64,000 bases of DNA from Sphingobacteriales bacterium (GTDB lineage Bacteria; Bacteroidota; Bacteroidia; Chitinophagales; JADJOU01): positions 6,531-70,530 of the forward strand of contig JAJTHM010000049.1 of the NCBI GenBank assembly GCA_021297855.1, written 5' to 3'. Positions 1-64,000 of the stretch are shown one piece after another. The translations under genes were made by a program, and so were the position numbers. The notes beneath the pieces were generated by a model. That model was not told the origin of the DNA, did no database searches, and saw only the letters and a program-made list of their open reading frames with translations. How positions within the stretch are numbered: the stretch's first letter is position 1; the number at the start of each line of letters is the position of its first letter.

Positions 1-2
1 TA

Positions 3-785
3 GAAAAACCTGAAGATCTAATTCCTAATGAAACTTATAATCAAGTTTTGGAACAAGACAAATCTCATTTCAGACTTTTCAATACCACAAGTCAAAGTGT
101 GTTTAACGATAACACGGATGGATACAGATTTAGTAATGTCGGTGGATATTCACCTGCCAAGTTATACCGATACCAAGATTTGATAGACGTGCACCTTTCA
201 AAAGGGAATATGCCTGTACTCAATATGCTCAACACGAAATATCTCATAGTAGGCACTCAAGATGGACAAAAAATGCCTCAACAAAACCCTGATGCTTGTG
301 GCAATGCATGGTTTGTCAATGAGGTGAAATTCGCGAAGAATGCGAATGAAGAAATGGATTCCATAGGAACGTTTAATCCTAAAAATACAGCATGGATAGA
401 CCAGCGTTATAAATCAGAGACAAATTTTTCTACGAACTCAGATCCGAATGCTAGTATTAGTTTAATTAAATACCACCCAGACAATATGGAGTATCAATCC
501 AATACCAAAACAGGTGGATTCGTCGTATTCTCTGAGATATGGTATAAAGGAAATGAGGATTGGAACCTCTATGTCAATGGAAAACCACAAAAGCTAGTGC
601 GTGTCAATTATCTGCTTCGTGGAGCTTATATTCCATCGGGAAATAATAAAGTGGAAATGAAGTTTACCGCGACGAAACTCGGAAAATACAAAATGATAGG
701 ATATATAGGGAGTTTTATTATTTTCTTCCTATGCCTTGGTATCATTTTTTATATTAAGAAAAGGAGTACAGTGTCTAATGTATGA
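3..785 (+). CDS. YfhO-family polytopic membrane protein, C-terminal part (5' end lies left of the window)
   Basis: The frame is open from nt 3, so the TTG at 48 in the ORF track is probably internal. The stretch GGYSPAKLYRYQDLID...VLNMLNTKYLIV and a terminal TM helix (IGYIGSFIIFFLCLGIIFYI) resemble YfhO-type glycan-modifying membrane proteins. It sits at the head of a glycan cluster. Confidence 0.6.
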   Translation, partial: EKPEDLIPNETYNQVLEQDKSHFRLFNTTSQSVFNDNTDGYRFSNVGGYSPAKLYRYQDLIDVHLSKGNMPVLNMLNTKYLIVGTQDGQKMPQQNPDACGNAWFVNEVKFAKNANEEMDSIGTFNPKNTAWIDQRYKSETNFSTNSDPNASISLIKYHPDNMEYQSNTKTGGFVVFSEIWYKGNEDWNLYVNGKPQKLVRVNYLLRGAYIPSGNNKVEMKFTATKLGKYKMIGYIGSFIIFFLCLGIIFYIKKRSTVSNV

Positions 786-2097
786 CCGTAAGCGTATTCT
801 AATTATTAATTACTACTGGCCCCCTTGTGGTGGACCTGCAGTTCAACGTTGGCTTGATTTTGCTAATCGCTTTGCCACAGATAAATTTGAAGTTCATATT
901 CTGACAGTGAGTCCAGAAACTGCAACTTTTACTTCAATAGATCAAAGTCTAGTTAAAGAAATAAATTCATCTATTAAAGTTCACCATGCTGACGCTAGTG
1001 ATTATTTTTGGTTGTATAAAAAATTCCTAGGCAAAGGCAAAGTGCCTGGAAATGCGCTAGCAGATGAAGATAATCCAAACGTATTAAAAAAAATAGCTCG
1101 ATTCCTCAGAGGGAATTTTTTTCTACCAGACCCACGAAGAGGATGGAATGCTAATGCAAAAAAGGAAGCCCTATCTATAATTAAACAAGATAAGATTGAT
1201 ATAATAATTACTGCGGGGCCGCCGCAATCCACTCATTTAATTGGATTGGATATAAAGCGACAGTTTCCAAATCTATTTTGGATAGCTGATTTCCACGATT
1301 ATTGGACCGACGTTTTCTTTCTAGATAAATTCTATCGTACTCGATTAGCTAGATGGGTGGATCGAAAATATGAGAAATCCGTTTTGATCAGCGCCAATCA
1401 CGTATTAACCCATACGGATTATGGTCAAAAATTGTACTATGATAAAGTCAAAGGAGAAAGAACTCCCAATTTTATTAGCGTAGTTCGTATGGGATACGAT
1501 GAACAAAAATTTAGAAACTTTGAAAAAACGGAGCCTAGTACCAGCTTTAAAATCACCTATACCGGCACATTGGCTGACTATTATGACCCTGAGTGCGTTT
1601 TAGATGCCTTGAATGATATTGTTGGGCTAAAAAATGGCTTAGACTTTGAATTGCATTTGGTCGGGATCATCTCACCTAAAATTAAAGCCTACATTGAAAA
1701 AACAAATTTAAAGAAGAAAACTTTTTTTCATGGATATATACCGCACAAAGAGTCAATAAGAATTTTGTTTTCTTCAAATCTACTTTTGCTTTTTAATCCC
1801 AATGTTAAAAATGATATTGGCATTGTGCCAGGTAAGATCTTTGAATACATGGCGACAGGTATACCCATATTAAGTATTTCATCGCATGGCAGTGAAAATG
1901 AAAAACTTTTAGAAAAGCACAAGGCAGGTGTTAATTTTGAAAGAAGTGAGCTTAAAGAATTGACTAAGTATTTCATTGAACTATTTGAAAGATGGTCGAC
2001 AAGTACAAAGAAAATATCATTTCATACAAAGAAAGAAGTTGCGCATTCTCGAAAAGATGAATATAAAAAAATTAAGAGGGCTATTGAGTCCGATTAA
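778..2097 (+). CDS. glycosyltransferase (GT-B fold, group-1-like)
   Basis: ORF 736..2097. The likely start is the ATG at 778 (MYDRKRILIINYYWPPCGGPAVQRW). The N-terminal GT-B motif ILIINYYWPP.GG and the C-terminal KIFEYMATGIPIL are typical of group-1 glycosyltransferases. Confidence 0.7.
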   Translation: MYDRKRILIINYYWPPCGGPAVQRWLDFANRFATDKFEVHILTVSPETATFTSIDQSLVKEINSSIKVHHADASDYFWLYKKFLGKGKVPGNALADEDNPNVLKKIARFLRGNFFLPDPRRGWNANAKKEALSIIKQDKIDIIITAGPPQSTHLIGLDIKRQFPNLFWIADFHDYWTDVFFLDKFYRTRLARWVDRKYEKSVLISANHVLTHTDYGQKLYYDKVKGERTPNFISVVRMGYDEQKFRNFEKTEPSTSFKITYTGTLADYYDPECVLDALNDIVGLKNGLDFELHLVGIISPKIKAYIEKTNLKKKTFFHGYIPHKESIRILFSSNLLLLFNPNVKNDIGIVPGKIFEYMATGIPILSISSHGSENEKLLEKHKAGVNFERSELKELTKYFIELFERWSTSTKKISFHTKKEVAHSRKDEYKKIKRAIESD

Positions 2098-2344
2098 GTA
2101 GTGCTTGTATTTAATTAGAATTTATATATTTCAATCGATGTATCTTTTGCTTTTTTGATTAAAAAAAATCATAAAATCGCATTATATCATAAAAAAATGA
2201 TGCTGAAAATGTGGCTCCCTAAGCAATTAGTTTTCCATACGACTTAAGACTAAAGTTAATATATTTGTACAAAATTTAAGCCCAAGTAAATTCGCAGATT
2301 AATTTTCTCATTTTATAAACTGAGGCATAAAATCGTAATACAAG

Positions 2345-3016
2345 ATGAATAGTATTTTAAGACAAATTTCATGGATAATTCGCTATCCACGGAAGTATTA
2401 TATTTTTCAAAAATGTAGAAATCACTCTATGTTCGGACATCCAGCGTTTATAACAAATTTACTTTTATCAGATACAGTCCATCAACTGGATGGCAGCATA
2501 GTAGAGTGTGGTACATGGAGAGGAGGAATGTCTGCAGGATTCTCCTTAAACCTAGGCAAAAATAGGAAAGTGTTTTTATTCGATAGTTTTGAAGGATTGC
2601 CAGATGTAACCAAAAAAGATGGTGAAAAGGCGAAAGAATATCAAATTCAAACCAAGTTTGACCCTACATTCGGCCATAACAATTGCACAGCGGAAATTGA
2701 AAAAGCCCTACAAATTATGAAAACTACAGGTGCAGAGTTTGAGATAATAAAAGGATGGTTCGATGACACTATACCTAATTTTAATAAAGATATGAAAATA
2801 GCTTTATTACATTTAGATGGAGATTGGTATGATTCCACGATGGTTTGTTTGGAAAATTTTTACGACAAAGTTGTCCCTGGAGGAATCATCATATTAGATG
2901 ATTATACGAATTGGGAAGGATGTACTAAGGCTGTGAATGATTTTTTAAGCAAAAATGATCTAGGCATTGCAATACGGCAATACAATAATTTAGTATCCTA
3001 TTTTGTAAAACCATAA
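2345..3016 (+). CDS. TylF/macrocin-O-methyltransferase-family class I SAM methyltransferase
   Basis: The motifs GSIVECGTWRGGMS, FDSFEGLP, LLHLDGDWYDST and IIILDDY are the characteristic TylF-family signature. A TATATTTG -7 box lies about 70 nt upstream. Confidence 0.8.
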   Translation: MNSILRQISWIIRYPRKYYIFQKCRNHSMFGHPAFITNLLLSDTVHQLDGSIVECGTWRGGMSAGFSLNLGKNRKVFLFDSFEGLPDVTKKDGEKAKEYQIQTKFDPTFGHNNCTAEIEKALQIMKTTGAEFEIIKGWFDDTIPNFNKDMKIALLHLDGDWYDSTMVCLENFYDKVVPGGIIILDDYTNWEGCTKAVNDFLSKNDLGIAIRQYNNLVSYFVKP

Positions 3017-3071
3017 ACATTATAATTGACTTAGTCTGTATTTTCTGATATGAATTAATTTTACCTAGAAA

Positions 3072-4280
3072 TTATTGTTCTGTGTTGTAAAATAATTTTC
3101 TGTAGGCATTTTGAAATTTTTCACTCGAAAATCTATGTATATATTCAAAAGCATTATTTGAGACTTCGTTTAGTTTTTCTGATGACAACTCTGATATATT
3201 TCTTAGTTTCCCAATAGTTTCTTTTATCATCGCCTCCTCATCAAAAGTTTCATCTATTAAAAAGCCATTGACTTTATCCTGAATATGTTCTGGAATTGCG
3301 TCAACAGCTGGGACTAATGGAATTGCCCCCCATGACATAGCCTCCATGATGACTATCGGAAAACCTTCAAAGGCTGAAGTCATTAATAAGATATCCCCAT
3401 TTTTATGGAATTCATACATTTCTTCGCCCCCATTAAGTTCACCATGATAAATTACATTAGCTTTCACTTGTTCGGTTAATTCATTCTCAAAACTACCGGC
3501 CAAATGAAACTCAAAAGGCAATTTAAGATTAAGCGACTCCTCGATTATCTTAAATAATATCCACAGTCGTTTTTGCCTTCCGCCTCGTCCTGCATAATAA
3601 ACTTTTAAAGGGTAAGTATAATTTCTAAAGGTAAAGGATTGAGGGATATACTCCAGTCTATATTCAATTTTCACTATTCTATCTAGATAATTTAGTGGGA
3701 TACCTTCTTGTTCATAGCATTTTTTAAACTTTTCAAAAAAGACATCCCCAATTATTATCCTTGAATCTATATATGAAATAAAAGGCGCCCAAACATATGT
3801 GAATACAGGATCATAGGCATGTATTAATTCAATTTTTCGAATTCCTTTTTTAATATGAGGCAATACTTTATAGCCAAAATTTGATTGTCCGTTAAATACT
3901 ATAGGAGTTTCTTTTTGATTATTAATATACCCACTAATTATTCCTCTATAAATAAAATTCATAAAGTAAATCCATTTACAATCTGTCCATCTACTAATTT
4001 CATGAATTGTAGAAAATGAATTATGAAAGAAATGTCTCATGCCATTATTAGCAGATTTTTTTGTGAAAAAAATTATACTTTTTTTGTCTGGAAATGATTT
4101 GACTATCTCAGCATTAATTCTTTCAGCGCCTCCAATTGTATAAAATGGGAAGATAAAAAAAATATCATAAGATTGATCTAGCGGTTTCAGTTTAGCAATC
4201 ATTCTACCTAGAAACACAAAAGGCTTCATAATTAACTCCTCGACGAATCGTTTAAAAAGAAAGATTTGATACTTTTGCAT
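3072..4280 (-). CDS. glycosyltransferase family 4 (group 1)
   Basis: The C-terminal SAFEGFPIVIMEAMSWGAIPLVPAVDAIPEHI is the E-x7-E GT4 motif. Its ATG overlaps the stop of the upstream gene by 1 nt (TAATG). Confidence 0.8.
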   Translation of the reverse strand: MQKYQIFLFKRFVEELIMKPFVFLGRMIAKLKPLDQSYDIFFIFPFYTIGGAERINAEIVKSFPDKKSIIFFTKKSANNGMRHFFHNSFSTIHEISRWTDCKWIYFMNFIYRGIISGYINNQKETPIVFNGQSNFGYKVLPHIKKGIRKIELIHAYDPVFTYVWAPFISYIDSRIIIGDVFFEKFKKCYEQEGIPLNYLDRIVKIEYRLEYIPQSFTFRNYTYPLKVYYAGRGGRQKRLWILFKIIEESLNLKLPFEFHLAGSFENELTEQVKANVIYHGELNGGEEMYEFHKNGDILLMTSAFEGFPIVIMEAMSWGAIPLVPAVDAIPEHIQDKVNGFLIDETFDEEAMIKETIGKLRNISELSSEKLNEVSNNAFEYIHRFSSEKFQNAYRKLFYNTEQ

Positions 4281-4972
4281 TAATTTTTTACTTTTCTACA
4301 CAAAACAAAATTACTTATGTACAGCTTATCTTTAAATAATTTTTTGAGTATCCTTTGTTGACTTAATATCCCTAAACAATTCAATGGAAATATAGTTACA
4401 AGCAGTAAAACATATTTAAGAAAGGGAATTCTTGAAATATAATTATTTAAAAAAATATTTAGAAGTTGGATGATTGCGGTGACATCCATTCCACTTTTCT
4501 TGAAATAAATGATTTCAAAGTTATGCCTTTTTAAAATAGTTGTGAGTCCATAACTCGTATATCTAGCAAAATCATAAGGAGCTTCATGTTCACCAAGAGA
4601 AAAAGGACATGTAATAAATAATTCACCGTCAGGTCTAAGAACCCTTCCTATCTCAGAAAGCACGATATCAATATCAAATACATGCTCAAACACCTCGGTG
4701 CAGACACAATTATTTATTGAATTATTCTCTAGATTGATCTTCTTACCATCATACTCTATGTCAGTAACTGATTTATGTCCAAGAAATCTATCTGATGGAA
4801 AATCTAATCCAATATAAGTCGTATTTTTTAAAAACAAAGATTCATAAGGCTTACTCCCACAACCAAAATCCAAAACTACACCTGTAAATCTATCAGCAAT
4901 AGATTTAACTTCTTTGTAGATATTTCTTTTTATTAAATACTCGGAACTAAAGAAAATAGAATAGTTGGTCAT
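4280..4972 (-). CDS. class I SAM-dependent methyltransferase
   Basis: It carries SAM-binding motif I, VLDFGCGSKPY, plus motif post-I/II (IGLD, CTEVFEHV). It is tightly packed in the operon. Confidence 0.75.
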   Translation of the reverse strand: MTNYSIFFSSEYLIKRNIYKEVKSIADRFTGVVLDFGCGSKPYESLFLKNTTYIGLDFPSDRFLGHKSVTDIEYDGKKINLENNSINNCVCTEVFEHVFDIDIVLSEIGRVLRPDGELFITCPFSLGEHEAPYDFARYTSYGLTTILKRHNFEIIYFKKSGMDVTAIIQLLNIFLNNYISRIPFLKYVLLLVTIFPLNCLGILSQQRILKKLFKDKLYISNFVLCRKVKN

Positions 4973-4974
4973 AT

Positions 4975-5805
4975 CTAAAATTTACTGATCTTATTCTTGT
5001 TTAAGAGATATTTATATAGTGCCTGAGCATACTTCTGTATACTTAGCTTAAGTATCCAAAAAAATGGAGATGAATTAAACCTATCAAAATAATACTTATT
5101 TACCCCTTCGTAGTCAAAATAACCAGGGTATTTACTTTGGATATATTCTAAATTATTATCTCTTTCCTTTTTAGAATAACTTCGAATCATAGAATCCGAG
5201 AGTACTCGGTATTTTTGGACAGTTTGATTTAAATAATGCAACTTATGCTGATACACGCAAAGCCGAAGCCACAATTCCCAATCTTCCATTCCATGCTTTG
5301 GCATTTTATCGTCATAACCTCCAAGTTCTTTTAGGGTTTCTTTTCTAAATAGAGCACATGCATCTATATAATTGTATAAACTTAATGTTTGGAATACTAT
5401 GGGGCCATTATGTATATTTCCTGTTTTGGCTCCAAACATTTCTGAGTTTCCATACGCAGCAGTGTAATCAGGGTTGTTTTCAAGAAAATCTATGCCATCA
5501 GTTAGATAAGCCTCAGTTAAAAGATTATCAGAATCTAATGGAAGAAAGTACTTCCCTCTAGCTAGTTCTAGTCCACGGTTTCTTGTGCGAGCTAAACCCA
5601 TATTATCGTGACATACCAGTTGTATATTTGGATTTTTAGATACTATTTCTTCCAATATAGTATTTGTATGCATATCTGTAGAACCATCATTTAGGATAAT
5701 AATTTCATGTATTTCGAAATCTATTACATTTAATACGCTTTGAATAGTCTCTTCAATATAAATTCCATGATTATAACATGGAATGACAATGGAAAGTAGC
5801 ATCAA
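4975..5805 (-). CDS. glycosyltransferase family 2
   Basis: LSIVIPCYNHGIYIEETIQSVL, ILNDGSTD and LDSDN (DxD) are classical GT2 N-terminal motifs. Confidence 0.85.
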   Translation of the reverse strand: MMLLSIVIPCYNHGIYIEETIQSVLNVIDFEIHEIIILNDGSTDMHTNTILEEIVSKNPNIQLVCHDNMGLARTRNRGLELARGKYFLPLDSDNLLTEAYLTDGIDFLENNPDYTAAYGNSEMFGAKTGNIHNGPIVFQTLSLYNYIDACALFRKETLKELGGYDDKMPKHGMEDWELWLRLCVYQHKLHYLNQTVQKYRVLSDSMIRSYSKKERDNNLEYIQSKYPGYFDYEGVNKYYFDRFNSSPFFWILKLSIQKYAQALYKYLLNKNKISKF

Positions 5806-6536
5806 AAAATATTTTTGAGAAAGACCTTTAGGCGATATAGCATAAAGAGTATCGTCTCTTTGATTGAATCTAGCCTATTTGATTTATAAACATAGTAATT
5901 ATACATATCTGGATGAATTCTATCTGGATTATACTTTGGAACATAATTAGCAAATAACCTTTGTAAATCGTTAGAATCTTTTCTAATAAATAAAATAGTG
6001 TTTTGTCTATACCAGGCATCAATCTTACTATTATCCCAAATGCTATCTCTTAATATATCGATTGCTCGATAGTTGTTTTTATCAAATAACTTAATCCAGT
6101 ATGATTGCCATTGCTCATTTACGTGGTCGGTACCTTGTTGATTTGGTATAGCTGCGGAAAATAATACGACATCTCCGTGATTGACCAAAGACTCAATGAA
6201 TATATCGGCAGAACTTTCTGGCAAATGCTCTGCTACTTCCATGCTTATTACTAAGTGAAATTTTGAATTCAAATCAAATCCTTTCTTCAAATCTTTGGCA
6301 ATAAACTTTTCTACTGGGATTAGTAGTTTATTCGTTTCTAGGACATAACTTCCGTCTATGCCAATATAATTATCATTGCATAATTCCGAATAGGCTTTTG
6401 ACCATGCCCCATTCCCACATCCTACATCCAAAAAACTTTGAAATTTATAGTGCTTTTGGAGCTCTTGCAAAATTTCAATTGCAGAATTAGATGAACCTAG
6501 CTCCCTATCAGAATAAAAGTTGCGATTATACCTCAT
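5802..6536 (-). CDS. class I SAM-dependent methyltransferase
   Basis: It has FLDVGCGNGAWS (motif I) and LVISMEVAEHLPE. It overlaps both neighbours (4 nt and 11 nt), consistent with translational coupling. Confidence 0.75.
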   Translation of the reverse strand: MRYNRNFYSDRELGSSNSAIEILQELQKHYKFQSFLDVGCGNGAWSKAYSELCNDNYIGIDGSYVLETNKLLIPVEKFIAKDLKKGFDLNSKFHLVISMEVAEHLPESSADIFIESLVNHGDVVLFSAAIPNQQGTDHVNEQWQSYWIKLFDKNNYRAIDILRDSIWDNSKIDAWYRQNTILFIRKDSNDLQRLFANYVPKYNPDRIHPDMYNYYVYKSNRLDSIKETILFMLYRLKVFLKNIF

Positions 6537-7524
6537 GTTTGAAACTATTATATGCTATTATAGACCCATTATTATCAAATCTAAAAGCAATCTCGACAAA
6601 TTTACTCATTTTTTTTCTAAAATCTTGTTTTTCTCCATCGACGTAAAATAGAAAGAATCCTCCACCACCTGCCCCTAACAGCTTCCCTCCAACTGCACCG
6701 CTCTTCAAGGCAATCTCATACATTTCGTCTAAATGATTATTTGAAATCGCTGATGATAGTTTCTTTTTCGCCAACCAAGTGGAGTTTAATAGCTTGCCAA
6801 ACTCTATCAATGACACAGAATCGTCTGACAAAATATTCATGCCTTCCTGAACCATGTTGTAAATATCTTTCAACTCCACCATAACCTTCTTTTCCTTAGT
6901 CTTTTCTACCTGTTCTTTTAGGACTTCTGTCGCGAATCTGCTAATTCCAGTGTAATACAGCAATAAGTTGCTTTCCAATAATGCTTTGCGATCATTTTTC
7001 ATAACAACAGGCTGAATTTCATATCCTGAGCGAGAAAGCTTCATATAGTTCAGCCCCCCAACGGCAGCAGCTAACTGGTCTTGAACTCCTACATTTTCTT
7101 GCAAAACGTTTTTTTCTATAAAAATAGCTTCTTTGGCATACTCAATTTGACTCTTAACTTTACCCTGATAGGCATATAAGCCGTTCAACAAACCAACCGT
7201 AAAACTAGAGCTACTGCCTAAGCCTGTTCTTGCGGGTAAATCACTAAAAATATTAATATCTAATCCTTCGTTTATATTTAAATAGCGCAGCGTTTCACGC
7301 ACAGATGGATGATCTATTTCATCTATGGAATTGCACAATTCAACCTTTTTATAGGCTATTCTGTACTTCTCGTCTAATAGTCCGCCAATTTTATTTATAG
7401 TAATATAAACATACTTGTCAATTGTGGTGCTTAAGACACAGCCTCCAAACTCATCAAAGTACTCAGGATAATCCGTTCCTCCGCCAAAAAAGCTTATGCG
7501 TACTGGGGTTTTTGAAATAATCAT
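6526..7524 (-). CDS. GHMP-family sugar kinase (HddA / heptose-7-phosphate-kinase-like)
   Basis: The N-terminus is SKTPVRISFFGGGTDYPEYF. GHMP motif II is LPARTGLGSSSSF and motif III is KLLGAGGGGFFLFY. Confidence 0.8.
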   Translation of the reverse strand: MIISKTPVRISFFGGGTDYPEYFDEFGGCVLSTTIDKYVYITINKIGGLLDEKYRIAYKKVELCNSIDEIDHPSVRETLRYLNINEGLDINIFSDLPARTGLGSSSSFTVGLLNGLYAYQGKVKSQIEYAKEAIFIEKNVLQENVGVQDQLAAAVGGLNYMKLSRSGYEIQPVVMKNDRKALLESNLLLYYTGISRFATEVLKEQVEKTKEKKVMVELKDIYNMVQEGMNILSDDSVSLIEFGKLLNSTWLAKKKLSSAISNNHLDEMYEIALKSGAVGGKLLGAGGGGFFLFYVDGEKQDFRKKMSKFVEIAFRFDNNGSIIAYNSFKHEV

Positions 7525-7527
7525 TTG

Positions 7528-8181
7528 CTAAAACTGAATTTCTGGAACTTCTCCTTGAATAATTAAATTGCCCTCTGTAGCGCCTTTAATAAAATCAATG
7601 CTGACTCCTGGTGCTCGCTCCAAAAGATAAAAACTCCCGTCTTTGATATCTAGGACCGCTATATCTGAAACTATTTTTGTCACACATTTTATCCCGGTCA
7701 AAGGCAATGAACAATGTTTTAGTAGTTTAGATTTGCCATCTTTTGAACAATGCTGCATCGCTACAATTATATTTTTGGCACTAGCCACGAGGTCCATGGC
7801 TCCTCCCATACCTTTTACCATCTTCCCTGGTATTTTCCAGTTGGCTATATCTCCATTTTCGGAGACTTCCATAGCCCCCAATATCGTTAAGTCAACTTTC
7901 TGTGCACGAATCATTCCAAAACTAGCGGCGCTATCAAATATCGACGAACCAGGAAGGGTCGTTATGGTTTGCTTACCCGCATTGATTAAATCAGCATCCT
8001 CCTCGCCTTCAAAGGGAAATGGCCCCATCCCCAACAATCCATTTTCACTTTGCAAAACTACTTCTATATTACTTGGTATATAATTGGCCACCAAAGTAGG
8101 GATACCGATTCCAAGATTTACATACATCCCATCTTTCAATTCTCTGGAAATTCGCCGAGCTATCTGCTCTTTAGTCAACAT
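7528..8181 (-). CDS. scoB: 3-oxoacid CoA-transferase, subunit B
   Basis: MLTKEQIARRISRELKDGMYVNLGIGIPTLVANYIP and SENGLLGMGP match the class I CoA-transferase beta subunit (catalytic Glu in SENG). No alpha subunit lies adjacent. Confidence 0.88.
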   Translation of the reverse strand: MLTKEQIARRISRELKDGMYVNLGIGIPTLVANYIPSNIEVVLQSENGLLGMGPFPFEGEEDADLINAGKQTITTLPGSSIFDSAASFGMIRAQKVDLTILGAMEVSENGDIANWKIPGKMVKGMGGAMDLVASAKNIIVAMQHCSKDGKSKLLKHCSLPLTGIKCVTKIVSDIAVLDIKDGSFYLLERAPGVSIDFIKGATEGNLIIQGEVPEIQF

Positions 8182-8186
8182 ATAAT

Positions 8187-9146
8187 TTATTTAAACTGAA
8201 CAAATGTAGCAAAAAATGCCATAATTAAACCGAAAAATAATAAGAAATTCTTGGTCCGATAACTGCGTATTTCAAACAAGAAAGGCAATAAATAGAAACT
8301 AGCTAAAATCATTACTAAAAAATAGGCCTTGTTTCCCGCAACATTAAAAAGAAGATAAACCGACAGGACAGATAGAAAACAAAAGAATAAATAAATATAG
8401 AATTTTCTCGTATTTATGGTGAATGAGTTAACAATCGGAAAGGTCAAAAACGCAGATAGGACTGCAATACCGAATAATAGCCACTCCCAGTTGGACAACA
8501 AGTTATAACTCACTAAAAAATAGGATGAAATAAGTTTAATAAATACGCTTTCTAAATTGAAAAGAACCAATATACTTGTCAGAATCACTAAAGGGGAAAA
8601 AAATCCAATAATCAAAGCAAGTAAATCTCTAAATCTGCTTTTGCCAAAAATAACCAAAGCAAAAATTATTGGCAATAGAAAGAATATCATACTAGAAGAA
8701 ATGAATATGGATACTGTGAAAACAAAGCCCAGATTAAAAAAATTGGCAACAGTATCCTTCCTTTGATCCGTATGAATCAAAGACAGAGATAAAATTAAAA
8801 ACAAGAAACCAACCAATACATGTTCTAGACTATATGGGAAAATAAAAGCTAGAAGAGTATTTACCCCAAAGACGAACTGAAAAACCAAACCCGCTTTGGA
8901 ATGATAACTAAAATGCTTGTATAACAGAGAAAAAAAGTAGAAGCAAAAAAGGACAATAGTGAAAATAAGACCCTTTAAAACGTTTATGTTCCAACTAGTA
9001 CTGTCGATAATATGATTGAACAAAAATGAACCTTCATTATCTAAATTCAGTTCGCCAATAAAAAAGACTTTTAAGCCAATTAAAAGAATTAAAAGTGAAA
9101 AAAAAAGGTATGCTATTATTGATTCTTTTTCAAATAACTTAAACAT
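8187..9146 (-). CDS. polytopic integral membrane protein, unknown function
   Basis: The 319-aa product is almost entirely hydrophobic, with about 9-10 predicted TM helices by eye. I recognised no catalytic motif. Confidence 0.6.
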   Translation of the reverse strand: MFKLFEKESIIAYLFFSLLILLIGLKVFFIGELNLDNEGSFLFNHIIDSTSWNINVLKGLIFTIVLFCFYFFSLLYKHFSYHSKAGLVFQFVFGVNTLLAFIFPYSLEHVLVGFLFLILSLSLIHTDQRKDTVANFFNLGFVFTVSIFISSSMIFFLLPIIFALVIFGKSRFRDLLALIIGFFSPLVILTSILVLFNLESVFIKLISSYFLVSYNLLSNWEWLLFGIAVLSAFLTFPIVNSFTINTRKFYIYLFFCFLSVLSVYLLFNVAGNKAYFLVMILASFYLLPFLFEIRSYRTKNFLLFFGLIMAFFATFVQFK

Positions 9147-9166
9147 ACCGAATTAGGTCGTTGAGA

Positions 9167-9757
9167 TTAATTCTTGTTGAGGTCTTCTACCAACTCATTA
9201 GTGATATCCCTATTTCTATCAAAATAGAGTATCATTCCATTCGTCGTATAACCCATAACGACATCACAGTTGTATTTTGATTTATTTTCGTTGAAGTATT
9301 CTTCAACTTTCTTATATAAATCTTTAGTCGCCTTATCCATTTTATCAGCCAAATTCTTTGCCATGCTTTGTTCCTCGGTCTGCAAAGCACCCATACGCGA
9401 CTGCAATGAACCCATCTGAGACTGAGCCTGTTGCTGACTTATTTGTCCACTTTGAGCTTGTTGCATAATTTTAGCATACTCATTTTGCAAACTTCCTGCT
9501 TTTGTTTCCAATTGCTTTTTTGATGCTTTTTGACTGGCTTCTATTTCTGCTTTGAATTTTTTATAATCCTCATATTTACTAAAAAAGGTATCTATATTAA
9601 CGAAGGCCACCTTGCTGCCCTGTGCACTTGCCATATCTTTTGCCGTCGGATTCAATTTGACACTTGGTGATGCGGATTTAAAGTGAAGAAAAAATAATAC
9701 GGCTACAGCTACTCCTAATACTCCTAGTATGATGTTTGTTAAAGTTGAATTATTCAT
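9167..9757 (-). CDS. OmpH/Skp-family periplasmic chaperone-like protein
   Basis: The likely start is the ATG at 9757 (MNNSTLTNIILGVLGVAVAVLFF signal/anchor). It has a Q/K/E-rich coiled-coil core and a C-terminal YNCDVVMGY...ILYFD...DIT motif typical of OmpH. Confidence 0.7.
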   Translation of the reverse strand: MNNSTLTNIILGVLGVAVAVLFFLHFKSASPSVKLNPTAKDMASAQGSKVAFVNIDTFFSKYEDYKKFKAEIEASQKASKKQLETKAGSLQNEYAKIMQQAQSGQISQQQAQSQMGSLQSRMGALQTEEQSMAKNLADKMDKATKDLYKKVEEYFNENKSKYNCDVVMGYTTNGMILYFDRNRDITNELVEDLNKN

Positions 9758-9826
9758 TTTTTGTGTTTTTAGGTGCAAGCTGCACAGAGCAACTTACGAG
9801 AATTAAAATTTATTATTAGTTAATAT

Positions 9827-10387
9827 TTATACGGTCAATATCTCTTTTTCCTTGACCTCAAGGACCTTATCTACTTTCACAATGAACTCGTCAGTGAGTT
9901 TTTGTATCTTCTCTTCGCCTCCTTTCATCATATCTTCTGAAACTCCATCGGACTTCAGTTTTCTAATGCTTTCATTATGTTCTCGACGTATATTTCTTAT
10001 GACCACTTTTGACTTTTCTGTTTCGGCCTTCGCTTGCTTTACTAAATCTTTTCTTCGTTCTTCGGTAAGTGGAGGCACCGCTATGCGTATGACCTGACCA
10101 TCGTCTTGCGGATTCAAGCCTATGTTAGCTTGCATTACCGCTTTCATAATGGCCTGAATTTGACTTTTATCCCAGGGTTGCAATACGAGCATTCTAGCAT
10201 CAGGGGTTGAAATGCTGCACACGGCTGACAGCTGTGACATAGAGCCATAAGCTTCTACCAGAATACCATTGAGCATAGACGGATTGGCTTTACCTGCTCT
10301 AATTTTAAGCATCTCTTCTTCCAAATGTTCTACTGCTCGATTAAATTTTGATTTGGCGTCATCTATAATACTGCTGATATCTGACAT
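9827..10387 (-). CDS. frr: ribosome recycling factor
   Basis: At 186 aa it is full length. The motifs LEEEMLKIRAGKANPSMLNGILVEAYGS and PPLTEERRKDLVKQAK are the canonical RRF sequence. Confidence 0.95.
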   Translation of the reverse strand: MSDISSIIDDAKSKFNRAVEHLEEEMLKIRAGKANPSMLNGILVEAYGSMSQLSAVCSISTPDARMLVLQPWDKSQIQAIMKAVMQANIGLNPQDDGQVIRIAVPPLTEERRKDLVKQAKAETEKSKVVIRNIRREHNESIRKLKSDGVSEDMMKGGEEKIQKLTDEFIVKVDKVLEVKEKEILTV

Positions 10388-10468
10388 GTTGTTCGTTTTT
10401 TCAGTTATTTATTTAGTTTTTTCAATTAGTTCAATTGAAGTTTCTTACTTGAATCTTGTCACTTTTTT

Positions 10469-12265
10469 TTAATCATTGAGTTTTAAAACTGCCAAAAATG
10501 CCTCTTGGGGTACTTCAACTTTCCCGAACTGACGCATTTTTTTCTTTCCCTTCTTTTGCTTTTCGAGAAGTTTTCTTTTACGAGAAATATCGCCACCATA
10601 GCACTTCGCAGTCACATCTTTTCGCATAGCAGAAATCGTTTCTCTCGCAATAATTTTCATGCCAATAGCAGCCTGAATAGCAATCACAAATTGTTGTTTG
10701 GGTATGAGCTCTTTTAATTTTTCACACAATTTACTGCCAAAACCATAGGCTTTATCACGATGAATCATACTAGAAAAAGCATCTACATTTTCTCCATTGA
10801 GTTTGATATCAAGCTTTACCAAGTCTCCAGGTCTAAATCCTATTAACTGATAATCAAAGGATGCATAGCCCTTGGAAATAGATTTCAATTTATCATAAAA
10901 GTCAAATACAATCTCCGCTAATGGCATTTCAAACTGAAGTTCTACCCGTGTCGGAGTCAAATAGTGCTGATTTTGTAAAATTCCTCTCTTCTCCATACAC
11001 AAATTCATCAAACTACCTATAAACTCAGGTTTGGTGATTATTTGTGACTTTATCCAAGGCTCCTCTATTCTATCCAATGTAGTCACATCAGGCAGTTCTG
11101 CTGGATTGTGCAGATACATAGCTGTTTCTTTATCTTTGCTCAGATAGCAATTATAGCTCACCTGAGGAACGGTAACTATGATGTTTTGATCAAATTCACG
11201 CTCGAGTCGTTCACTCACAATTTCCAAATGTAAAAGTCCTAAGAACCCGCATCTAAAGCCAAAACCCAATGCGATTGAAGTTTCAGGCTCATAAACCAAG
11301 GACGCATCATTTAATTGCAGTTTCTCCAAACTATCTCGCAAATCTTCAAAATCATCTGAGTCGATAGGGTAAATACCCGCGAAGACCATGGGTTTGACAT
11401 CCTCAAATCCCTTGACACTCTCCGTCGACGGATCACTAGCTAGTGTAATAGTATCTCCTACTTTGATTTCTTTTGCTTGTTTGATACCTGTAATGATATA
11501 ACCCACATCGCCTGGACCTAACACATCTTTTATCTCAGGCTTCAATCTTAAGATACCTATTTCGTCTGCGTTGTAATCTTTCTGTGTAGCTAAGAATCTA
11601 ATTTTATCATTCTTCCGCAACGTGCCATTAAAAATTCTAAAATAGGCAATCACTCCTCTAAACGGATTGAAAACAGAATCAAAAATCATAGCCTGAAGCT
11701 TAGCTCCTTCTGTATATTTAGGTGCTGGTATTCTTTCAATCACTACTTTTAAAATACCTTCAATACCAATGCCTGAGCGACCACTAGCCTCCAAGATTGA
11801 TTCTCGTTCACAACCGATGAGATCGACTATCTGATCTTTTACCTCTTCGATCATAGCCCCATCCATATCTATTTTATTGACTACGGGTATAATTTCCAGG
11901 TCATTTTCCAATGCCAAATAGAGATTAGAAATAGTCTGCGCTTGTATGCCCTGAGTCGCATCTACTAGAAGCAATGCCCCTTCGCAGGAAGCTATCGATC
12001 TAGAAACTTCATAGGAAAAATCTACGTGACCAGGTGTGTCTATCAGATTAATGGTATAGTCTGTACCTTCAAATGGGTAGTCCATCTGTATGGCATGACT
12101 TTTAATGGTTATACCTCTCTCTTTCTCTAGGTCCATATCGTCAAGAAGCTGATCCTCTCGCTCTCTCTCGGTAATGGTGTTGGTAAATTCTAATAGTCTG
12201 TCTGCCAAGGTAGATTTACCGTGGTCAATATGGGCGATAATACAAAAATTACGAATTGGCTTCAT
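10469..12265 (-). CDS. lepA: translation elongation factor 4 (LepA)
   Basis: [22 protein letters not shown] (G1), DTPGHVDF (G3) and NKID (G4) are present, with the LepA C-terminal domain. The ATG at 12265 (MKPIRNF) is preferred over the TTG at 12277. Confidence 0.97.
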
Positions 12266-12536
12266 TTGGGTTGGCAAAAATAGGGTTTTATCTCGATACT
12301 AATCAGGAAATTTCTTGATTTTCTTGATTAGTCCAATCAGAAGAATTTAAAATAGCTTAGAAAATCTGTATAATTATGCCGACAGACTAATTTTTAAAAA
12401 GTTTTTTACACAACACTCGTGACTTAGACAAAGTTGATACGACAAGACCATTAATTCCACCTTAGACAAGGAAGATAACCATCTCAAAAAGAATCAAATA
12501 GGAGCATTAAATCAGATTAATTTCCCTAAATATACT

Positions 12537-12655
12537 GCTGAAAGTAATATTAAAACAATAGATTCAGCGAGCTATAAGTCAATTTTTAATCTATTTTGAT
12601 GAATAAAAAATTAGTTTTATGCCGCTGAAAGTACATATATTTGCATAGATTCAGC
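12537..12655. promoter_or_regulatory. two 32-bp palindromic boxes (GCTGAAAGTA-N12-TAGATTCAGC) upstream of the AAA+/nuclease gene
   Basis: The boxes are 12537-12568 (gctgaaagtaatattaaaacaatagattcagc) and 12624-12655 (gctgaaagtacatatatttgcatagattcagc). Their arms are identical and form the inverted repeat GCTGAA...TTCAGC. The second box encloses a TATATTTG -7 box (12636-43), about 30 nt before the ATG at 12675. Confidence 0.5.
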
Positions 12656-12674
12656 AACGTATAAATATATATTT

Positions 12675-14114
12675 ATGGTAGGAAGATATGAGGAAATTTC
12701 AATATTTAACGATCTACTAAATTCTGGAAAGTCTGAATTGGTATTAGTTACGGGACGAAGAAGGGTGGGAAAAACCTATATGATTCGTCAAGTATTAAAG
12801 GAAAATATTTGTTTTGAATTTATAGGAACTCAATACGGAGAACCCAAAAACCAATTAGAAAAATTTTCAGATAAACTAAATCATTATTTCCCTAAACTAA
12901 AAACTAAAAAAAACTACCGAAATTGGACACAAGCACTTCAATCCTTATCCGAAGGAATGGAGACATTAAGAAGGTCAAAAAAGAAGCGAGTGGTCTTTAT
13001 AGATGAATTCCCATGGATAGCGCAGTCTAAATCAAAATTTCTTCAAGAATTTGACTATTGGTGGAATTCGTGGGCATCACAGCAAAATATCCTAGTAGTC
13101 ATCACGGGTTCTGCTACCTCGTGGATGATAAAAAAAATCGTAGAAAACAAAGCGGGCCTTCACAATCGGATTACACAGCGCATTCATCTCAATCCATTTA
13201 CATTAGCGGAGACTAAGCTGTTTTTAGAATCAAAAAAAATCAATCTAGACTACTATCCTATTCTTCAGCTCTATATGGTCACAGGAGGGATTCCTTACTA
13301 TCTTGAAAATATCAAAAAAGGAGAATCCGTGGCTCAAAATATCAATCGTATCTGTTTTTACAAAAATGGGCTATTGAGAAATGAATTTCAGAATTTATAT
13401 CACGCTTTATTTGAAAAAGCCGAAAATCATATAGAAGTCATTAGAGCCTTAGCTACCAAATGGAAAGGACTGACAAGGCAGGAAATCATTCAATCGACTC
13501 GACTCAATGATGGCGGAGGATTGAGCACCATATTAGAAGAACTCGAAACCTGTGGCTTTATCTTAAAAATAATGCCTTATCAGAAAAAAACGAAGGATGC
13601 TCTCTATCGATTAATCGATGAATATAGCTTATTTTACATTCATTTTATCGAAAAATCAAGGGTATCTGACAAGAATGTCTGGCTTCAAAAATCAACTACG
13701 CAGCCATTTAAAATCTGGCAAGGATATGCTTTTGAAAATCTTTGTATGCGTCATCACGAAGCGATTAAGACCGCACTGGGAATTAGCGGCATATTTTCCG
13801 AGATATCTTCTTTTTATCACAAAGGAAACGCTGATACCAATGGCTTTCAGATAGATATGCTCATAGATAGGGCCGATAATACGATGAATATCTGTGAAAT
13901 GAAATTCTATACGAGCGAATTAGTCATTGACAGAGCTTTTGCGGAAACTTTAAGAACTCAAACCGCTCAATTTCAACAAATTTCTAAAACGAAAAAGCTA
14001 CTATTAAATACGCTCATTACGACCTTTGGAGTCTTATCGAATGAGCATAGCTTGTCCCAAATAAACCATATTATTACAGCGGATAAATTATTTAGCTTGG
14101 AAAGATTTAATTGA
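12675..14114 (+). CDS. AAA+ ATPase (Arch_ATPase/COG1672-like) with C-terminal DUF234 PD-(D/E)xK nuclease-like domain
   Basis: Walker A is VTGRRRVGKTY and Walker B is VVFIDEFPW. The C-terminal FENLC...GFQIDMLIDRADNTMNICEMKF fits the E...D...ExK restriction-endonuclease-fold core seen in DUF234. Confidence 0.75.
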   Translation: MVGRYEEISIFNDLLNSGKSELVLVTGRRRVGKTYMIRQVLKENICFEFIGTQYGEPKNQLEKFSDKLNHYFPKLKTKKNYRNWTQALQSLSEGMETLRRSKKKRVVFIDEFPWIAQSKSKFLQEFDYWWNSWASQQNILVVITGSATSWMIKKIVENKAGLHNRITQRIHLNPFTLAETKLFLESKKINLDYYPILQLYMVTGGIPYYLENIKKGESVAQNINRICFYKNGLLRNEFQNLYHALFEKAENHIEVIRALATKWKGLTRQEIIQSTRLNDGGGLSTILEELETCGFILKIMPYQKKTKDALYRLIDEYSLFYIHFIEKSRVSDKNVWLQKSTTQPFKIWQGYAFENLCMRHHEAIKTALGISGIFSEISSFYHKGNADTNGFQIDMLIDRADNTMNICEMKFYTSELVIDRAFAETLRTQTAQFQQISKTKKLLLNTLITTFGVLSNEHSLSQINHIITADKLFSLERFN

Positions 14115-14146
14115 TGTGTAAATTTGCCAATAGAATGTAAAAACAT

Positions 14147-15406
14147 ATGACTTTCCAGAATTCACTTTCCTTCGCCCAATCGCTCGATCAAGCCGACCAA
14201 TTAAAGAACTACCGAGACCAATTTATTTTCCCACAGCATGATGGAAAGGACGTTTATTATTTCACTGGAAATTCACTGGGTCTACAGCCTAAGAAAGCTA
14301 AGCAATATATCTTGGAAGAGTTAGAAGACTGGGGAAAATATGGTGTCGAAGGGCATTTTCAGTCGAGAAGAAACTGGTTTGGCTATCATCATTTCCTCAC
14401 AGATAAAGCTGCTAAAATAGTAGGGGCAAAAACAGAGGAGGTAGCAGTTATGAATACACTCTCTGTCAATCTAAACTTGCTCATGGTTTCTTTTTATAGG
14501 CCACGAGGGCAGCGAACTAAAATCATGATGGAAGCTGCGGCCTTCCCTTCAGACCACTATGCCGTGCAGCAGCAGGTTAAGTTTCATGGATTAAATCCGA
14601 AGGATGATATCATTCTGCTTCATCCAAGACAAGGTGAATATTGTATTCGGACAGAAGATATTTTAAATCTAATAGAAGAAAATAAGGATGAACTTGCCCT
14701 CGTTATGCTCGGTGGGGTCAACTATTACACAGGTCAATTCTTCGACCTAGAGACTATTACTAAAAAAGCACATGACGTAGGAGCCATCGCTGGCTATGAC
14801 TTGGCACATGCTGCAGGAAATATTCTTTTGAAACTACATGAATGGAATGTGGATTTTGCCTGCTGGTGTAGTTATAAATATCTAAACTCTGGGCCTGGTG
14901 GTGTCGCTTCTATTTTTGTGCATGAAAAGCATGGCAACAATCCAGACCTACCTCGCTTTGCGGGCTGGTGGGGCAATGAGGAGAAAGACCGCTTCCTGAT
15001 GAAATCAGAATTCATACCGGCTACAGGAGCTAGTGGCTGGCAACAATCCAATGCACAGATATTTTCCATGGCTGCGCATTTAGCTTCCCTAGAAATGTTT
15101 GAACAAGCGGGAATAGAAAATCTCCGCACCAAAAGTGAGCAGATGACAGGCTATTTAGAAAATTTGCTCAAAGAAATTCCGCAAATAAAAATCATCACAC
15201 CTAGCCATCCTGTGGAACGTGGCTGTCAACTCTCCTTGATAGCTCTCGACAAACCAAAAGAACTTTTCAAGTATTTACAAGAAAATGGTATCATCACCGA
15301 CTGGCGCGAACCCGATGTCATCCGTGTAGCTCCTGTGCCTCTTTACAATAGATACGAAGACTGCTGGGTGCTGGTGGAGAAGATAAGAGAGTTTTATAAA
15401 TTATAA
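14147..15406 (+). CDS. kynU: kynureninase
   Basis: It has the PLP-enzyme motif DFACWCSYKYLNSGPGG (Lys in SYKYL). GWWG and the overall length of 419 aa are typical of KynU. Confidence 0.9.
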   Translation: MTFQNSLSFAQSLDQADQLKNYRDQFIFPQHDGKDVYYFTGNSLGLQPKKAKQYILEELEDWGKYGVEGHFQSRRNWFGYHHFLTDKAAKIVGAKTEEVAVMNTLSVNLNLLMVSFYRPRGQRTKIMMEAAAFPSDHYAVQQQVKFHGLNPKDDIILLHPRQGEYCIRTEDILNLIEENKDELALVMLGGVNYYTGQFFDLETITKKAHDVGAIAGYDLAHAAGNILLKLHEWNVDFACWCSYKYLNSGPGGVASIFVHEKHGNNPDLPRFAGWWGNEEKDRFLMKSEFIPATGASGWQQSNAQIFSMAAHLASLEMFEQAGIENLRTKSEQMTGYLENLLKEIPQIKIITPSHPVERGCQLSLIALDKPKELFKYLQENGIITDWREPDVIRVAPVPLYNRYEDCWVLVEKIREFYKL

Positions 15407-15418
15407 TCTCCTCTCCAT

Positions 15419-18394
15419 TTGAGAATTTTATTTTCGTTCCTGATTCTTTTTAGCTTCTCCCCATGTCAAGGTCAGGAACTATACCATAGAATACTAAATT
15501 CAGACAATGGGCTACCTAGTAATAAAGTGCATAATGTCTATGAGGACTCCAAAGGCTATATCTGGTTCGGAACTGAAAATGGCGTCTGCCGATGGGATAG
15601 CAAAAACTTCGTGACCTATACTATCAAAGATGGCTTACCCAATAATGAAGTCCTCGTCATCTTCGAAGACAGCAAAGGCAGAATCTGGTTTTCTACCTTT
15701 AGCAATGAACTCTGCTATTTACAAAATGGTACTATCTTTAATAGGAAAAATGATAAACGCTTAGAGAAAATAAGCATTATCAAAGGGGGGAAGCTCTGTG
15801 AGCATAAGGGTGCGATATATTATTTTAATTATCCAACAGGCTTGCCACAAAAGTTTAACGTAAGTTCTTTGAAGAATGAGAACAGTAATATTAAAAATAT
15901 AGCTATTGGTAGTCCAGAAATTAGATTTTGGAATAATGATATTGTAAGTTATGGAGGGAATAATGAAACTGGCAAATTTTCTTCTTTTATAATATATGAC
16001 AGTATTTATTGTCATTTTCAAAACTGGAGAATGGATTTTGAATCGAAAAATACTCTGAAGATTATTGATAATAATTCGAAGACATTTTCAAGCGTTCAAA
16101 TAGATTCAATGCTTCCGTTTTTAAAGAAACAGATTCCAAATTATAGGTTTTACAGTAACATAATTAAAGATAGTTCTGGTATGTATCTAAGTAAAAAGGA
16201 AATTCAAGAAACTCATAAAAACTACAAACAAAATCCAATAGTGGGTAGTGAAAATAGTAGAGTTCGCTTTTCAGGAAATTTCATTTCTGATTTACACCAA
16301 TTTCAAGAGTTCTCTTCAGATCTGGTGTTTGTAAATAAAACTAATCTTCAAACTAAAAGTCATAAAAATTTGAATTTTGACTATGATTTAAATCATTCAA
16401 AAATCCTAAACAATAAAATATTTATATTAACCCAAGACAACACATTGTGGTTAAGCAATTTAAATATTCAAAATTTTAAATCGAACACAGACCAACAAAA
16501 TTCAATTCACAAGCTCTTCCTTTTAAATAATAAACTATATCTACTCTATAATAATGGAGTGATAAAAGATTTATATACTAACAAAACAAATCGAGTCTTA
16601 ACTGATGGCAAACTTTATAATCTTGACTTCGGTGAAAATAATCAGCCAATAGCCACTTCATTCCGCTACATTGTTAATATAAAAACAAATACATCAATCA
16701 CAAATTTTCCTTTTGTTTCAAGCCTATTCAAAGGCTTCTCCTACTCACCTAAACACAAACTATATACCATTAACAACAGTAGTCAGGGATTATATATCCA
16801 AGACTTAAAACAAAAAGCCACTAAGATTTCAGATTTAACTACTTATACTTCTTTTATCGATTCTCGCGATAGGCTGTGGATAGGAACGGTGAATAAGCTC
16901 TATGTGACCAATACATTTCTACCAAAAGTAGAAGGCGAAAAAGAAGTAAAACTCAATAAGGACTTTGATATATTTTGCTCTGAAATTAAAGAGGATGCAA
17001 AGGGGAATATCTTTTTTACTACCAATGATGGCGTATATGTCATCGACAAAAATGATAAAAAATATCATATAGATGAGAAGAACTTCCTCAGCTCTAATGA
17101 ATGTGTCACCCTCAAACTAGACAAGCAAAATCATAGTTTCTTCGTAGCGACGAGAAATGGAGTCAATCATATCGGCTATCATATTCATAATGGACAATTG
17201 AAATTTAGCGTCATCAATAAATTTTTCAAAGAGGATGGTCTGACATATAATGAAATCAAAGATATTCTAATAGACGGAGACTCACTCTGGGTTGCCAGTG
17301 CCAAAGGCTTAGATTTGATTTCCGATAAAAATTATAGACCCGATAGTCTCAAAATACCGGTGCATTTTAATAAGATTATTATAAATGATAGTATCTGGAA
17401 ATTAGATACATTTTATCATCTAAATCATAATCAAAATAACCTCAAAATCGATTACTCAGCGATCTACTATCAGCGGAGAGAGCGCCTAGATATCCGCTAT
17501 CGACTTATCAAGGATGGGGATACGTCCGAAGGTAAAATAGAAAACTCTGTACTACAATTATTTTCCCTTGCTTCGGGTAGCTATACGTTGCAGATTTATG
17601 CTTATGATAGAGATTACCCTTATATCCATAGTGAATATCGCACTTTGCGTTTTGAGATTTCTCCTCCATATTATAAGACGTGGTGGTTCTATTCATTGAT
17701 TTTGCTCGGCGCATTGAGTATTCTAGGGGGATTGATGTGGTATAGAAATAAAAACAAACTAGAGCAGGTAAAACTCAAAGGTGAACTCAATAAGTATAAA
17801 TTGCAAGGATTGCAAAACCAGATGAATCCGCACTTTGTCTTTAATTCTATGAGTACGATACAAGATTTAATTCTAACAGAACAAAATGTCGATGCCTTAG
17901 ATTTTATCTCCGATTTTAGCCATTTGATGCGTACCATGCTTCAAAATTCGAGAAATGAGACTATTTCATTAGCGCAAGAAATCAATTTTTTAAAGCGCTA
18001 CATAGAGCTGGAACAAATCCGCTATAGCCATACGTTTGATTATAAATTTGAAACAGAAATTCCAGAAGATGAGTTAAATGATATTTACATTCCCACCATG
18101 ATGATTCAGCCAATAGTAGAAAATGCCATAAAACATGGGGTATCCAATCTTAAAGAGCGCAGAGGACTAATTGATATTCATTTTTCATTGGATAGCGAAG
18201 AGACTTATCTAACGGTGAATATCATAGATAATGGTCAAGGTAAATCTTCTTCGAAATCTAAAAATCATACGTCTACTGCCATCAATGTAATACAGGAAAG
18301 ACTCAACATCTATACGAAAAATAACAGAAAAGGGCAATATAAAGTAGAATATAGTGATAAAGGCACCAGGGCAGAATTAATACTTCCAATTTGA
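15419..18394 (+). CDS. sensor histidine kinase with N-terminal two-component-regulator propeller repeats, Y_Y_Y domain, one TM helix and LytS-type His_kinase/HATPase
   Basis: It has a signal peptide and repeated GLPSN.V..i.EDSKGYIWFGT propeller motifs. These are followed by the Y_Y_Y-like YRLIKDGDTS...GSYTLQIYAYD and a TM helix (WWFYSLILLGALSILGGLMWY). The kinase part carries QMNPHFVFNSMSTIQ (PF06580-type) and an ATPase N box (ENAIKHG). Confidence 0.85.
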   Translation: MRILFSFLILFSFSPCQGQELYHRILNSDNGLPSNKVHNVYEDSKGYIWFGTENGVCRWDSKNFVTYTIKDGLPNNEVLVIFEDSKGRIWFSTFSNELCYLQNGTIFNRKNDKRLEKISIIKGGKLCEHKGAIYYFNYPTGLPQKFNVSSLKNENSNIKNIAIGSPEIRFWNNDIVSYGGNNETGKFSSFIIYDSIYCHFQNWRMDFESKNTLKIIDNNSKTFSSVQIDSMLPFLKKQIPNYRFYSNIIKDSSGMYLSKKEIQETHKNYKQNPIVGSENSRVRFSGNFISDLHQFQEFSSDLVFVNKTNLQTKSHKNLNFDYDLNHSKILNNKIFILTQDNTLWLSNLNIQNFKSNTDQQNSIHKLFLLNNKLYLLYNNGVIKDLYTNKTNRVLTDGKLYNLDFGENNQPIATSFRYIVNIKTNTSITNFPFVSSLFKGFSYSPKHKLYTINNSSQGLYIQDLKQKATKISDLTTYTSFIDSRDRLWIGTVNKLYVTNTFLPKVEGEKEVKLNKDFDIFCSEIKEDAKGNIFFTTNDGVYVIDKNDKKYHIDEKNFLSSNECVTLKLDKQNHSFFVATRNGVNHIGYHIHNGQLKFSVINKFFKEDGLTYNEIKDILIDGDSLWVASAKGLDLISDKNYRPDSLKIPVHFNKIIINDSIWKLDTFYHLNHNQNNLKIDYSAIYYQRRERLDIRYRLIKDGDTSEGKIENSVLQLFSLASGSYTLQIYAYDRDYPYIHSEYRTLRFEISPPYYKTWWFYSLILLGALSILGGLMWYRNKNKLEQVKLKGELNKYKLQGLQNQMNPHFVFNSMSTIQDLILTEQNVDALDFISDFSHLMRTMLQNSRNETISLAQEINFLKRYIELEQIRYSHTFDYKFETEIPEDELNDIYIPTMMIQPIVENAIKHGVSNLKERRGLIDIHFSLDSEETYLTVNIIDNGQGKSSSKSKNHTSTAINVIQERLNIYTKNNRKGQYKVEYSDKGTRAELILPI

Positions 18395-18429
18395 TAAAAT
18401 TATTTCCTTAACATAAATATCTAAGTAAA

Positions 18430-19164
18430 ATGAGAGCTATAATAATAGATGACGAAGAGAGAAGTAGAAGGATATTAAAGAGCTTTATCCAATCATATTG
18501 CCCTATTGTCCAGTTGGTGGGTGAAGCAGAAGACATTGATTCTGCTTATGATGCTATACTCAAATCTAAACCAGAACTGGTGTTTTTAGATATAGATATG
18601 CCTCCTTATACAGGTTTTGACCTCTTAAAAAAATTTGATAGTATCCCATTTGAGATTATTTTCGTTACGGCTTATGATTACTATGCTATAGATGCCATTA
18701 AATTTTCTGCGCTATACTATATTCTCAAACCCATCAAAGTAGAAGAACTCAAAGCTGCTATAGAAAAAGCTTCCATTAAGCTAAATAACCACTCCGATGT
18801 CACCACAAAGTACATCAAGCAACTCAATCCCTCATCCATAGATAGAATAGTAATCAATACTATGAAAGATTCTAACCTAATAAGCCTCGAAGACATACTG
18901 TATATAGAATCGGAAAATATTTACAGTACTTTTCATCTAGTCAGTGACAAAAAAATCACCTGCAGTCAAAAGAATCTGAGCGACTATGAAGAATTGCTGA
19001 GTGATAAAGGTTTTTTCAGAACTCACAGATCCTTCCTAGTCAATTTGAAAAAAATTGAATCCATCTTAAAACAAGAAGGTGGGGAAATATTACTTAAAAA
19101 TAAAGTCTCCCTGCCATTAGCAAGAAGAAGAAAAGAAGATTTTTTGAAAGTGTTTGGTAATTAA
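18430..19164 (+). CDS. LytR/AlgR-family response regulator (REC + LytTR DNA-binding domain)
   Basis: The REC domain (IIDDEE...VFLDIDMP with phospho-acceptor Asp) is followed by a C-terminal LytTR domain (FFRTHRSFLVNL). It lies 35 nt downstream of the kinase gene. Confidence 0.9.
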   Translation: MRAIIIDDEERSRRILKSFIQSYCPIVQLVGEAEDIDSAYDAILKSKPELVFLDIDMPPYTGFDLLKKFDSIPFEIIFVTAYDYYAIDAIKFSALYYILKPIKVEELKAAIEKASIKLNNHSDVTTKYIKQLNPSSIDRIVINTMKDSNLISLEDILYIESENIYSTFHLVSDKKITCSQKNLSDYEELLSDKGFFRTHRSFLVNLKKIESILKQEGGEILLKNKVSLPLARRRKEDFLKVFGN

Positions 19165-19175
19165 TGGATTGATAT

Positions 19176-19571
19176 ATGTCTAATCCAATAATCATTTTCT
19201 ATGATGGGCCATGCGGATTATGCAATCGATTAGTCAACCGACTATTAAGGTTAGATTATAAGAAAAGATTAAAATTTTCACCCTTACAAGGACAAACCGC
19301 TAAAACTATACTACCTAGGGGATTATCCGAAGATTTAAATACTATGGTATTTTTAAAAGATGGAAGACTATATACTAAATCGGATGCTGCATTAGAAGTA
19401 CTGAAAACCCTTGGTGGTGTTTTTTCCTTGTTTTATATTTTCAAACTCATTCCACGAGGTATCCGAGATTCCATCTATGATTTTGTTAGTAAAAATAGAA
19501 TTCGATGGTTTGGCACATTAGACGGCTGCCGAATACCAACGAAGGAAGAGCGAGACCGATTTTTAGACTAA
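19176..19571 (+). CDS. DCC-family thiol-disulfide oxidoreductase (DUF393)
   Basis: The N-terminal FYDGPCGLCNRLV matches the D-C-x-x-C family signature, and the size (about 130 aa) is typical. Confidence 0.8.
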   Translation: MSNPIIIFYDGPCGLCNRLVNRLLRLDYKKRLKFSPLQGQTAKTILPRGLSEDLNTMVFLKDGRLYTKSDAALEVLKTLGGVFSLFYIFKLIPRGIRDSIYDFVSKNRIRWFGTLDGCRIPTKEERDRFLD

Positions 19572-19791
19572 TCCATATCGACTACTTTTATTATTTCTTC
19601 ATTTTTTTTCAATATAAGCTTCCCGTCTTTAAGTTCGAATTCGTCGCCTTCCTTGCCGCCTATTTTTATGGAGGTTCTAGTAGATTTTATACCGTATGTA
19701 TTTCTGTAATAGCCCAATTTCACTACGTTGCATTGCGCTAAACATAAATATCCACGGTATTTACCACTGTAACGAAACAAAACAGATTGAA

Positions 19792-21363
19792 CTATTTAGT
19801 TTGTAACATTGGTATTACACGGACATCATCTGCATTTCCATTCGCTAATTCTCTATCACTACAATCTATACATTCTAGTCCGTCTTCTTTCATTTCCCAG
19901 GTGTGATTGACCATATAATCATCGAACATATTATGCTTATTTTTAATATCATAGATTAGATTTTTTGCACTGTTCGATAAATAAACTTTTTTACCGATAG
20001 GTATATATAAAGTATATCGAACACGTTGATTTCTGAATATAGGTCTTTCTCCCAGTACTTGAAATAATCTATCTATATATAAACTACTATCTGTTTTGAT
20101 GATATTCACTTGGATAGATTTAGCTAAACCATGTGCAAATTCATCTGATTTTCCGTTTGATTTTTGGAGCTTCAAAAGATAAATGTCGTCGGTAGTTGAT
20201 TGCTTAATATTCAGTTCAGTATTTGGAATGACTAATTTACCCTCTTTCATCTTCTGTCCATTGACAGTGATATAATTATTTTCTAATTCATAACTTAAAT
20301 CTTCATTGGAAGATATTTTCAATACCTTGGAATTGTTATTTAAAGCTATTTTTTCTTCGTAAATACCGTCGTAAGACACTTGACTGACCCACATCTTAAT
20401 GACATAACTTCCTAGAAATAGCCCTAAAATCCATAGCCCAAGTAAAATAAGCTTTGCTGTACTATTGAAGAGCGTTTTTTTAGTCAAAATTCTAACCCCC
20501 AAGACAATCATGGCTAAGGCAGGAATTCCAATGACCATAAAAGCGGCGATTATAGTTGTAACAAATAATTTCCCATCGTCTATAAGGTAGTTTTTCATTT
20601 GGCTAAACTCATTTCCTAGATGCAACCAATCTAAATTAGACTGCATGGCTCCAATGAATAATAAGGTCAATACGGAAAACCCAATAATTAAAAGAATCAA
20701 CGCGACAAAATACTTAACTATTCTAATAACAAAATTAATAATGGTGTGCAAGGCTTCGGAGAACTTAGAATTATTTAATGAATTACGCACATTGTCAAAA
20801 TTTTCTTCTAAATTTTGAAGAGTTACAGGCTGACCTTTCATTTGTAATTTCTGAGAATTGGTCTTTGCTTCGGGAATGATGATTATACCGATAATATAAG
20901 CGATTATAGCACTTCCGCCAGTGAGTAGCCCTATGATTGTGAACAAAATTCGAATCCAAATGGGATCATGCAAGCCCAGATATGCGCTCAATCCAGAACA
21001 TATCCCCGAAATAATTTTATCCTCATTATTTCTAAAAAGCTTCTTCTCTGTATGGACATAGTTTAGATTTCCAGATTCCTTCTTGGCCTCTCCTTCTTCA
21101 CCTGCGATGGTAGATGGGTCTCCCATTTTTTTTATTGTTTCTTCCACATCGTTTAGATAAACAATGCTCCTCGAGCTTGATTTTAAATTGCTAGTAAATA
21201 ACTCTGCTATTCGAAATTCAATATCTTGGATAATCTCCTCCTGTTCATCCTTATTTTGAAACTTTGATTTTATGGCAGAGATATATTGCTCTAGTTTATT
21301 GTATGCATCTTCGTCTATGACGAAAGCAATACCACCTAAATTGACTGAAATAGTTTTTTTCAT
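19792..21363 (-). CDS. PspC-domain membrane protein
   Basis: The PspC domain is LFRNNEDKIISGICSGLSAYLGLHDPIWIRILFTII, followed by several TM helices and an extracytoplasmic C-terminal region. It lies immediately downstream of a PadR gene, a pairing common in Bacteroidota. Confidence 0.85.
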   Translation of the reverse strand: MKKTISVNLGGIAFVIDEDAYNKLEQYISAIKSKFQNKDEQEEIIQDIEFRIAELFTSNLKSSSRSIVYLNDVEETIKKMGDPSTIAGEEGEAKKESGNLNYVHTEKKLFRNNEDKIISGICSGLSAYLGLHDPIWIRILFTIIGLLTGGSAIIAYIIGIIIIPEAKTNSQKLQMKGQPVTLQNLEENFDNVRNSLNNSKFSEALHTIINFVIRIVKYFVALILLIIGFSVLTLLFIGAMQSNLDWLHLGNEFSQMKNYLIDDGKLFVTTIIAAFMVIGIPALAMIVLGVRILTKKTLFNSTAKLILLGLWILGLFLGSYVIKMWVSQVSYDGIYEEKIALNNNSKVLKISSNEDLSYELENNYITVNGQKMKEGKLVIPNTELNIKQSTTDDIYLLKLQKSNGKSDEFAHGLAKSIQVNIIKTDSSLYIDRLFQVLGERPIFRNQRVRYTLYIPIGKKVYLSNSAKNLIYDIKNKHNMFDDYMVNHTWEMKEDGLECIDCSDRELANGNADDVRVIPMLQTK

Positions 21364-21381
21364 CTTTATATGTTTAGAAAT

Positions 21382-21705
21382 TTACTTATTTATAATATTA
21401 ATTGCGAGTTCGATTTGTTTCCAAGTAGTTTCTAATTCTTGGTAAAACAATTTTCCTGCATCCGTTATTTTAAAATATTTTCGCGGTGGTCCAGAATTGG
21501 ATTCTTGCCAATAATAGCTCAGGTATTCACTATTTTTCAATCGAGTCAAGATGGGGTATATGGTTCCTTCCACCACTTCGAGCTCTGCTTGATTAAATTC
21601 TTCTAAAATTTCTGAAGCATAAACATCTCGTCGCTGTATGATAGACAAAATACAATACTCTAATATACCTTTTAGCATTTGTGTTTTCGTATTTTCAATA
21701 TTCAT
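21382..21705 (-). CDS. PadR-family transcriptional regulator
   Basis: The 107-aa product has the winged-helix motif GILEYCILSIIQRRDVYASEI...VVEGTIYPILTRLKNSEYL. Confidence 0.9.
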   Translation of the reverse strand: MNIENTKTQMLKGILEYCILSIIQRRDVYASEILEEFNQAELEVVEGTIYPILTRLKNSEYLSYYWQESNSGPPRKYFKITDAGKLFYQELETTWKQIELAINIINK

Positions 21706-21989
21706 TGTTTATTATTATTTAATGCAAAGATATAACTATTGACTACTATTGTGCATTACAAAGTACTAAATTATAATGAAAAACTAAATTAACGATTGAT
21801 AAGCAATGATTTAAACTATAGTTAAAAATATTTAAATGTCAAAATATAGACTGATTTTGCAGTTTATAAATACAATTTCAATTCAAAATTCAAACTGTAT
21901 TAAATAGCAAACTCTTGTTGAGAAGTCTCTGTGATACTTACCGAGAGAAATTTAACTTTGTTGCTTAGGCTTCGGTCTTAAAATTTATC

Positions 21990-24437
21990 ATGGCCGCCAG
22001 AATAAACAAAGAACTCAGTTCATTTTTCAATGCGAGTAAATATCAGAAGATAGTAGGAGTATTCCTCCTCATTTTTTCTTTTATACTCTTCTTTAGCTTT
22101 TTATCCTACATATTTAGTTTTCGAATGGATCAAAGCATAGCACTTGAAGGTTGGGACTATATTAAAGAAACAGATCACTATAAAATTCAAAACTGGCTGA
22201 ATAAAATAGGAGTATTTCTTGGATATTTCTTTGTTGATAGCTTGTTTGGGCTAGCTGCTTTTATAATTCCCATCAGTCTTTTTCTTCTCAGTTTGAATCT
22301 CATTTTTGTCAAACGATTATTCTCCTATCTTAAACTTGCATTCTATCCATTTCTTTTTATTTTCATCCTAAGCAGTTTCTTAGCTCTGGTTCAACTTGTT
22401 TTCTTTAGAAGTGGCTATTTCTCTTTAGGCGGCAATTTTGGAAATTTAATCACTGGCCCTAATAGCATACTTCATAATTATTTAGGAACATTTGGCGTTC
22501 TTTTGATTTGGTTTGGTTGTAGCCTGATGGCTTTGGTTTGGTTTGCTAATCTCAACTTCAACTTCATTTTAGAGTGGTTCGAGCATGGCAGGCTGCCTGA
22601 AGAAGAAAAACTATTTAAAGAAGAAATTGTAACTCAAAAGAAAGAAGATAAAATATACAGTGATACTTTATTCGAAAAAGATAATATTGAAGTAATTAAT
22701 AGTGAAAAATTAATAATTAATAATGAGGAGATAATTGGAATGGAATCAAACAATGAGTCTATTGCTGACCAATTGGAAATCAAAAATACCGTCACAGTAG
22801 ATCCAATGAAACCAATAGATGAAATGGAAACTACAGTATTAACTATCATTCCAAAGGTAGAGGAAAAATTAGTAAGTAATGTTTCCGAAATTCAACAAAA
22901 AAATCTGGAGAATTTAGAACCCTATGATCCAAAAAAGGATTTATCGAGCTACAAATATCCTACTATAGACCTATTGGAAAATCATGGTTCTGGAACCACG
23001 ACCATCGATCGAAACGAGCTGGAGAATAATAAAAATCAAATCGTTGAAACACTTAAGAATTTTAATATTTCCATAAGCTCTATCCGAGCCACCGTTGGAC
23101 CTACAGTGACACTTTACGAAATCACTCCCGCACCAGGTGTTCGCGTCTCTACTATTTCTCGTTTAGAAAATGATATAGCGCTTTCTCTTGCAGCCCTAGG
23201 CATACGCATCATAGCCCCCATACCCGGAAAGGGAACAATCGGAATCGAAGTGCCAAACAAAAAAACAGAAATAGTCAGCATGAAATCCGCTATCATGTCT
23301 GAAAAATTTCAGACCACCAAAATGGAACTGCCAATAGCACTCGGCAAAAACATATCGAATGAAATGGTGGTGGTGGATTTAGCTACCATGCCTCACTTAT
23401 TAATGGCAGGAGCTACAGGAAAAGGAAAATCCGTTGGAATCAATGCTATTTTAGTATCTCTCCTATACAAAAAACATCCATCTGAGCTTAAGTTCGTCAT
23501 GGTTGACCCTAAAAAAGTAGAACTAAGCATCTATAGTACTATAGAGAAACATTTCTTAGCTAAGCTGCCCAACGAGGAGGAGCCCATCATTACTGATGTC
23601 AAGAAGGTAGTCAATACATTGAATTCACTCTGTATAGAAATGGACGATCGCTATGATCTTCTAAAAAAAGCAACGGTACGAAATATAAAAGAATACAATG
23701 ATAAATTTAAGAAGAGACAACTCAATCCCTTGCATGGACATCGGTATCTGCCATACTTCGTTTTAGTTATAGATGAATATGCAGATTTGATTATTACAGC
23801 TGGTAAGGAGGTGGAGATGCCTTTAGCCAGAATAGCGCAGCTTGCCAGAGCGATAGGTATTCATGTTATATTAGCTACCCAGCGACCCGCAGCCAATATT
23901 CTGACAGGACTCATTCGCGCTAATTTCCCAACCAAAATAGCTTTTGCCGTATCCAAGGCGATTGATAGTAATATAATTATCGACACTAAGGGAGCAGAAC
24001 AGCTCATTGGACGTGGAGATATGCTCTATAGCCCATCAGGAGGGGATATCATACGCCTTCAATGCCCCTTTGTCGACACCCCTGAGGTAGATAAAATATG
24101 TCAACATATTGCTGAACAGCAGGGTTATGGAGAGGCCTATCAACTGCCAGAGTATTATGGCGATGAAGAACTGGATAGAGAAATAAAATTTGATAAAAAC
24201 GACATAGATCCCCTTTTCGAAGAAGCTGCGAGAGAAATAGTGATACAACAAATTGGCTCCATTTCACTCCTTCAAAGAAAACTAAATGTGGGCCATGGTC
24301 GAGCAGGTAGGCTTGTAGACCAACTCGAGGCGATGGGCATAGTCGGACCCAATAAAGGGAGTAAACCTCGTGATGTCAACTTCAAAACCCTCGACGAACT
24401 CCAACTTTACCTTGACAACTTAAAAAAATCAAAGTAA
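21990..24437 (+). CDS. ftsK: DNA translocase FtsK/SpoIIIE
   Basis: It has N-terminal TM helices and a low-complexity linker. The motor domain has Walker A (AGATGKGKSVGINA) and Walker B (LVIDEYADL). The C-terminal gamma wHTH is SISLLQRKLNVGHGRAGRLVDQLE. Confidence 0.95.
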   Translation: MAARINKELSSFFNASKYQKIVGVFLLIFSFILFFSFLSYIFSFRMDQSIALEGWDYIKETDHYKIQNWLNKIGVFLGYFFVDSLFGLAAFIIPISLFLLSLNLIFVKRLFSYLKLAFYPFLFIFILSSFLALVQLVFFRSGYFSLGGNFGNLITGPNSILHNYLGTFGVLLIWFGCSLMALVWFANLNFNFILEWFEHGRLPEEEKLFKEEIVTQKKEDKIYSDTLFEKDNIEVINSEKLIINNEEIIGMESNNESIADQLEIKNTVTVDPMKPIDEMETTVLTIIPKVEEKLVSNVSEIQQKNLENLEPYDPKKDLSSYKYPTIDLLENHGSGTTTIDRNELENNKNQIVETLKNFNISISSIRATVGPTVTLYEITPAPGVRVSTISRLENDIALSLAALGIRIIAPIPGKGTIGIEVPNKKTEIVSMKSAIMSEKFQTTKMELPIALGKNISNEMVVVDLATMPHLLMAGATGKGKSVGINAILVSLLYKKHPSELKFVMVDPKKVELSIYSTIEKHFLAKLPNEEEPIITDVKKVVNTLNSLCIEMDDRYDLLKKATVRNIKEYNDKFKKRQLNPLHGHRYLPYFVLVIDEYADLIITAGKEVEMPLARIAQLARAIGIHVILATQRPAANILTGLIRANFPTKIAFAVSKAIDSNIIIDTKGAEQLIGRGDMLYSPSGGDIIRLQCPFVDTPEVDKICQHIAEQQGYGEAYQLPEYYGDEELDREIKFDKNDIDPLFEEAAREIVIQQIGSISLLQRKLNVGHGRAGRLVDQLEAMGIVGPNKGSKPRDVNFKTLDELQLYLDNLKKSK

Positions 24438-24476
24438 TTTAAAAAAGGTATTGACAATTGAATTTTATGCCTTATT

Positions 24477-24573
24477 TTTGTACTAGGTTTTCATAGTTGT
24501 AATAACAATTATGTTAGTTTTGTTTTCATAGTATTTTGGAGTTCGGTTCCCCTACCGAACTCCTTCTTTTTTT
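24477..24573 (+). ncRNA. candidate small RNA, copy 1 (own -7 box and intrinsic terminator; TSS not determined)
   Basis: TTGACA lies at 24451-56 and TATTTTTG (TAnnTTTG) at 24473-80. An 8-bp hairpin CATAGTTG/CAATTATG spans 24492-24513. The terminator stem GGAGTTCGGT/ACCGAACTCC spans 24538-24563 and is followed by T7. There is no ORF. The unit is near-identical to copy 2. Confidence 0.55.
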
Positions 24574-24638
24574 AGGCAAGATAAAAAAAGTATTTATTAG
24601 TTTTTTTTAACAACTTCATTTGATATTTTCAGATTATA

Positions 24639-24733
24639 TTTGCACTAGGTTTTCATAGTTGTAATAACAATTATGTTAGTTTTGTTTTCATAGTATTTTG
24701 GAGTTCGGTTCCCCTACCGAACTCCTTCTTTTT
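24639..24733 (+). ncRNA. candidate small RNA, copy 2 (tandem duplicate)
   Basis: It is identical to copy 1 except for one T/C change and T-run length (T5). It is preceded by TATATTTG at 24635-42 and has the same two hairpins and terminator. Confidence 0.55.
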
Positions 24734-24817
24734 ATATCCATCGCAATTTAATTTATCCAGATCAATTCTTTGAATTGAATAGATATTTGCGTGAATACAT
24801 ATAAGAATATGTTCTTC

Positions 24818-25525
24818 TTAATTTCCCAAAGAAAAAATTGCAGGAAGCTTGTGCATCTGAGGTGGAGATTGCGTCTTCCACTCACTGATTTTTTTAGTTT
24901 GAATAATTGACGGCTGTCCTCCTATATTGGCTGCGATACCTAAAAATATATTAGGTGAACAGGTTTTAAGTATTAGTTCAAACAGACCAAGATTTCGATA
25001 AGGCGTCTCCATAAATAACTGGGTTTGACCTTCAGATAATACCCGTGACTCTAGTGATTTAAGTTTCTTTGATTTTTCTGACATATCTATTGGCAAATAG
25101 CCGTTAAAAGCAAAATTCTGACCATTCAACCCACTGACCACAAGTGCCATAAAAATGCTAGATGGTCCAGAAAGTACATCGACTCTAATATTGTGTTTAT
25201 GAGCTAATCGTACAACTTCATTCCCGGGATCAGCTATGCAAGGCATGCCGGCTTCAGACATCAAACCTACACTATGGCCTTGTTTAAACCAAGATTCTAT
25301 TTCTGCAAATGAAAGATTCTTTGAATGTTTATCATATTCAAAAAACTGAACCTCTGAATCAAAATTGGCTTGATAACCATATTTTCTGAGAATGCGGCGA
25401 GCTGTGCGCAAATTTTCGACTACAAAAAAACGAAGATCAGAAATCGACGCCTTAGTATATTCCGTAATATCAGATAAGGAATCCTCAACGATTGGGGTTG
25501 GGATAAGAATAAGTTTAGCCATCAA
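24818..25525 (-). CDS. tetrapyrrole-methylase-fold SAM-dependent methyltransferase (RsmI-like)
   Basis: The N-terminal LILIPTPIVEDSLSDIT, a mid motif SEAGMPCIADPG, and GPSSIFMALVVSG resemble the RsmI / TP_methylase family. Confidence 0.7.
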   Translation of the reverse strand: MMAKLILIPTPIVEDSLSDITEYTKASISDLRFFVVENLRTARRILRKYGYQANFDSEVQFFEYDKHSKNLSFAEIESWFKQGHSVGLMSEAGMPCIADPGNEVVRLAHKHNIRVDVLSGPSSIFMALVVSGLNGQNFAFNGYLPIDMSEKSKKLKSLESRVLSEGQTQLFMETPYRNLGLFELILKTCSPNIFLGIAANIGGQPSIIQTKKISEWKTQSPPQMHKLPAIFSLGN

Positions 25526-25528
25526 TAA

Positions 25529-27151
25529 TTACCAGCTAATTTTAACTACCTTTCTACCTTGATCAGACTTAGCTTCTACAATATAAATTCCATTTACCAA
25601 AGAAGAAAAATCAATCATTAAATCCCTATTTCGAGTCATTTTATTGGCCACTTGCTGTCCTAAGGAATTATAGACACTTAATTCATATCCTGATTCTAGC
25701 CAAGATACTTCCAATTGATTTGCATTGAAGGTAAAATTAAATTTTTCGGCTTCCCTATTTTCTGAAATAGAAGCAGGGGCGCCCGATAACTTGACAGAAC
25801 GCACCGTCATGGCGCCAGTATTTCCAGGATCAAGCCAGGGTTTTAGTCTTCTATCACTTGATGAACCGTATTTATCCCAATGCATAAAAAATCGACCATA
25901 AAAATCTGTTCCATCTAAGTTGGTACATAAAGCTGAACCTCCTGTCAAGGTACCAATCAGTAACCCATTGCTATTGACCAATGCCGAACCAGATGAACCC
26001 TCATCTGTGACGGAGCGACCTCCAGAAGTTGAAGTCCATTTCATTGAAAAATGTGTATTCATTACATTGCCTCCATAGCTCGAAAGGGTAGCCCAATCAT
26101 TCGATGTACTAATCTTTTTTATATCACCTTTTGGATGATGATAACAAAAATTGCCAAAATAATTGCCATCAGCGCGATCCCAACCTAAAAAAGTAAAGTC
26201 ATAAGTAGCGGTCGATAGCGCAGAGTTCATTTTTAATAATAAAAAATCAGAAGAATTCTCTCCGTTATCAGTTCCTGAATATGCAGGAGCCGTGCATCCT
26301 TTGTAAGTTAAAGCAGCAGGCTCGCTAGAAGGGTTTGAACATGATAAGGATTGGTAGAGAAAATCAAATTCCCAATTGACCAAATCGGTTATGGTGCTTT
26401 TGGCGCTACAATGATTAGCTGTCAAAACATACGGTGTTTTATCCTCAGAGGTATTATTCACTAATGTGCCACTGCAGAAGCCAGAGAACTTAGTACCAGT
26501 GACTCTTATTCGGCAAGCCGCATCGCGTGCAGCAGGCTTAGCATTTCCTTCCGAGCAAATTGCATTGATCATGCACGACCCAGCCTGACCGAATCCATTT
26601 CCGTTTCCACTTTTCAATCCTCTAAAATAATGATAAACTCGAGAAATGACAAAGTCATTCGTCTTGACGTTTTTGGGTTCTATGTATTCCACTATAATTT
26701 CATTTCCTAAAACATGCGAAGTCAAAAACCCACCATTTAATTGGTAATTATCCTTCTCCGTGTATAAGCCGGCAAAATAAGTTCTTTCTTTATTATACAG
26801 CCACAACTTAGCTTTACCTTCTAGTTTGAAATTTTCAAACATGACCATAAGTCCGAGGGCATTTGGCGACTTTATTATCAGTCTATATACCTTATCGCTA
26901 TTTGGCAAAATTTCTGCCAAGGTAAATTCTGAGAAATTGATTTGTGTCGGAATAGCTGTGGCGCAAATATAGGACGCGTGTTTTACTTCTTTTAGTCTCT
27001 CTATTTCAATTGCATCCGCCTTAATCTCTTTAGTAACTATAGCGGACCACTTTCCATCTCGCATCCAACTCTCTGGCGGTAGATTCTTATTCCCAAATTG
27101 GGCTAGAATAAAAATAGGACAGAAAACTACAAAATATACAACCTGTTTCAT
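25529..27151 (-). CDS. secreted trypsin-fold (S1, lysyl-endopeptidase-like) serine protease with T9SS type-A C-terminal sorting domain
   Basis: A signal peptide follows the ATG at 27151 (MKQVVYFVVFCPIFILAQ). The catalytic His lies in VLTANHC and the Ser in DEGSSGSALV. The C-terminus ...VNGIYIVEAKSDQGRKVVKISW is a typical Por/T9SS CTD. Confidence 0.8.
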   Translation of the reverse strand: MKQVVYFVVFCPIFILAQFGNKNLPPESWMRDGKWSAIVTKEIKADAIEIERLKEVKHASYICATAIPTQINFSEFTLAEILPNSDKVYRLIIKSPNALGLMVMFENFKLEGKAKLWLYNKERTYFAGLYTEKDNYQLNGGFLTSHVLGNEIIVEYIEPKNVKTNDFVISRVYHYFRGLKSGNGNGFGQAGSCMINAICSEGNAKPAARDAACRIRVTGTKFSGFCSGTLVNNTSEDKTPYVLTANHCSAKSTITDLVNWEFDFLYQSLSCSNPSSEPAALTYKGCTAPAYSGTDNGENSSDFLLLKMNSALSTATYDFTFLGWDRADGNYFGNFCYHHPKGDIKKISTSNDWATLSSYGGNVMNTHFSMKWTSTSGGRSVTDEGSSGSALVNSNGLLIGTLTGGSALCTNLDGTDFYGRFFMHWDKYGSSSDRRLKPWLDPGNTGAMTVRSVKLSGAPASISENREAEKFNFTFNANQLEVSWLESGYELSVYNSLGQQVANKMTRNRDLMIDFSSLVNGIYIVEAKSDQGRKVVKISW

Positions 27152-27451
27152 GTTAAGGACTTTAGGCAAAGATAAGCAGTTTTTGAAGAAAATAGAAAAA
27201 GGACTGACAAATCCTTCAATGACTTTAAACTTGGAGCCTCCATCATGACTACTATATAAAGTTTGAGCTAATTCCTAATAAGTCTTTTATAGGACTATAA
27301 TAATTTGACAATAAAAACAAACAATTTCGTTCATTTAATACCTTACTAAATCACAAAATATGACGCAAGCTTGAGGCTTTTTTTGTCGAATTTGTATTTT
27401 TTTCTTTTAAGTTTTTATTAATTCAATAAATTTGCCTATAAACTATTTACT

Positions 27452-28072
27452 ATGAACACTAAAATTACAATTGTTTTTTTTACATTACTATTTTTAAATC
27501 TCAGCGCACAGAAAAATTATTTTGGTGCCAGATTGGGCATCTCATCTATGTATGTTTCCGAATCACAAGGCAAATTGAAAGGAGATTATGATAGCAGAGT
27601 AGGCTTCAATGCAGCTTTGTTTGTGGAATTGGGTATTGGGAAGTATTTCAGCTTCCAACCTGAATTGAATTTTACAAATAAAGGCTATAAGTTTAATCAG
27701 GGTCAGTCTATCAATATTAAGTTTAATTACTTAGAGGTTCCTGTCATTTTAAAACCAAAAATTCCTGTTGGTGATGCCTTGGAGCTTTATGGAGAACTTG
27801 GACCTTCCTTTTCCCTTGGACTAGGAGGAGAAGCGGTTGTAAATAATCAAACCTATGGTGATTTATTTGGAGATGGAGCATATAATAGTTTCGACTTCGG
27901 ACTAAACTATGGGGGAGGTTTTAACGTTAAACTGAACTCTGGCTACAAATTTGGATTGGGAATTCGCTTTTTCAAAGGCTTGAGCGAACTATACCCAACA
28001 AATCCGGGCAATGTAGCTGGAAGAAACAACGGATTTATACTTGGCTTTAACTTATCGAAATCTATAGATTAA
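27452..28072 (+). CDS. small outer-membrane beta-barrel protein (OMP_b-brl_2 / porin-family-like)
   Basis: It has a signal peptide (FFTLLFLNLSAQ), alternating amphipathic beta-strand pattern, G/Y/F-rich strands and a C-terminal aromatic-rich strand (GFILGFNL). Confidence 0.65.
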   Translation: MNTKITIVFFTLLFLNLSAQKNYFGARLGISSMYVSESQGKLKGDYDSRVGFNAALFVELGIGKYFSFQPELNFTNKGYKFNQGQSINIKFNYLEVPVILKPKIPVGDALELYGELGPSFSLGLGGEAVVNNQTYGDLFGDGAYNSFDFGLNYGGGFNVKLNSGYKFGLGIRFFKGLSELYPTNPGNVAGRNNGFILGFNLSKSID

Positions 28073-28137
28073 GTATACGCTATACCATACTAAGTGAACT
28101 GAAATCCACTTAAATTTGAAGAGCCTTAAAACTCAAT

Positions 28138-30309
28138 TTACATATTCCTTCTATACTGTCCACCCACTTCATAAAGCGCATGGGATATCTGACCAAGAGA
28201 GCAAACCTTCCCTGCTTCCATCAATTCATTGAAGAGATTCTTATTTTGAAGCGAGGCGAGTTTCAGATTTTCTAGAGCGGAGATTTGAGCTGCAGAATAA
28301 GTGGTATGCAACGCATTGAGAGTAGCAATCTGTTGCTGCTTTTCATCTTCTGTTGCGCGAATAACTTCGCCAGGAATTACTGTCGGTGAGCCTTTACTAT
28401 TCAAGAAAGTATTGACTCCGATAATCGGATATTCTCCTGTATGTTTGAGCATTTCGTAGTGCATAGATTCTTCTTGTATCTTGCCGCGTTGATACATAGT
28501 TTCCATAGCACCTAGCACACCCCCACGTTCAGTTAGTTTATCAAATTCTAATAGAATGGCTTCTTCTACTAGGTCGGTCAATTCTTCAATAATAAACGAA
28601 CCTTGATTTGGATTTTGATTTTTGGCCAAACCTAATTCGTGATTGATGATCATCTGAATAGCCATGGCTCTGCGCACAGACTCTTCAGTAGGCGTAGTGA
28701 TCGCTTCATCATAGGCATTGGTATGAAGTGAATTGCAATTATCATAAATCGCATAAAGCGCCTGTAGCGTAGTGCGAATATCATTAAAATCTATTTCTTG
28801 CGCGTGAAGCGACCGACCCGAAGTTTGAATATGATATTTTAGCATTTGACTCCGCTCATTTCCGCCATAGAGATTCTTGACGGCCTTAGCCCAGATACGA
28901 CGAGCAACGCGCCCTATCACCGAATATTCAGGATCTACTCCATTGGAAAAGAAGAAAGAAAAGTTCGGAGCAAAATCATCGATTTTCATACCGCGAGATA
29001 CATAGTATTCAAGAAATGTAAACCCATTAGAAAGTGTGAAGGCTAATTGAGAAATAGGATTAGCGCCAGCCTCCGCTATGTGATAACCAGAGATTGAAAC
29101 CGAATAAAAATTGCGTATCTTATTTTGAATAAAATATTCCTGAACATCGCCCATCAATTTTAATGCAAAATCTGTTGAGAAAATACAAGTGTTCTGCGCT
29201 TGGTCTTCCTTGAGAATATCCGCTTGAACTGTACCTCTTACCTTAGCGATAGTCTCCATTTTGATTTTTCCATATACATCTTTTGGCAATACTAGGTCGC
29301 CTGTGACACCCAGCAGCATTAACCCTAGTCCATTATTTCCTTCAGGTAAGTCTTTTGATTCATAAGGGATATACGATGGCTGAGTTTTGCCTTTATAAAT
29401 TTCAGCTATTTTCTTTCTGACATCCGCTTCTAATCCATTTTCTTTAATGTACTTTTCACACTGCTGATCTATAGCACTATTCATAAAAAATGAAACCAAC
29501 ATAGGAGCAGGGCCATTGATAGTCATGGATACAGAGCAGTTTGGTTCGCACAAATCAAAACCACTGTATAGCTTCTTCATATCATCAAGACAACAGATAC
29601 TTACCCCAGCATTACCTATTTTCCCATAAATATCTGGTCGAGAATCAGGATCTTCACCATATAGTGTGACGCTATCAAAGGCGGTTGAAAGTCTCTTAGC
29701 AGGCAATCCTAAAGACACATAATGAAATCGCTTATTGGTTCGCTCCGGACTGCCCTCGCCAGCAAACATTCTTGTTGGATCCTCATTTTCCCGCTTGAAC
29801 GGATACACTCCTGCGGTATATGGAAACTCTCCTGGCACATTTTCCTGTAAATTCCATTTTAAAATATCTCCCCAAGCGGTGTATTTAGGCAAAGAAATCT
29901 TAGGAATACTCAGGTGAGAAAGTGACTTAGTATGCGTGGCAATTTTAAGTTCTTTATCTCGCACTTTGAACAGATAAAATTCATCTTTATAGCGCTGCAC
30001 TTTAGCCTGCCAGCCTTCGATCATCTTGCGATTTTCAACAGATAGCTTTTCATTTAGTGACTGGTACAATCTGTCCAAAGCTGCCACAAGACTATCGTCC
30101 TTGGCCTTGACCGCCTCTTCTTTCGCTAGGTGTAGGGCAAATAATCGCTGTGCGACATCCGCCTGGTCATTAGCATCTTTATTAAATTTTCGTATAGACT
30201 CCGCTATCTCCGACAGGTAGCGATTTCGATGAGGAGGTATGATATAAATCTTTTCACTCGTACCAGTGGCTGTTAGTTTTTTAACAGGAAATAAAGCTTG
30301 TGTGGCCAT
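28138..30309 (-). CDS. methylmalonyl-CoA-mutase-family protein: stand-alone IcmF-like substrate-binding (TIM barrel) domain
   Basis: [40 protein letters not shown] and [14 protein letters not shown] are hallmark mutase large-domain motifs, closest in my memory to the C-terminal half of fused isobutyryl-CoA mutase. I saw no DxHxxG B12-binding motif and no P-loop. Confidence 0.8.
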
Positions 30310-30318
30310 AATTAATAT

Positions 30319-30642
30319 TTATAAATCTAGATATTGTGCAAATTTTTCGTGATTATTGAAGATAAAGGTAATATAAATCCCATCATCATACTTGTCAAAA
30401 ATGATATACCAAGTGGTTTGCTTATTTGAGTTATATGAAATAAAATAGGAGCCTAATAGTCGCAGGGTATTTGGCAATTTCTTGTGGGGTAATTTGTAAA
30501 TATTTGCTTCTAAGAAATCATAAATGCCGAGCACATATTCTATAGAAGACTCTATATATCCGAAATATTCTTTTTCATAGAGAATATGTACTAACGAATC
30601 TAGGTGGTCAATGAATTCTTTTGAATAGGTTACTTTCCCCAC
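30319..30642 (-). CDS. hypothetical small protein, possible RelE/ParE-fold toxin
   Basis: The 107-aa ORF overlaps the upstream 66-aa ORF by 13 nt. The C-terminal pattern TTWYIIFDKYDDGIYITFIFNNH resembles the beta-sheet core of ParE/RelE-like toxins. The assignment is weak. Confidence 0.35.
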   Translation of the reverse strand: MGKVTYSKEFIDHLDSLVHILYEKEYFGYIESSIEYVLGIYDFLEANIYKLPHKKLPNTLRLLGSYFISYNSNKQTTWYIIFDKYDDGIYITFIFNNHEKFAQYLDL

Positions 30643-30830
30643 CAGGAATTAATTTTTTCTATGGTCCTTTTTCTAGCTTCTTCTCCCGATATTCCCTGAC
30701 TAGGATCGCGATTCACTTTTATAGATTGAATTTCTAACATAGCTAAGACTCTATCTATAAACTCTTCATCTTGATTGGCATCAATCAATTTATGAACTTG
30801 TTTCTTTTTTTCTTCCAATAAAACTTCCAT
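30630..30830 (-). CDS. hypothetical small protein, possible cognate antitoxin
   Basis: The 66-aa acidic/helical ORF is directly upstream of and overlaps the 107-aa ORF, which is classic type II TA architecture. I recognised no family motif. Confidence 0.3.
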   Translation of the reverse strand: MEVLLEEKKKQVHKLIDANQDEEFIDRVLAMLEIQSIKVNRDPSQGISGEEARKRTIEKINSWWGK

Positions 30831-30887
30831 ATAAGGCAGTGTTTAGTCCTACAAATTTACGAGATAATTCTCCAAATAGAAAGAAAT

Positions 30888-31469
30888 TTAAGTCCTAGAT
30901 AAAAGATAATCACTAGATCTTGGCCCCAGACAAAACAATAAATCCAAAATGGACAAATCGGGCTGAAAAGGTGACTTATATCGAAATACTTGAGGGTATG
31001 CAGGAAGGCTATTATCAAACTGGTTGGGTATAAAAATTATGGTTGCCATATCTTCAGATTCTATCACTTCTTTTTTTAATTTCAATAACCTCAAAATTTC
31101 TTTGAAGATTGCTTTATTCAAATCTATGAGCAATATAGGTTTCGCACCCAATATATTCTCAAAATAAGGCATGTAAAATTCATAATAAGGACTCTTTGCA
31201 TAGGCCGATTGCAGGGCCATTTTGTGCTTGGCTATCCAATTTTCAGCATAAGAAATTTCTAATTCATCAAACGGTGTTTTGCTTCCTCGTCCCCCTACCA
31301 ATGGAACCGTCAAGGTCTGCAAGCCATTGGCCATTAGAATTATCGTGCGATTCGAGTAGGACTTTTTAGCTATTCTCTGTTTAGTAGACAGCACTATTTC
31401 ATTCTCTTCTAAAATAGCTTTCCAATAGGCTAAATTACCGAAATAGTAAAGAGGAAAAACTGCTGACAA
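30888..31469 (-). CDS. WbqC-family protein
   Basis: LYYFGNLAYWKAIL...KKSYSNRTIILMANGLQTLTVPL and PYYEFY match the WbqC-like family (PF08889) pattern. Confidence 0.7.
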   Translation of the reverse strand: MSAVFPLYYFGNLAYWKAILEENEIVLSTKQRIAKKSYSNRTIILMANGLQTLTVPLVGGRGSKTPFDELEISYAENWIAKHKMALQSAYAKSPYYEFYMPYFENILGAKPILLIDLNKAIFKEILRLLKLKKEVIESEDMATIIFIPNQFDNSLPAYPQVFRYKSPFQPDLSILDLLFCLGPRSSDYLLSRT

Positions 31470-31481
31470 AAAAGATTCTAC

Positions 31482-33251
31482 TTACAAGCCATTAATTTGA
31501 TATACCATTCTCATCTGCGCACCGCGAATTGACTCAAACGATTTGAGCATATCGTAGTATTTTGCATAAGAACCCAATTTCGACTTAAAATATTTTTCTT
31601 CGATGGATGATTTAGCATCTTCACTAGAAAATTCTTCTATGAGCATAGCGAATTCACTTTTTCTTTTATTATAGAAAAAGTAATTTGTAGCTTCAAGGGA
31701 ATTGGACTTAGCCGTATAAGCAATCGCTTCTTTCAGTCCACCTATTTCATCTACGAGTTTAAGTTCCTTAGCGCGCGCGCCACTCCACACTCTTCCTTGT
31801 GCTATATTCTCTACACTATCAAGATTCAGTTTTCGACCTTTAGCTACAACAGATTTAAAGCTCAGATAAATTTTATCAATAGCTTGTTGAATTTTAGACG
31901 CTTCTAAAGCATCAAAGTTTTTATTGATACCCATTGCTGCGTGTTCGTGCAATTCCACTTCGTCAAAGGTGACACCTAACTTATTTTCCATCATCTGACC
32001 TATATTCGGAATAATTCCAAAAACACCTATAGATCCAGTAATCGTATTTTTCTCAGCAAATATTTTCTCAGCACCACTCGCTATGTAGTAGCCACCACTC
32101 GCTGCGACATTTCCCATAGAAACGATTATTGGTTTTTTCTTTTTCAATAATTCCAATTCTCTCAAAATAACATCCGAGGCTAAGGCACTCCCTCCAGGTG
32201 AATTTACCCGAAGCACCACTGCTTTGATACCCTCGTCCTTTGCCATAGCTCTAATATCCTTAACCATATTCTCTGAGCCGATACTTCCGTCTTCAGCCTT
32301 GCCATCGACAATATCACCGTCAGCCACATAGACCGCTATACCTTCACTTTTCATCGATGGAAATTTATCATCCAGATAACTTGACATAGACATTTTTTTT
32401 ATCTCTGACTTTTCTCCTAGTTTTAGCAGTTTTTTCAATTCTCCTTCTGCTTCATCTTGGTAAGCTATTTTATCTATCAATCCTCCATTGAAGGCATCCT
32501 CTGGCATACTCGTACGCATCTCATTAATAGCCAGATTCAACACATCCAAACTCAATTTTCTATCGTGAGCTATATTGGACAAAACCACATTAGATATATC
32601 CGAAAGTAAAGCCTTCATCTGCACTTTGTTTTCTTCGCTCATTTTTTCTAAGCGAAAGGGCTCTGTAGCACTTTTGAATTTCCCTGCATAAAAAATCTGT
32701 GGTTTGATTTCCAACTTATCCAATGTTTTCTTAAAGAAAGTCAATTGTGCTGCAAATCCTCTCACATCAAGCGCTCCTTGAGGATTGACCATAACTTTAT
32801 CAGAAGCCGACCCCAAATAGTACATCTTCTGAGAAATAGCCTCTCCATATGCCACTACTGGCTTTTTACTCGTTTTAAAGTCCGCTATTGCATGACGCAG
32901 CAAATCGACTTGTGCATACGACAATTCTTCATTGTAATTCATTTGAAGCCAAAGCGCCTTGATGGATTTATCCTCTTTAGCTTTTTTGATTCCGTCTATA
33001 ATGTCATAAATACTGATTGCACTTTGATTTCCTTGACTCATGCTGAAATCAAAGCTCCTGTCTTGAGATAGGTCAGATAAGCCGCTGCGAATATTTAAGG
33101 TAAGTATATGATCTCCCTTGACTTCTTCTTTGCCCTTTTTTGCGCTCATAGCCAGACCAACAGCTAATCCTATCATCAACAGGAAGAATATTCCGAAGAA
33201 AATCATATTTCCGAAAATCACTGCCAATAAGGTCTTTAGAAAATTTCTCAT
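31482..33251 (-). CDS. sppA: signal peptide peptidase SppA, 67K type
   Basis: It has an N-terminal TM anchor and two tandem S49 domains. The catalytic-Ser context is VVSMGNVAASGGYYIA and the Lys region lies in domain 1. Length is 589 aa. Confidence 0.9.
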   Translation of the reverse strand: MRNFLKTLLAVIFGNMIFFGIFFLLMIGLAVGLAMSAKKGKEEVKGDHILTLNIRSGLSDLSQDRSFDFSMSQGNQSAISIYDIIDGIKKAKEDKSIKALWLQMNYNEELSYAQVDLLRHAIADFKTSKKPVVAYGEAISQKMYYLGSASDKVMVNPQGALDVRGFAAQLTFFKKTLDKLEIKPQIFYAGKFKSATEPFRLEKMSEENKVQMKALLSDISNVVLSNIAHDRKLSLDVLNLAINEMRTSMPEDAFNGGLIDKIAYQDEAEGELKKLLKLGEKSEIKKMSMSSYLDDKFPSMKSEGIAVYVADGDIVDGKAEDGSIGSENMVKDIRAMAKDEGIKAVVLRVNSPGGSALASDVILRELELLKKKKPIIVSMGNVAASGGYYIASGAEKIFAEKNTITGSIGVFGIIPNIGQMMENKLGVTFDEVELHEHAAMGINKNFDALEASKIQQAIDKIYLSFKSVVAKGRKLNLDSVENIAQGRVWSGARAKELKLVDEIGGLKEAIAYTAKSNSLEATNYFFYNKRKSEFAMLIEEFSSEDAKSSIEEKYFKSKLGSYAKYYDMLKSFESIRGAQMRMVYQINGL

Positions 33252-33296
33252 ACTAAATGGTTTTTTTTATTGAATTTTGCTGTAAAGATAAGGAAA

Positions 33297-33785
33297 ATGG
33301 CAGTTATACACCTTTTATTAGGCAGCAATATAGGAAACAGAATGAAGCAGCTGGATAAGGCTAGAGAGCAGATTGAATCCAAAATAGGCAAAATAATTAC
33401 TAAATCAAGAATATACGAAACCCAGCCCTGGGGAGAGAATGAGCAAGATGAATTTCTCAATCAGGCCCTGGAAGTTAACACTAAGTTAAAACCCAAAAAA
33501 GTACTTGAAAAAATAGCAGAAATTGAAAAGTTGATGGAGCGTGAAGAAACCTATAAATGGGGTCCACGCGAAATCGATATCGATATATTGATGTATGAAG
33601 ATGAAATGATTTGTGAAATGGATTTGACCATTCCACATCCGTTTTTACACGAGCGAAGATTTACGTTGATCCCATTGTCTGAAATAGCTCCAGACCTCTA
33701 CCATCCTATCATGGGGGCTACTATCCTCGACTTATTATTAGAATGCGAAGACCAGCTGGAGGTCATTGAATACAAAGGAAAATAG
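33297..33785 (+). CDS. folK: 2-amino-4-hydroxy-6-hydroxymethyldihydropteridine diphosphokinase
   Basis: The likely start is the ATG at 33297 (MAVIHLLLGSNIGN). The motifs YETQPWG, GPREIDIDIL and LTIPHPFLHERRFTLIPL are the HPPK signature. Confidence 0.9.
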   Translation: MAVIHLLLGSNIGNRMKQLDKAREQIESKIGKIITKSRIYETQPWGENEQDEFLNQALEVNTKLKPKKVLEKIAEIEKLMEREETYKWGPREIDIDILMYEDEMICEMDLTIPHPFLHERRFTLIPLSEIAPDLYHPIMGATILDLLLECEDQLEVIEYKGK

Positions 33786-33846
33786 ACTTAAGATTAAAGT
33801 CCAAAGAATAAAGTAAAAAGTCATTTATACGTTTCCTTAAATAAAA

Positions 33847-34473
33847 TTGAAATATAAATATATAGCCATAGAAGGCGTCATAGGAGCTGGCAAGACCACC
33901 TTGGCTCATTTTATAGCGAATCATTATTCTACTAAGTTACTACTTGAGGAATTTGAGGACAATCCTTTCCTTGCCAAATTTTATCAAGAAAAAGACAAGT
34001 ACAATTTCGCCTTGGAATTATCATTTTTGGCATCACGCTATCATCAGGTCAAGAATCAAATCGAGAAACGAGATTTGTTTCAGGAAATAATTGTAAGTGA
34101 CTTTGTACTCTACAAATCACTAGTATTTGCCTCCATCAATCTTGAAGGTGATGAGTTAGATCTCTATAAAAAGCTTTTCCAAATTATGTTTCAGCAAATC
34201 CCTGTACCAGATTTGACTATTTTTATTTATCATACGACAGAATCTTTAAGGAAAAATATAATGCTGCGCGGTCGTGAATATGAAATGGGTATCGAAGAAA
34301 GCTATTTAGAGCAGCTCAATGAAAATTATTTATCGTATTTCAAGCAATTGAGCCAGCATCGCATAGTTATTATCGATGGCAAAGATTATGATATCGTACA
34401 TCAACCACAAAATTCAAAGAAATTAATTCAATTAGTAAACACCGAGTTTCCACTAGGAATTACTTATTTATAA
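33847..34473 (+). CDS. deoxynucleoside kinase
   Basis: It has the P-loop IAIEGVIGAGKTTLA, plus EEFEDNPFL, FLASRY and an arginine-rich lid RGREYE. These match the dNK/dGK family. Confidence 0.85.
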   Translation: MKYKYIAIEGVIGAGKTTLAHFIANHYSTKLLLEEFEDNPFLAKFYQEKDKYNFALELSFLASRYHQVKNQIEKRDLFQEIIVSDFVLYKSLVFASINLEGDELDLYKKLFQIMFQQIPVPDLTIFIYHTTESLRKNIMLRGREYEMGIEESYLEQLNENYLSYFKQLSQHRIVIIDGKDYDIVHQPQNSKKLIQLVNTEFPLGITYL

Positions 34474-34577
34474 AAAAGTATTTCAACGCAGATCTATCTG
34501 TTGACAAACAGGGGTGCAGAGTATTATTTCTCACAGAACATCTTAGAATACACAGAATTTATTTAAGCATTACCTTT

Positions 34578-34681
34578 CAATGTCGTTTAGTTAGTGTTTG
34601 GTTCGTGGGGACACGAACCATTGCAGTTCGCCATGCTGCGTGTCTCACGCAGCATTCGTATTTCTTATCTAAACGACATTG
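34578..34681. repeat. 104-bp highly structured palindromic element flanked by direct repeats (MITE-like)
   Basis: The 13-bp terminal inverted repeats are CAATGTCGTTTAG (34578-90) and CTAAACGACATTG (34669-81). Inner hairpins are GGTTCGTG-GGGA-CACGAACC (34600-19) and ATGCTGCGTG-TCT-CACGCAGCAT (34633-55). The flanking direct repeat is GCATTACCTTT (34567-77 and 34681-91). Confidence 0.6.
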
Positions 34682-34828
34682 CATTACCTTTGCTTGCTTT
34701 GCGTTAGACTTTTTAAACTTTGCGTTTTAATTATTAAATGAATTGTTTATTCACTGAGTTCCATGATTTTTTAACGCAGAGTCGCAAAGGGTGCATAATT
34801 TTTTTTCGGAAATCATTAACCGGATTTT

Positions 34829-35356
34829 TTATTCGTCTGGAGAATTTTCAACCACTTCTTTGATAGACTGAAGAACGCCTAGAGTCCTTGCTTCTCCTTG
34901 TCCTCTGACTAATTCCCAATTTTTGTTATAGTAATTGAGTTTCTTTTTAAACAGATATAAAAGCAATTCTCTATCCCCTTCATTAGTTCTAAGTCCATCT
35001 GAAACCCAAGGAATGTCGATATCAAATAAAAAATACTTTTCATAATTGGACTGATAGATATAAGTCGAGATCCAGCTCGGAACTTCATACTCGTAGTACT
35101 CTAGCCAAATTTCAATACTAATTAATTCCGTATCACAAATAACTATTCTATCTGGGTTCGCATCGCTGATTTCTATTTCTTTTGCAAACTGGAGTTTAGC
35201 TATTTCTAGAATATCATCATAGCTATAATTCAATCCTTTTTCTTTTAAAAAATCTCTTGAAACTTCTGGAACAAGTGCTCCTTCTAATTTATTGACAAGC
35301 TCTAATGCTGCAGTGGTTTTACCAGTAGATTCAGGTCCTAGTAAGGCGAATTTCAT
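34829..35356 (-). CDS. P-loop ATPase/kinase (NadR C-terminal ribosylnicotinamide-kinase-like AAA_28)
   Basis: The Walker A motif sits at the N-terminus (LLGPESTGKTT) and Walker B-like is IVICDT. The size is about 175 aa. I infer the family from these motifs only. Confidence 0.55.
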   Translation of the reverse strand: MKFALLGPESTGKTTAALELVNKLEGALVPEVSRDFLKEKGLNYSYDDILEIAKLQFAKEIEISDANPDRIVICDTELISIEIWLEYYEYEVPSWISTYIYQSNYEKYFLFDIDIPWVSDGLRTNEGDRELLLYLFKKKLNYYNKNWELVRGQGEARTLGVLQSIKEVVENSPDE

Positions 35357-35390
35357 TTTTAAAAATTGAAAGAAAGGTCTTAAGAAAAAC

Positions 35391-36383
35391 TTAAACGATT
35401 TTTCTACCTACTGCGCTCGCTACCTTGTCCAGCGATTTTTTCAAGGCTATAAATTCCTCGAAATTGAGTTGCTGAGAGGCATCGCTTTTAGCTTCTTTTG
35501 GATTTGGGTGAGTTTCTATTAAAAGTCCATCAATTCCCATAGCTACGCATGCCCTAGTTAAATCTGGTACACCATAGGCATATCCCATAGCGTGACTAGG
35601 ATCTAATATAATTGGCAAATTAGTATGTTCTTTTAAATAAGCTACTCCACACAAATCCAATGTAAATCTTGTCTTGGTTTCATAGGTTCTAATACCTCTT
35701 TCACATAGAGCCACATTATTATTTCCACCGCTGAGTATAAATTCTGCACTCTGCACAAACTCCTGTAAGGTAGAGCCAAAGCCTCTCTTCAAGACTATTG
35801 GTTTTTGAATTTTACTACACGCACGCAATATTCCATGATCGTACATCGCCTTGGCGCCTATTTGAATGATATCTGTAAATTCTATGACATCATCAACGTG
35901 AGTTGCATCTTTAACTTCTGTGATAATTTTCAATCCATACTTATCTCTCATTTTAGCAAGCAGTATGAGCCCTTTATGTCCCAGGCCTTGGAAGGTATAG
36001 GGAGATGTTCGTGGCTTATAGCAGCCAGCTCTCAATACTTTAATTCCTTGTGCTACACAAAATTGTGCTACAGTATCTATTTGTTCTTCTGACTCTACAC
36101 TGCAAGGCCCTGTAATCATCAAGGTATTATTTGTATCGCCCCCAATACATAAATCTTCATTAAATTCAATCTTTCGAGTAGACGTTATATACTTTCTATT
36201 AGCAAGCTGTATGTCAGATTCCATAGGAAAAGAATCGATTACAAACTTCTTATGACTTTCATCTACCTCTTTGATTGCGGAAGGAGTTATCAATACATAG
36301 TGATCCTTCTCTTCCAAAGAATATGCTCTATAAAAGTCTTGTAACGCCGCTATATTGGCTTTTTTTTGTACGTGGAGTATCAT
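35391..36383 (-). CDS. 3-deoxy-7-phosphoheptulonate (DAHP) synthase, class I-beta with N-terminal regulatory domain
   Basis: The motifs ITGPCSVES, LRAGCYKPRTSPYTFQGLG, IGAKAMYD and ILDPSH indicate the KDO8P/DAHP synthase I-beta family. An extra ~85 aa at the N-terminus resembles the ferredoxin-like regulatory domain of Thermotoga-type enzymes. Confidence 0.85.
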   Translation of the reverse strand: MILHVQKKANIAALQDFYRAYSLEEKDHYVLITPSAIKEVDESHKKFVIDSFPMESDIQLANRKYITSTRKIEFNEDLCIGGDTNNTLMITGPCSVESEEQIDTVAQFCVAQGIKVLRAGCYKPRTSPYTFQGLGHKGLILLAKMRDKYGLKIITEVKDATHVDDVIEFTDIIQIGAKAMYDHGILRACSKIQKPIVLKRGFGSTLQEFVQSAEFILSGGNNNVALCERGIRTYETKTRFTLDLCGVAYLKEHTNLPIILDPSHAMGYAYGVPDLTRACVAMGIDGLLIETHPNPKEAKSDASQQLNFEEFIALKKSLDKVASAVGRKIV

Positions 36384-36524
36384 TGAGTTTAATTAATAAT
36401 TAGCGATTAGCAATTAATAATATTTTAAATTAGTGTTAAAACCATCCTTAGCAAAGGTATTTCTAATTTAACTAAGGCAGTGCATTTTCAATATATTTTT
36501 AGGTATTTTAATTTGGTCATAGAC

Positions 36525-37529
36525 TTATTCTTCTTTAAGCAATTTATGAAATGAGATCGCTCCTTTTAACCTTTTAAGTTTATCTAGTACTGGCAGAACC
36601 AGAATTGGAAAATTAATTTTTCGAATATATTCTATCATATCAGTAGTAGAATCGGTTTCATTGATACACTTGGGATTTCTATTGACAAAATCTTGAATTG
36701 GCATTTCATAGCTAAATTTTCCTTGTATTAACACCCTTCGAACATCAGCATTGGATATAACACCACCAAATTCGCCTTCGCGATTCAAATAAAAAGCTAT
36801 CCCCAACTGATACTGCTGAATAATTGAGAGTAAGTCTATCACAGTGGTCGTTTCAGTCACAAGCGGTAAATTCTCCTTTGATATACAAAAATCCTTGACT
36901 TGATACTCTGATCGCACATGATTGCTTCGAATCTGTATGATAGCCTGAGCCATATTTTCATGATTAAGCAGATAAGATCCTACCACAGCACTTTGCACCC
37001 CTATGAGCCTTAAAATGTAAGAAATTTCATGATTAACTCCTCCGTCAATGCACCAATGTACATTCGGAAATTTCTGCACCAATTGAGAAATCCTCACGAA
37101 ATGGGTTTTATCAAATCTGCCACCACTAACACCCGGGGTGGTCATCATTAGCAGGATAAAATCTACTTGGCTTTCAAAGTGTGCAATGGTATCTTCTAAA
37201 TCAGGATGTCCTATCATGATAGCTAAACCAATCTCTTTATACTCAAGCTTTGGAAAAGCAAAATCACCTTCTATCTCTTCTATTTGAAAGGATATACGGC
37301 GTATATTCTCTCTGTGTAAGTCCGAATAAAATGAAGCAGGATTTTTAGCAATCAGGTGAAGGTCAACAGGTGTGTCAGAAATCTTACTCAAAGAGTCTAT
37401 ATCCTCAAAGACAGAAAAATTTTCGCGACTATCTATATGCCAATAGTCTACCATAAGACCCTCCAATTCTCTCGCAGATTCTAAGAGAGTGGACTGTTTC
37501 CTTGAATAAAGGCTGGCTGACAATTTCAA
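36525..37529 (-). CDS. ribulose-phosphate-3-epimerase-fold protein fused to a C-terminal CBS pair
   Basis: The N-terminal ~210 aa has Rpe-like landmarks: YWHIDS, VDLHLIAKNP, ILLMMTTPGVSGGRF and WCIDGGVN. The canonical MDG.FVPN motif is absent. The C-terminal ~120 aa looks like two CBS motifs (GVISNADVRRVL; GAISFHKLLK). Confidence 0.6.
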   Translation of the reverse strand: MKLSASLYSRKQSTLLESARELEGLMVDYWHIDSRENFSVFEDIDSLSKISDTPVDLHLIAKNPASFYSDLHRENIRRISFQIEEIEGDFAFPKLEYKEIGLAIMIGHPDLEDTIAHFESQVDFILLMMTTPGVSGGRFDKTHFVRISQLVQKFPNVHWCIDGGVNHEISYILRLIGVQSAVVGSYLLNHENMAQAIIQIRSNHVRSEYQVKDFCISKENLPLVTETTTVIDLLSIIQQYQLGIAFYLNREGEFGGVISNADVRRVLIQGKFSYEMPIQDFVNRNPKCINETDSTTDMIEYIRKINFPILVLPVLDKLKRLKGAISFHKLLKEE

Positions 37530-37768
37530 TTCCTAGACTTTTTGATTTAAAATTTTATATACCAAAAATAATCGAATATTCAACATCTAGGTTTATTATA
37601 GGTTTTTTTAGCATAGTAAGTTTTGTCGAAACGCTCAGAGGTCATAGAATGATGAAATATCGATACTCAAATTTAGAAAATCAGCATCTACAACGATACT
37701 AAATCCTAAAAAAGAACGAATTTATTAATCTGTTTTTAGTACTTAAATTTATTTAGCTTTACACCCTC

Positions 37769-39322
37769 ATGAGCCTATCATCCCATTCTGAAGATCATCC
37801 ATCGATTTCGCCTGAAGATATTCAGCAGTGTATTGCCTTATTAAATCATCTGGTAGAGCATACGGAAGATATTTATCAAATCCCTTCGGATAAGCGCATG
37901 GAGCTCATCATAGCAGCGGGCAAGCTCTCACGACCGAATAGAGAGGATTTTAAAAAACAGAAAAAGGATGCCAAAGCCCTTTTGAAAAGAAAACAAGAAA
38001 CTCGAGACAGAACCGCACGAAAAGATACGGGCATTCGCACGGCGAGGGAAGCTAGCATTTTTATAGCGCCCAAACTATTAGGTACGGAAGAACTATCGAA
38101 AAAAAATCCGCGTGAACTGACCAAACCTCAGCTCTGCTATATCTGCAGGTCGGAATACACCACCATGCATCACTTCTATGATACCATGTGTCCAGACTGT
38201 GGTGATTTCAACTATGCTAAGCGATTTCAAATGGCCGATGTATCGGGTCAGATAGCCGTAGTGACGGGCTCTCGCTTGAAAATAGGCTATCATATCTGTC
38301 TGCTTCTCCTGCGGGGTGGCGCTACTGTCATAGCTACCACTCGCTTTCCCATAGACTCTGCCCTTCGATTTTCGAAAGAAGAGGATTTTGCAGATTGGGG
38401 ACATCGGTTGAAAATACATGGATTAGATCTCCGACATATACCGAGTGTGGAAATTTTCTGCAACTATATCGAGCAGAAGTATCAGCGACTGGATATCCTC
38501 ATCAATAATGCTGCGCAGACCGTTCGCCGTCCATCTGGCTTCTATGGTCACCTCATGGCTAATGAGACTCAACCGATTCAAAGTCTCCCTACCCCAGTTC
38601 AGAATTTATTGGAAGACCATGATGCCTGCATTCAAAATTTATCCGCCCTCAATCATACAACCTCCTCCAATGAGAATCTCCCAGTAACATGGCACGGCGC
38701 GGAGCAGGGCATTGGCATTCGGGCATCGGCACAGCTATCGCAGATACCCTATAGTTTTGACAAAACGCTGGTCGAAAAAGAGGTGTTTCCCGAAGGGGAA
38801 CTCGATGCAGATCTACAGCAGGTAGACCTCCGAAAAGTGAATAGCTGGCGTCTCAAACTAGGACAGATAGAAACGACCGAGATGATCGAAGTACAACTGG
38901 TGAATTCGGTAGCGCCTTTTGTGCTCTGCAATAGACTTTCTGAACTCATGAAAAAAGACCATACCGGCAAAAAACATATTGTCAATGTGACGGCTATGGA
39001 GGGGAAATTTTATCCGAATTTCAAAGAAGATAGACATCCTCATACGAATATGGCCAAGGCGGCGCTCAATATGCTCACGCACACGGCCGCAGGCACGCTA
39101 GCAAAGGATGGCATTTTCATGAATGCGGTGGATACAGGCTGGGTCACAGACGAAGATCCTGCCGAGCTAGCCAAAATGAAACAAGAAAAAATGGATTTTC
39201 ACCCACCGCTTGACATAGTAGATGGTGCTGCCAGAGTACTAGACCCCCTTTTTGATGGGATCAATACGGGAAAGCATTGGTGTGGGAAGTTTTTGAAAGA
39301 TTATAAGCCGACAAGCTGGTAG
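37769..39322 (+). CDS. SDR-family oxidoreductase with N-terminal extension containing a CxxC...CxxC zinc-ribbon-like motif
   Basis: The Rossmann motif is [14 protein letters not shown], with NNAA and a YxxxK-like region ([12 protein letters not shown]). The N-terminal ~150 aa contains [25 protein letters not shown]. Confidence 0.75.
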
Positions 39323-39373
39323 AGTAATTGGACTCATAAGACTTCCGAGAAGTCTTATAGATGCGAACGGCAT

Positions 39374-39403
39374 AAAAAAAGCTACCCTCGGGTAGCTTTT
39401 TTT
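39374..39403. terminator. bidirectional intrinsic terminator between convergent SDR and rplY genes
   Basis: The sequence is AAAAAAA-GCTACC-CTCG-GGTAGC-TTTTTTT, a perfect stem flanked by an A7/T7 pair, so it can terminate transcription on either strand. Confidence 0.8.
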
Positions 39404-39427
39404 GTAATAGTACATAAATTAATAATC

Positions 39428-40018
39428 TTACTTTCCACCTGCAGCTGCTGCAGCTGCCGTTTGAGCACTTCTCAATGCTCTAGGTATAGAGATAGAGATA
39501 ATAGGAATAGCTGGTGCATTGAGTATTTCCCAACCATTAGTGATAATATCTCTTACTCTCAATGACTTTCCTAGTTCTAGTGGAGTCACATCGACCTCTA
39601 CAAATGTTGGTATATTATCCGCATCTGCTTTGATCTTGATTTTTCTCAATTTGATTTCCAATTTACCACCCGCTTGCTGACCTTTAGAGAAGCCTTTCGC
39701 TATGATAGGAATTTCTGTTTTTACTTTCTTTCCTGCTGTGAGCTCTTGAAAATCTATGTGTATCATGCTGTCATTGACTGGATGAAACTGAATTTCTTTA
39801 ACGATAGCTTTTTTAACTTGACCGTCTATACTGATTTCAAATACCTTAAATTTATCTGTATAAATACCTTTTTTCAAAGGGTTATATTCTACAGTAAAAG
39901 AGATATTGTCACCACCGCCGTATAGATTACATGGTACTAAATTGCCATTTCGAACTGCTTTGGTGGCTTTTTTCCCGATTTGCTCTCTTTTTTGAGCCTC
40001 TAATTTTACGATTTCCAT
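39428..40018 (-). CDS. rplY: 50S ribosomal protein L25 / general stress protein Ctc
   Basis: LEAQKREQIGKKATKAVRNGNLVPCNLYGGG and VKEIQFHPV match long-form L25. The C-terminal tail is Ala-rich. Confidence 0.9.
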   Translation of the reverse strand: MEIVKLEAQKREQIGKKATKAVRNGNLVPCNLYGGGDNISFTVEYNPLKKGIYTDKFKVFEISIDGQVKKAIVKEIQFHPVNDSMIHIDFQELTAGKKVKTEIPIIAKGFSKGQQAGGKLEIKLRKIKIKADADNIPTFVEVDVTPLELGKSLRVRDIITNGWEILNAPAIPIISISIPRALRSAQTAAAAAAGGK

Positions 40019-40972
40019 TTATGATGATTTTAATGTGTTTTTAATAAATAATGAATGAATTGATTTGTACTGAAACGTACTTTCTATCGCACTAGCAAAT
40101 AAATCTGCTACCGTGATAACTTTTATTTTATTATCTGTCCTATGAAGAGGAATGGTATCGGAAACAGCCAATTCTACTAGTGAAGATTTCTCTACATTTT
40201 CATAGGCTTTGCCGCTCAAAACTGGATGCGTACACATAGCGCGCACGCTCACTGCCCCGTTCTCCATAAGTAAATCAGCAGCCTTGCAAAGCGTATTTCC
40301 AGTATCGATTATATCATCGACTAGAATTACATTTTTACCTCTGACATCTCCTATGAGGGTCATTTCTGCTACTTCATTATGCTTTTTTCTATATTTATCG
40401 CAGATAACCATTTCACAGTTAAACTGCTGGGCATAGTATCGAGCTCGCTTCGTACTGCCTACATCTGGTGCTGCTATACAGAGGTTGTCCAGATTTAAAC
40501 TATTTAAATAGGGGATAAAAATAGATGAGCCAAACAAATGATCTAAGGGAATATTGAAAAAGCCCTGAATCTGATCTGCATGAACGTCCATAGTCATTAC
40601 TCGACTAGCGCCGGCTACGGTCAAAAGGTCTGCAACAAGTTTGGAAGCTATACTCACTCTCGGTCTATCCTTTCTATCCTGTCTGGCATAACCATAATAT
40701 GGCATCACGACAGTGATATATCGCGCTGAAGCTCTTTTACAAGCATCTACAAGCATCAATAGCTCCATCAAATTGTCTGAAGGCTGGAAAGTAGATTGAA
40801 TAATAAATACGTGATGTCCTCTGATAGAATCATTGATGACAGGCTGAAATTCTCCATCGCTGAATTGATTGACAGTGACATCACACAAAGGGATGTTCAT
40901 AATCTTAGATACAGACTCCGATAGAGTTCTAGATCCACGACCACTTATCAATTTTACTTCAGTTTCCTGCAT
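40019..40972 (-). CDS. prs: ribose-phosphate pyrophosphokinase
   Basis: It has FSDGE, YYGYARQDRK, VMTMDVHADQIQGFF and the PRPP-binding loop VILVDDIIDTGNT. It abuts rplY with no gap. Confidence 0.95.
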   Translation of the reverse strand: MQETEVKLISGRGSRTLSESVSKIMNIPLCDVTVNQFSDGEFQPVINDSIRGHHVFIIQSTFQPSDNLMELLMLVDACKRASARYITVVMPYYGYARQDRKDRPRVSIASKLVADLLTVAGASRVMTMDVHADQIQGFFNIPLDHLFGSSIFIPYLNSLNLDNLCIAAPDVGSTKRARYYAQQFNCEMVICDKYRKKHNEVAEMTLIGDVRGKNVILVDDIIDTGNTLCKAADLLMENGAVSVRAMCTHPVLSGKAYENVEKSSLVELAVSDTIPLHRTDNKIKVITVADLFASAIESTFQYKSIHSLFIKNTLKSS

Positions 40973-40999
40973 TTCAGAGAAAATAGTTTATTTAAGAAA

Positions 41000-41557
41000 T
41001 TATTCCGCTGGAGTCTCAGGAGTTTCCGCTACAGCAGCTTCTGCTTCTGGAGTCTCAGCTACTTCTGCTTCAACTGCCTCAGCTGGAGATTCCTCCGCAG
41101 GCTTAGATGCTTCTTCTAATTTCTTTGCGTATTCTTCTTTTTTCTTGGTCTCTTCAGCCAAAGCAGCCGCTTTCTTAGTTGCTCTAGATTTAGCTACTTG
41201 GTCGATATGAGCTTCTACAGATTTCTCTTTGCTAGCCAACCACTCTTGAAGCTTAGTCTCCATTTCTTGCTCTGTCATAGCGCCTTTTCGAACGCCTCTT
41301 GCTAGGTGTTTTTTATACATTACACCTTTGTAGGATAGGATTCTAGCACAGGTATCGGAAGGCTCAGCACCTTTCATTACCCAGTCGAATGCCTTGTCGA
41401 AGTCAACGTTGATGGTAGCAGGCACGGTCAATGGATTGTAGTCACCGATACGATCGATAAACTTACCATCTCTTCTCGCTCTGCTGTCTGCTACTACGAT
41501 GTAATAATACGGTCTTTTGCTTCTACCGTGTCTTTGTAATCTGATTTTTGTTGCCAT
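41000..41557 (-). CDS. rpsP: 30S ribosomal protein S16 with long acidic Ala/Glu/Pro-rich C-terminal extension
   Basis: MATKIRLQRHGRSKRPYYYIVVADSRARRDGKFIDRIGDYNP is canonical S16. An extra ~95-aa tail (…AEESPAEAVEAEVAETPEAEAAVAETPETPAE) follows. Confidence 0.95.
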   Translation of the reverse strand: MATKIRLQRHGRSKRPYYYIVVADSRARRDGKFIDRIGDYNPLTVPATINVDFDKAFDWVMKGAEPSDTCARILSYKGVMYKKHLARGVRKGAMTEQEMETKLQEWLASKEKSVEAHIDQVAKSRATKKAAALAEETKKKEEYAKKLEEASKPAEESPAEAVEAEVAETPEAEAAVAETPETPAE

Positions 41558-41769
41558 TTAACTTGAAAATTAATTAAAAGTTAGTTAATAAATAAATTTT
41601 AGGAGCGCAAAGATAAGAAATTTAAAATGAATAAACTGTAGAAATTGATAATAACCTCTAGAACGGAACTTTTTAGGAGCTATTTCCCGCTATGCGCTTG
41701 TAGTCCTCGCTCCTTCGTCGCTGTGGGCTACCGCTCCTATCGGGGCTAGGGCATGGGATATCATACAAA

Positions 41770-44331
41770 CTACCTCACCACCTGAAAACTACCCGAATAG
41801 GTTTGTTTCACGCCATTGAGTAGTACCACCTCGGCATAGTAGCTATACATGCCAGTCTGCACTGGATGACCTTTATATGTCCCATTCCATGCAGGCTGCA
41901 TATTGGTGGCTTGATACACCTTTTCTCCCCAGCGGTTATAGACGGCGTATGTATAAGATAGGATATTGGCTACATTGGGGAAATAGGTATCATTGAGCGA
42001 ATCGCCATTCGGACTAAACGCTGTCGGAAAGCCCACTGCCCAGCTATCATATATATTGACCTTCACATCTTTATAGGCTTTGCAACCCTTTGCATCGGTA
42101 AATTCTAACTTGACTACTGCACTGCTATCTAGCTTGAATCTAACAGTTCGACAACTATCACAGCTAAAAATCTGCGACGGACTCCAGCGATACTTGCCAC
42201 CGACATCGCTTGGTTTTATTTTAGGGTTCAGTATTAACAGCTCTCCTTTATAATTACTCAGTTCATCTTCTAGAATGATCTCTGTGTCGTTATAAAAACT
42301 CAACTTAGCCGAATCAAGCCCCAAACAATTCGCCGTATCGGTATAGCTTAGCTTATACTCCCCTAGCTGAGATACCTGAATAGAAGGCGTCTGCGCTCCT
42401 GTAGTCCAGAGATAATTTATATGTCCTATCCCAGCATCGAAGACAGCATAGGAGCCTTTGCAAATAGCGGTATCCTTGAGTTTTTTAATAGGCTTGGCAT
42501 TGCGAAGAGTCAGTACTAGGGTGCGGATACTATCACAACCCTTGGCATTGAGAAAAGTATCGAGGTAAGTGCCTGCTTGTGATTCTCCCTCATAGCTATC
42601 CCCACGGCAGATTTCTTTCGTGAGAGTGAAAAAGCTCTTGGTGTTTACTGTCAGATTTAGTGTGCGAGTACTATCACAGCCATTGGCTGCTGAGAGGATA
42701 TCCGTATGGATACCAGTGGTACTATGCCCCCAGTAACTCTGTCCTTCACAGATAGTCTGGCTATAGCTCGAACTGCTAGGCTCTTTGATAGCCAGCTTAA
42801 TGACTCTGTAGGTGACACAGCCCTGTGTGCTGGTCAGCGTATCGTAGTAGGTACCTGCGGCGGTATAACCTGCTAGGCTCTGCCCTCGGCAGATAGCCGT
42901 ATCTATGAGCTGGTTTTTAGGTATCACAGTGAGGTTTAACTGGCGGATACTATCGCAGCCATTCGACCCTGTGAAGGTATCTCGATAGCTACCGGATACG
43001 GAGCGACCATAGACCGATACCCCTTCACAGACGGTAGAGTCTATCGTTTTTATATTCTGTGGTCTTACGGTCAGGGTGAGCGTATGGATGCTATCGCATT
43101 TCAGCGGGTCTGGGTAGCGAAAGACATAGCTACCTGTCGTAGTCTTCCCTAGATAGGAGCCACCGAAGCAGATCGTCTTAGTTTCACTACTGATACGAGG
43201 CGGATAGACCTCGATAGGCACGGTGAGGGAGTCGAGTAGACTCTCACAGCGGTAGCCATAGGCGATTATTTTATAGCTCTTAGTGGCACTAGGCTTGAGG
43301 CTGATTTCAGATCCACTGGCCACTGTGCGGATAGCTACCTCTGCACTCATAGGGACGACCCGCAGGCTATCATAGCCCGCACGCACCTTCACTATGGTGC
43401 TATCGCCTACACAGATTTTATACTTAATATTTCGGTCGATAAACTTCTCCGACAGGCTATAGTTTATGCAGCTATAGTCGGGGTCGTAGCGCCAGAGGTC
43501 GTTACCATAAGTAAAGTTGTAAGGATTATTAGGATCAGTATAGTCTACAACATTATAATAATTTCCCCCGAATAAATAAAGCCTATCTTGATTGTCGGAC
43601 CACATCAATGCCAACTGCCTTGCAGGAGGTTTATTGGCAGGACTCGATACGCCTTTCTGCCCATAATGATAGGTAGTGTCTCCCAGTTTACCATAGACCC
43701 ATATCCATCGATTGTCTAAAGGCTTGTAGAGCCACAAATCGTTTAAAAAAGTTAACAAATTGCCTCTTAAACCAGAATTATACCAAAGGGAATTATTACA
43801 TACTCTTGTGTTAACACTATTAGCATGATTTCTTGAACTAGGAAAAAGTCCAGGACTATCTAAACAGGGTTTACTGGAATAAACCCCAGGGTGATTGAAA
43901 CTAGCCTTGGTCTCCCCATTCAACCAAGTCCATAATCCTGTATTGATATCGTATTCCCATAATTCTGATAAATAATTATTAGAAGATAACTCTGCACCTC
44001 CAACGTAAAACAACTTACTTCCAACCACCCAGCCTGAAGTAGAACCGTACATATTTGGAGGCCAATTATTTGCATTGGCTATTCCTTTGATCCCATAGCT
44101 ATAATAGGAGCCAGGCGAAGTACTCCCTCCATGCCAAGTCCATAAACCCGTCGTCATATTATATTCCCATAGGTCGTTGCTATTCAGTATGCCATAAGAT
44201 CTCCCACCAAACATAAAAGCCTTATCACGATAACTCCAGGTAGCAGTAGAAATTTTATCCATTGGCCAATTAGACGAAGAAGCAACTCCTTTAGTGCCAA
44301 AACTCGAATAATTTATTCGATAGTCAATGAC
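41770..44331 (-). pseudogene. C-terminal 853 codons of an IS-interrupted Kelch / Cys-repeat / T9SS type-B (CHU_C, gliding-motility C-terminal) protein
   Basis: The frame is open right up to the IS boundary, and the ORF track starts it at an internal Met at 44262. It aligns by eye to residues ~180-1033 of the intact paralog at 46757..49858. It ends in FPTAFSPNGDSLNDTYFP...YNRWGEKVY...GTYKG (type-B sorting domain). Confidence 0.85.
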
Positions 44332-45556
44332 TAGTCCTGTTCGAAACCCAGTTGTGATTTAGTCAAAGCTTTGCTATATTGCTGTTCCATGAAAGTGGAA
44401 GAAATATTAAGCTACATATCAGAGAAGGAATTAGATTTTCTAGCATTAGAGACTTCGGTTGATGTACAAGTGAAAAAGCTACACGGAGCTAAGGTTTTCA
44501 AGATTATATTGTATTCTATGCTAAACTCAGATAAAGTAAGTTTGAGGGTTATGGAATCTATAATTAACTCTTCTAGGTTCAAATTCATTTCAGGAATTGA
44601 TGATTTAAATACAAAATACAATTCTATTCGAGATAGGCTTTGTACGATTAATTGTACATTTTTTGAGCGATTATTTGAGTCCGTTTTTATAAAATACAAT
44701 GAATTGCTAGAAGAGCAGTCTGCAATAACTAAAGTAGATAGTACATTTATTGGAATATCTACAAGTCTTCTTAAATGGGGTATGAAAAATGGTCAATCAG
44801 ACAAAAATAGGTTTATAAAAATGACTATTTCTCTCAAAGGGAGCTTGCCTTCCAGTGCTCAACTCTATATAGAACAATCATTTGTTAATGAAAACCTAGC
44901 ATTGGCAGATGCTATCTTAAAAAACAACCACTTGAATGATTCCATTGTAACTTTTGATAGGGGATTACAGACACGAAAAAAATTTGTAGATTTTACGGAT
45001 AAAAATATTCTGTTTGTTGCAAGAATTAAAACGGATACAGCATATAAAATAGCGAAAGAAAGAACCTTGTCTTCAAAAATCGAAAATGAAAATCTACTAA
45101 TAACTCAAGACCTAGAAATCTACTTTAAAATGAATGGTGCTTATAGAAAACAGCATACATTTAGATTAATAATTGGATACATAAAAGAAAGTAGAAAGCC
45201 AATATATTTTATAACCAATAATCTTGACCTAGAGCCAATGGAAATAGCAGAAATTTATCGTCAAAGGTGGGATATAGAAGTATTCTTTAGATATTTAAAA
45301 CAGAATTTGAACTTAAAACACATCGTGTCTCGCAATGAAAATGCAATTAAGGTAATGCTATATATGACCTTAATCTTATCTATATTGATAATTGTATACA
45401 AAAAGAAAAACAAGATAAGCAGTTACAAAATTGCCAAATTAAAATTTGAAATAGAACTTGAAAATTTTATTATGAAAGAAGTTGTAATACTATGCGGAGG
45501 AGATCCGAATAGGGCTAAGCATTTATTTAACTCATCGTAGGTTTCGAACAGGACTA
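44332..45556 (+). mobile_element. IS4-family insertion sequence (about 1.2 kb) with 17-bp perfect terminal inverted repeats and 9-bp target-site duplication
   Basis: IRL is TAGTCCTGTTCGAAACC (44332-48) and IRR is GGTTTCGAACAGGACTA (45540-56). The flanking direct repeat GTCAATGAC lies at 44323-31 and 45557-65. It contains a single transposase ORF. Confidence 0.9.
44389..45540 (+). CDS. IS4-family DDE transposase
   Basis: It has the C-terminal Y-x2-R-x3-E-x6-K signature (YRQRWDIEVFFRYLK). The ATG at 44389 (MKVEEILSY) is preferred. The stop codon abuts IRR. Confidence 0.88.
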   Translation: MKVEEILSYISEKELDFLALETSVDVQVKKLHGAKVFKIILYSMLNSDKVSLRVMESIINSSRFKFISGIDDLNTKYNSIRDRLCTINCTFFERLFESVFIKYNELLEEQSAITKVDSTFIGISTSLLKWGMKNGQSDKNRFIKMTISLKGSLPSSAQLYIEQSFVNENLALADAILKNNHLNDSIVTFDRGLQTRKKFVDFTDKNILFVARIKTDTAYKIAKERTLSSKIENENLLITQDLEIYFKMNGAYRKQHTFRLIIGYIKESRKPIYFITNNLDLEPMEIAEIYRQRWDIEVFFRYLKQNLNLKHIVSRNENAIKVMLYMTLILSILIIVYKKKNKISSYKIAKLKFEIELENFIMKEVVILCGGDPNRAKHLFNSS

Positions 45557-46087
45557 GTCAATGACTTTAAATCGTTTGGAACCAATCTCAAATTTAATTA
45601 CTAAATTACAAAAAATGCCGTTTAGAGATACTATGTTATTATAGTACCAAAGATTCCCAATACTATCCGTCCAATTTGGGAGTAAGAATCTCTCATGCGC
45701 TAACTTCATTCTTAAATTCGTTTTAAATGAATCGGGCAAGGTCCCATCGATATATAAAGTATCATAGCCTGCTTCCCAAGTCCATAGATTGCTTCGATAA
45801 TCATAAGACCATACCTCGGGAGTGTCTGTATTATTACCAGCAAATCCTCCCAATACCCAGAATTTATCAGTGGCATCTTTCCAGTTGATTCCTGAATGTA
45901 AACTTCTAGGGGGAAGGTTGGAAATAGAGGCTATGCCTTTGGTTCCTCGAGTGGTGGTATGTACACTGGACACTTGTCCTGAATATTGAGTCACCGAATC
46001 GCCATGCAGCCATGTCCATACGCCCTGCGCAGAAGTAGAGCTAACAGCTATGCTAAGAAAGAATAAGATATATAGCGAGCGTGTCAT
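45554..46087 (-). pseudogene. N-terminal fragment (signal peptide + first Kelch-like blades) of the IS-interrupted Kelch/CHU_C gene
   Basis: MTRSLYILFFLSIAVSSTSAQGVWTWLHGDSVTQ... parallels the paralog N-terminus MKFRLSILFLLTIGYHIAKGQGTWTWLHGDSVTQ. The ORF terminates at a TAG created at the duplication/IRR junction. Confidence 0.85.
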
Positions 46088-46140
46088 GATTGAACTCTAG
46101 AGTCTAGTACAAAGATAGTGAATAAGCTTCCAAAATTAAA

Positions 46141-46446
46141 TCATTCAGTATCCATCAGTCTATTCTCAAAATCCATTTTCTCATGCAAGACCCTAATAAT
46201 TTCTATCTTCTTTGACTCGTTTATCTTGTAAAAAATGATATGTGATTTTACTTTCGATGATCTGTAGCCCAACCGAATATAGTCTATAGACTTACCTGAA
46301 TTAGGATTGTGCGATAGGTAATTTATCTCTTGTATAATCAGAAGATAATATCTATCCGCCTGCTCCAACGACCATTTTTCAAGCGTGTATATCCATATCT
46401 CATCGATATCTTTTAAAGCTAATTCACTGATTGAATATGAACTCAC
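46141..46446 (-). CDS. parE: type II toxin, ParE/RelE family
   Basis: ALKDIDEIWIYTLEKWSLEQADRYY...NPNSGKS...RSSKVKSHIIFYKI..KKIEIIRVLHEKMD is the canonical ParE pattern. It overlaps the upstream antitoxin gene by 4 nt. Confidence 0.85.
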   Translation of the reverse strand: MSSYSISELALKDIDEIWIYTLEKWSLEQADRYYLLIIQEINYLSHNPNSGKSIDYIRLGYRSSKVKSHIIFYKINESKKIEIIRVLHEKMDFENRLMDTE

Positions 46447-46688
46447 TTGCTATATTTATCGTGAAGAGACTGGAGATGTGAGTCTGAATTAAAATCGTGG
46501 ATTTGTGGGCTATTTTCACCTAAAACTAACTCATCTATGAGAAAACTTGATTTTTTAAGATCTAATTCCAATAAACGCAAAGCCGAATTAATGACCTCTG
46601 AGGTAGAGCTGTATTTCCCACTTTCCACTTCCCTTTTAATAAAATTCTCGTAATAACTGCTTAGTTCAATTTTAGTGTCTAATTCCAT
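46443..46688 (-). CDS. parD: type II antitoxin, ParD (COG3609, RHH) family
   Basis: FIKREVESGKYSSTSEVINSALRLLE is the hallmark ParD1 motif. At 81 aa, it lies directly upstream of parE. Confidence 0.8.
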   Translation of the reverse strand: MELDTKIELSSYYENFIKREVESGKYSSTSEVINSALRLLELDLKKSSFLIDELVLGENSPQIHDFNSDSHLQSLHDKYSK

Positions 46689-46756
46689 ACCTTTTTATTT
46701 AATACAAAAATAAGCCATATTATTTTATTAAACCTCTTTCATAGAGCTCCTTGTTG

Positions 46757-49700
46757 TCATCTCACCAGATGAAATGTCCCCGCATAAGTCCTTCGAGCCT
46801 GATTTAAGAGGATGACCTCGGCGAAATAGCTGTATGAACCCAGTGGAACTGCTTCTCCCTTATAGCTTCCATCCCATTTCTGCTGGAGATTATCAGAGGC
46901 ATAGACCTTCTCGCCCCATCGGTTATAGATAGCTATGTTATAGGATAAAATGTTTTCTACGTTAGGAAAATATTCATCATTCGTGCCATCCCCATTCGGA
47001 CTGAAGGCGGTAGGAAAACCCACGGCCCAGCTATCGTAGATATTGACCACAACATCCTTATAGGCTTTACAGCCCTGTGCATCAGTGAATTCTAACCGCA
47101 CCACAGCACTATTATCTAGCTTGAATTTAGCTGATCGACAACTATCGCATTGGAATATATGCGAAGGACTCCAGCGATACTTGCCACCAACATCGCTTGG
47201 TTTTATCTGTGGGTTGAGGAGGAGAAGCTCTCCCTTATAGTTGCTTATCTCATCTTCCAGGATGATTTCTGTATCATTATGATATTTTACTTTGGCAGAA
47301 TCTCTCCCTTTGCAATTCGCCGTATCGGTAAAGCTCAGTTTATATTCCCCTTCATTCTTTACTAGAATAGATGGCGATAATTCTCCCGTGCTCCAGAGAT
47401 AGTCTCTATGCCCTAACCCTGCATCTAGGATAGCTTCAGAACCTCGACAGATAGCGGTATCCTTTAGTTTTTTTATGATTCTAGGATTGCGAAGTGTGAG
47501 GACGAGAGTCCGAATACTATCACAACCCACAGCATTAAGAAGAGTATCGAGGTAAGTGCCTGCTTGGGTTTTTCCTTCATGGCTTTCGCCACGGCAGATT
47601 TCTTGGTTGAGGGTGAAATAACTCTTTTTGTTTACGGTGAGATTTAGTGTTCGGGTGCTATCACAGCCATTCGAAGCGGTGAGGATATCGCTATGCGTGC
47701 CTGTAGTGCTATGCCCCCAATAACTCTGTCCCTCGCAGATAGCTTGGGTATAGCTCGAACTGCTAGGCTCTTTGATAGTGAGCTTAATGACTCTGTAGGT
47801 GACACAGCCCTGTGTGCTGGTCAGCGTATCGTAGTAGGTACCTGCGGCGGTATAACCTGCTAAGCTCTGCCCTCGGCAGATAGCGGTGTCTATGAGCTGG
47901 TTTTTAGGTATCACAGTGAGGTTTAGCTGGCGGATACTATCGCAGCCATTCGACCCTGTGAAGGTATCTCGATAGCTACCGGATACAGAGCGACCATAGA
48001 CCGATACCCCTTCACAGACGGTAGAGTCTATCGTTTTTATATTCTGCGGACGCACGGTGAGGTAGAGGGTATGCACACTATCGCATTTCAGGGGGTCTGG
48101 ATAGTTATAGCTATACGTGCCACTCGTATTCTTACCCATATAGCTGGCACCATAGCAGATAGTCTTAGTTTCTGAGCTCGTGCGGGGAGGACTCACTACG
48201 ATAGGCACTGTGAGGGAGTCGAGCTGACTCTCACAGCGGTAGCCATAGGCGATTATTTTATAGCTCTTATTCGCTGTAGGCTTGAGCCAGATTTCTGCAC
48301 CTCCTGCCACTGTGCGGATACTGACATCGCTACCAGTAGGTATGACTCGAAGGCTATCATAGCCCGCTCGCACCTTGACCACCGTACTATCTCCTACACA
48401 GATTTTATACTTTATATTCCGATCGATAAACTTCTCCGACAGGCTATAATTTATGCAGCTATAGTCGGGGTCGTAGCGCCACATATCGTTACCAAATGCA
48501 TAGTTACCAGGGAGTGTAGGATCTGAATAATCCATCACATTATACTCTCTCCCTCCGAATAGATAAAGCCTATCTTGATTATCGGACCACATCATTGCAA
48601 AAGTTCTCGCTGGTGGTTTATTGACTAGGTTGGATACTCCTTTTTGACCATAATTATAGGTGGTATCTCCGAGCTTTCCATAAACCCACATCCATCTATT
48701 TTCATTCGGCTTATAGAGCCAGAGGTCGTTAAAAAAACTATTGGATGTACCAGTATAATCCGTACCCGAATAATACCACATAGAATTATTACATACCCTC
48801 GTACTGACACTATTAGCCTGTACCCTCGATGCTGGAAATAAACCTGGGCTATCGACACAAGTCTGACTGGAATAGACACCTGGATGGTTCGGGCTGGTAT
48901 TCGTCACCCCGCTGAGCCAAGTCCATAAACCTGTGCTCACATCATATTCCCATAACTCAGATAATTGATACCCAATAGTTGGCTCTTGATAAAGACCCCC
49001 CACATAGTATAATTTTGACCCCTTGACCCAGCTTGCCTTTGATGCATAATTGCCAAGAGGCCAATTGGATGCAGAGGCTACTCCTTTAGTACCATAGCTA
49101 TAATAACACGGAGGACAGGCACCTCCTCCATGCCAGATCCATTGACCAGTAGTCATATTATACTCCCATAATTCATTTGTGCTAGTAGAAGTATCTTTAC
49201 TGCCCCCAAATAAAAAAGCACGATGCTGATATGTCCAGCAAACTGCACCCCACTTTCTTTGAGGCGGCCAATTAGAAGAAGAACTTACGCCTTTACTGCC
49301 ATAACTTGAATAATTCATGCGATAGTCAATAACGCTAAACCTCTTAGAAACAACATCAAACTTGATAATCAAAGTACAATAAGTAAAATTAGTAAAAATT
49401 TGATGAAAATACCATAAATTTCCAAGGCTATCTGACCAGTAAGGACTTTCTAAATAATTCATTGTTTTTCTTAATAATGGTAGAAAAGAATCAGGCAGTG
49501 AGCCGTCGATATACATCGTATCATAGCCAGCCTCCCATGTCCAGCTATTCGTACGATAATTATATGACCAGACTTCGAAGGTATCCAGTATAGTGGAGCT
49601 CGAAACTGGTCTGCGACTACCTAGTATCCAGAACTTATCCTTGGCGTCCTTCCAATTGAGTCCATACCATAGGGTACGAGGAGGAGAGTTTGTACTGGCT

Positions 49701-49858
49701 TCTACTCCTTTCATACCTCGGACTGCCTTTACCGCATTATAAATAGAACCATTAAACTGAGTCACCGAATCGCCATGCAGCCATGTCCAGGTACCCTGAC
49801 CCTTGGCTATATGGTAGCCAATAGTCAGTAGGAATAGTATGGATAGGCGAAACTTCAT
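46757..49858 (-). CDS. secreted Kelch-repeat / five-fold Cys-repeat / T9SS type-B (CHU_C) C-terminal-domain protein (intact paralog)
   Basis: It has a signal peptide. The Kelch-like blades are repeated (NELWEYNMTTGQWIWHGG, SELWEYDVSTGLWTWLSG, NDLWLYKPNENRWMWVYG, NDMWRYDP). There are five ~45-aa repeats, C.G.SY.G....GTY.DT.....GCDS..TL.LTV. The C-terminus FPTAFSPNGDGTNDEYFP...YNRWGEKVY is the gliding-motility C-terminal domain. Confidence 0.88.
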   Translation of the reverse strand: MKFRLSILFLLTIGYHIAKGQGTWTWLHGDSVTQFNGSIYNAVKAVRGMKGVEASTNSPPRTLWYGLNWKDAKDKFWILGSRRPVSSSTILDTFEVWSYNYRTNSWTWEAGYDTMYIDGSLPDSFLPLLRKTMNYLESPYWSDSLGNLWYFHQIFTNFTYCTLIIKFDVVSKRFSVIDYRMNYSSYGSKGVSSSSNWPPQRKWGAVCWTYQHRAFLFGGSKDTSTSTNELWEYNMTTGQWIWHGGGACPPCYYSYGTKGVASASNWPLGNYASKASWVKGSKLYYVGGLYQEPTIGYQLSELWEYDVSTGLWTWLSGVTNTSPNHPGVYSSQTCVDSPGLFPASRVQANSVSTRVCNNSMWYYSGTDYTGTSNSFFNDLWLYKPNENRWMWVYGKLGDTTYNYGQKGVSNLVNKPPARTFAMMWSDNQDRLYLFGGREYNVMDYSDPTLPGNYAFGNDMWRYDPDYSCINYSLSEKFIDRNIKYKICVGDSTVVKVRAGYDSLRVIPTGSDVSIRTVAGGAEIWLKPTANKSYKIIAYGYRCESQLDSLTVPIVVSPPRTSSETKTICYGASYMGKNTSGTYSYNYPDPLKCDSVHTLYLTVRPQNIKTIDSTVCEGVSVYGRSVSGSYRDTFTGSNGCDSIRQLNLTVIPKNQLIDTAICRGQSLAGYTAAGTYYDTLTSTQGCVTYRVIKLTIKEPSSSSYTQAICEGQSYWGHSTTGTHSDILTASNGCDSTRTLNLTVNKKSYFTLNQEICRGESHEGKTQAGTYLDTLLNAVGCDSIRTLVLTLRNPRIIKKLKDTAICRGSEAILDAGLGHRDYLWSTGELSPSILVKNEGEYKLSFTDTANCKGRDSAKVKYHNDTEIILEDEISNYKGELLLLNPQIKPSDVGGKYRWSPSHIFQCDSCRSAKFKLDNSAVVRLEFTDAQGCKAYKDVVVNIYDSWAVGFPTAFSPNGDGTNDEYFPNVENILSYNIAIYNRWGEKVYASDNLQQKWDGSYKGEAVPLGSYSYFAEVILLNQARRTYAGTFHLVR

Positions 49859-49885
49859 AATAGACTGGCGCTGGTTAGATGCTAA

Positions 49886-52800
49886 TTATTCCTCGGATAT
49901 GGTTAATTTCTTGGTCAAGCTCAAGCCCAATGGGTGGTAAATCTGCACAATATAATTGCCAATAGGCAGCTGAGTTTGCACTTCTACATGTTTATTTTTC
50001 AGTGCTTGATTAGCCGAATAGACCCTCCTACCCGTCAGTTCCGAAATATGGACTTCTACATATTCTATCTCTACAGATATCTCATCAAAAGCCAATCTAA
50101 ATTCCCCTCTATTTGGATTGGGATAGAGCTGACAGCTAGGATTCAAAGCCTGTTCTTTTTTATTTGCACCCGCTAATTTAGGGAGGTTGCAGATAAGTTT
50201 ACAATTATCATCCACAGCAGGTGCAGTCAAAGGAGTAAATCCGCTAGGTAATGTACCTGGATAATAACTAAAACTAGGTGCGAAAGGAGGATTAGACGTA
50301 CAGAAAGGAAAAGGAGCAATGCAGCCCAATGGCCACGCGCTAAAACTTAATCCTCCCAAACTAATATCTACAGGAGGTCCAGAGTTATTATTTATAAAAT
50401 TAGCCGCTAGCATACTACAATAAAATTTATTGGACAGCCCTCGAATGACGGAACCACCTGTATAATTCTGGAATACTGCTCCAAACTCTTTAGATACAAA
50501 ATTATTAGTCAGCAATTCGAAATTGGTATGGGCTCCATCGTGATAGGTACCTGCCTGGGTATAGAGGTCGTTGCAGCTCAGTTTGAGATTGTTAGGGGTA
50601 TTGGTTCTTATTCCTATAGGGGAGGAATTGGTAGCAAAAGCCCCACTTATTGCTCCAGTAGTAGTCACACCGTGGCTAGTGAGATAGCCCATATAGATGG
50701 TATTGCCTTCCGCATTATAGTTTTGAACAGTCTGTAAATAGATACCAGCATGGGTAAAACTCGAAGTGGTATTAAATATAGCGAGATTGTTATTTTTTAC
50801 AAAATAACGGTTGGTATTCGAGCTGCCATTCACATTATTGATATGTATGCCATAGCGCGAGTATTTCACTGTGAGGTTGTTATTTGCTATTTCATTGAGG
50901 GTATTGTTAGCCATATTGACATTGGAGCCAGTGATGGTTAATAGCGCACCACTTGTATTAGCTGAGCCCCCACTAGGTAAGTCATCATTGATAAAATTAT
51001 TCTTGACATGAATGATATCATTCGCTTTAGCAGTAATATGAATAGGAATCTTAGCAGTGATGGTATTATTTGTTATTTTGGATTCTACAGCAGCAGTGCT
51101 CGTTCGCTCTATGCGGATAGCGGTTTCAGGGAGGTTGTTTATTATGATACTATTCATGTCTAGGTTCATATCTTGCGCATAGACACCGTGTCTTACATTT
51201 TGCATATCCTGTAACCAAGTGCCATAGCCATTGATAGTGAGCTTATCGCCTGTACTGGCACTTCCTGTGCCATAAATAGCATAGCCATAAAGTGCAAAGC
51301 TGGAGGGAGTAGGAATAGAACCAATGCCCAGATTTTCAAATTTACAGTCGGTGATGATGCGGTGACCTTTGTGGGTCAGTATTCCATTAGCCATATTTTT
51401 GAAATAATTGGGGCTTGGGCTTGAGCCTATACCTATGCTAGAAAAGCTAAAGCTGCCGTTATGATTCAGGACAGTAGCTGCATAGCTACCCCAGTTGGAG
51501 GCGTTATAGCTTTTTTCTAAAGTGGATATCAAACTACTTGGATAAAAGGCAGCACTATAGGGCTTTATTGTTACAGCTCCTTCAAATCGATTGCCAGAGA
51601 AATATTCAGGAATAAAAGGACCTAATGCTGAGATTCTCGTTTGGTCAAGGTTGATGTGCGGCGCATTGATTCGAATACCTATAAAATTATTCCTGAACGT
51701 ATTGCCACTCATAGGCAGATAAAAATTTCCTGCAGTATGCCCTATTGCGGGCTCTATAGCTATGGCTGCATACATATCTTCCAGCGTAGAATTCTGCGGA
51801 TAAAAATAATCTCCGGCCTGGGTCATCACGATACCTCTCGCCATAAAATCGCCGCAGGTGTGGATGGTAGAGTTTATCAGCTGCATACCAGCTTGCGCAG
51901 ACGGGCTGGCGATGGTCGTTTTTTGTCCCATAGTGGTATAGACCATATCGCAGTTAGTTAAAGTCCATGGCTTGGTTATAGTAAAGTCATTGGCAAATCT
52001 CAATATGGAATTGGAATATGAAGTCTGAAACCCAGGAGTATTGTCTGATGTCGCAGAAATTAATTCGATATTGGGGTCAACTTGAAATCTTCTACTGCAT
52101 CCATTAGCATCAGTTACTTCTAGAATGTATGAACCAACATTCACATAGGTATTGCCTGTATGCAAAACGGTATTGCCCGTCAATCCAAACCATTTATAGT
52201 TATAGTCGGCTTGACCTCCGCTCGCCGTAGCTATATATTCTACATATAAGAGCGAAGAATGAGTAAAACAATTTACTAATTTTCGCTTAATAGAAACCTC
52301 TATAGGTGAGGTGTTATTGACCGTATAGGATTGAGATGAGGTGCATCCAAAATTGTCTGTAGCCGTCACAGTATAGCTCTGACTGGCTCCTATTGGATCT
52401 AGATTGGTTAAATCCTGTGTAGTAGCTCCATTACTCCATAAATAGGTATAGCTGTGGATAGGTGCTAATGCAATGTCTATAGCGCCTAGATTATTCCCTG
52501 TGGTGGTGCATGTCCTATGTGTTATGTTGGACGTATAGGTAGGTGGTCTTGAGAATTTAATATCTTGGGTTGCACGCTGAGTACATTGATTTCTTGTAAT
52601 GTCTACATCTATTTTAGAGGTATAGATACCATTAGCGGATGTGTAGTTAATGATTTGTGTCGTCGAATTGCCAAAATAAGGCTGAGATGTTAAGTTTTCT
52701 TTCCAAATATAATTAGAACCATTTGATGGCGTAGCATTCATAGTAATGTTGCCTCCTGTACAGGTAAGTATAGGATTCGCAGCCAAGGAAGGTGTAAAGC

Positions 52801-52948
52801 CATTATTTAGCCATATAGGTGTCAATAGATTTATAGGTGGGCAGGTAACCAGTGGATCGGTTGTGGATAATTCTGAATTTAGAACTAATGGGCATTTGTT
52901 TGTAGTTACTACCGGAAGCTGAACAGTCGTACACGCACTCGAGGCCAA
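49886..52948 (-). CDS. C-terminal segment (SprB-like repeats, parallel-beta-helix-like region, T9SS type-A CTD) of a large split adhesin-like gene
   Basis: It has no signal peptide, and a TTG is the only available start. It carries a SprB-type repeat (C..TGNNLGAIDIAL....YTYLWSNGATTQDL...YTVTATDNFGC) and long N/G/T/I-rich beta-helix-like repeats. It ends LYPNPNRGEFRLAF...GNYIVQIY...KKLTISEE (type-A sorting domain). Its frame stays open upstream to 53071. Confidence 0.7.
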   Translation of the reverse strand: MASSACTTVQLPVVTTNKCPLVLNSELSTTDPLVTCPPINLLTPIWLNNGFTPSLAANPILTCTGGNITMNATPSNGSNYIWKENLTSQPYFGNSTTQIINYTSANGIYTSKIDVDITRNQCTQRATQDIKFSRPPTYTSNITHRTCTTTGNNLGAIDIALAPIHSYTYLWSNGATTQDLTNLDPIGASQSYTVTATDNFGCTSSQSYTVNNTSPIEVSIKRKLVNCFTHSSLLYVEYIATASGGQADYNYKWFGLTGNTVLHTGNTYVNVGSYILEVTDANGCSRRFQVDPNIELISATSDNTPGFQTSYSNSILRFANDFTITKPWTLTNCDMVYTTMGQKTTIASPSAQAGMQLINSTIHTCGDFMARGIVMTQAGDYFYPQNSTLEDMYAAIAIEPAIGHTAGNFYLPMSGNTFRNNFIGIRINAPHINLDQTRISALGPFIPEYFSGNRFEGAVTIKPYSAAFYPSSLISTLEKSYNASNWGSYAATVLNHNGSFSFSSIGIGSSPSPNYFKNMANGILTHKGHRIITDCKFENLGIGSIPTPSSFALYGYAIYGTGSASTGDKLTINGYGTWLQDMQNVRHGVYAQDMNLDMNSIIINNLPETAIRIERTSTAAVESKITNNTITAKIPIHITAKANDIIHVKNNFINDDLPSGGSANTSGALLTITGSNVNMANNTLNEIANNNLTVKYSRYGIHINNVNGSSNTNRYFVKNNNLAIFNTTSSFTHAGIYLQTVQNYNAEGNTIYMGYLTSHGVTTTGAISGAFATNSSPIGIRTNTPNNLKLSCNDLYTQAGTYHDGAHTNFELLTNNFVSKEFGAVFQNYTGGSVIRGLSNKFYCSMLAANFINNNSGPPVDISLGGLSFSAWPLGCIAPFPFCTSNPPFAPSFSYYPGTLPSGFTPLTAPAVDDNCKLICNLPKLAGANKKEQALNPSCQLYPNPNRGEFRLAFDEISVEIEYVEVHISELTGRRVYSANQALKNKHVEVQTQLPIGNYIVQIYHPLGLSLTKKLTISEE

Positions 52949-53022
52949 ACTAGGAATGGTATATTCATACCAGTTTCCACCTATCGCCGTCCAGCCCGAT
53001 GGCAGCGGGAAAGGATTAAATA

Positions 53023-54870
53023 TTAATGGGTTAAGTATGTTTTTATTTTTATATCCGTTACTGTATTCGGATTATGGTTACATACTTCCGAATAAATATT
53101 ATCATTCATTGTCCCCGGAGAATTGACTGCAAATTGACTCAGCGTTAAATCTTTTTGATACAAATCTATCGCTGCGCTCTCTTGACAGCCATTGGCATAG
53201 GTCAAGGTTACGGTGTAGCTTCCAGGCGCACTGGTTGTTACGGTAGAGTTTGTTCCTAGATTAAATGGAAAATTCATCCAATCATAATCAGTAATATCAG
53301 GATTAGTCACAGAGAGAGTCACAGGCACACCCTGACATATATCTGTAGAAGGAGAAGCTACTATCACATCATTATAGGGAGGCTGTATAGAAGCCGTAAA
53401 ACTAGCCATACACTCTCCTATAGACTCTTCGTGAAAGCATCTCACTTCGTATGTGCCTCCATCAAACCCGCATATATCCAGTTCACAAGTCGTAGCTCCT
53501 ACTATGAGATTATTATCCTTATACCATTCAAATCGTTTATTTCCTAATACTAATCTTTCATTCACTTTTAATGTTAAACATTCACCGTTGCAGAGAGGAA
53601 TATTAGTTAAACTGGCTAATGGGGTCGTAGAGGTACTAGGCTTAAATGCTTGCAATTCCTCGAAATAGGGGCAAGTAGTTTCATCTAAGTCATCTTGAAT
53701 ATCTTCTGGACACCAGTGCTTATAATCTTCTTTATATCGAACTAAACAGCCCGCATCTGCCACAGGATTTGTGAAAGATCTCACTTCAAAATTTAAAGTT
53801 TCATTTAAATTTTCTTCGACTCTCTCCGCCTCGTATGCTCCGACAACTAACTCTATAGGAAATAAAACGTCGCATGGGGTTGCTAAATTCAGATTTTGAG
53901 TTGTCAGTTCTAACAAATTAATAGTATTCATAGATATACCTTGTGATTGGGTACCAGGTATACCGTTGGATAGCTCTGCTGTAGATGCCATATAGAAGGT
54001 ATTATTTGTGTTATTATAAGTAAATACCCTATAATTTGTATTAACAAAACTATTCGACTTTTGCAAGGGGGCAATAGTCTCTACATCTTTGTGCCCTCTA
54101 GTGTTCATTGCCCCATAATTATTCAAAGTTGGAGAAGTATAGTCAACGAGTACCGTGAAATCTCTAATTGTTGGTTGTGTTCCAAGAGGAGGAATAGCGT
54201 AAAAATAGCCTCCAATGGCATAATATTGATTATCTATTACTCTTATTGTAGAAAACTGCGCGAAGCCTGCGACCGGAGTATTAGTCATACGGTTTAGTAT
54301 AGAAAATTGGTCAAAAGTATTATGCAATGTCCGATTAAGATTAGCGTCGAATCTCATAACGCCACCCTTTCCAGCTCCAGGATGGTGGGACATATATACT
54401 ACGTATAGTTCGCCAGCATGCTCCGACATATTAAGAAACATTATCTCAGGATTCATAAATGAACCAAATCCTGGTATAGGAACCAATCCATTATATTTAA
54501 TCGTTAGACCGTCGCTCCATCTGCCAATAATTGGTTGTTCATTATGTTGACCACAGAAGTATATATCTCCATTAAAATCAATAATATCATTAATAAATCC
54601 TTGACTAGGGACAGGAGGCATAGTTCTTACTTCAACTGCGGCGCATCCTGTTGTCGAGATACATGTGTTATCACTAGTTAAATAGCCTGCTGGAATTCGC
54701 GCAACGAAAGGGCTACTCATTCGTAATCCATCGTGTATAAAACCAGAAGCATAAAGATCTCCGCGAGCTTCCAAAACCTTTGTTACAACTACAGCAGACA
54801 TTGTTGAACCTACTGAAACAAGGAAAGGAGTTAACAGAATATGGATATCACGGTTAATTGAATTATCCAT
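53023..54870 (-). CDS. middle segment of the split adhesin-like gene
   Basis: The 615-aa ORF has no signal peptide or sorting domain. The C-terminal third has Ig/PKD-like Cys-containing repeats (GTYEVRC, GSYTVTLTYANGC). Its frame is open upstream to 54927, into the preceding ORF. Confidence 0.65.
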   Translation of the reverse strand: MDNSINRDIHILLTPFLVSVGSTMSAVVVTKVLEARGDLYASGFIHDGLRMSSPFVARIPAGYLTSDNTCISTTGCAAVEVRTMPPVPSQGFINDIIDFNGDIYFCGQHNEQPIIGRWSDGLTIKYNGLVPIPGFGSFMNPEIMFLNMSEHAGELYVVYMSHHPGAGKGGVMRFDANLNRTLHNTFDQFSILNRMTNTPVAGFAQFSTIRVIDNQYYAIGGYFYAIPPLGTQPTIRDFTVLVDYTSPTLNNYGAMNTRGHKDVETIAPLQKSNSFVNTNYRVFTYNNTNNTFYMASTAELSNGIPGTQSQGISMNTINLLELTTQNLNLATPCDVLFPIELVVGAYEAERVEENLNETLNFEVRSFTNPVADAGCLVRYKEDYKHWCPEDIQDDLDETTCPYFEELQAFKPSTSTTPLASLTNIPLCNGECLTLKVNERLVLGNKRFEWYKDNNLIVGATTCELDICGFDGGTYEVRCFHEESIGECMASFTASIQPPYNDVIVASPSTDICQGVPVTLSVTNPDITDYDWMNFPFNLGTNSTVTTSAPGSYTVTLTYANGCQESAAIDLYQKDLTLSQFAVNSPGTMNDNIYSEVCNHNPNTVTDIKIKTYLTH

Positions 54871-54907
54871 TTCATATTGTTTTATCAGTCCAGAGCCTTG
54901 TCTACCA

Positions 54908-55300
54908 TTATATAAGAGGCCCCCCAGTTAACATTCTATTCCCATTTGAAAGAACAGTACTTACAACTTGAGCACCCGCAGGTCCCTGAGTGACCAGATC
55001 CATATATCCATATTTAATCTCTCTTGTCCAGTGCTGATTTAGATCTTGCTGGTGAACTTTAATAAATTTCCTATTGAGTGTTAAATCATTAATAGTAGAA
55101 GATGAATTTACAAAATTTCCATCTTGGGAGACATCAGAATGTTGCATATAATAGTCCGGACTGGGCGTAATTCCAAAAGGTGGGGTCTGACCCCAGTTAG
55201 TCCCATAATGATAATTATCTAAAGTAGGATTGTTACAACCTTGCCCATTATACTGGGCAACAAAGAAATTAATTAAAAATAAACATGCGATTTTTTTCAT
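54908..55300 (-). CDS. N-terminal segment (Sec signal peptide) of the split adhesin-like gene
   Basis: The ATG at 55300 gives MKKIACLFLINFFVAQYNGQ, a clear signal peptide. The ORF ends 13-18 nt after a G6 run on the coding strand (C6 at 54920-25 on the + strand). Confidence 0.6.
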   Translation of the reverse strand: MKKIACLFLINFFVAQYNGQGCNNPTLDNYHYGTNWGQTPPFGITPSPDYYMQHSDVSQDGNFVNSSSTINDLTLNRKFIKVHQQDLNQHWTREIKYGYMDLVTQGPAGAQVVSTVLSNGNRMLTGGPLI

Positions 55301-55543
55301 AAGATTGGTTTTTTTAGGTTTATGCATTAACACAAAGATAAAGGATAGAAATTTAATATTCAACACTATAATTTATCTTGTAAAATATTCCACTTCCCCC
55401 TAATCCTTCCTAGTCATCTATACTAAGTTAAAAAATAACTAGCATACCCAGCTTGCTAAAATATCTATCTAAAATTCACGTTCTCATAATGTTATTGGAG
55501 TCACAAGGCTCTTATTTTTTAACCCTTTAAAAATTTTACTACC

Positions 55544-56278
55544 ATGACAGCATTTATCGAAACTGGTCACGCCAGAAATCTCTCGAGTTTACAGCAGTTG
55601 ATAGCAGCCTCTATAGGATATGGATCAGCTTATGCACCCTCGGTCACTAATCTTTCTATCACAGAACTCACCACATGTCATACGAATGGTCAGGCACTTT
55701 TAGCTGATGTATTAGCTAAAAAGACGGACTATCGGGCAGCTATCAATATGCGTATAGAGGCATTTGCACTTCTTCGAAAAAAATCTACTCGAATTTTAAA
55801 CGCACTAAAAGCCTCTGGTGCTAGTGCTGAGGTAGTAGCGAACGCTAGAGAGTATCATCGCAAGATACAAGGAAGCCGAGCTTCCAAGCCACCCACTAGC
55901 TCGCCAGACCCCAATGCACCAGTCCCTAAAACCATTAGTAATAGTCAACAGTCCTTTGATCAGCTCATACAGCATCTCGCTGGGTTGATATCCGTAGTCA
56001 ATATAGCGGCTACATATGCCCCCAATGAAACTGATCTCAAGGTAGCGAGTCTGAACACATATAAGTTAGATTTGGATTCTAAAAACTCAGATGTCAATAC
56101 GACCTATGTCGCCGTCACTAACGTTCGGTTAGCGCGTGATAAAAAAATGTATTCCGACTCAGATAGTGCTTATATTCGATTCACTGCGGTAAAATCTTAC
56201 ATCAGATCGGTATTCGGTGCTACAAGTTCAGAATACAGGCAGATCAGCGTACTAGCCTTCAAAAAACCAAAAAACTAA
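55544..56278 (+). CDS. hypothetical protein (no recognisable domain)
   Basis: It is a 244-aa ORF with an ATG start and is the only + strand gene in this neighbourhood. It is followed 20 nt later by a strong intrinsic terminator. Its Ala/Ser/Thr-rich composition is unlike neighbouring genes. Confidence 0.55.
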   Translation: MTAFIETGHARNLSSLQQLIAASIGYGSAYAPSVTNLSITELTTCHTNGQALLADVLAKKTDYRAAINMRIEAFALLRKKSTRILNALKASGASAEVVANAREYHRKIQGSRASKPPTSSPDPNAPVPKTISNSQQSFDQLIQHLAGLISVVNIAATYAPNETDLKVASLNTYKLDLDSKNSDVNTTYVAVTNVRLARDKKMYSDSDSAYIRFTAVKSYIRSVFGATSSEYRQISVLAFKKPKN

Positions 56279-56299
56279 CTCCCTTTGTCATCACTATTC

Positions 56300-56329
56300 G
56301 GCAGGTATTGATTTACCTGCCTTTTTTTT
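56300..56329 (+). terminator. intrinsic terminator of the 244-aa ORF
   Basis: The structure is GGCAGGTA-TTGATT-TACCTGCC followed by T8. Confidence 0.8.
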
Positions 56330-56784
56330 GCCCCGCCATATTTGCATCAGATGGAGATTTAGGATAGCAGCTTCCATATACCAGTTACCGAGTCTTCCAT
56401 TTTGCCCTCTGCTGTCAGTAAATTAGCTCTAGCACATAATATAGAGCATGGAGTAGACTGCATTTTCCTGTTCGCTCATCTTATAATATTCTCCTCTAGG
56501 CTCATTTGACTTCCCGCCTTACGTATCTATTTATAAGCCATACATATTATCATACTCACATAATGTATACTACTTACCGCCACATGCATTCACCTTCCCG
56601 CACAGTGTATTTTTATATCTGCAGCATTTACTAGCCCATGCGCTGTGTCTATTCTTGTTATTTTTAGGGATATAGTGTCTTCCGCTACCTTTATTCACTC
56701 GCATTCATGGTATATTCCAGCCAGTGCTTGTTTTGGGGAGTCTCTTTATGCAGCTATGGCTGTTTACTTAGCATAGTGATTGTC

Positions 56785-56820
56785 AGACTTCCCGAAAGCT
56801 TCTAAACTTTCGGGAAGTCT
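56785..56820 (-). terminator. 14-bp perfect hairpin immediately 3' of batA (terminator-like, no U-tract)
   Basis: AGACTTCCCGAAAG (56785-98) pairs with CTTTCGGGAAGTCT (56807-20) around an 8-nt loop. It lies 17 nt downstream of the batA stop. Neither strand has a T-run, so its function is uncertain. Confidence 0.45.
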
Positions 56821-56836
56821 AGTACGACAAATAAGT

Positions 56837-57784
56837 TTAAATGATTCCCTTTAGCAGAGTATATTTTAAAACGAACTGCAATACAAGTATAATAAACGCC
56901 GCCAATAGCCAAGGTAAATAGAGCTCCGTCTTTTTATGCATCGCATTTTTTTCTATTTCTATCGTTTCTAAACGATTGATTTGGTCATAGATTTCTTTTA
57001 ATCTTGCCGTAGAACCTGCTCTGAAATAAATTCCACCTGTACTTTTAGATATGGCATTCATAAGAGTTTCATCTATGCCTAGAATATTGCCTCGAGGAGT
57101 ACCTACACCAATGGTATAGACTTTGACATTGAAATTTCTTGCTATTTCTACCGCTGTCATTGGGTCTATCTTACCCGCAGTATTGACACCGTCGGTTAGC
57201 AAGATGCATACTTTACTCTTGGCATTACTGTTCTTCAAAACTCGTACGGAAGTAGCCAATCCCATACCAATGGCAGTTCCATCTTCCATCAGCCCATCCT
57301 GAATCACTCCTATTTGCTTTTGAACTATATTGTGATCTATCGTAGGTGGGCACTGCGTGAAGCTCTCCCCTGAAAAAACGACGACCCCTATTCGATCATT
57401 TGGACGCTTGGATACAAATTCAGAAGCCACGGATTTAGCTGCTTCCAATCTATTTGGGCTGAAGTCTTTTTCCAACATACTGGTAGAGACATCAATAGCC
57501 ATGACAATATCAATACCTTTGGTATAGGACTTTTCTTTTGTGTAACTACCTTGAGGTCTAGCGATAGCTACTACTATGAGTACCGCTGCCAACATACTAG
57601 CATACGGCATCAATTTTTGTAAAATCACCTTCCATGACTTCGACTTAAAATCGAAAAAGGAAGATACGTGCAATTGAACTCTTGTCCGACCTTTCATCAA
57701 ACAATTATAAACAAACATGATAATTGGTATGATCAATAAAAACCATGCCCAAGGATTGCCGTAACTTACCGTTAATAAAATCAT
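56837..57784 (-). CDS. batA: VWA-domain protein BatA (aerotolerance-operon-type)
   Basis: It has an N-terminal double-TM helix, a VWA MIDAS motif (IVMAIDVSTSM, then LLTDGVNTAG) and a C-terminal TM helix. This is the canonical BatA architecture. Confidence 0.8.
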   Translation of the reverse strand: MILLTVSYGNPWAWFLLIIPIIMFVYNCLMKGRTRVQLHVSSFFDFKSKSWKVILQKLMPYASMLAAVLIVVAIARPQGSYTKEKSYTKGIDIVMAIDVSTSMLEKDFSPNRLEAAKSVASEFVSKRPNDRIGVVVFSGESFTQCPPTIDHNIVQKQIGVIQDGLMEDGTAIGMGLATSVRVLKNSNAKSKVCILLTDGVNTAGKIDPMTAVEIARNFNVKVYTIGVGTPRGNILGIDETLMNAISKSTGGIYFRAGSTARLKEIYDQINRLETIEIEKNAMHKKTELYLPWLLAAFIILVLQFVLKYTLLKGII

Positions 57785-57787
57785 ACC

Positions 57788-59209
57788 TTAATTAGTATTT
57801 GATTCTAAGTCTGAAACATCCGTTATGCGTTCACCGACTTCTTGGAAATACTCCACTTCTTTAGGAATTATATAGTTGACTTGTGCCATGTCTGTTATTA
57901 CAAGGTTTCCTTTATTATTTATCTTGCACTCAACGATGTCTTTAAACAAGATAGATTTCTGCTGCGTCTTTTCCTTAAGAATGACTGAATTGTAATCAAA
58001 AATTACCAAATAGGCCAGGAGTTTGGCTCGCACGGTCAATAAAGCAACAAGGGTAACAATGATACCCAGAACCACAAACCAAACAAAAAACATATAGGTG
58101 CTATTAGCTAACAATCCTAGAATATAATTAATTGGTATACTGTAAGAAAGCATAATGGTCAAAGACAACGCTAGCATAGTAGTAATTAAACCATAAATCA
58201 TAATCTTGAAGGAGGCTTGATTGATAGCTATAGTTTTAAGGGCATATTTATTTTGTGCATAAAATCGTTTCACTTGAAGTGCATTCGTTCGTTTATTGAC
58301 ATCGTTGCTAAGCTGTGTAGATTGAATAAACTTATAGGCCATCTTGATAATAGCTAGGTGCAACTCTCCTGCGTGTAGCTCTTTGGCAAACTTAGCTAAA
58401 TCAGACTTGGTCAATATTTCATCTACATCCTGAATGATGTATTCGGGTAGCTGAATTTCATTCATACTAACCAATAGCTGGTTAGTCGTCTGCTCGAGCG
58501 CCATAATTCCAAATCGCTTTTCTATATAAGCCCGCAGAACATCTGAAATTCGATCATAGTATTCTTTGACCATCCCCATCTGCCATAAATTCTCGGTCTC
58601 CACCTGCTTCAATGCTTTCAGAGCCTCAACGTGCGGAGGATCCTCTGGTTTTTCGCGGTCGAATAGATTCTCTCTTCTTATATATTTAATATACACAAAA
58701 TAGAGAAGAAGAACAAGAACTAGAAGTATAAAACTGACAAACAAATAACTAAACACCTCATCCTTCGACAAAGGCAGTAGAATAATGTCTTTAATAGGTT
58801 TAATATCCTGTGCGCTATCTATGTTCGGCGAATTGACTGTAATTGCAACAGGATTGGTGGTATAAATATCAGTCGGACCATTTCTAAAAATAAGTGAGGG
58901 AAAGGTTTGAATACTGTCTTCAAAACAAGTGATCTTGTATGTATGGGCTATAACCACATCGCTTCCACTAAAAAATGTATCAACTTTGAATAGCTCTACC
59001 AGTCGAAAATTACCCATACTGGTATCATTGATGATGGGGAAGAGCGTATTAGAAAACCCTTTGTTTTTAAATTTCAGCTCCAATTCCATATGGTCTCCAA
59101 TCATTATTTGATTTGGAGAAAGCGACATAGAAGCCTCCTGCGCTTGAAGTATGCTCATCTCAAAAATAAAAAACAGAAGTATAAAGATGTATTTCAACTT
59201 ATCTCGCAT
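57788..59209 (-). CDS. membrane protein with BatD-like N-terminus and DUF4381-like segment
   Basis: A signal peptide and Ig-like N-domain (SLSPNQIMIGDHMELELKF) are followed by a TM helix. Next comes EALKALKQVE...YYDRISDVLRAYIEKRFGIMALEQTTNQL, which resembles DUF4381 proteins that precede batA. Extra C-terminal TM helices and a small soluble domain follow. Confidence 0.45.
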   Translation of the reverse strand: MRDKLKYIFILLFFIFEMSILQAQEASMSLSPNQIMIGDHMELELKFKNKGFSNTLFPIINDTSMGNFRLVELFKVDTFFSGSDVVIAHTYKITCFEDSIQTFPSLIFRNGPTDIYTTNPVAITVNSPNIDSAQDIKPIKDIILLPLSKDEVFSYLFVSFILLVLVLLLYFVYIKYIRRENLFDREKPEDPPHVEALKALKQVETENLWQMGMVKEYYDRISDVLRAYIEKRFGIMALEQTTNQLLVSMNEIQLPEYIIQDVDEILTKSDLAKFAKELHAGELHLAIIKMAYKFIQSTQLSNDVNKRTNALQVKRFYAQNKYALKTIAINQASFKIMIYGLITTMLALSLTIMLSYSIPINYILGLLANSTYMFFVWFVVLGIIVTLVALLTVRAKLLAYLVIFDYNSVILKEKTQQKSILFKDIVECKINNKGNLVITDMAQVNYIIPKEVEYFQEVGERITDVSDLESNTN

Positions 59210-59383
59210 GTATAATCAACCTCGCAAATTTATATTTTAATAGCACGAATGAAGTATATAAGATTTAAAAGAAAATTAAATTTATTGTTTTTTAACCGAA
59301 CTAACAGTCAAAAGTGGAAAGTATAAAGTTTAAAGATAGCTTTTGTTTGGCATTGCTTTCACCTTTTAACTTTCAACTTGTTC

Positions 59384-60880
59384 CTAATGATTAAAATGCC
59401 GCACCCCTGTTAAGACCATGGCTATTTTATTTGCATTGCAGTAATCGATACTATCCTGATCCTTGACACTACCGCCTGGCTGGGCTACAGCTATGATTCC
59501 TGCTTTATGAGCGATCTCTACACAGTCTGCAAAAGGAAAAAATGCATCACTCGCCATTATTGAACCATTTAGGTCAAATCCAAATTCTATCGCCTTCTTT
59601 ATTGCGTGTTCTAGTGCATCAATTCGCGATACCTGTCCACAACCCATGCCTATTAACTGTTGATTTTTCACGAGGGCTATACCATTCGATTTCAAATGCT
59701 TTACGGCTATAATGCCAAACTCTAAATCAGATTTTGTGTCATCATTCAAACCTTTATCAGTCGCTAACTTCCAGTCATTTCTGGTCTCTATACTTTTATC
59801 TTCCTCTTGTATGAGGTGACCATTCAGAGCTGTTCTCATTTTTGTCGTTTGGCTCAGATTTTGCTTTTTTTTCAGTATGATTCTATTCTTTTTTGACTGC
59901 AACAATTCCAAAGCTGCTTTCGAATAATCTGGAGCGATCACTATTTCAAAAAACAAAGAATTCATAGCCTCTGCAGTGGCTATATCCAACTCTCTATTGG
60001 CTATCAATACACCTCCGAAAGCACTCTGAGGGTCACAGGCTAAGGCCGCTTCATAGGCTTGTATTACTGTTTTTCGACTAGCCAATCCGCATGAATTATT
60101 GTGCTTCATTATGGCAAAAGTCGGCTCTGAAAAATCTTTTATCAATCTACAAGCTGCATCTATATCTAAGATATTGTTATAACTAACTTCTTTACCATTA
60201 AGTTTTTCAAATAAACCGTCAAAATCTCCATGAAACCAGCCTCGCTGATGCGGGTTCTCTCCATATCTCAAAGGAGTTGATTCTATATTTAAAAAATAGT
60301 TGGCGATAAGTCTATCATAATTAGCGATAGTTTCAAACGCAGTGGCTGCGAAAGATTTTCGTTCTTCCTTTGATGTCGTCCCATTGGATTTTTCTAAAAT
60401 TTGATAAAGTTTTTTATATTCACTAGGCTGAGAAATACATACGACGTCATTAAAATTTTTAGCAGCAGCACGAATCAATGTGACTCCGCCAATATCAATC
60501 TTTTCTATCAATTCACCTTCCTCCGCCTTTTTTTCAAGGTATTCTTCGAATGGGTATAAATTGCAAATCATCAAATCAAAAAATGGCAATTGATGTTCTT
60601 CCATGGTTTTGACATCAGAATCTAAATCAGTCCGAGCCAAGAGTCCTCCAAAAATAGCAGGGTGCAAGGTTTTAACCCTTCCTCCTAATATTTCTGGGTA
60701 ACCTGTCAAAGATTCTACTTTTATACAAGGTAAACCCAGGTCTTTGATAAATTGAAACGTACCTCCAGTGGAGTATAGCATTACGCCTTGGCTATGTATA
60801 AGTCTCACTAACTTTTCCAATCCATCCTTGTAATAAACGGATATAATGGCTCTTTTGATTTGCTTTTTATTGGCAAGCAT
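59384..60880 (-). CDS. purH: bifunctional AICAR transformylase / IMP cyclohydrolase
   Basis: KRAIISVYYKDGL, STGGT, GRVKTLHP, CNLYPF and the C-terminal QPGGSVKDQDSIDYCN...MVLTGVRHF(N)H are canonical PurH motifs. Confidence 0.95.
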   Translation of the reverse strand: MLANKKQIKRAIISVYYKDGLEKLVRLIHSQGVMLYSTGGTFQFIKDLGLPCIKVESLTGYPEILGGRVKTLHPAIFGGLLARTDLDSDVKTMEEHQLPFFDLMICNLYPFEEYLEKKAEEGELIEKIDIGGVTLIRAAAKNFNDVVCISQPSEYKKLYQILEKSNGTTSKEERKSFAATAFETIANYDRLIANYFLNIESTPLRYGENPHQRGWFHGDFDGLFEKLNGKEVSYNNILDIDAACRLIKDFSEPTFAIMKHNNSCGLASRKTVIQAYEAALACDPQSAFGGVLIANRELDIATAEAMNSLFFEIVIAPDYSKAALELLQSKKNRIILKKKQNLSQTTKMRTALNGHLIQEEDKSIETRNDWKLATDKGLNDDTKSDLEFGIIAVKHLKSNGIALVKNQQLIGMGCGQVSRIDALEHAIKKAIEFGFDLNGSIMASDAFFPFADCVEIAHKAGIIAVAQPGGSVKDQDSIDYCNANKIAMVLTGVRHFNH

Positions 60881-60961
60881 TATTTTCTATTTTAATTTAA
60901 ATTTCTTATCCACTACCTTATTTTCACTCTACTCAGCCTTCATCAAACAAGTGCAACCGCA

Positions 60962-62764
60962 CTATCTTCCCTTTGGTCTCTCGTAGGCAGGAGAGTCCTT
61001 GGTCTCCAGTTTTACAAACTTGGTTTGTTTCATTTCTGCAGCCACTGGTTCCAAGAGTTCTCTTTTTATGTCATTATAACTTATATCTACATATCTTAAT
61101 TGAGGCATGGATTGAATATACTTTAAAAGCTCAATGGCATTGATTCCTGGGTTATAGCTTATATTCAAATCCTGCAACTTGGAGAGCTTGACAATCGAAG
61201 GCGATATAGATTTGATTTCATTTGACTTCAGATTTAATATTCGCAACTCAGCAAGATTCTCTATGGCATTTGGAATTTCTTGTAATAAGGCACCCATTAG
61301 ATTTAATTCTTCCAATTGCGTCAAATCAAACCAAAATCTATCAGGCAGCTTCTCATATACCTGATCCTTGAGTGACAACCTTTTCAGTTTTTTGCAGCGG
61401 GCTAGGGAGGGCGGAATATGTTTCACCTTGTCATTATACAATGAATAAAAATCTGCCTCTAGATAGAAGGTTTCAAGTGAGAGCGCCAGTTGACCGAGAT
61501 CATCAGGTATCTCATTGATTTTATTGTGACTCAAGTCCAAGTAGCTTATGAGAGGTAGGGTTTTTATCCCTTCAGGAAATTTGGTGAGCTGATTCCAACT
61601 CAGGTCCAAGTAAGTCATATTTTCTAGAAGAGAAAAACTGCTGGGCAATGAATTCAATTGACATCTTCTCATATCTAATTTTCTCAATTTTATACAACTA
61701 CCCATAGAAGCAGGAAGCTCTGTGAGAGGAATGCGCTCCTTTTGCAGCTGACCTGCACCCAAATACAACTCTTCTAAATGCACTAAATTCCCTATTTCGC
61801 CTACAATCTTTTTTAATGGATTGTTGGTCAGAATCAATTTCTTTAATCTAGTCATGGTACCAATACCCGCGCCCAGTTCTGTAAGGCCACAATCCGATAA
61901 ATCCAACTCTTCTAGATTGGGTATTTGTGCCATGGCCGAATATATCTGCATTGTATTTAATCGGCTATTTTTTGAGAGTTTTAAGATGCGCAATTTTTTC
62001 ATCCCCTCTAAATTAGCCGGTAAATTCACCAGCGAATTAAGATTCAGGTCTAGTTCAACGATTTGGCTCAGCTTGCCGAAGTTGTCCCCCAAGGATTCTA
62101 TTTTACAGCCACTAAGCTTGACCGTCTGAAGTTTTGGGATACTTGACAATACCAAACCTACATTATACATATCTAATCCCGGATTATTATGCAAATTGAT
62201 AGATACGAGAGAAGTCATACCTGCCATGCCCTCAGGGAGTTCATTGAGTTTGTTTCCATTGAGGTCCAGAGTTTTTACTCCTTTCAATAAGCCGATATTA
62301 TCCGGCAATTTAGCTTTCTCTGAAAAGATGATTTGGAGCTCTGTCAAATGAGGCAAATCCTTAATTTGATCAAATAAAGTCTCCAAATGCACAGACCAGC
62401 AGCGGCGCAACGTCAGTGTTTTCAATTTCTTGAATTTTTTGATCGAGTTTGGAAAAACGGAAAGTGCTGAAGACTGAATAGTCAAATGGCTAATCGTATC
62501 AGCAAAGGGTTCAATTTCTTTAAAATATTCGAGCGTTTCATTGAGCTGAATAGAGTCCGCTTTCAATTTGATTTCGCGTAGCTTCTGAAAATAGGTTGTT
62601 GCGTCGAAATCACGAGCGAAATCATCCCGTTTTTTCTGCATAGAATCTTCAAATCTCTTTTGTTTTAACTCCATGGGAGTCAATTCACTTAAATCATAGC
62701 CGCGCTGCGCAGATAAATCTATAAAAACAAGAGATAAAATAAACCAAAAAATAATTCTAAACAT
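60962..62764 (-). CDS. secreted leucine-rich-repeat (LRR) protein
   Basis: A signal peptide (FWFILSLVFIDLSAQ) is followed by about 18 LRR units of the LxxLxLxxNxLxxLPxxI type (e.g. LKTLDLNGNKLNELPEGM, LTYLDLSWNQLTKFPEGI). Confidence 0.85.
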   Translation of the reverse strand: MFRIIFWFILSLVFIDLSAQRGYDLSELTPMELKQKRFEDSMQKKRDDFARDFDATTYFQKLREIKLKADSIQLNETLEYFKEIEPFADTISHLTIQSSALSVFPNSIKKFKKLKTLTLRRCWSVHLETLFDQIKDLPHLTELQIIFSEKAKLPDNIGLLKGVKTLDLNGNKLNELPEGMAGMTSLVSINLHNNPGLDMYNVGLVLSSIPKLQTVKLSGCKIESLGDNFGKLSQIVELDLNLNSLVNLPANLEGMKKLRILKLSKNSRLNTMQIYSAMAQIPNLEELDLSDCGLTELGAGIGTMTRLKKLILTNNPLKKIVGEIGNLVHLEELYLGAGQLQKERIPLTELPASMGSCIKLRKLDMRRCQLNSLPSSFSLLENMTYLDLSWNQLTKFPEGIKTLPLISYLDLSHNKINEIPDDLGQLALSLETFYLEADFYSLYNDKVKHIPPSLARCKKLKRLSLKDQVYEKLPDRFWFDLTQLEELNLMGALLQEIPNAIENLAELRILNLKSNEIKSISPSIVKLSKLQDLNISYNPGINAIELLKYIQSMPQLRYVDISYNDIKRELLEPVAAEMKQTKFVKLETKDSPAYERPKGR

Positions 62765-62828
62765 AGGCGTCGATTAAAACACCGCAAAACTAGTAGTAAA
62801 AAATCAAACTAAACTAGGGAGATATCAA

Positions 62829-63206
62829 CTATGGTTGAACATAAAATTCCCTTACCTGCACGGTCTTATTATAAGCCCTATCGTAGGCGGTAATGTAGAG
62901 CCACAACTTCTGTAGTCCACCAAAACCCCCAAATACAACATAACTACTATGTACATGATTCGGTCCATCAATAAATTTGCCCCCAGTGACATATTTGACC
63001 TCAAAGGTATCCTTTATGACATAGCTATATTGTGTTAAGTTCTTGTCATCCGAGAGCTTAAAGTTCAGGTGCAAACTATCTATCCCTACGGAAAAAGTGT
63101 CGTTTCCTTTTGGAGTTAAAAATTCAATTTTGGGTGGTTCTGAATCCGTATCCTTAGCACATGCTATGATGAATAAGACGGCTATAAGAGTTAAACTATA
63201 TTTCAT
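62829..63206 (-). CDS. small lipoprotein (DUF4625-like Ig-fold)
   Basis: It has a lipobox (LFIIAC-AKD). EPPKIEFLTPKGNDTF...LHLNFKLSDDKNL resembles DUF4625 proteins. Confidence 0.5.
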   Translation of the reverse strand: MKYSLTLIAVLFIIACAKDTDSEPPKIEFLTPKGNDTFSVGIDSLHLNFKLSDDKNLTQYSYVIKDTFEVKYVTGGKFIDGPNHVHSSYVVFGGFGGLQKLWLYITAYDRAYNKTVQVREFYVQP

Positions 63207-63392
63207 TGTTTTTACTATATACTAGTTACAAAGATATAAGAAGCGAGTTAATTTAGTTGAATTATTCATTATAGAACATGAGATATGAGTCCCACATACT
63301 ACAAACAAAGTACTAGTGATATTTAGAGCATAAAAAAAATGCAATTCAAATTCGCAATTAGCATTAAATTTGTTCTACCAAAATTTAGAATC

Positions 63393-64000
63393 ATGACAAC
63401 TTCGGCTCAAAAAAATGTAGAGCAAACTTCGGATTTTTTGCCTCTATTAGGCACAGATCATATAGAATTTTATGTAGGCAATGCCAAACAAGCGGCTTAT
63501 TTCTATCAGGCAGCTTTTGGATTTGAGTTGGTGGCTTATGCAGGCCCAGAGACTGGTGTGAGAGATAGAGCTTCTTACGTTCTTCAACAAAATAAGTTGC
63601 GATTTGTGTTAACGACGTCCATGGATCCCAATTCCGAGATTTCTCAGCACTGCAAACTCCATGGAGATGGCGTAAAAGTGCTGGCATTATGGGTAGATGA
63701 CGCCACCAAAAGCTATGAAGAGACTGTAGCTAGAGGTGGAGTAGGTGTTCACCCCCCAAAAACGATCAAAGATGAAAACGGCGAAATCATTACGACTTCC
63801 ATCAAAACCTATGGCGATACGATTCATACATTCGTCGAGAGAAAAAACTATACAGGCGCTTTCATGCCAGGATTTAAGCCGATGAAAAGCACCATGAAAA
63901 CGACGTCTGTAGGTCTAAAATATGTCGATCACTGTGTAGGAAATGTTGAATTAGGCAAAATGGACGAGTGGGTAGGATTTTATGAAAAAGTCATGGGATT
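63393..64000 (+). CDS. hppD: 4-hydroxyphenylpyruvate dioxygenase, N-terminal part (3' end beyond window)
   Basis: This ORF is absent from the track because it has no stop in the window. My translation from the ATG at 63393 is MTTSAQKNVEQTSDFLPLLGTDHIEFYVGNAKQAAYFYQAAFGFELVAYAGPETGVRDRASYVLQQNKLRFVLTTS...HGDGVKVLALWVDDA...VDHCVGNVELGKMDEW. This is the canonical HPPD N-terminal VOC domain and metal-binding His context. Confidence 0.88.
   Translation, partial: MTTSAQKNVEQTSDFLPLLGTDHIEFYVGNAKQAAYFYQAAFGFELVAYAGPETGVRDRASYVLQQNKLRFVLTTSMDPNSEISQHCKLHGDGVKVLALWVDDATKSYEETVARGGVGVHPPKTIKDENGEIITTSIKTYGDTIHTFVERKNYTGAFMPGFKPMKSTMKTTSVGLKYVDHCVGNVELGKMDEWVGFYEKVMG

Follow-up and report, generated by a model that had tools for sequence, protein, structure and literature searches.

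The window, which is the whole stretch of 64,000 nucleotides analysed here, carries two near-identical short units in tandem between a pair of convergent protein genes, and the question raised by this locus is whether these units are genes for small RNAs (sRNAs), to which family they belong and how they might act. The original prediction described them as promoter-to-terminator units and as two sRNA paralogues with an anti-start-codon seed, UUUUCAU. Upstream lies ftsK (21990..24437, plus strand) and downstream a TP_methylase-family gene (24818..25525, minus strand), both assigned by Pfam; the latter is convergent with ftsK and is not part of the element. Between them, as read over positions 24200-25000 of the window, there is a direct repeat with a period of 162 (24455-24574 and 24617-24736). 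From 24477 and 24639 onwards the two copies differ only by one substitution (T24481 vs C24643) and in the T-run (CTCCTTCTTTTTTT vs CTCCTTCTTTTT), and one more difference falls inside the -7 box (T24476 vs A24638). The spacer between the units (24574..24634) is unlike the DNA that precedes copy 1 and differs from genome to genome. On re-reading, every statement that had been made about the sequence of the units was found to hold, including the -7 boxes, the TTGACA, the terminators, the internal hairpin and the placement between convergent ftsK and methyltransferase genes.

Copy 1 (24485..24573, plus strand) scores 111.5 bits by cmsearch (E = 4e-20). Its promoter (24451..24480, plus strand) comprises a -33-like TTGACA at 24451-56 and a Bacteroidota -7 box, TATTTTTG, at 24473-80, and the predicted start is A24485. 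The unit consists of a 5' single strand, AGGUUUU (24485-91), hairpin 1 (24492-24513), a 28-nt core, UUAGUUUUGUUUUCAUAGUAUUUUGGAG (24514-24541), unpaired over its first 24 nt (24514-24537) and opening the terminator with its last four, GGAG, and a terminator stem-loop (24538-24563) with its U-run (24564-24573), all on the plus strand. Copy 2 (24647..24733, plus strand; 111.5 bits by cmsearch and supported by a terminator scan) has the -7 box TATATTTG at 24635..24642 and a predicted start at A24647, followed on the same strand by AGGUUUU (24647-53), hairpin 1 (24654-24675), the 28-nt core (24676-24703, of which 24676-24699 is unpaired), the terminator (24700-24725) and a U-run (24726-24733). The RNA made from each unit would be about 80-90 nt long, running from a 5' single strand through hairpin 1 and a 24-nt unpaired, U-rich segment into the terminator.

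Folding of the units gave a minimum free energy of -26 kcal/mol, with z = -6.2 for copy 1 and -6.4 for copy 2 relative to dinucleotide shuffles. Hairpin 1 of the window units has 9 bp (CAUAGUUGU-AAUA-ACAAUUAUG, with one G-U pair), and the terminator stem GGAGTTCGGT/ACCGAACTCC, closed by the loop TCCCCT at both 24538-63 and 24700-25, is recognised by the scan as an intrinsic terminator; this 26-mer has two matches in the window against 0.00 expected in shuffles. The motif TTTTCATAG is present twice in each unit, the first time mostly buried in the hairpin stem and the second time unpaired. A covariance-model scan of the whole 64 kb with filters off returned these two units only. No terminator lies between the ftsK stop and the first promoter, so that ftsK read-through should end at the terminator of copy 1.

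A -7 box is found in all 26 distinct upstream regions of the family. In 25 of them it is an exact TAnnTTTG at -12/-13 from the invariant AGG, and the 26th reads TAATATTG. The upstream DNA outside this box is unconserved. A TTGACA precedes the box by about 17 nt in many first copies (near -33). The usual distance from -7 box to start in Bacteroides promoters, which we take to apply here, places the 5' end of the unit at the A of (A)AGGUUUU. TAnnTTTG/TTTG is the sigma-ABfr -7 consensus of Bacteroidota (PMC7366714). These motifs suggest that every unit has a sigma-ABfr-type promoter of its own, that transcription probably begins with the A of AGGUUUU, and that the RNA would end at the unit's own intrinsic terminator. 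The view of the units as two independently transcribed sRNA paralogues is supported by the -7 boxes and by the separate terminators, as well as by two further results set out below, namely covariation in both helices and a conservation of the units far above that of the neighbouring genes.

In order to examine the locus in relatives, a graded series of FtsK homologues was used to fetch the DNA 3' of ftsK. The FtsK protein is unchanged in several Chitinophagales bacterium MAGs (GCA_047340465.1, GCA_046339495.1 and GCA_046338445.1) and in JGI metagenomes, and the same two units are present in four contigs of the same species. Two units also follow ftsK in L007 (FtsK 94% identical) and in L069 (GCA_016787225.1), the latter reached through an OMP gene; three do so in L008 (85%), four in L010 (78%) and one in L011 (75%), which has a second unit 9 kb off. 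The L073 contig (73%) ends within a unit, and that of L074 (69%) breaks off after a promoter and the first part of a unit whose hairpin is new. In L009 (83%) and L012 (67%) no unit was found after ftsK, nor did the covariance-model scan find one in the DNA fetched. Overall, the units follow ftsK in relatives with FtsK identities of 69-100%, and a change of downstream gene does not alter this: they are kept in L010 and L011 though other genes replace the methylase gene. In L011 the next gene encodes a pyridine-nucleotide oxidoreductase, and in L010 it is a different, co-directional gene with no Pfam hit that looks gyrB/parE-like by eye. Copies 1 and 3 of L010 share one terminator variant and copies 2 and 4 another, an alternation that points to duplication of a two-unit block.

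Comparison of the copies reveals which parts of the unit are fixed. The 5' AGGUUUU and the 28-nt UUAGUUUUGUUUUCAUAGUAUUUUGGAG are invariant in all copies; part of this observed invariance is forced by the search patterns, but it also covers 11 nt (UUUUCAUAGUA) left free by the pattern used on metagenomes, and it holds in the copies reached solely by ftsK or OMP synteny. Between the two invariant segments, hairpin 1 exists in five unrelated versions, each of them self-complementary. Type A is CAUAGUUGU/ACAAUUAUG, with variants in the loop and a single U-A to A-U flip; type B is CAUAA-UCUCGUC/GACGAGA-UUAUG; type C is CACGGAA/UUCCGUG; type D is CUAGAUA/UAUCUAG; and type E is CUCGAC/GUCGGG or CCCGAU/GUCGGG. 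When folded one by one, all ten hairpin-1 sequences form the stem at the same place (-6.5 to -11.9 kcal/mol), and the core has an unpaired probability of 0.88 across these ten variants. With 28 invariant unpaired nt, the segment is longer than a seed usually needs, which counts against pairing and fits a protein-binding site too.

Every copy has the 10-bp GC-rich terminator stem and a U-run. The GGAG...CUCC ends of the stem are kept, and it covaries at three pairs, with compensatory inner changes (UUCGG/CCGAA, CUAGG/CCUAG and CUUGG/CCAAG). Considering both helices, standard pairs occupy 94-95% of the cells, as against 33-48% when the partners are slid by 1-3 columns; changes on both sides are seen in 9-10 of the 18 pairs, and 0-1 of 500 column shuffles reach the observed values, depending on the measure. 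The MAFFT and model alignments set type E one column off register, and for this reason the pair counts understate hairpin 1. RNAalifold on the model-fitted alignment recovered the terminator only, since hairpin 1 is not of uniform length and register across its types; the structure was assessed from per-sequence folds and explicit pair counts instead.

The window was also compared with L007, L069 and L008 for nucleotide identity. The units are 99-100% identical, the last 600 nt of ftsK 79-89%, the methylase gene 69-92% and the 3' flank 50-85%, while the spacer between the units is 84% identical to that of L007 and 73% to that of L069. The transcribed unit is thus under stronger constraint than the adjoining protein genes. 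The type-A hairpin is likewise constrained in orthologous copies, and paralogues elsewhere keep the core and carry other hairpins.

Units were gathered by synteny look-ups and two pattern scans, giving about 45 units on about 25 contigs of Chitinophagales/"Saprospirales" MAGs; 21 are distinct as aligned rows and 18 when the length of the T-tail is ignored. The first scan searched 185,579 species (one genome each) for the 22-mer TTTTGTTTTCATAGTATTTTGG and returned nine places: five hold complete units and belong to three MAG species (two "Saprospirales" and one Chitinophagales), and four are chance matches without the remainder of the unit. The second scan, of metagenomes, used AGGTTTT..TTAGTTTTG..TTTTGGAG with the CAU part left free and returned 47 places. 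Eleven of these are real units, all 11 with an identical TTTTCATAGTA in the free segment, and the other 36 are chance matches, none of which resembles the unit. The material is environmental and uncultured, coming from freshwater and activated-sludge metagenomes, and as far as sampled the family is confined to one uncultured Chitinophagales/Saprospirales lineage of the Bacteroidota.

The units occupy at least four kinds of genomic position. The first is after ftsK, in 1-4 tandem copies, as in the window and its ftsK-locus relatives. The second, divergent from rplM-rpsI, holds type-E units (L020, L021, L048, L050, L059 and L023) located 60 nt upstream of a TonB-dependent/OMP_b-brl_3 gene on the same strand; the promoter region there contains a 10-bp palindrome, TTTCTAGAAA. 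The third lies between a polysaccharide deacetylase gene and a convergent PALP-enzyme gene, and includes L016 (type D) and the second unit of L011. The fourth, between an OMP_b-brl gene and a Wzy_C gene, is represented by a type-B unit in L053. Positions one and two are both present in each of two MAGs. The paralogues at these separate loci, with their unlike promoters and hairpin-1 types, could be expressed differentially.

This distribution is that of a small multigene family at syntenic sites and not of a dispersed repeat. It bears directly on a non-functional explanation, according to which the unit is a terminator/promoter cassette or a REP/MITE-like selfish repeat that happens to follow ftsK. 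Such an explanation would account for the tandem repetition, for the contigs that break inside arrays and for the fact that unit 1 doubles as the ftsK terminator. However, there are only two copies in the 64 kb even with filters off, a search of 185,579 species genomes met the core at no more than five genuine loci, in three MAGs, the copies lie at syntenic positions in different genomes, and the unit sequence has no terminal inverted repeats. A promoter box at a fixed distance is not expected of a REP element, and a terminator role leaves unexplained both the invariant 28-nt segment and the better conservation of the units relative to their neighbours. We consider the repeat or cassette reading largely refuted and give it hardly any weight. 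A phage or mobile origin was also rejected, since the viral contigs searched contain no match to the unit.

The position near rplM raises a second alternative, that the unit is a cis-acting leader or attenuator. There the unit precedes by 60 nt a TonB-dependent/OMP gene of the same strand, with no obvious strong promoter in between; at the ftsK locus a leader is ruled out, as the downstream gene is convergent. Grouped with this reading is a micro-peptide, either MLVLFS on the plus strand or MKTKLT on the minus strand, the latter with the start region CCAAAAUACUAUG. These mini-ORFs are present in the window copies, and the minus-strand start looks textbook (CCAAAAUACU-AUG-AAA-ACA-AAA). The sole plus-strand reading frame in the unit is the six-codon MLVLFS*, whose ATG is missing in three of the five hairpin types (C, D and E), so the earlier remark that no ORF is present was effectively right. 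On the minus strand the ORF varies from 6 to about 21 codons, is unrelated in sequence and has neither promoter box nor U-run. A leader or micro-peptide is therefore very unlikely in our estimate, and a small-ORF gene or type I toxin-antitoxin pair was discarded for want of a conserved ORF on either strand.

Comparison with known RNA families was made with Rfam. At gathering score, no family matches anywhere in the 64 kb, as expected for the unnamed family that had been proposed. A permissive scan of 24300-24900 gave only noise (E > 3), and the window units have no match to RF04177 at E <= 10. Over the three loci scanned permissively, the sole sub-threshold match was to that model, RF04177 (BTnc201 = MasB), by a type-E paralogue of the rplM locus (23.8 bits, E = 0.02), well below the gathering score of 105 bits. 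MasB/BTnc201 has the same layout, with a short 5' end, a hairpin, a U/G-rich unpaired linker (UUUGUUUUGUUUGUGU against UUAGUUUUGUUUUCAUAGUAU) and a terminator. This likeness of hairpin, U-rich linker and terminator is mostly generic; moreover, MasB is single-copy and narrowly conserved in Bacteroides, whereas the family described here is multicopy. The resemblance is one of layout, not of membership. The internal linker region of MasB binds about 40 nt downstream of the start codon of its target (PMC10994844).

PrrF1/2, OmrA/B, LhrC1-5 and NgncR_162/163 are tandem sibling sRNAs of other phyla. Like the units, they are near-identical head-to-tail paralogues, each with its own promoter and terminator, with a common unpaired seed and a copy number that varies among relatives; they differ from the units in having unrelated sequence and shorter seeds. 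To our knowledge, the tandem siblings of Proteobacteria depend on Hfq, whereas Bacteroidota have neither Hfq nor ProQ and do not use Shine-Dalgarno (SD) initiation.

The closest parallel in kind is within the phylum. AT-richness and long single-stranded seeds are common to the Bacteroides sRNAs GibS, FopS and MasB (PMC7366714, PMC11697453, PMC10994844), and GibS and the FopS family, which has 14 members, prevent initiation by binding at the start codon or next to it (PMC7366714, PMC11697453). FopS/GibS, from Bacteroides thetaiotaomicron, and the units share the phylum, an intergenic or 3'-end location, AT-richness, a length of about 100 nt, canonical sigma-ABfr (TAnnTTTG) promoters, an intrinsic terminator, a long conserved single-stranded seed (putative in the units) and multicopy paralogues (14 in the case of FopS). 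They differ in architecture, for in FopS the 5' seed leads directly to the terminator, while the units have a 7-nt 5' end, a hairpin, an internal 24-nt single strand and then the terminator, so that their main conserved segment is internal, between the variable hairpin and the terminator. They also differ in setting, the units being in tandem arrays after ftsK in environmental Chitinophagales/Saprospirales. In addition, action at or next to the start codon of SD-less mRNAs is demonstrated for FopS/GibS and proposed for the units. No match to FopS/GibS was obtained at E <= 10 over 24300-24900 or at E <= 1 over the loci of two relatives; the presence of a FopS/GibS model in the Rfam copy used is unconfirmed, although the FopS consensus structure is stated as deposited in Rfam (PMC11697453). 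A literature search found no paper on Saprospiraceae sRNAs. As the family is matched by no Rfam model and no paper describing it was found, we regard it as new and undescribed; it is not widely dispersed and is conserved with covariation, and none of the sequence findings named beforehand as evidence against an sRNA was seen. In kind it belongs with the known sibling sRNAs and is most like the multicopy FopS/GibS.

The reading we favour, as probably correct, is that of a new multicopy sRNA family whose units each have their own promoter and terminator and whose RNAs act in trans by antisense pairing. The invariant UUAGUUUUGUUUUCAUAGUAUUUU, possibly together with AGGUUUU, would pair with the A-rich initiation regions of SD-less mRNAs and block translation initiation, as for GibS/FopS in Bacteroides; the number of tandem copies (1-4) may set the dose. 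With regard to seed length, AT-rich, unstructured Bacteroides sRNAs may need longer seeds, according to their authors (PMC7366714, PMC11697453).

The original prediction placed the seed in UUUUCAU, complementary to AUGAAAA, and only one of the two copies per unit is compatible with this. The second UUUUCAUAG is invariant and unpaired, and it alone is a feature of the family; it fits a seed. The first is paralogue-specific and not conserved: hairpin types C, D and E have CAC, UCU or CUC in its place, together with compensatory changes. A 7-nt match to AUGAAAA would be met in a large fraction of secreted-protein genes and is not a specific prediction.

Searches for targets spanned about 300 kb taken from genomes that carry the sRNA. 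When the core was paired by duplexfold with 52 start regions of the window, the energies were no better than those of 200 shuffled cores. Over 164 start regions, placing CAU in register with AUG matched 8.4 of 23 positions, a marginal excess over the 7.9 ± 0.25 of shuffled templates. Near-complements of the core within the 300 kb or so (28-mers with <=8 mismatches, and exact 11-mers) were chance matches inside genes only. The best candidate in the window is a PorT-family OMP gene at 27452 (UACUAUGAA), 2.7 kb downstream, and its site is identical in the relative with 94% FtsK identity; it was rejected as a conserved target, as the complementarity is lost in L069 despite an identical sRNA. Among the four chance matches to the 22-mer in unrelated genomes, two are antisense to plausible gene starts (MKTK...), which shows that the complement of the core resembles a natural start region and no more than that. 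With no energy gain over shuffled cores, a marginal match in register and a best candidate that is not conserved, the anti-start-codon targeting as first stated did not gain support, and as a mechanism it is neither shown nor excluded.

In the main rival reading the RNA is real but would bind protein instead of pairing with mRNAs, the GUUUU motifs of an abundant multicopy transcript titrating or recruiting a single-strand RNA-binding protein. In this case the 35 unpaired nt (7 + 28) that are invariant in all copies, more than a seed normally needs, would find an explanation, as would the three or four GUUUU-like repeats (AG-GUUUU-C, UA-GUUUU-GUUUU-C, A-UUUUG-G) and the lack of a detectable mRNA target in the window start regions and the roughly 300 kb searched. 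Tandem amplification, too, suggests that dose matters, and the Bacteroides RRM-1 protein RbpB binds multicopy sRNAs (PMC11697453). Short motif repeats could, however, just reflect U-richness, and the known RbpB-bound sRNAs of Bacteroidota still base-pair. We hold protein binding to be possible though doubtful; candidate partners would be an RRM-1 protein (RbpB, for instance), ribosomal protein S1 or a cold-shock protein.

A further variant builds on the complementarity between a near-consensus Bacteroidota start region (CCAAAAUACU-AUG-AAAACAAAAC) and the 26 invariant, U-rich nucleotides around CAU. It proposes a general anti-initiation-region RNA, produced by the 1-4 tandem genes and the other loci, that would globally mask start codons across a wide range of SD-less mRNAs (for example those of MK-starting secreted proteins) or compete with these mRNAs for an initiation factor, S1 or an RRM protein; this seems to us unlikely. 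If true, it would mean dose-dependent control of translation initiation instead of a specific regulon. If, as in the reading we favour, the targets are start regions, the principle of FopS/GibS, in which long U-rich seeds occlude A-rich starts, would apply throughout the phylum.

Little is known of post-transcriptional control in Bacteroidota other than the gut Bacteroides, and the units constitute a well-supported new RNA family from environmental, uncultured Chitinophagales/Saprospirales. The long invariant unpaired segment, the paralogue-specific hairpins and the variable tandem copy number make it a clean candidate for Rfam and for experiment. At the ftsK locus, moreover, short-read assemblies break because of the tandem arrays, a point relevant to MAG quality. 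GCA_046338445.1 has a single chimeric unit after ftsK, preceded by the copy 1 promoter and followed by the copy 2 flank on the 3' side; this could be either an assembly collapse or a real recombination.

The number of sRNA units in tandem differs between assemblies. In the same-species MAG GCA_046338445.1 we found a single chimeric unit (L005:5441-5700), which joins the promoter of copy 1 to the 3' flank of copy 2; compared with window 24430-24830, the length difference is exactly 162 bp, L005 being the shorter. This chimera is either a tandem repeat collapsed in assembly or a true recombinational deletion. Several contigs end within the unit or array that follows ftsK (L022 at 4560, L029 at 4997, L073 at 12546 and L074 at 12636). 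Short-read assemblies are broken by these tandem repeats, and the copy numbers observed in MAGs are therefore lower bounds. The ftsK locus of a relative, L010, has four copies (12516-13087), of which only copy 1 carries a type-C hairpin. One terminator-loop variant is common to copies 1 and 3 and another to copies 2 and 4, an alternation of sequence variants indicating that the array probably arose by duplication of a two-unit block.

The paralogues at the rplM locus have additional features. Immediately upstream of the -7 box in L020 there is a perfect 10-bp palindrome, TTTCTAGAAA (5653-5662), which occupies the equivalent place in L021, L048, L050 and L059 and is present in changed form in L023. 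This palindrome is a candidate operator, through which the rplM-locus paralogue could be regulated separately. Downstream, a TonB-dependent/OMP_b-brl_3 gene in the same orientation starts only 60 nt after the sRNA terminator (L020:5762-5822). The sole promoter-like element in this gap is a weak -7-like box, TATCTTCG. Part of the expression of this gene may come from read-through from the sRNA promoter.

Comparison with Rfam over the whole window (1-64000) returned no family at its gathering score, including tRNA, rRNA and riboswitch families. The L020 paralogue (5685-5762) has a sub-threshold match to RF04177, BTnc201 (23.8 bits; gathering score, 105), which is absent from the window copies. 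BTnc201 is MasB of B. thetaiotaomicron, and the L020 paralogue has its parts in common with it: a hairpin, then a U/G-rich linker, then a terminator.

Read in reverse complement, on the minus strand of window 24485-24541, the invariant core corresponds to an ideal Bacteroidota start region followed by ATG AAA ACA AAA CTA (MKTKL...). The resulting ORF is between 6 and about 21 codons long, depending on the hairpin type, and neither a fitting promoter nor a fitting terminator was found on the minus strand of the unit. Two chance matches of the core 22-mer in unrelated genomes (L013 and L014) lie antisense to plausible gene starts.

Regarding the neighbouring genes, a PadR-family regulator gene and, after it, the gene of a PspC-domain/toast-rack membrane protein (19792-21705, minus strand) adjoin ftsK on its upstream side in divergent orientation, and the pair is kept in close relatives. 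A trypsin-like protease that carries a C-terminal sorting domain of the T9SS type (25529-27169, minus strand) and a PorT-family outer-membrane beta-barrel protein (27452-28072, plus strand) mark the organism as one with type IX secretion.

What the first reader, a model, noticed from the sequence alone, without database searches (positions are those of the whole stretch)
49886..55300. One ~1,800-aa T9SS adhesin-like gene split into three ORFs by opposite frameshifts, each at a homopolymer run
Seen, the three back-to-back minus-strand ORFs:
- ORF1 (55300-54908) supplies the only Sec signal peptide (MKKIACLFLINFFVAQ).
- ORF2 (54870-53023) has neither a signal nor a sorting domain.
- ORF3 (52948-49886) has only a TTG start and no signal peptide, but carries the T9SS type-A CTD.

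Seen, junction 1:
- ORF2's frame is open upstream to 54927, and ORF1 stops at 54908-10.
- The 17-nt window where both frames are open contains a G6 run (C6 at 54920-25 on the + strand).
- Removing one G reads ...NRMLTGG-LLYNGRQGSGLIKQYE-MDNSINRD... straight through.

Seen, junction 2:
- ORF3's frame is open upstream to 53071, and ORF2 stops at 53023-25.
- The shared window contains ATAAAAATAAAAACA on the coding strand (T5 at 53040-44 and 53046-50 on the + strand).
- A -1 shift there joins ...NTVTDIK to NKNILNPLIFNPFPLPSGWTAIGGNWYEY....

Established: T9SS cargo needs an N-terminal Sec signal and a C-terminal CTD on the same polypeptide.

Inference, three possibilities:
- A single gene interrupted at two slippery homopolymers, either phase-variable by slipped-strand mispairing or newly decaying.
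- Homopolymer sequencing or assembly errors.
- Transcriptional or translational slippage, which I consider less likely.
Basis: partly seen in the sequence, partly recalled or inferred. Interest (0 to 1): 0.65.

Follow-up and report, generated by a model that had tools for sequence, protein, structure and literature searches.

The report
Frameshift-broken T9SS surface-protein gene
Three back-to-back reading frames are the pieces of one ~1,800-residue secreted surface-protein gene, broken by two real single-base slips at short base runs and seen identically in many independent metagenome assemblies, so this is an ordinary, recently inactivated gene and not a sequencing error or a proven on/off switch.

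Summary
Three minus-strand ORFs (55300-54908, 54870-53023, 52948-49886) overlap in open frame at a G6 run and at an A5-T-A5 motif. Removing one G and adding one A gives one 1,804-aa ORF.

The single-gene reading is strongly supported. Five homologues of 1,471-2,095 aa are single polypeptides that align straight through both junctions. P0001 comes from a syntenic locus (P0055's locus was not fetched).

Assembly error is rejected. Twelve fetched contigs from NCBI MAGs, JGI metagenomes and Logan SRA assemblies carry the same G6 and/or A5/A5. They are at least 99.98% identical in aligned bases.

Phase variation and recoding are unlikely:
- The tracts are short.
- They are absent from the orthologue checked (P0001's locus L001).
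- No revertant allele is on record.
- No stimulatory RNA structure follows either site.
- Two independent corrections would be needed.

The best reading is a recent pseudogene, fixed in a near-clonal population, inside a variable island between a VWA gene and rpsP. In the same island a Kelch/CHU_C paralogue is split by an IS. Close relatives lack the island. One natural variant carries an extra 22-nt deletion in ORF2. This is an ordinary finding of low interest.

The parts
54908..55300 (-). Fragment 1 (130 aa). It holds the N-terminal Sec signal peptide MKKIACLFLINFFVA|Q and the first ~127 residues of the ancestral protein. It ends in 3 out-of-frame codons (PLI) and TAA.
   Evidence: It aligns to residues 1-~135 of P0001/P0055 and to the N-termini of P0064/P0094/P0113. 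All homologues have a hydrophobic N-terminus followed by Q (sequence inspection).
54920..54925 (-). Junction-1 lesion: a G6 run on the coding strand, inferred to be G5 plus one inserted G. It is the only G/C run of 6 or more in the gene.
   Evidence: P = 0.0014 for a 20-nt window. Removing one G gives LTGGLL-Y, which matches ITGGLxN-Y in P0064/P0094. G6 is present in all 10 fetched contigs that cover this site.
53023..54927 (-). Fragment 2: the open frame at +1 (called ORF 54870-53023, 615 aa). It covers the rest of the family-specific N-terminal region and an Ig/PKD-like domain. It has no signal peptide and no sorting domain.
   Evidence: Residues 1-613 align to 151-766 of P0055. The conserved G-L-I-K-x-[FY]-[ED] lies upstream of the called ATG, and that ATG aligns to F, I or L in the homologues. 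Ig_7/PKD hits at residues 505-566 are weak.
54396..54417 (-). A 22-nt segment that is deleted in one natural variant (L017), creating a third frameshift there.
   Evidence: L017 is a JGI 3300057150 contig of 1,442 nt. The deletion is internal to the contig, there are 0 mismatches elsewhere, and the same G6 is present.
53040..53050 (-). Junction-2 lesion zone: ATAAAAATAAAAACA on the coding strand, with one A missing. The second A run (53040-53044) is the likelier site.
   Evidence: The family pattern N-V-x-[VLI]-x-T-x-L fits DIKIKNIL (repair in the second run) better than DIKNKNIL. A5/A5 is present in all 10 fetched contigs that cover this site.
49886..53071 (-). Fragment 3: the open frame back in frame 0 (called ORF 52948-49886, 1020 aa, TTG start). 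It holds SprB-type repeats, a long Asn-rich repetitive region and the C-terminal sorting domain.
   Evidence: G-W...Y-x-[FY]-x-I-P is conserved upstream of the TTG. The SprB-type repeat region, repaired residues ~920-1075, is the only part shared with P0002-P0006.
49901..50128 (-). T9SS type-A C-terminal sorting domain (ORF3 residues 941-1016).
   Evidence: PF18962 at E 2.6e-5 and 24.9 bits, below the gathering score of 27. The aligned homologues P0001, P0113 and P0094 score 38.6-41.4 bits.
55333..55340 (-). Possible Bacteroidota -7 promoter box, TATCTTTG, 33 nt upstream of the ATG.
   Evidence: L001 has TATCTTTA at a similar position. This is weak evidence: the motif occurs 98 times in the window against 76 expected.
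41626..56836 (.). Variable island between the VWA/BatA-like gene (57784-56837) and rpsP (41557-41000). It contains a 244-aa ORF, the split gene, an intact Kelch/CHU_C gene, a ParE toxin gene and an IS-disrupted Kelch/CHU_C paralogue.
   Evidence: The island is absent in L011-L016 and present in L001, where the orthologous gene is one 1,835-aa ORF (the island's other genes there were not examined for integrity).

Best explanation
The three ORFs are the remains of one gene for a ~1,800-residue type IX secretion (T9SS) cargo protein. Its layout is a Sec signal peptide, a family-specific N-terminal region, an Ig/PKD-like domain, SprB-type repeats, a long repetitive region and a type-A C-terminal sorting domain.

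Two single-base replication slips broke it. One G was added to a G5 run (now G6, 54920-54925). One A was lost from an A run, most likely A6 to A5 at 53040-53044.

Both changes are real. They are fixed in a nearly clonal natural population of a Chitinophagales/Sphingobacteriales-type bacterium known from metagenomes.

The signal peptide is now on a 130-aa stub and the sorting domain is on a signal-less 1,020-aa fragment. No product can be both exported by Sec and handed to the T9SS, so the gene is functionally off. In practice it is a young pseudogene.

It lies in a variable surface-protein island that is decaying in this lineage and has been lost in close relatives.

Shown: the single-gene origin, the reality and fixation of the lesions, the island context and the lack of rate acceleration. 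Inferred: the direction of each indel, the loss of function and the absence of any compensating recoding.
For: Single gene:
- P0001 (1,835 aa) aligns over 100% of the repaired protein at 41% identity, through both junctions.
- Its locus has the same neighbours: VWA gene, divergent 244-aa ORF, Kelch/CHU_C gene, rpsP.
- P0055, P0064, P0094 and P0113 are also single polypeptides spanning both sites.
- Conservation runs upstream of both called internal starts.

Real lesions:
- The exact ORF1, ORF2 and ORF3 proteins occur in four NCBI MAGs plus JGI, Logan and ENA assemblies.
- The ORF2 look-up reports 21 contigs read.
- Nine fetched contigs differ from the window by at most one base over up to 9.8 kb (eight are identical, L005 has one SNP outside the gene) and carry the same G6 and, where covered, A5/A5.
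- Three variant contigs also keep the lesion they cover.

Recent event:
- There are no other stops in 5.4 kb.
- Tajima relative-rate tests show no acceleration against the intact orthologues (p 0.13-0.65).

Decay context:
- A Kelch/CHU_C paralogue in the same island is split by an IS with 27-nt terminal inverted repeats and a DDE transposase.
- The island is missing in relatives whose VWA protein falls in the same 90%-identity cluster.
- One natural variant has an additional 22-nt frameshifting deletion in ORF2.
Against: - Assemblies give only the majority state. A minority of cells with corrected tract lengths would be invisible here.
- Apart from the two lesions the 5.4 kb is perfectly open, and a promoter-like box is still in place. 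That is also what a reversible 'off' state would look like.
- No synonymous/non-synonymous test was possible, because the population shows almost no variation.
- The 22-nt deletion rests on a single short metagenome contig.
- Loss of function is inferred from T9SS biology, not measured.
Confidence: 0.78

Rival explanations
1. Slow, reversible gene silencing (phase variation in the broad sense). Slipped-strand mispairing at the G6 and A5 runs would toggle the surface protein off and, rarely, on again. The sampled population would be in the off state.
For: - Junction 1 sits exactly on the gene's only G/C run of 6 or more (P = 0.0014).
- Both lesions are 1-nt changes at runs.
- The rest of the gene and a promoter-like box are intact.
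- Short tracts do revert at measurable rates elsewhere. A 7G tract frameshifts at about 3e-8 per generation in M. smegmatis, and reversible frameshift 'scars' are described in M. tuberculosis (PMC10334774).
Against: - G6 and A5 are shorter than tracts that, from general knowledge, give high-frequency switching (about 7-8 G/C or more, 9 A/T or more). The 64-kb window has no G/C run of 7 or more.
- All 12 fetched contigs show the same lengths.
- None of 8 predicted single or double revertant proteins is in the 15-billion-protein collection.
- The orthologue L001 has no tract at either site, so the tracts are not a maintained device.
- Two independent reversions would be needed.
- A variant with a further, non-reversible 22-nt deletion exists.
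Confidence: 0.12
2. Homopolymer sequencing or assembly error. The organism would really have one intact ORF.
For: Both lesions are 1-nt length changes at homopolymers, which is the classic error signature of some platforms. The source is a metagenome-assembled genome.
Against: - The same two lesions appear in assemblies made by different groups and pipelines: four NCBI MAG accessions, at least five JGI metagenomes, at least four Logan SRA runs, and ENA.
- Those contigs are at least 99.98% identical elsewhere.
- No intact version is on record.
- No other obviously frameshifted gene pair was seen among the window's long ORFs (a coarse check).
Confidence: 0.04
3. Programmed recoding. A +1 ribosomal shift (or RNA polymerase slippage) at ACU GGG GGG CCU CUU AUA UAA, followed by a -1 shift at A AAA A, would produce some full-length protein.
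For: - GGG is the rarest Gly codon here (8.4 per 1000), and tandem GGG GGG allows tRNA re-pairing in the +1 frame.
- The G-rich run, 3-nt spacer and CUU loosely recall the prfB +1 site (from general knowledge).
- AAA preceded by A allows a -1 re-pairing.
Against: - The orthologue checked (L001) has neither a frameshift nor a slippery sequence at these positions, and all five homologues are single polypeptides.
- There is no significant downstream RNA structure (z -1.1 and -1.3).
- The stop codon is not adjacent to CUU, and AUA is a common codon (28 per 1000).
- There is no canonical X XXY YYZ heptamer at junction 2.
- Runs of 5-6 bases are short for transcriptional slippage.
- Two inefficient events in series would give negligible yield.
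- Bacteroidota make little use of Shine-Dalgarno pairing (general knowledge).
Confidence: 0.03
4. Gene fission: the three ORFs are now independent, functional genes.
For: - Gene callers, and the NCBI records that hold them, list the pieces as three separate hypothetical proteins.
- Each ORF has a possible start codon.
Against: - The ORF2 ATG and the ORF3 TTG fall inside conserved coding sequence and align to non-start residues in all homologues.
- ORF2 and ORF3 lack signal peptides, so the sorting domain on ORF3 is unusable.
- No homologue has this split.
- A natural variant truncates ORF2 further.
Confidence: 0.02

Closest known systems
Frameshift pseudogenes of surface-protein genes arising by slippage at short homopolymers (ordinary bacterial gene decay)
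   Same: - One-nucleotide indels at mononucleotide runs.
- Intact orthologues exist elsewhere.
- The lesions are fixed in a clone.
- A neighbouring gene is hit by an IS.
- Relatives have deleted the region.
   Different: Nothing essential. The only unusual points are that two opposite-sign lesions lie 1.88 kb apart, and that the gene is otherwise pristine.
Contingency loci / phase-variable outer-membrane proteins (poly-G tracts in Neisseria, Campylobacter, Bordetella; PMC1891110, PMC8355987)
   Same: The gene encodes a surface protein, and a G tract inside the reading frame determines the frame.
   Different: - The tract is only 6 nt and there is a second lesion at an A5 run.
- No tract-length polymorphism is seen among assemblies.
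- The tract is not conserved in the orthologue L001.
Reversible frameshift silencing and 'frameshift scars' in Mycobacterium tuberculosis (PMC10334774; Gupta & Alland 2021, cited therein)
   Same: - Short homopolymer indels silence a gene in a clonal lineage.
- There are two frameshifts of opposite sign.
   Different: In a scar, the second frameshift restores the frame within a short distance. Here the 1.88 kb between the lesions is the correctly framed, conserved sequence, so the two lesions do not compensate for each other. Each is independently disruptive.
T9SS type-A CTD cargo with SprB-type repeats (large Bacteroidota cell-surface proteins)
   Same: - N-terminal signal peptide.
- Ig/PKD-like and SprB-type repeats.
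- C-terminal Por_Secre_tail domain.
- Neighbouring T9SS cargo genes.
   Different: - About 520 N-terminal residues and about 600 residues before the CTD match no Pfam family or PDB sequence.
- Only five full-length relatives were found.
- SprB itself carries a type-B CTD (general knowledge).
- An adhesin function is untested.
prfB +1 and dnaX -1 programmed ribosomal frameshift sites
   Same: - A G-rich run lies 3 nt upstream of a CUU codon near a stop (like prfB).
- An AAA codon is preceded by A (partly like dnaX).
   Different: - The sites are not conserved.
- There is no adjacent stop or hungry codon.
- There is no heptamer and no stimulatory structure.
- Two events would be required.

Membership tests
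T9SS type-A CTD cargo protein | C-terminal Por_Secre_tail domain (PF18962 / TIGR04183) | tested here: inconclusive
   The window copy scores PF18962 E 2.6e-5 at 24.9 bits, below the gathering score of 27. TIGR04183 gives no hit at E < 0.01. The aligned homologues P0001, P0113 and P0094 score 38.6-41.4 bits, above threshold. The ancestral gene is therefore a member, and this copy is a sub-threshold relative.
T9SS type-A CTD cargo protein | N-terminal Sec signal peptide on the same polypeptide as the CTD | tested here: not met
   The signal-like N-terminus is on the 130-aa ORF1 only. The CTD is on ORF3, which starts at an internal TTG with no hydrophobic N-terminus. The feature is met only in the repaired 1,804-aa reading. 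No signal-peptide predictor was available, so the signal call rests on sequence inspection.
T9SS type-A CTD cargo protein | Host encodes a T9SS | not testable with these tools
   No core T9SS gene was identified in the window. Indirect support comes from three other CTD-bearing ORFs in the window: CHU_C at 49858-46757 and 44262-41770, and TIGR04183 above its cutoff at 27169-25529.
Phase-variable contingency locus (slipped-strand mispairing) | Hypermutable tract of sufficient length inside the ORF or promoter | tested here: not met
   The tracts are G6 and A5/A5 only. There is no G/C run of 7 or more in 64 kb. The length thresholds come from general knowledge of Neisseria and Campylobacter loci.
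Phase-variable contingency locus (slipped-strand mispairing) | Tract-length polymorphism among strains or within populations | tested here: not met
   Ten of 10 contigs covering junction 1 have G6, and 10 of 10 covering junction 2 have A5/A5. Eight predicted revertant proteins are absent from the collection. Read-level heterogeneity could not be tested.
Phase-variable contingency locus (slipped-strand mispairing) | Tract maintained in orthologues | tested here: not met
   L001 reads ACA GGT AGT TAT GGA at junction 1 and has no A run at junction 2.
Programmed ribosomal frameshift / transcriptional slippage site | Frameshift and slippery motif conserved among orthologues | tested here: not met
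   All five homologues are single polypeptides. There is no slippery sequence in L001.
Programmed ribosomal frameshift / transcriptional slippage site | Stimulatory element (downstream structure, adjacent stop or rare codon) | tested here: not met
   Downstream folds have z -1.11 and -1.28. The codon after CUU is AUA, a common codon at 28 per 1000. The stop is one codon further on.
Recent pseudogene | Reading frame disrupted relative to intact, syntenic orthologue; lesion real, not an artefact | tested here: met
   Searches show the intact orthologues and, for P0001, synteny. Searches show the same lesions in independent assemblies.
Recent pseudogene | Relaxed selection or further lesions | tested here: inconclusive
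   One natural variant carries an extra 22-nt deletion, but it is a single short contig. Relative-rate tests show no acceleration, which is consistent with a very recent event. dN/dS is not computable because the population is nearly invariant.
SprB-like gliding adhesin | Arrays of SprB repeats (PF13573) and a type-B CTD | tested here: not met
   PF13573 scores E 0.09 in ORF3. In P0001 it scores 26.3 bits, below the gathering score of 28. Only about two repeat units (residues ~920-1075) are shared with repeat-rich proteins. The CTD is type A, not type B.

The most novel reading that the evidence does not exclude
The double lesion may not be dead DNA. It could be a slow, reversible 'off' state, or a state leaky through low-level +1/-1 recoding, for a costly or phage/grazer-exposed surface protein, swept to fixation in a free-living freshwater Bacteroidota clone. 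That would extend homopolymer-based gene silencing from host-associated pathogens to planktonic environmental bacteria and to T9SS cargo.
Probability: 0.1. Interest if true: 0.5.

Novelty: new member of a known kind. Interest (0 to 1): 0.2.

Why it matters
The value is mainly practical.

- Annotation: public MAG records list these three pieces as separate 'hypothetical proteins'. They should be merged and flagged as one frameshifted pseudogene of a T9SS cargo family.
- Method: looking up exact fragment proteins across independent assemblies separated a real frameshift from a homopolymer assembly error without access to reads.
- Biology: this is a small, clean example of surface-protein turnover in a variable island of an uncultured freshwater Bacteroidota lineage. 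The island shows a frameshifted gene, an IS-split paralogue and complete deletion in relatives. That pattern matches the general picture of flexible-genome decay and loss of exposed proteins. It does not open a new question.

Tried and rejected
- Scan of one genome per species (genome contigs) with conserved peptides of the family found no relative. The island is probably absent from the representatives.
- The metagenome-contig scan found only one short contig, L002, identical to the window.
- AlphaFold2 on the N-terminal 560 residues, using a 2-sequence alignment, was meant to show whether junction 1 splits a folded domain. The model was unusable (mean pLDDT 29.5), so no fold search was run.
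- A sequence search of the PDB with the family profile gave nothing meaningful (best E 0.084).
- P0002-P0006 from the first homologue search were rejected as orthologues. They share only the SprB-type repeat segment.
- Exact look-ups of 8 predicted revertant or intact alleles were all absent.
- An exact look-up of the IS transposase, to see whether the IS is multi-copy, found nothing on record. The start codon may have been called differently.
- A literature search for the sample accessions, to learn the habitat, gave no hits. 'Freshwater' is therefore my guess from the style of the sample names, not a result.
- dN/dS within the population is impossible, because contigs are 99.98-100% identical.
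- The idea that the second frameshift compensates for the first ('frameshift scar') was rejected. The 1.88 kb between them is in the conserved, correct frame.
- The coarse scan for other abutting open frames in different frames flagged only short overlaps typical of operons. These were not examined one by one.

Full report
**1. Observation**

- 54908-55366, with the ATG/MKK start at 55300.
- 53023-54870, 615 aa.
- 49886-52948, 1,020 aa, TTG start.

Open stretches between stop codons are 54908-55372, 53023-54927 and 49886-53071. Neighbouring frames therefore overlap by 20 nt at junction 1 and 49 nt at junction 2.

The first overlap holds a G6 run on the coding strand (+ strand C6, 54920-54925). 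The second holds ATAAAAATAAAAACA (+ strand T5 at 53040-44 and 53046-50).

ORF1 and ORF3 share a frame and ORF2 is at +1. Deleting one G and inserting one A yields a single 1,804-codon ORF.

The window has only six G/C runs of 6 or more and none of 7 or more. The only one inside this gene sits in the 20-nt junction-1 overlap, with chance P = 0.0014. An A/T run of 5 or more lies in 28% of random 49-nt windows, so the homopolymer association at junction 2 is weak on its own.

**2. One gene**

A homologue search with the repaired protein found P0001. It is 1,835 aa, 41% identical, and covers 100% of the query in one alignment that runs through both junctions.

Its locus, L001, lies on a 2.25-Mb JGI contig and is syntenic. 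The order is VWA/BatA-like gene, divergent 244-aa ORF, the large gene, Kelch/CHU_C gene, rpsP.

A full-library HMMER search with ORF2 added four more:
- P0055, 1,817 aa.
- P0064, 1,471 aa.
- P0094, 2,065 aa.
- P0113, 2,095 aa.

In these, ORF2 residue 1 aligns near residue 150-180. Each carries an ORF1-like N-terminus, and all but the shorter P0064, which ends early, an ORF3-like C-terminus.

The multiple alignment shows three things:
- The repaired junction-1 peptide LTGGLL-Y matches ITGGLxN-Y in P0064 and P0094.
- The conserved G-L-I-K-x-[FY]-[ED] lies between the frameshift and the called ORF2 ATG. That ATG aligns to F, I or L in the homologues.
- G-W...Y-x-[FY]-x-I-P is conserved upstream of the ORF3 TTG.

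The family pattern N-V-x-[VLI]-x-T-x-L favours repair in the second A run (DIKIKNIL), which implies an A6-to-A5 loss at 53040-53044.

The other first-round hits, P0002-P0006, share only a SprB-type repeat segment at residues ~920-1075.

**3. Real lesions or assembly error**

The exact ORF1, ORF2 and ORF3 protein sequences are present in several sources:
- Four NCBI MAG records, annotated as Chitinophagales or Sphingobacteriales bacterium.
- JGI/IMG, Logan and ENA assemblies, on 8-15 contigs each.

The ORF2 look-up read 21 contigs (28 index blocks). The eight loci it returned come from three NCBI MAGs, three JGI metagenomes and two SRA runs, and all show the 130/615/1,020 split.

Nine fetched contigs, including the independent metagenome contig L002, differ from the window by at most one base over up to 9.8 kb: eight are identical and L005 has a single SNP outside the gene. 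They have G6 and, where covered, A5/A5. Two further Logan contigs differ by one SNP and keep A5/A5.

A random homopolymer error cannot recur identically across pipelines and samples. I reject the artefact reading (about 4% residual).

**4. Phase variation**

The evidence argues against a switch:
- The tracts are short.
- None of eight predicted revertant proteins is in the 15-billion-protein collection. These were ORF1+2 fused with G5 or G8, ORF2+3 fused with A6 in either run, and full length with either repair.
- The orthologue L001 has no run at either site (ACA GGT AGT TAT GGA, and no A run).
- Two independent reversions would be needed.

For scale, a 7G tract frameshifts at about 3e-8 per generation in M. 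smegmatis (PMC10334774). Reversion is therefore possible but slow.

Assemblies cannot exclude a minority 'on' subpopulation. I keep about 12% for a slow reversible off state.

**5. Recoding**

Downstream RNA folds are not unusual (z -1.1 and -1.3).

The junction-1 context is ACU GGG GGG CCU CUU AUA UAA. It loosely recalls the prfB site. However, the stop is not adjacent to CUU, AUA is a common codon (28 per 1000) and only GGG is rare (8.4 per 1000).

Junction 2 lacks an X XXY YYZ heptamer. Neither site is conserved. Two inefficient events in series would give negligible product. I assign about 3%.

**6. Context and age**

The gene sits in a roughly 15-kb island between the VWA gene (57784-56837) and rpsP (41557-41000).

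Relatives whose VWA protein falls in the same 90%-identity cluster lack the island. L011-L013 have only a 200-aa ORF there, and L014-L016 go straight to rpsP.

Flanking DNA is 67-90% identical to those relatives, while the large protein is only 41-43% identical to its orthologues. It is therefore a fast-evolving, dispensable surface protein.

In the same island:
- A second Kelch/CHU_C (T9SS type-B) gene is split into an N-terminal fragment (46087-45557) and an 830-aa C-terminal ORF (44262-41770).
- The split is caused by a 1.24-kb IS (44322-45566) with 27-nt terminal inverted repeats and a DDE_Tnp_1 transposase.
- A ParE toxin gene lies at 46446-46141.

One natural variant, L017 from JGI 3300057150, carries the same G6 plus an internal 22-nt deletion (54417-54396) that frameshifts ORF2 again.

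Tajima relative-rate tests of the repaired protein against P0001 or P0055, with three outgroups, show no acceleration (p 0.13-0.65). There are no further stops in 5.4 kb. The lesions are therefore recent relative to the gene's divergence.

**7. What the protein is**

- Signal peptide: MKKIACLFLINFFVA|Q. All homologues also place a Q after the hydrophobic segment. This fits the Bacteroidota 'Q-rule' for signal peptidase I substrates, which I cite from my own knowledge.
- About 520 residues with no Pfam or PDB match.
- An Ig_7/PKD-like domain (weak).
- Two SprB-type repeats.
- About 600 Asn-rich repetitive residues. P0094 has a faint NosD/beta-helix hint at E 0.07.
- A type-A CTD. It is sub-threshold here (24.9 bits against 27) but scores 38.6-41.4 bits in homologues.

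'Adhesin' is plausible but untested.

Other T9SS cargo in the window supports a T9SS host. The machinery itself was not seen.

**8. Verdict**

This is one T9SS cargo gene, recently and genuinely inactivated by two opposite 1-nt homopolymer indels. The lesions are fixed in a near-clonal environmental population, within a decaying variable island.

It is an ordinary pseudogene and a new member of a known kind. It is useful for annotation and of low general interest.

Noticed in passing
window 41770-46087 (IS at 44322-45566): A second Kelch/CHU_C (T9SS type-B CTD) paralogue is interrupted by a 1.24-kb insertion sequence. The IS has 27-nt terminal inverted repeats (96% complementary) and a DDE_Tnp_1 transposase (44371-45540, +). 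The N-terminal fragment is 46087-45557 and the C-terminal ORF is 44262-41770.
   Followed up: yes
window 46141-46694: A ParE-family toxin ORF (46446-46141, Pfam E 5e-18) is preceded by an 84-codon open frame (46694-46443) that could be its antitoxin. The pair lies inside the variable island, between the two Kelch/CHU_C genes.
   Followed up: partly
window 41626-56836 versus L001, L011-L016: The whole block between the VWA/BatA-like gene and rpsP is a variable island. In L001 the orthologous gene is one intact ORF. In L011-L013 the block is replaced by an unrelated 200-aa ORF. In L014-L016 it is absent. L014-L016 instead carry a DNA-methylase/NOV_C cluster further downstream.
   Followed up: partly
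L017 positions 661-698 (window 54396-54417): One JGI metagenome contig (3300057150) has an extra 22-nt deletion inside ORF2 and is otherwise identical to the window. It is either a real subpopulation with a third lesion or an assembly glitch between near-repeats (ATGTCGGAGCAT / ATGTCCCACCAT).
   Followed up: partly
window 28138-30648: A 723-aa ORF matches the ~1,076-residue fused isobutyryl-CoA mutase/GTPase IcmF at 1,125 bits, below the equivalog cutoff of 1,500. Its best stretch covers only model positions 695-1076. A 110-codon open stretch lies directly upstream in the same frame, separated by a stop. This may be a truncated or differently organised mutase gene.
   Followed up: no
window 25529-27169: Another ORF (546 aa) carries a T9SS type-A sorting domain above NCBIfam's cutoff (TIGR04183, 30.7 bits against 23). 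The organism therefore uses both type-A and type-B CTD cargo.
   Followed up: no
window 49023-58870 versus L003-L010, L018-L019: Contigs from at least 11 different samples or assemblies are 99.98-100% identical to the window over up to 9.8 kb. This indicates a very clonal, widely re-sampled population, or repeated sampling of one site. The habitat could not be established.
   Followed up: partly
The word-indexed homologue search did not return the window's own ORF1, ORF2 or ORF3 clusters, although they are in the collection. Near-identical relatives may therefore be hidden from that tool. Absence of close intact alleles was checked by exact look-up instead.
   Followed up: yes
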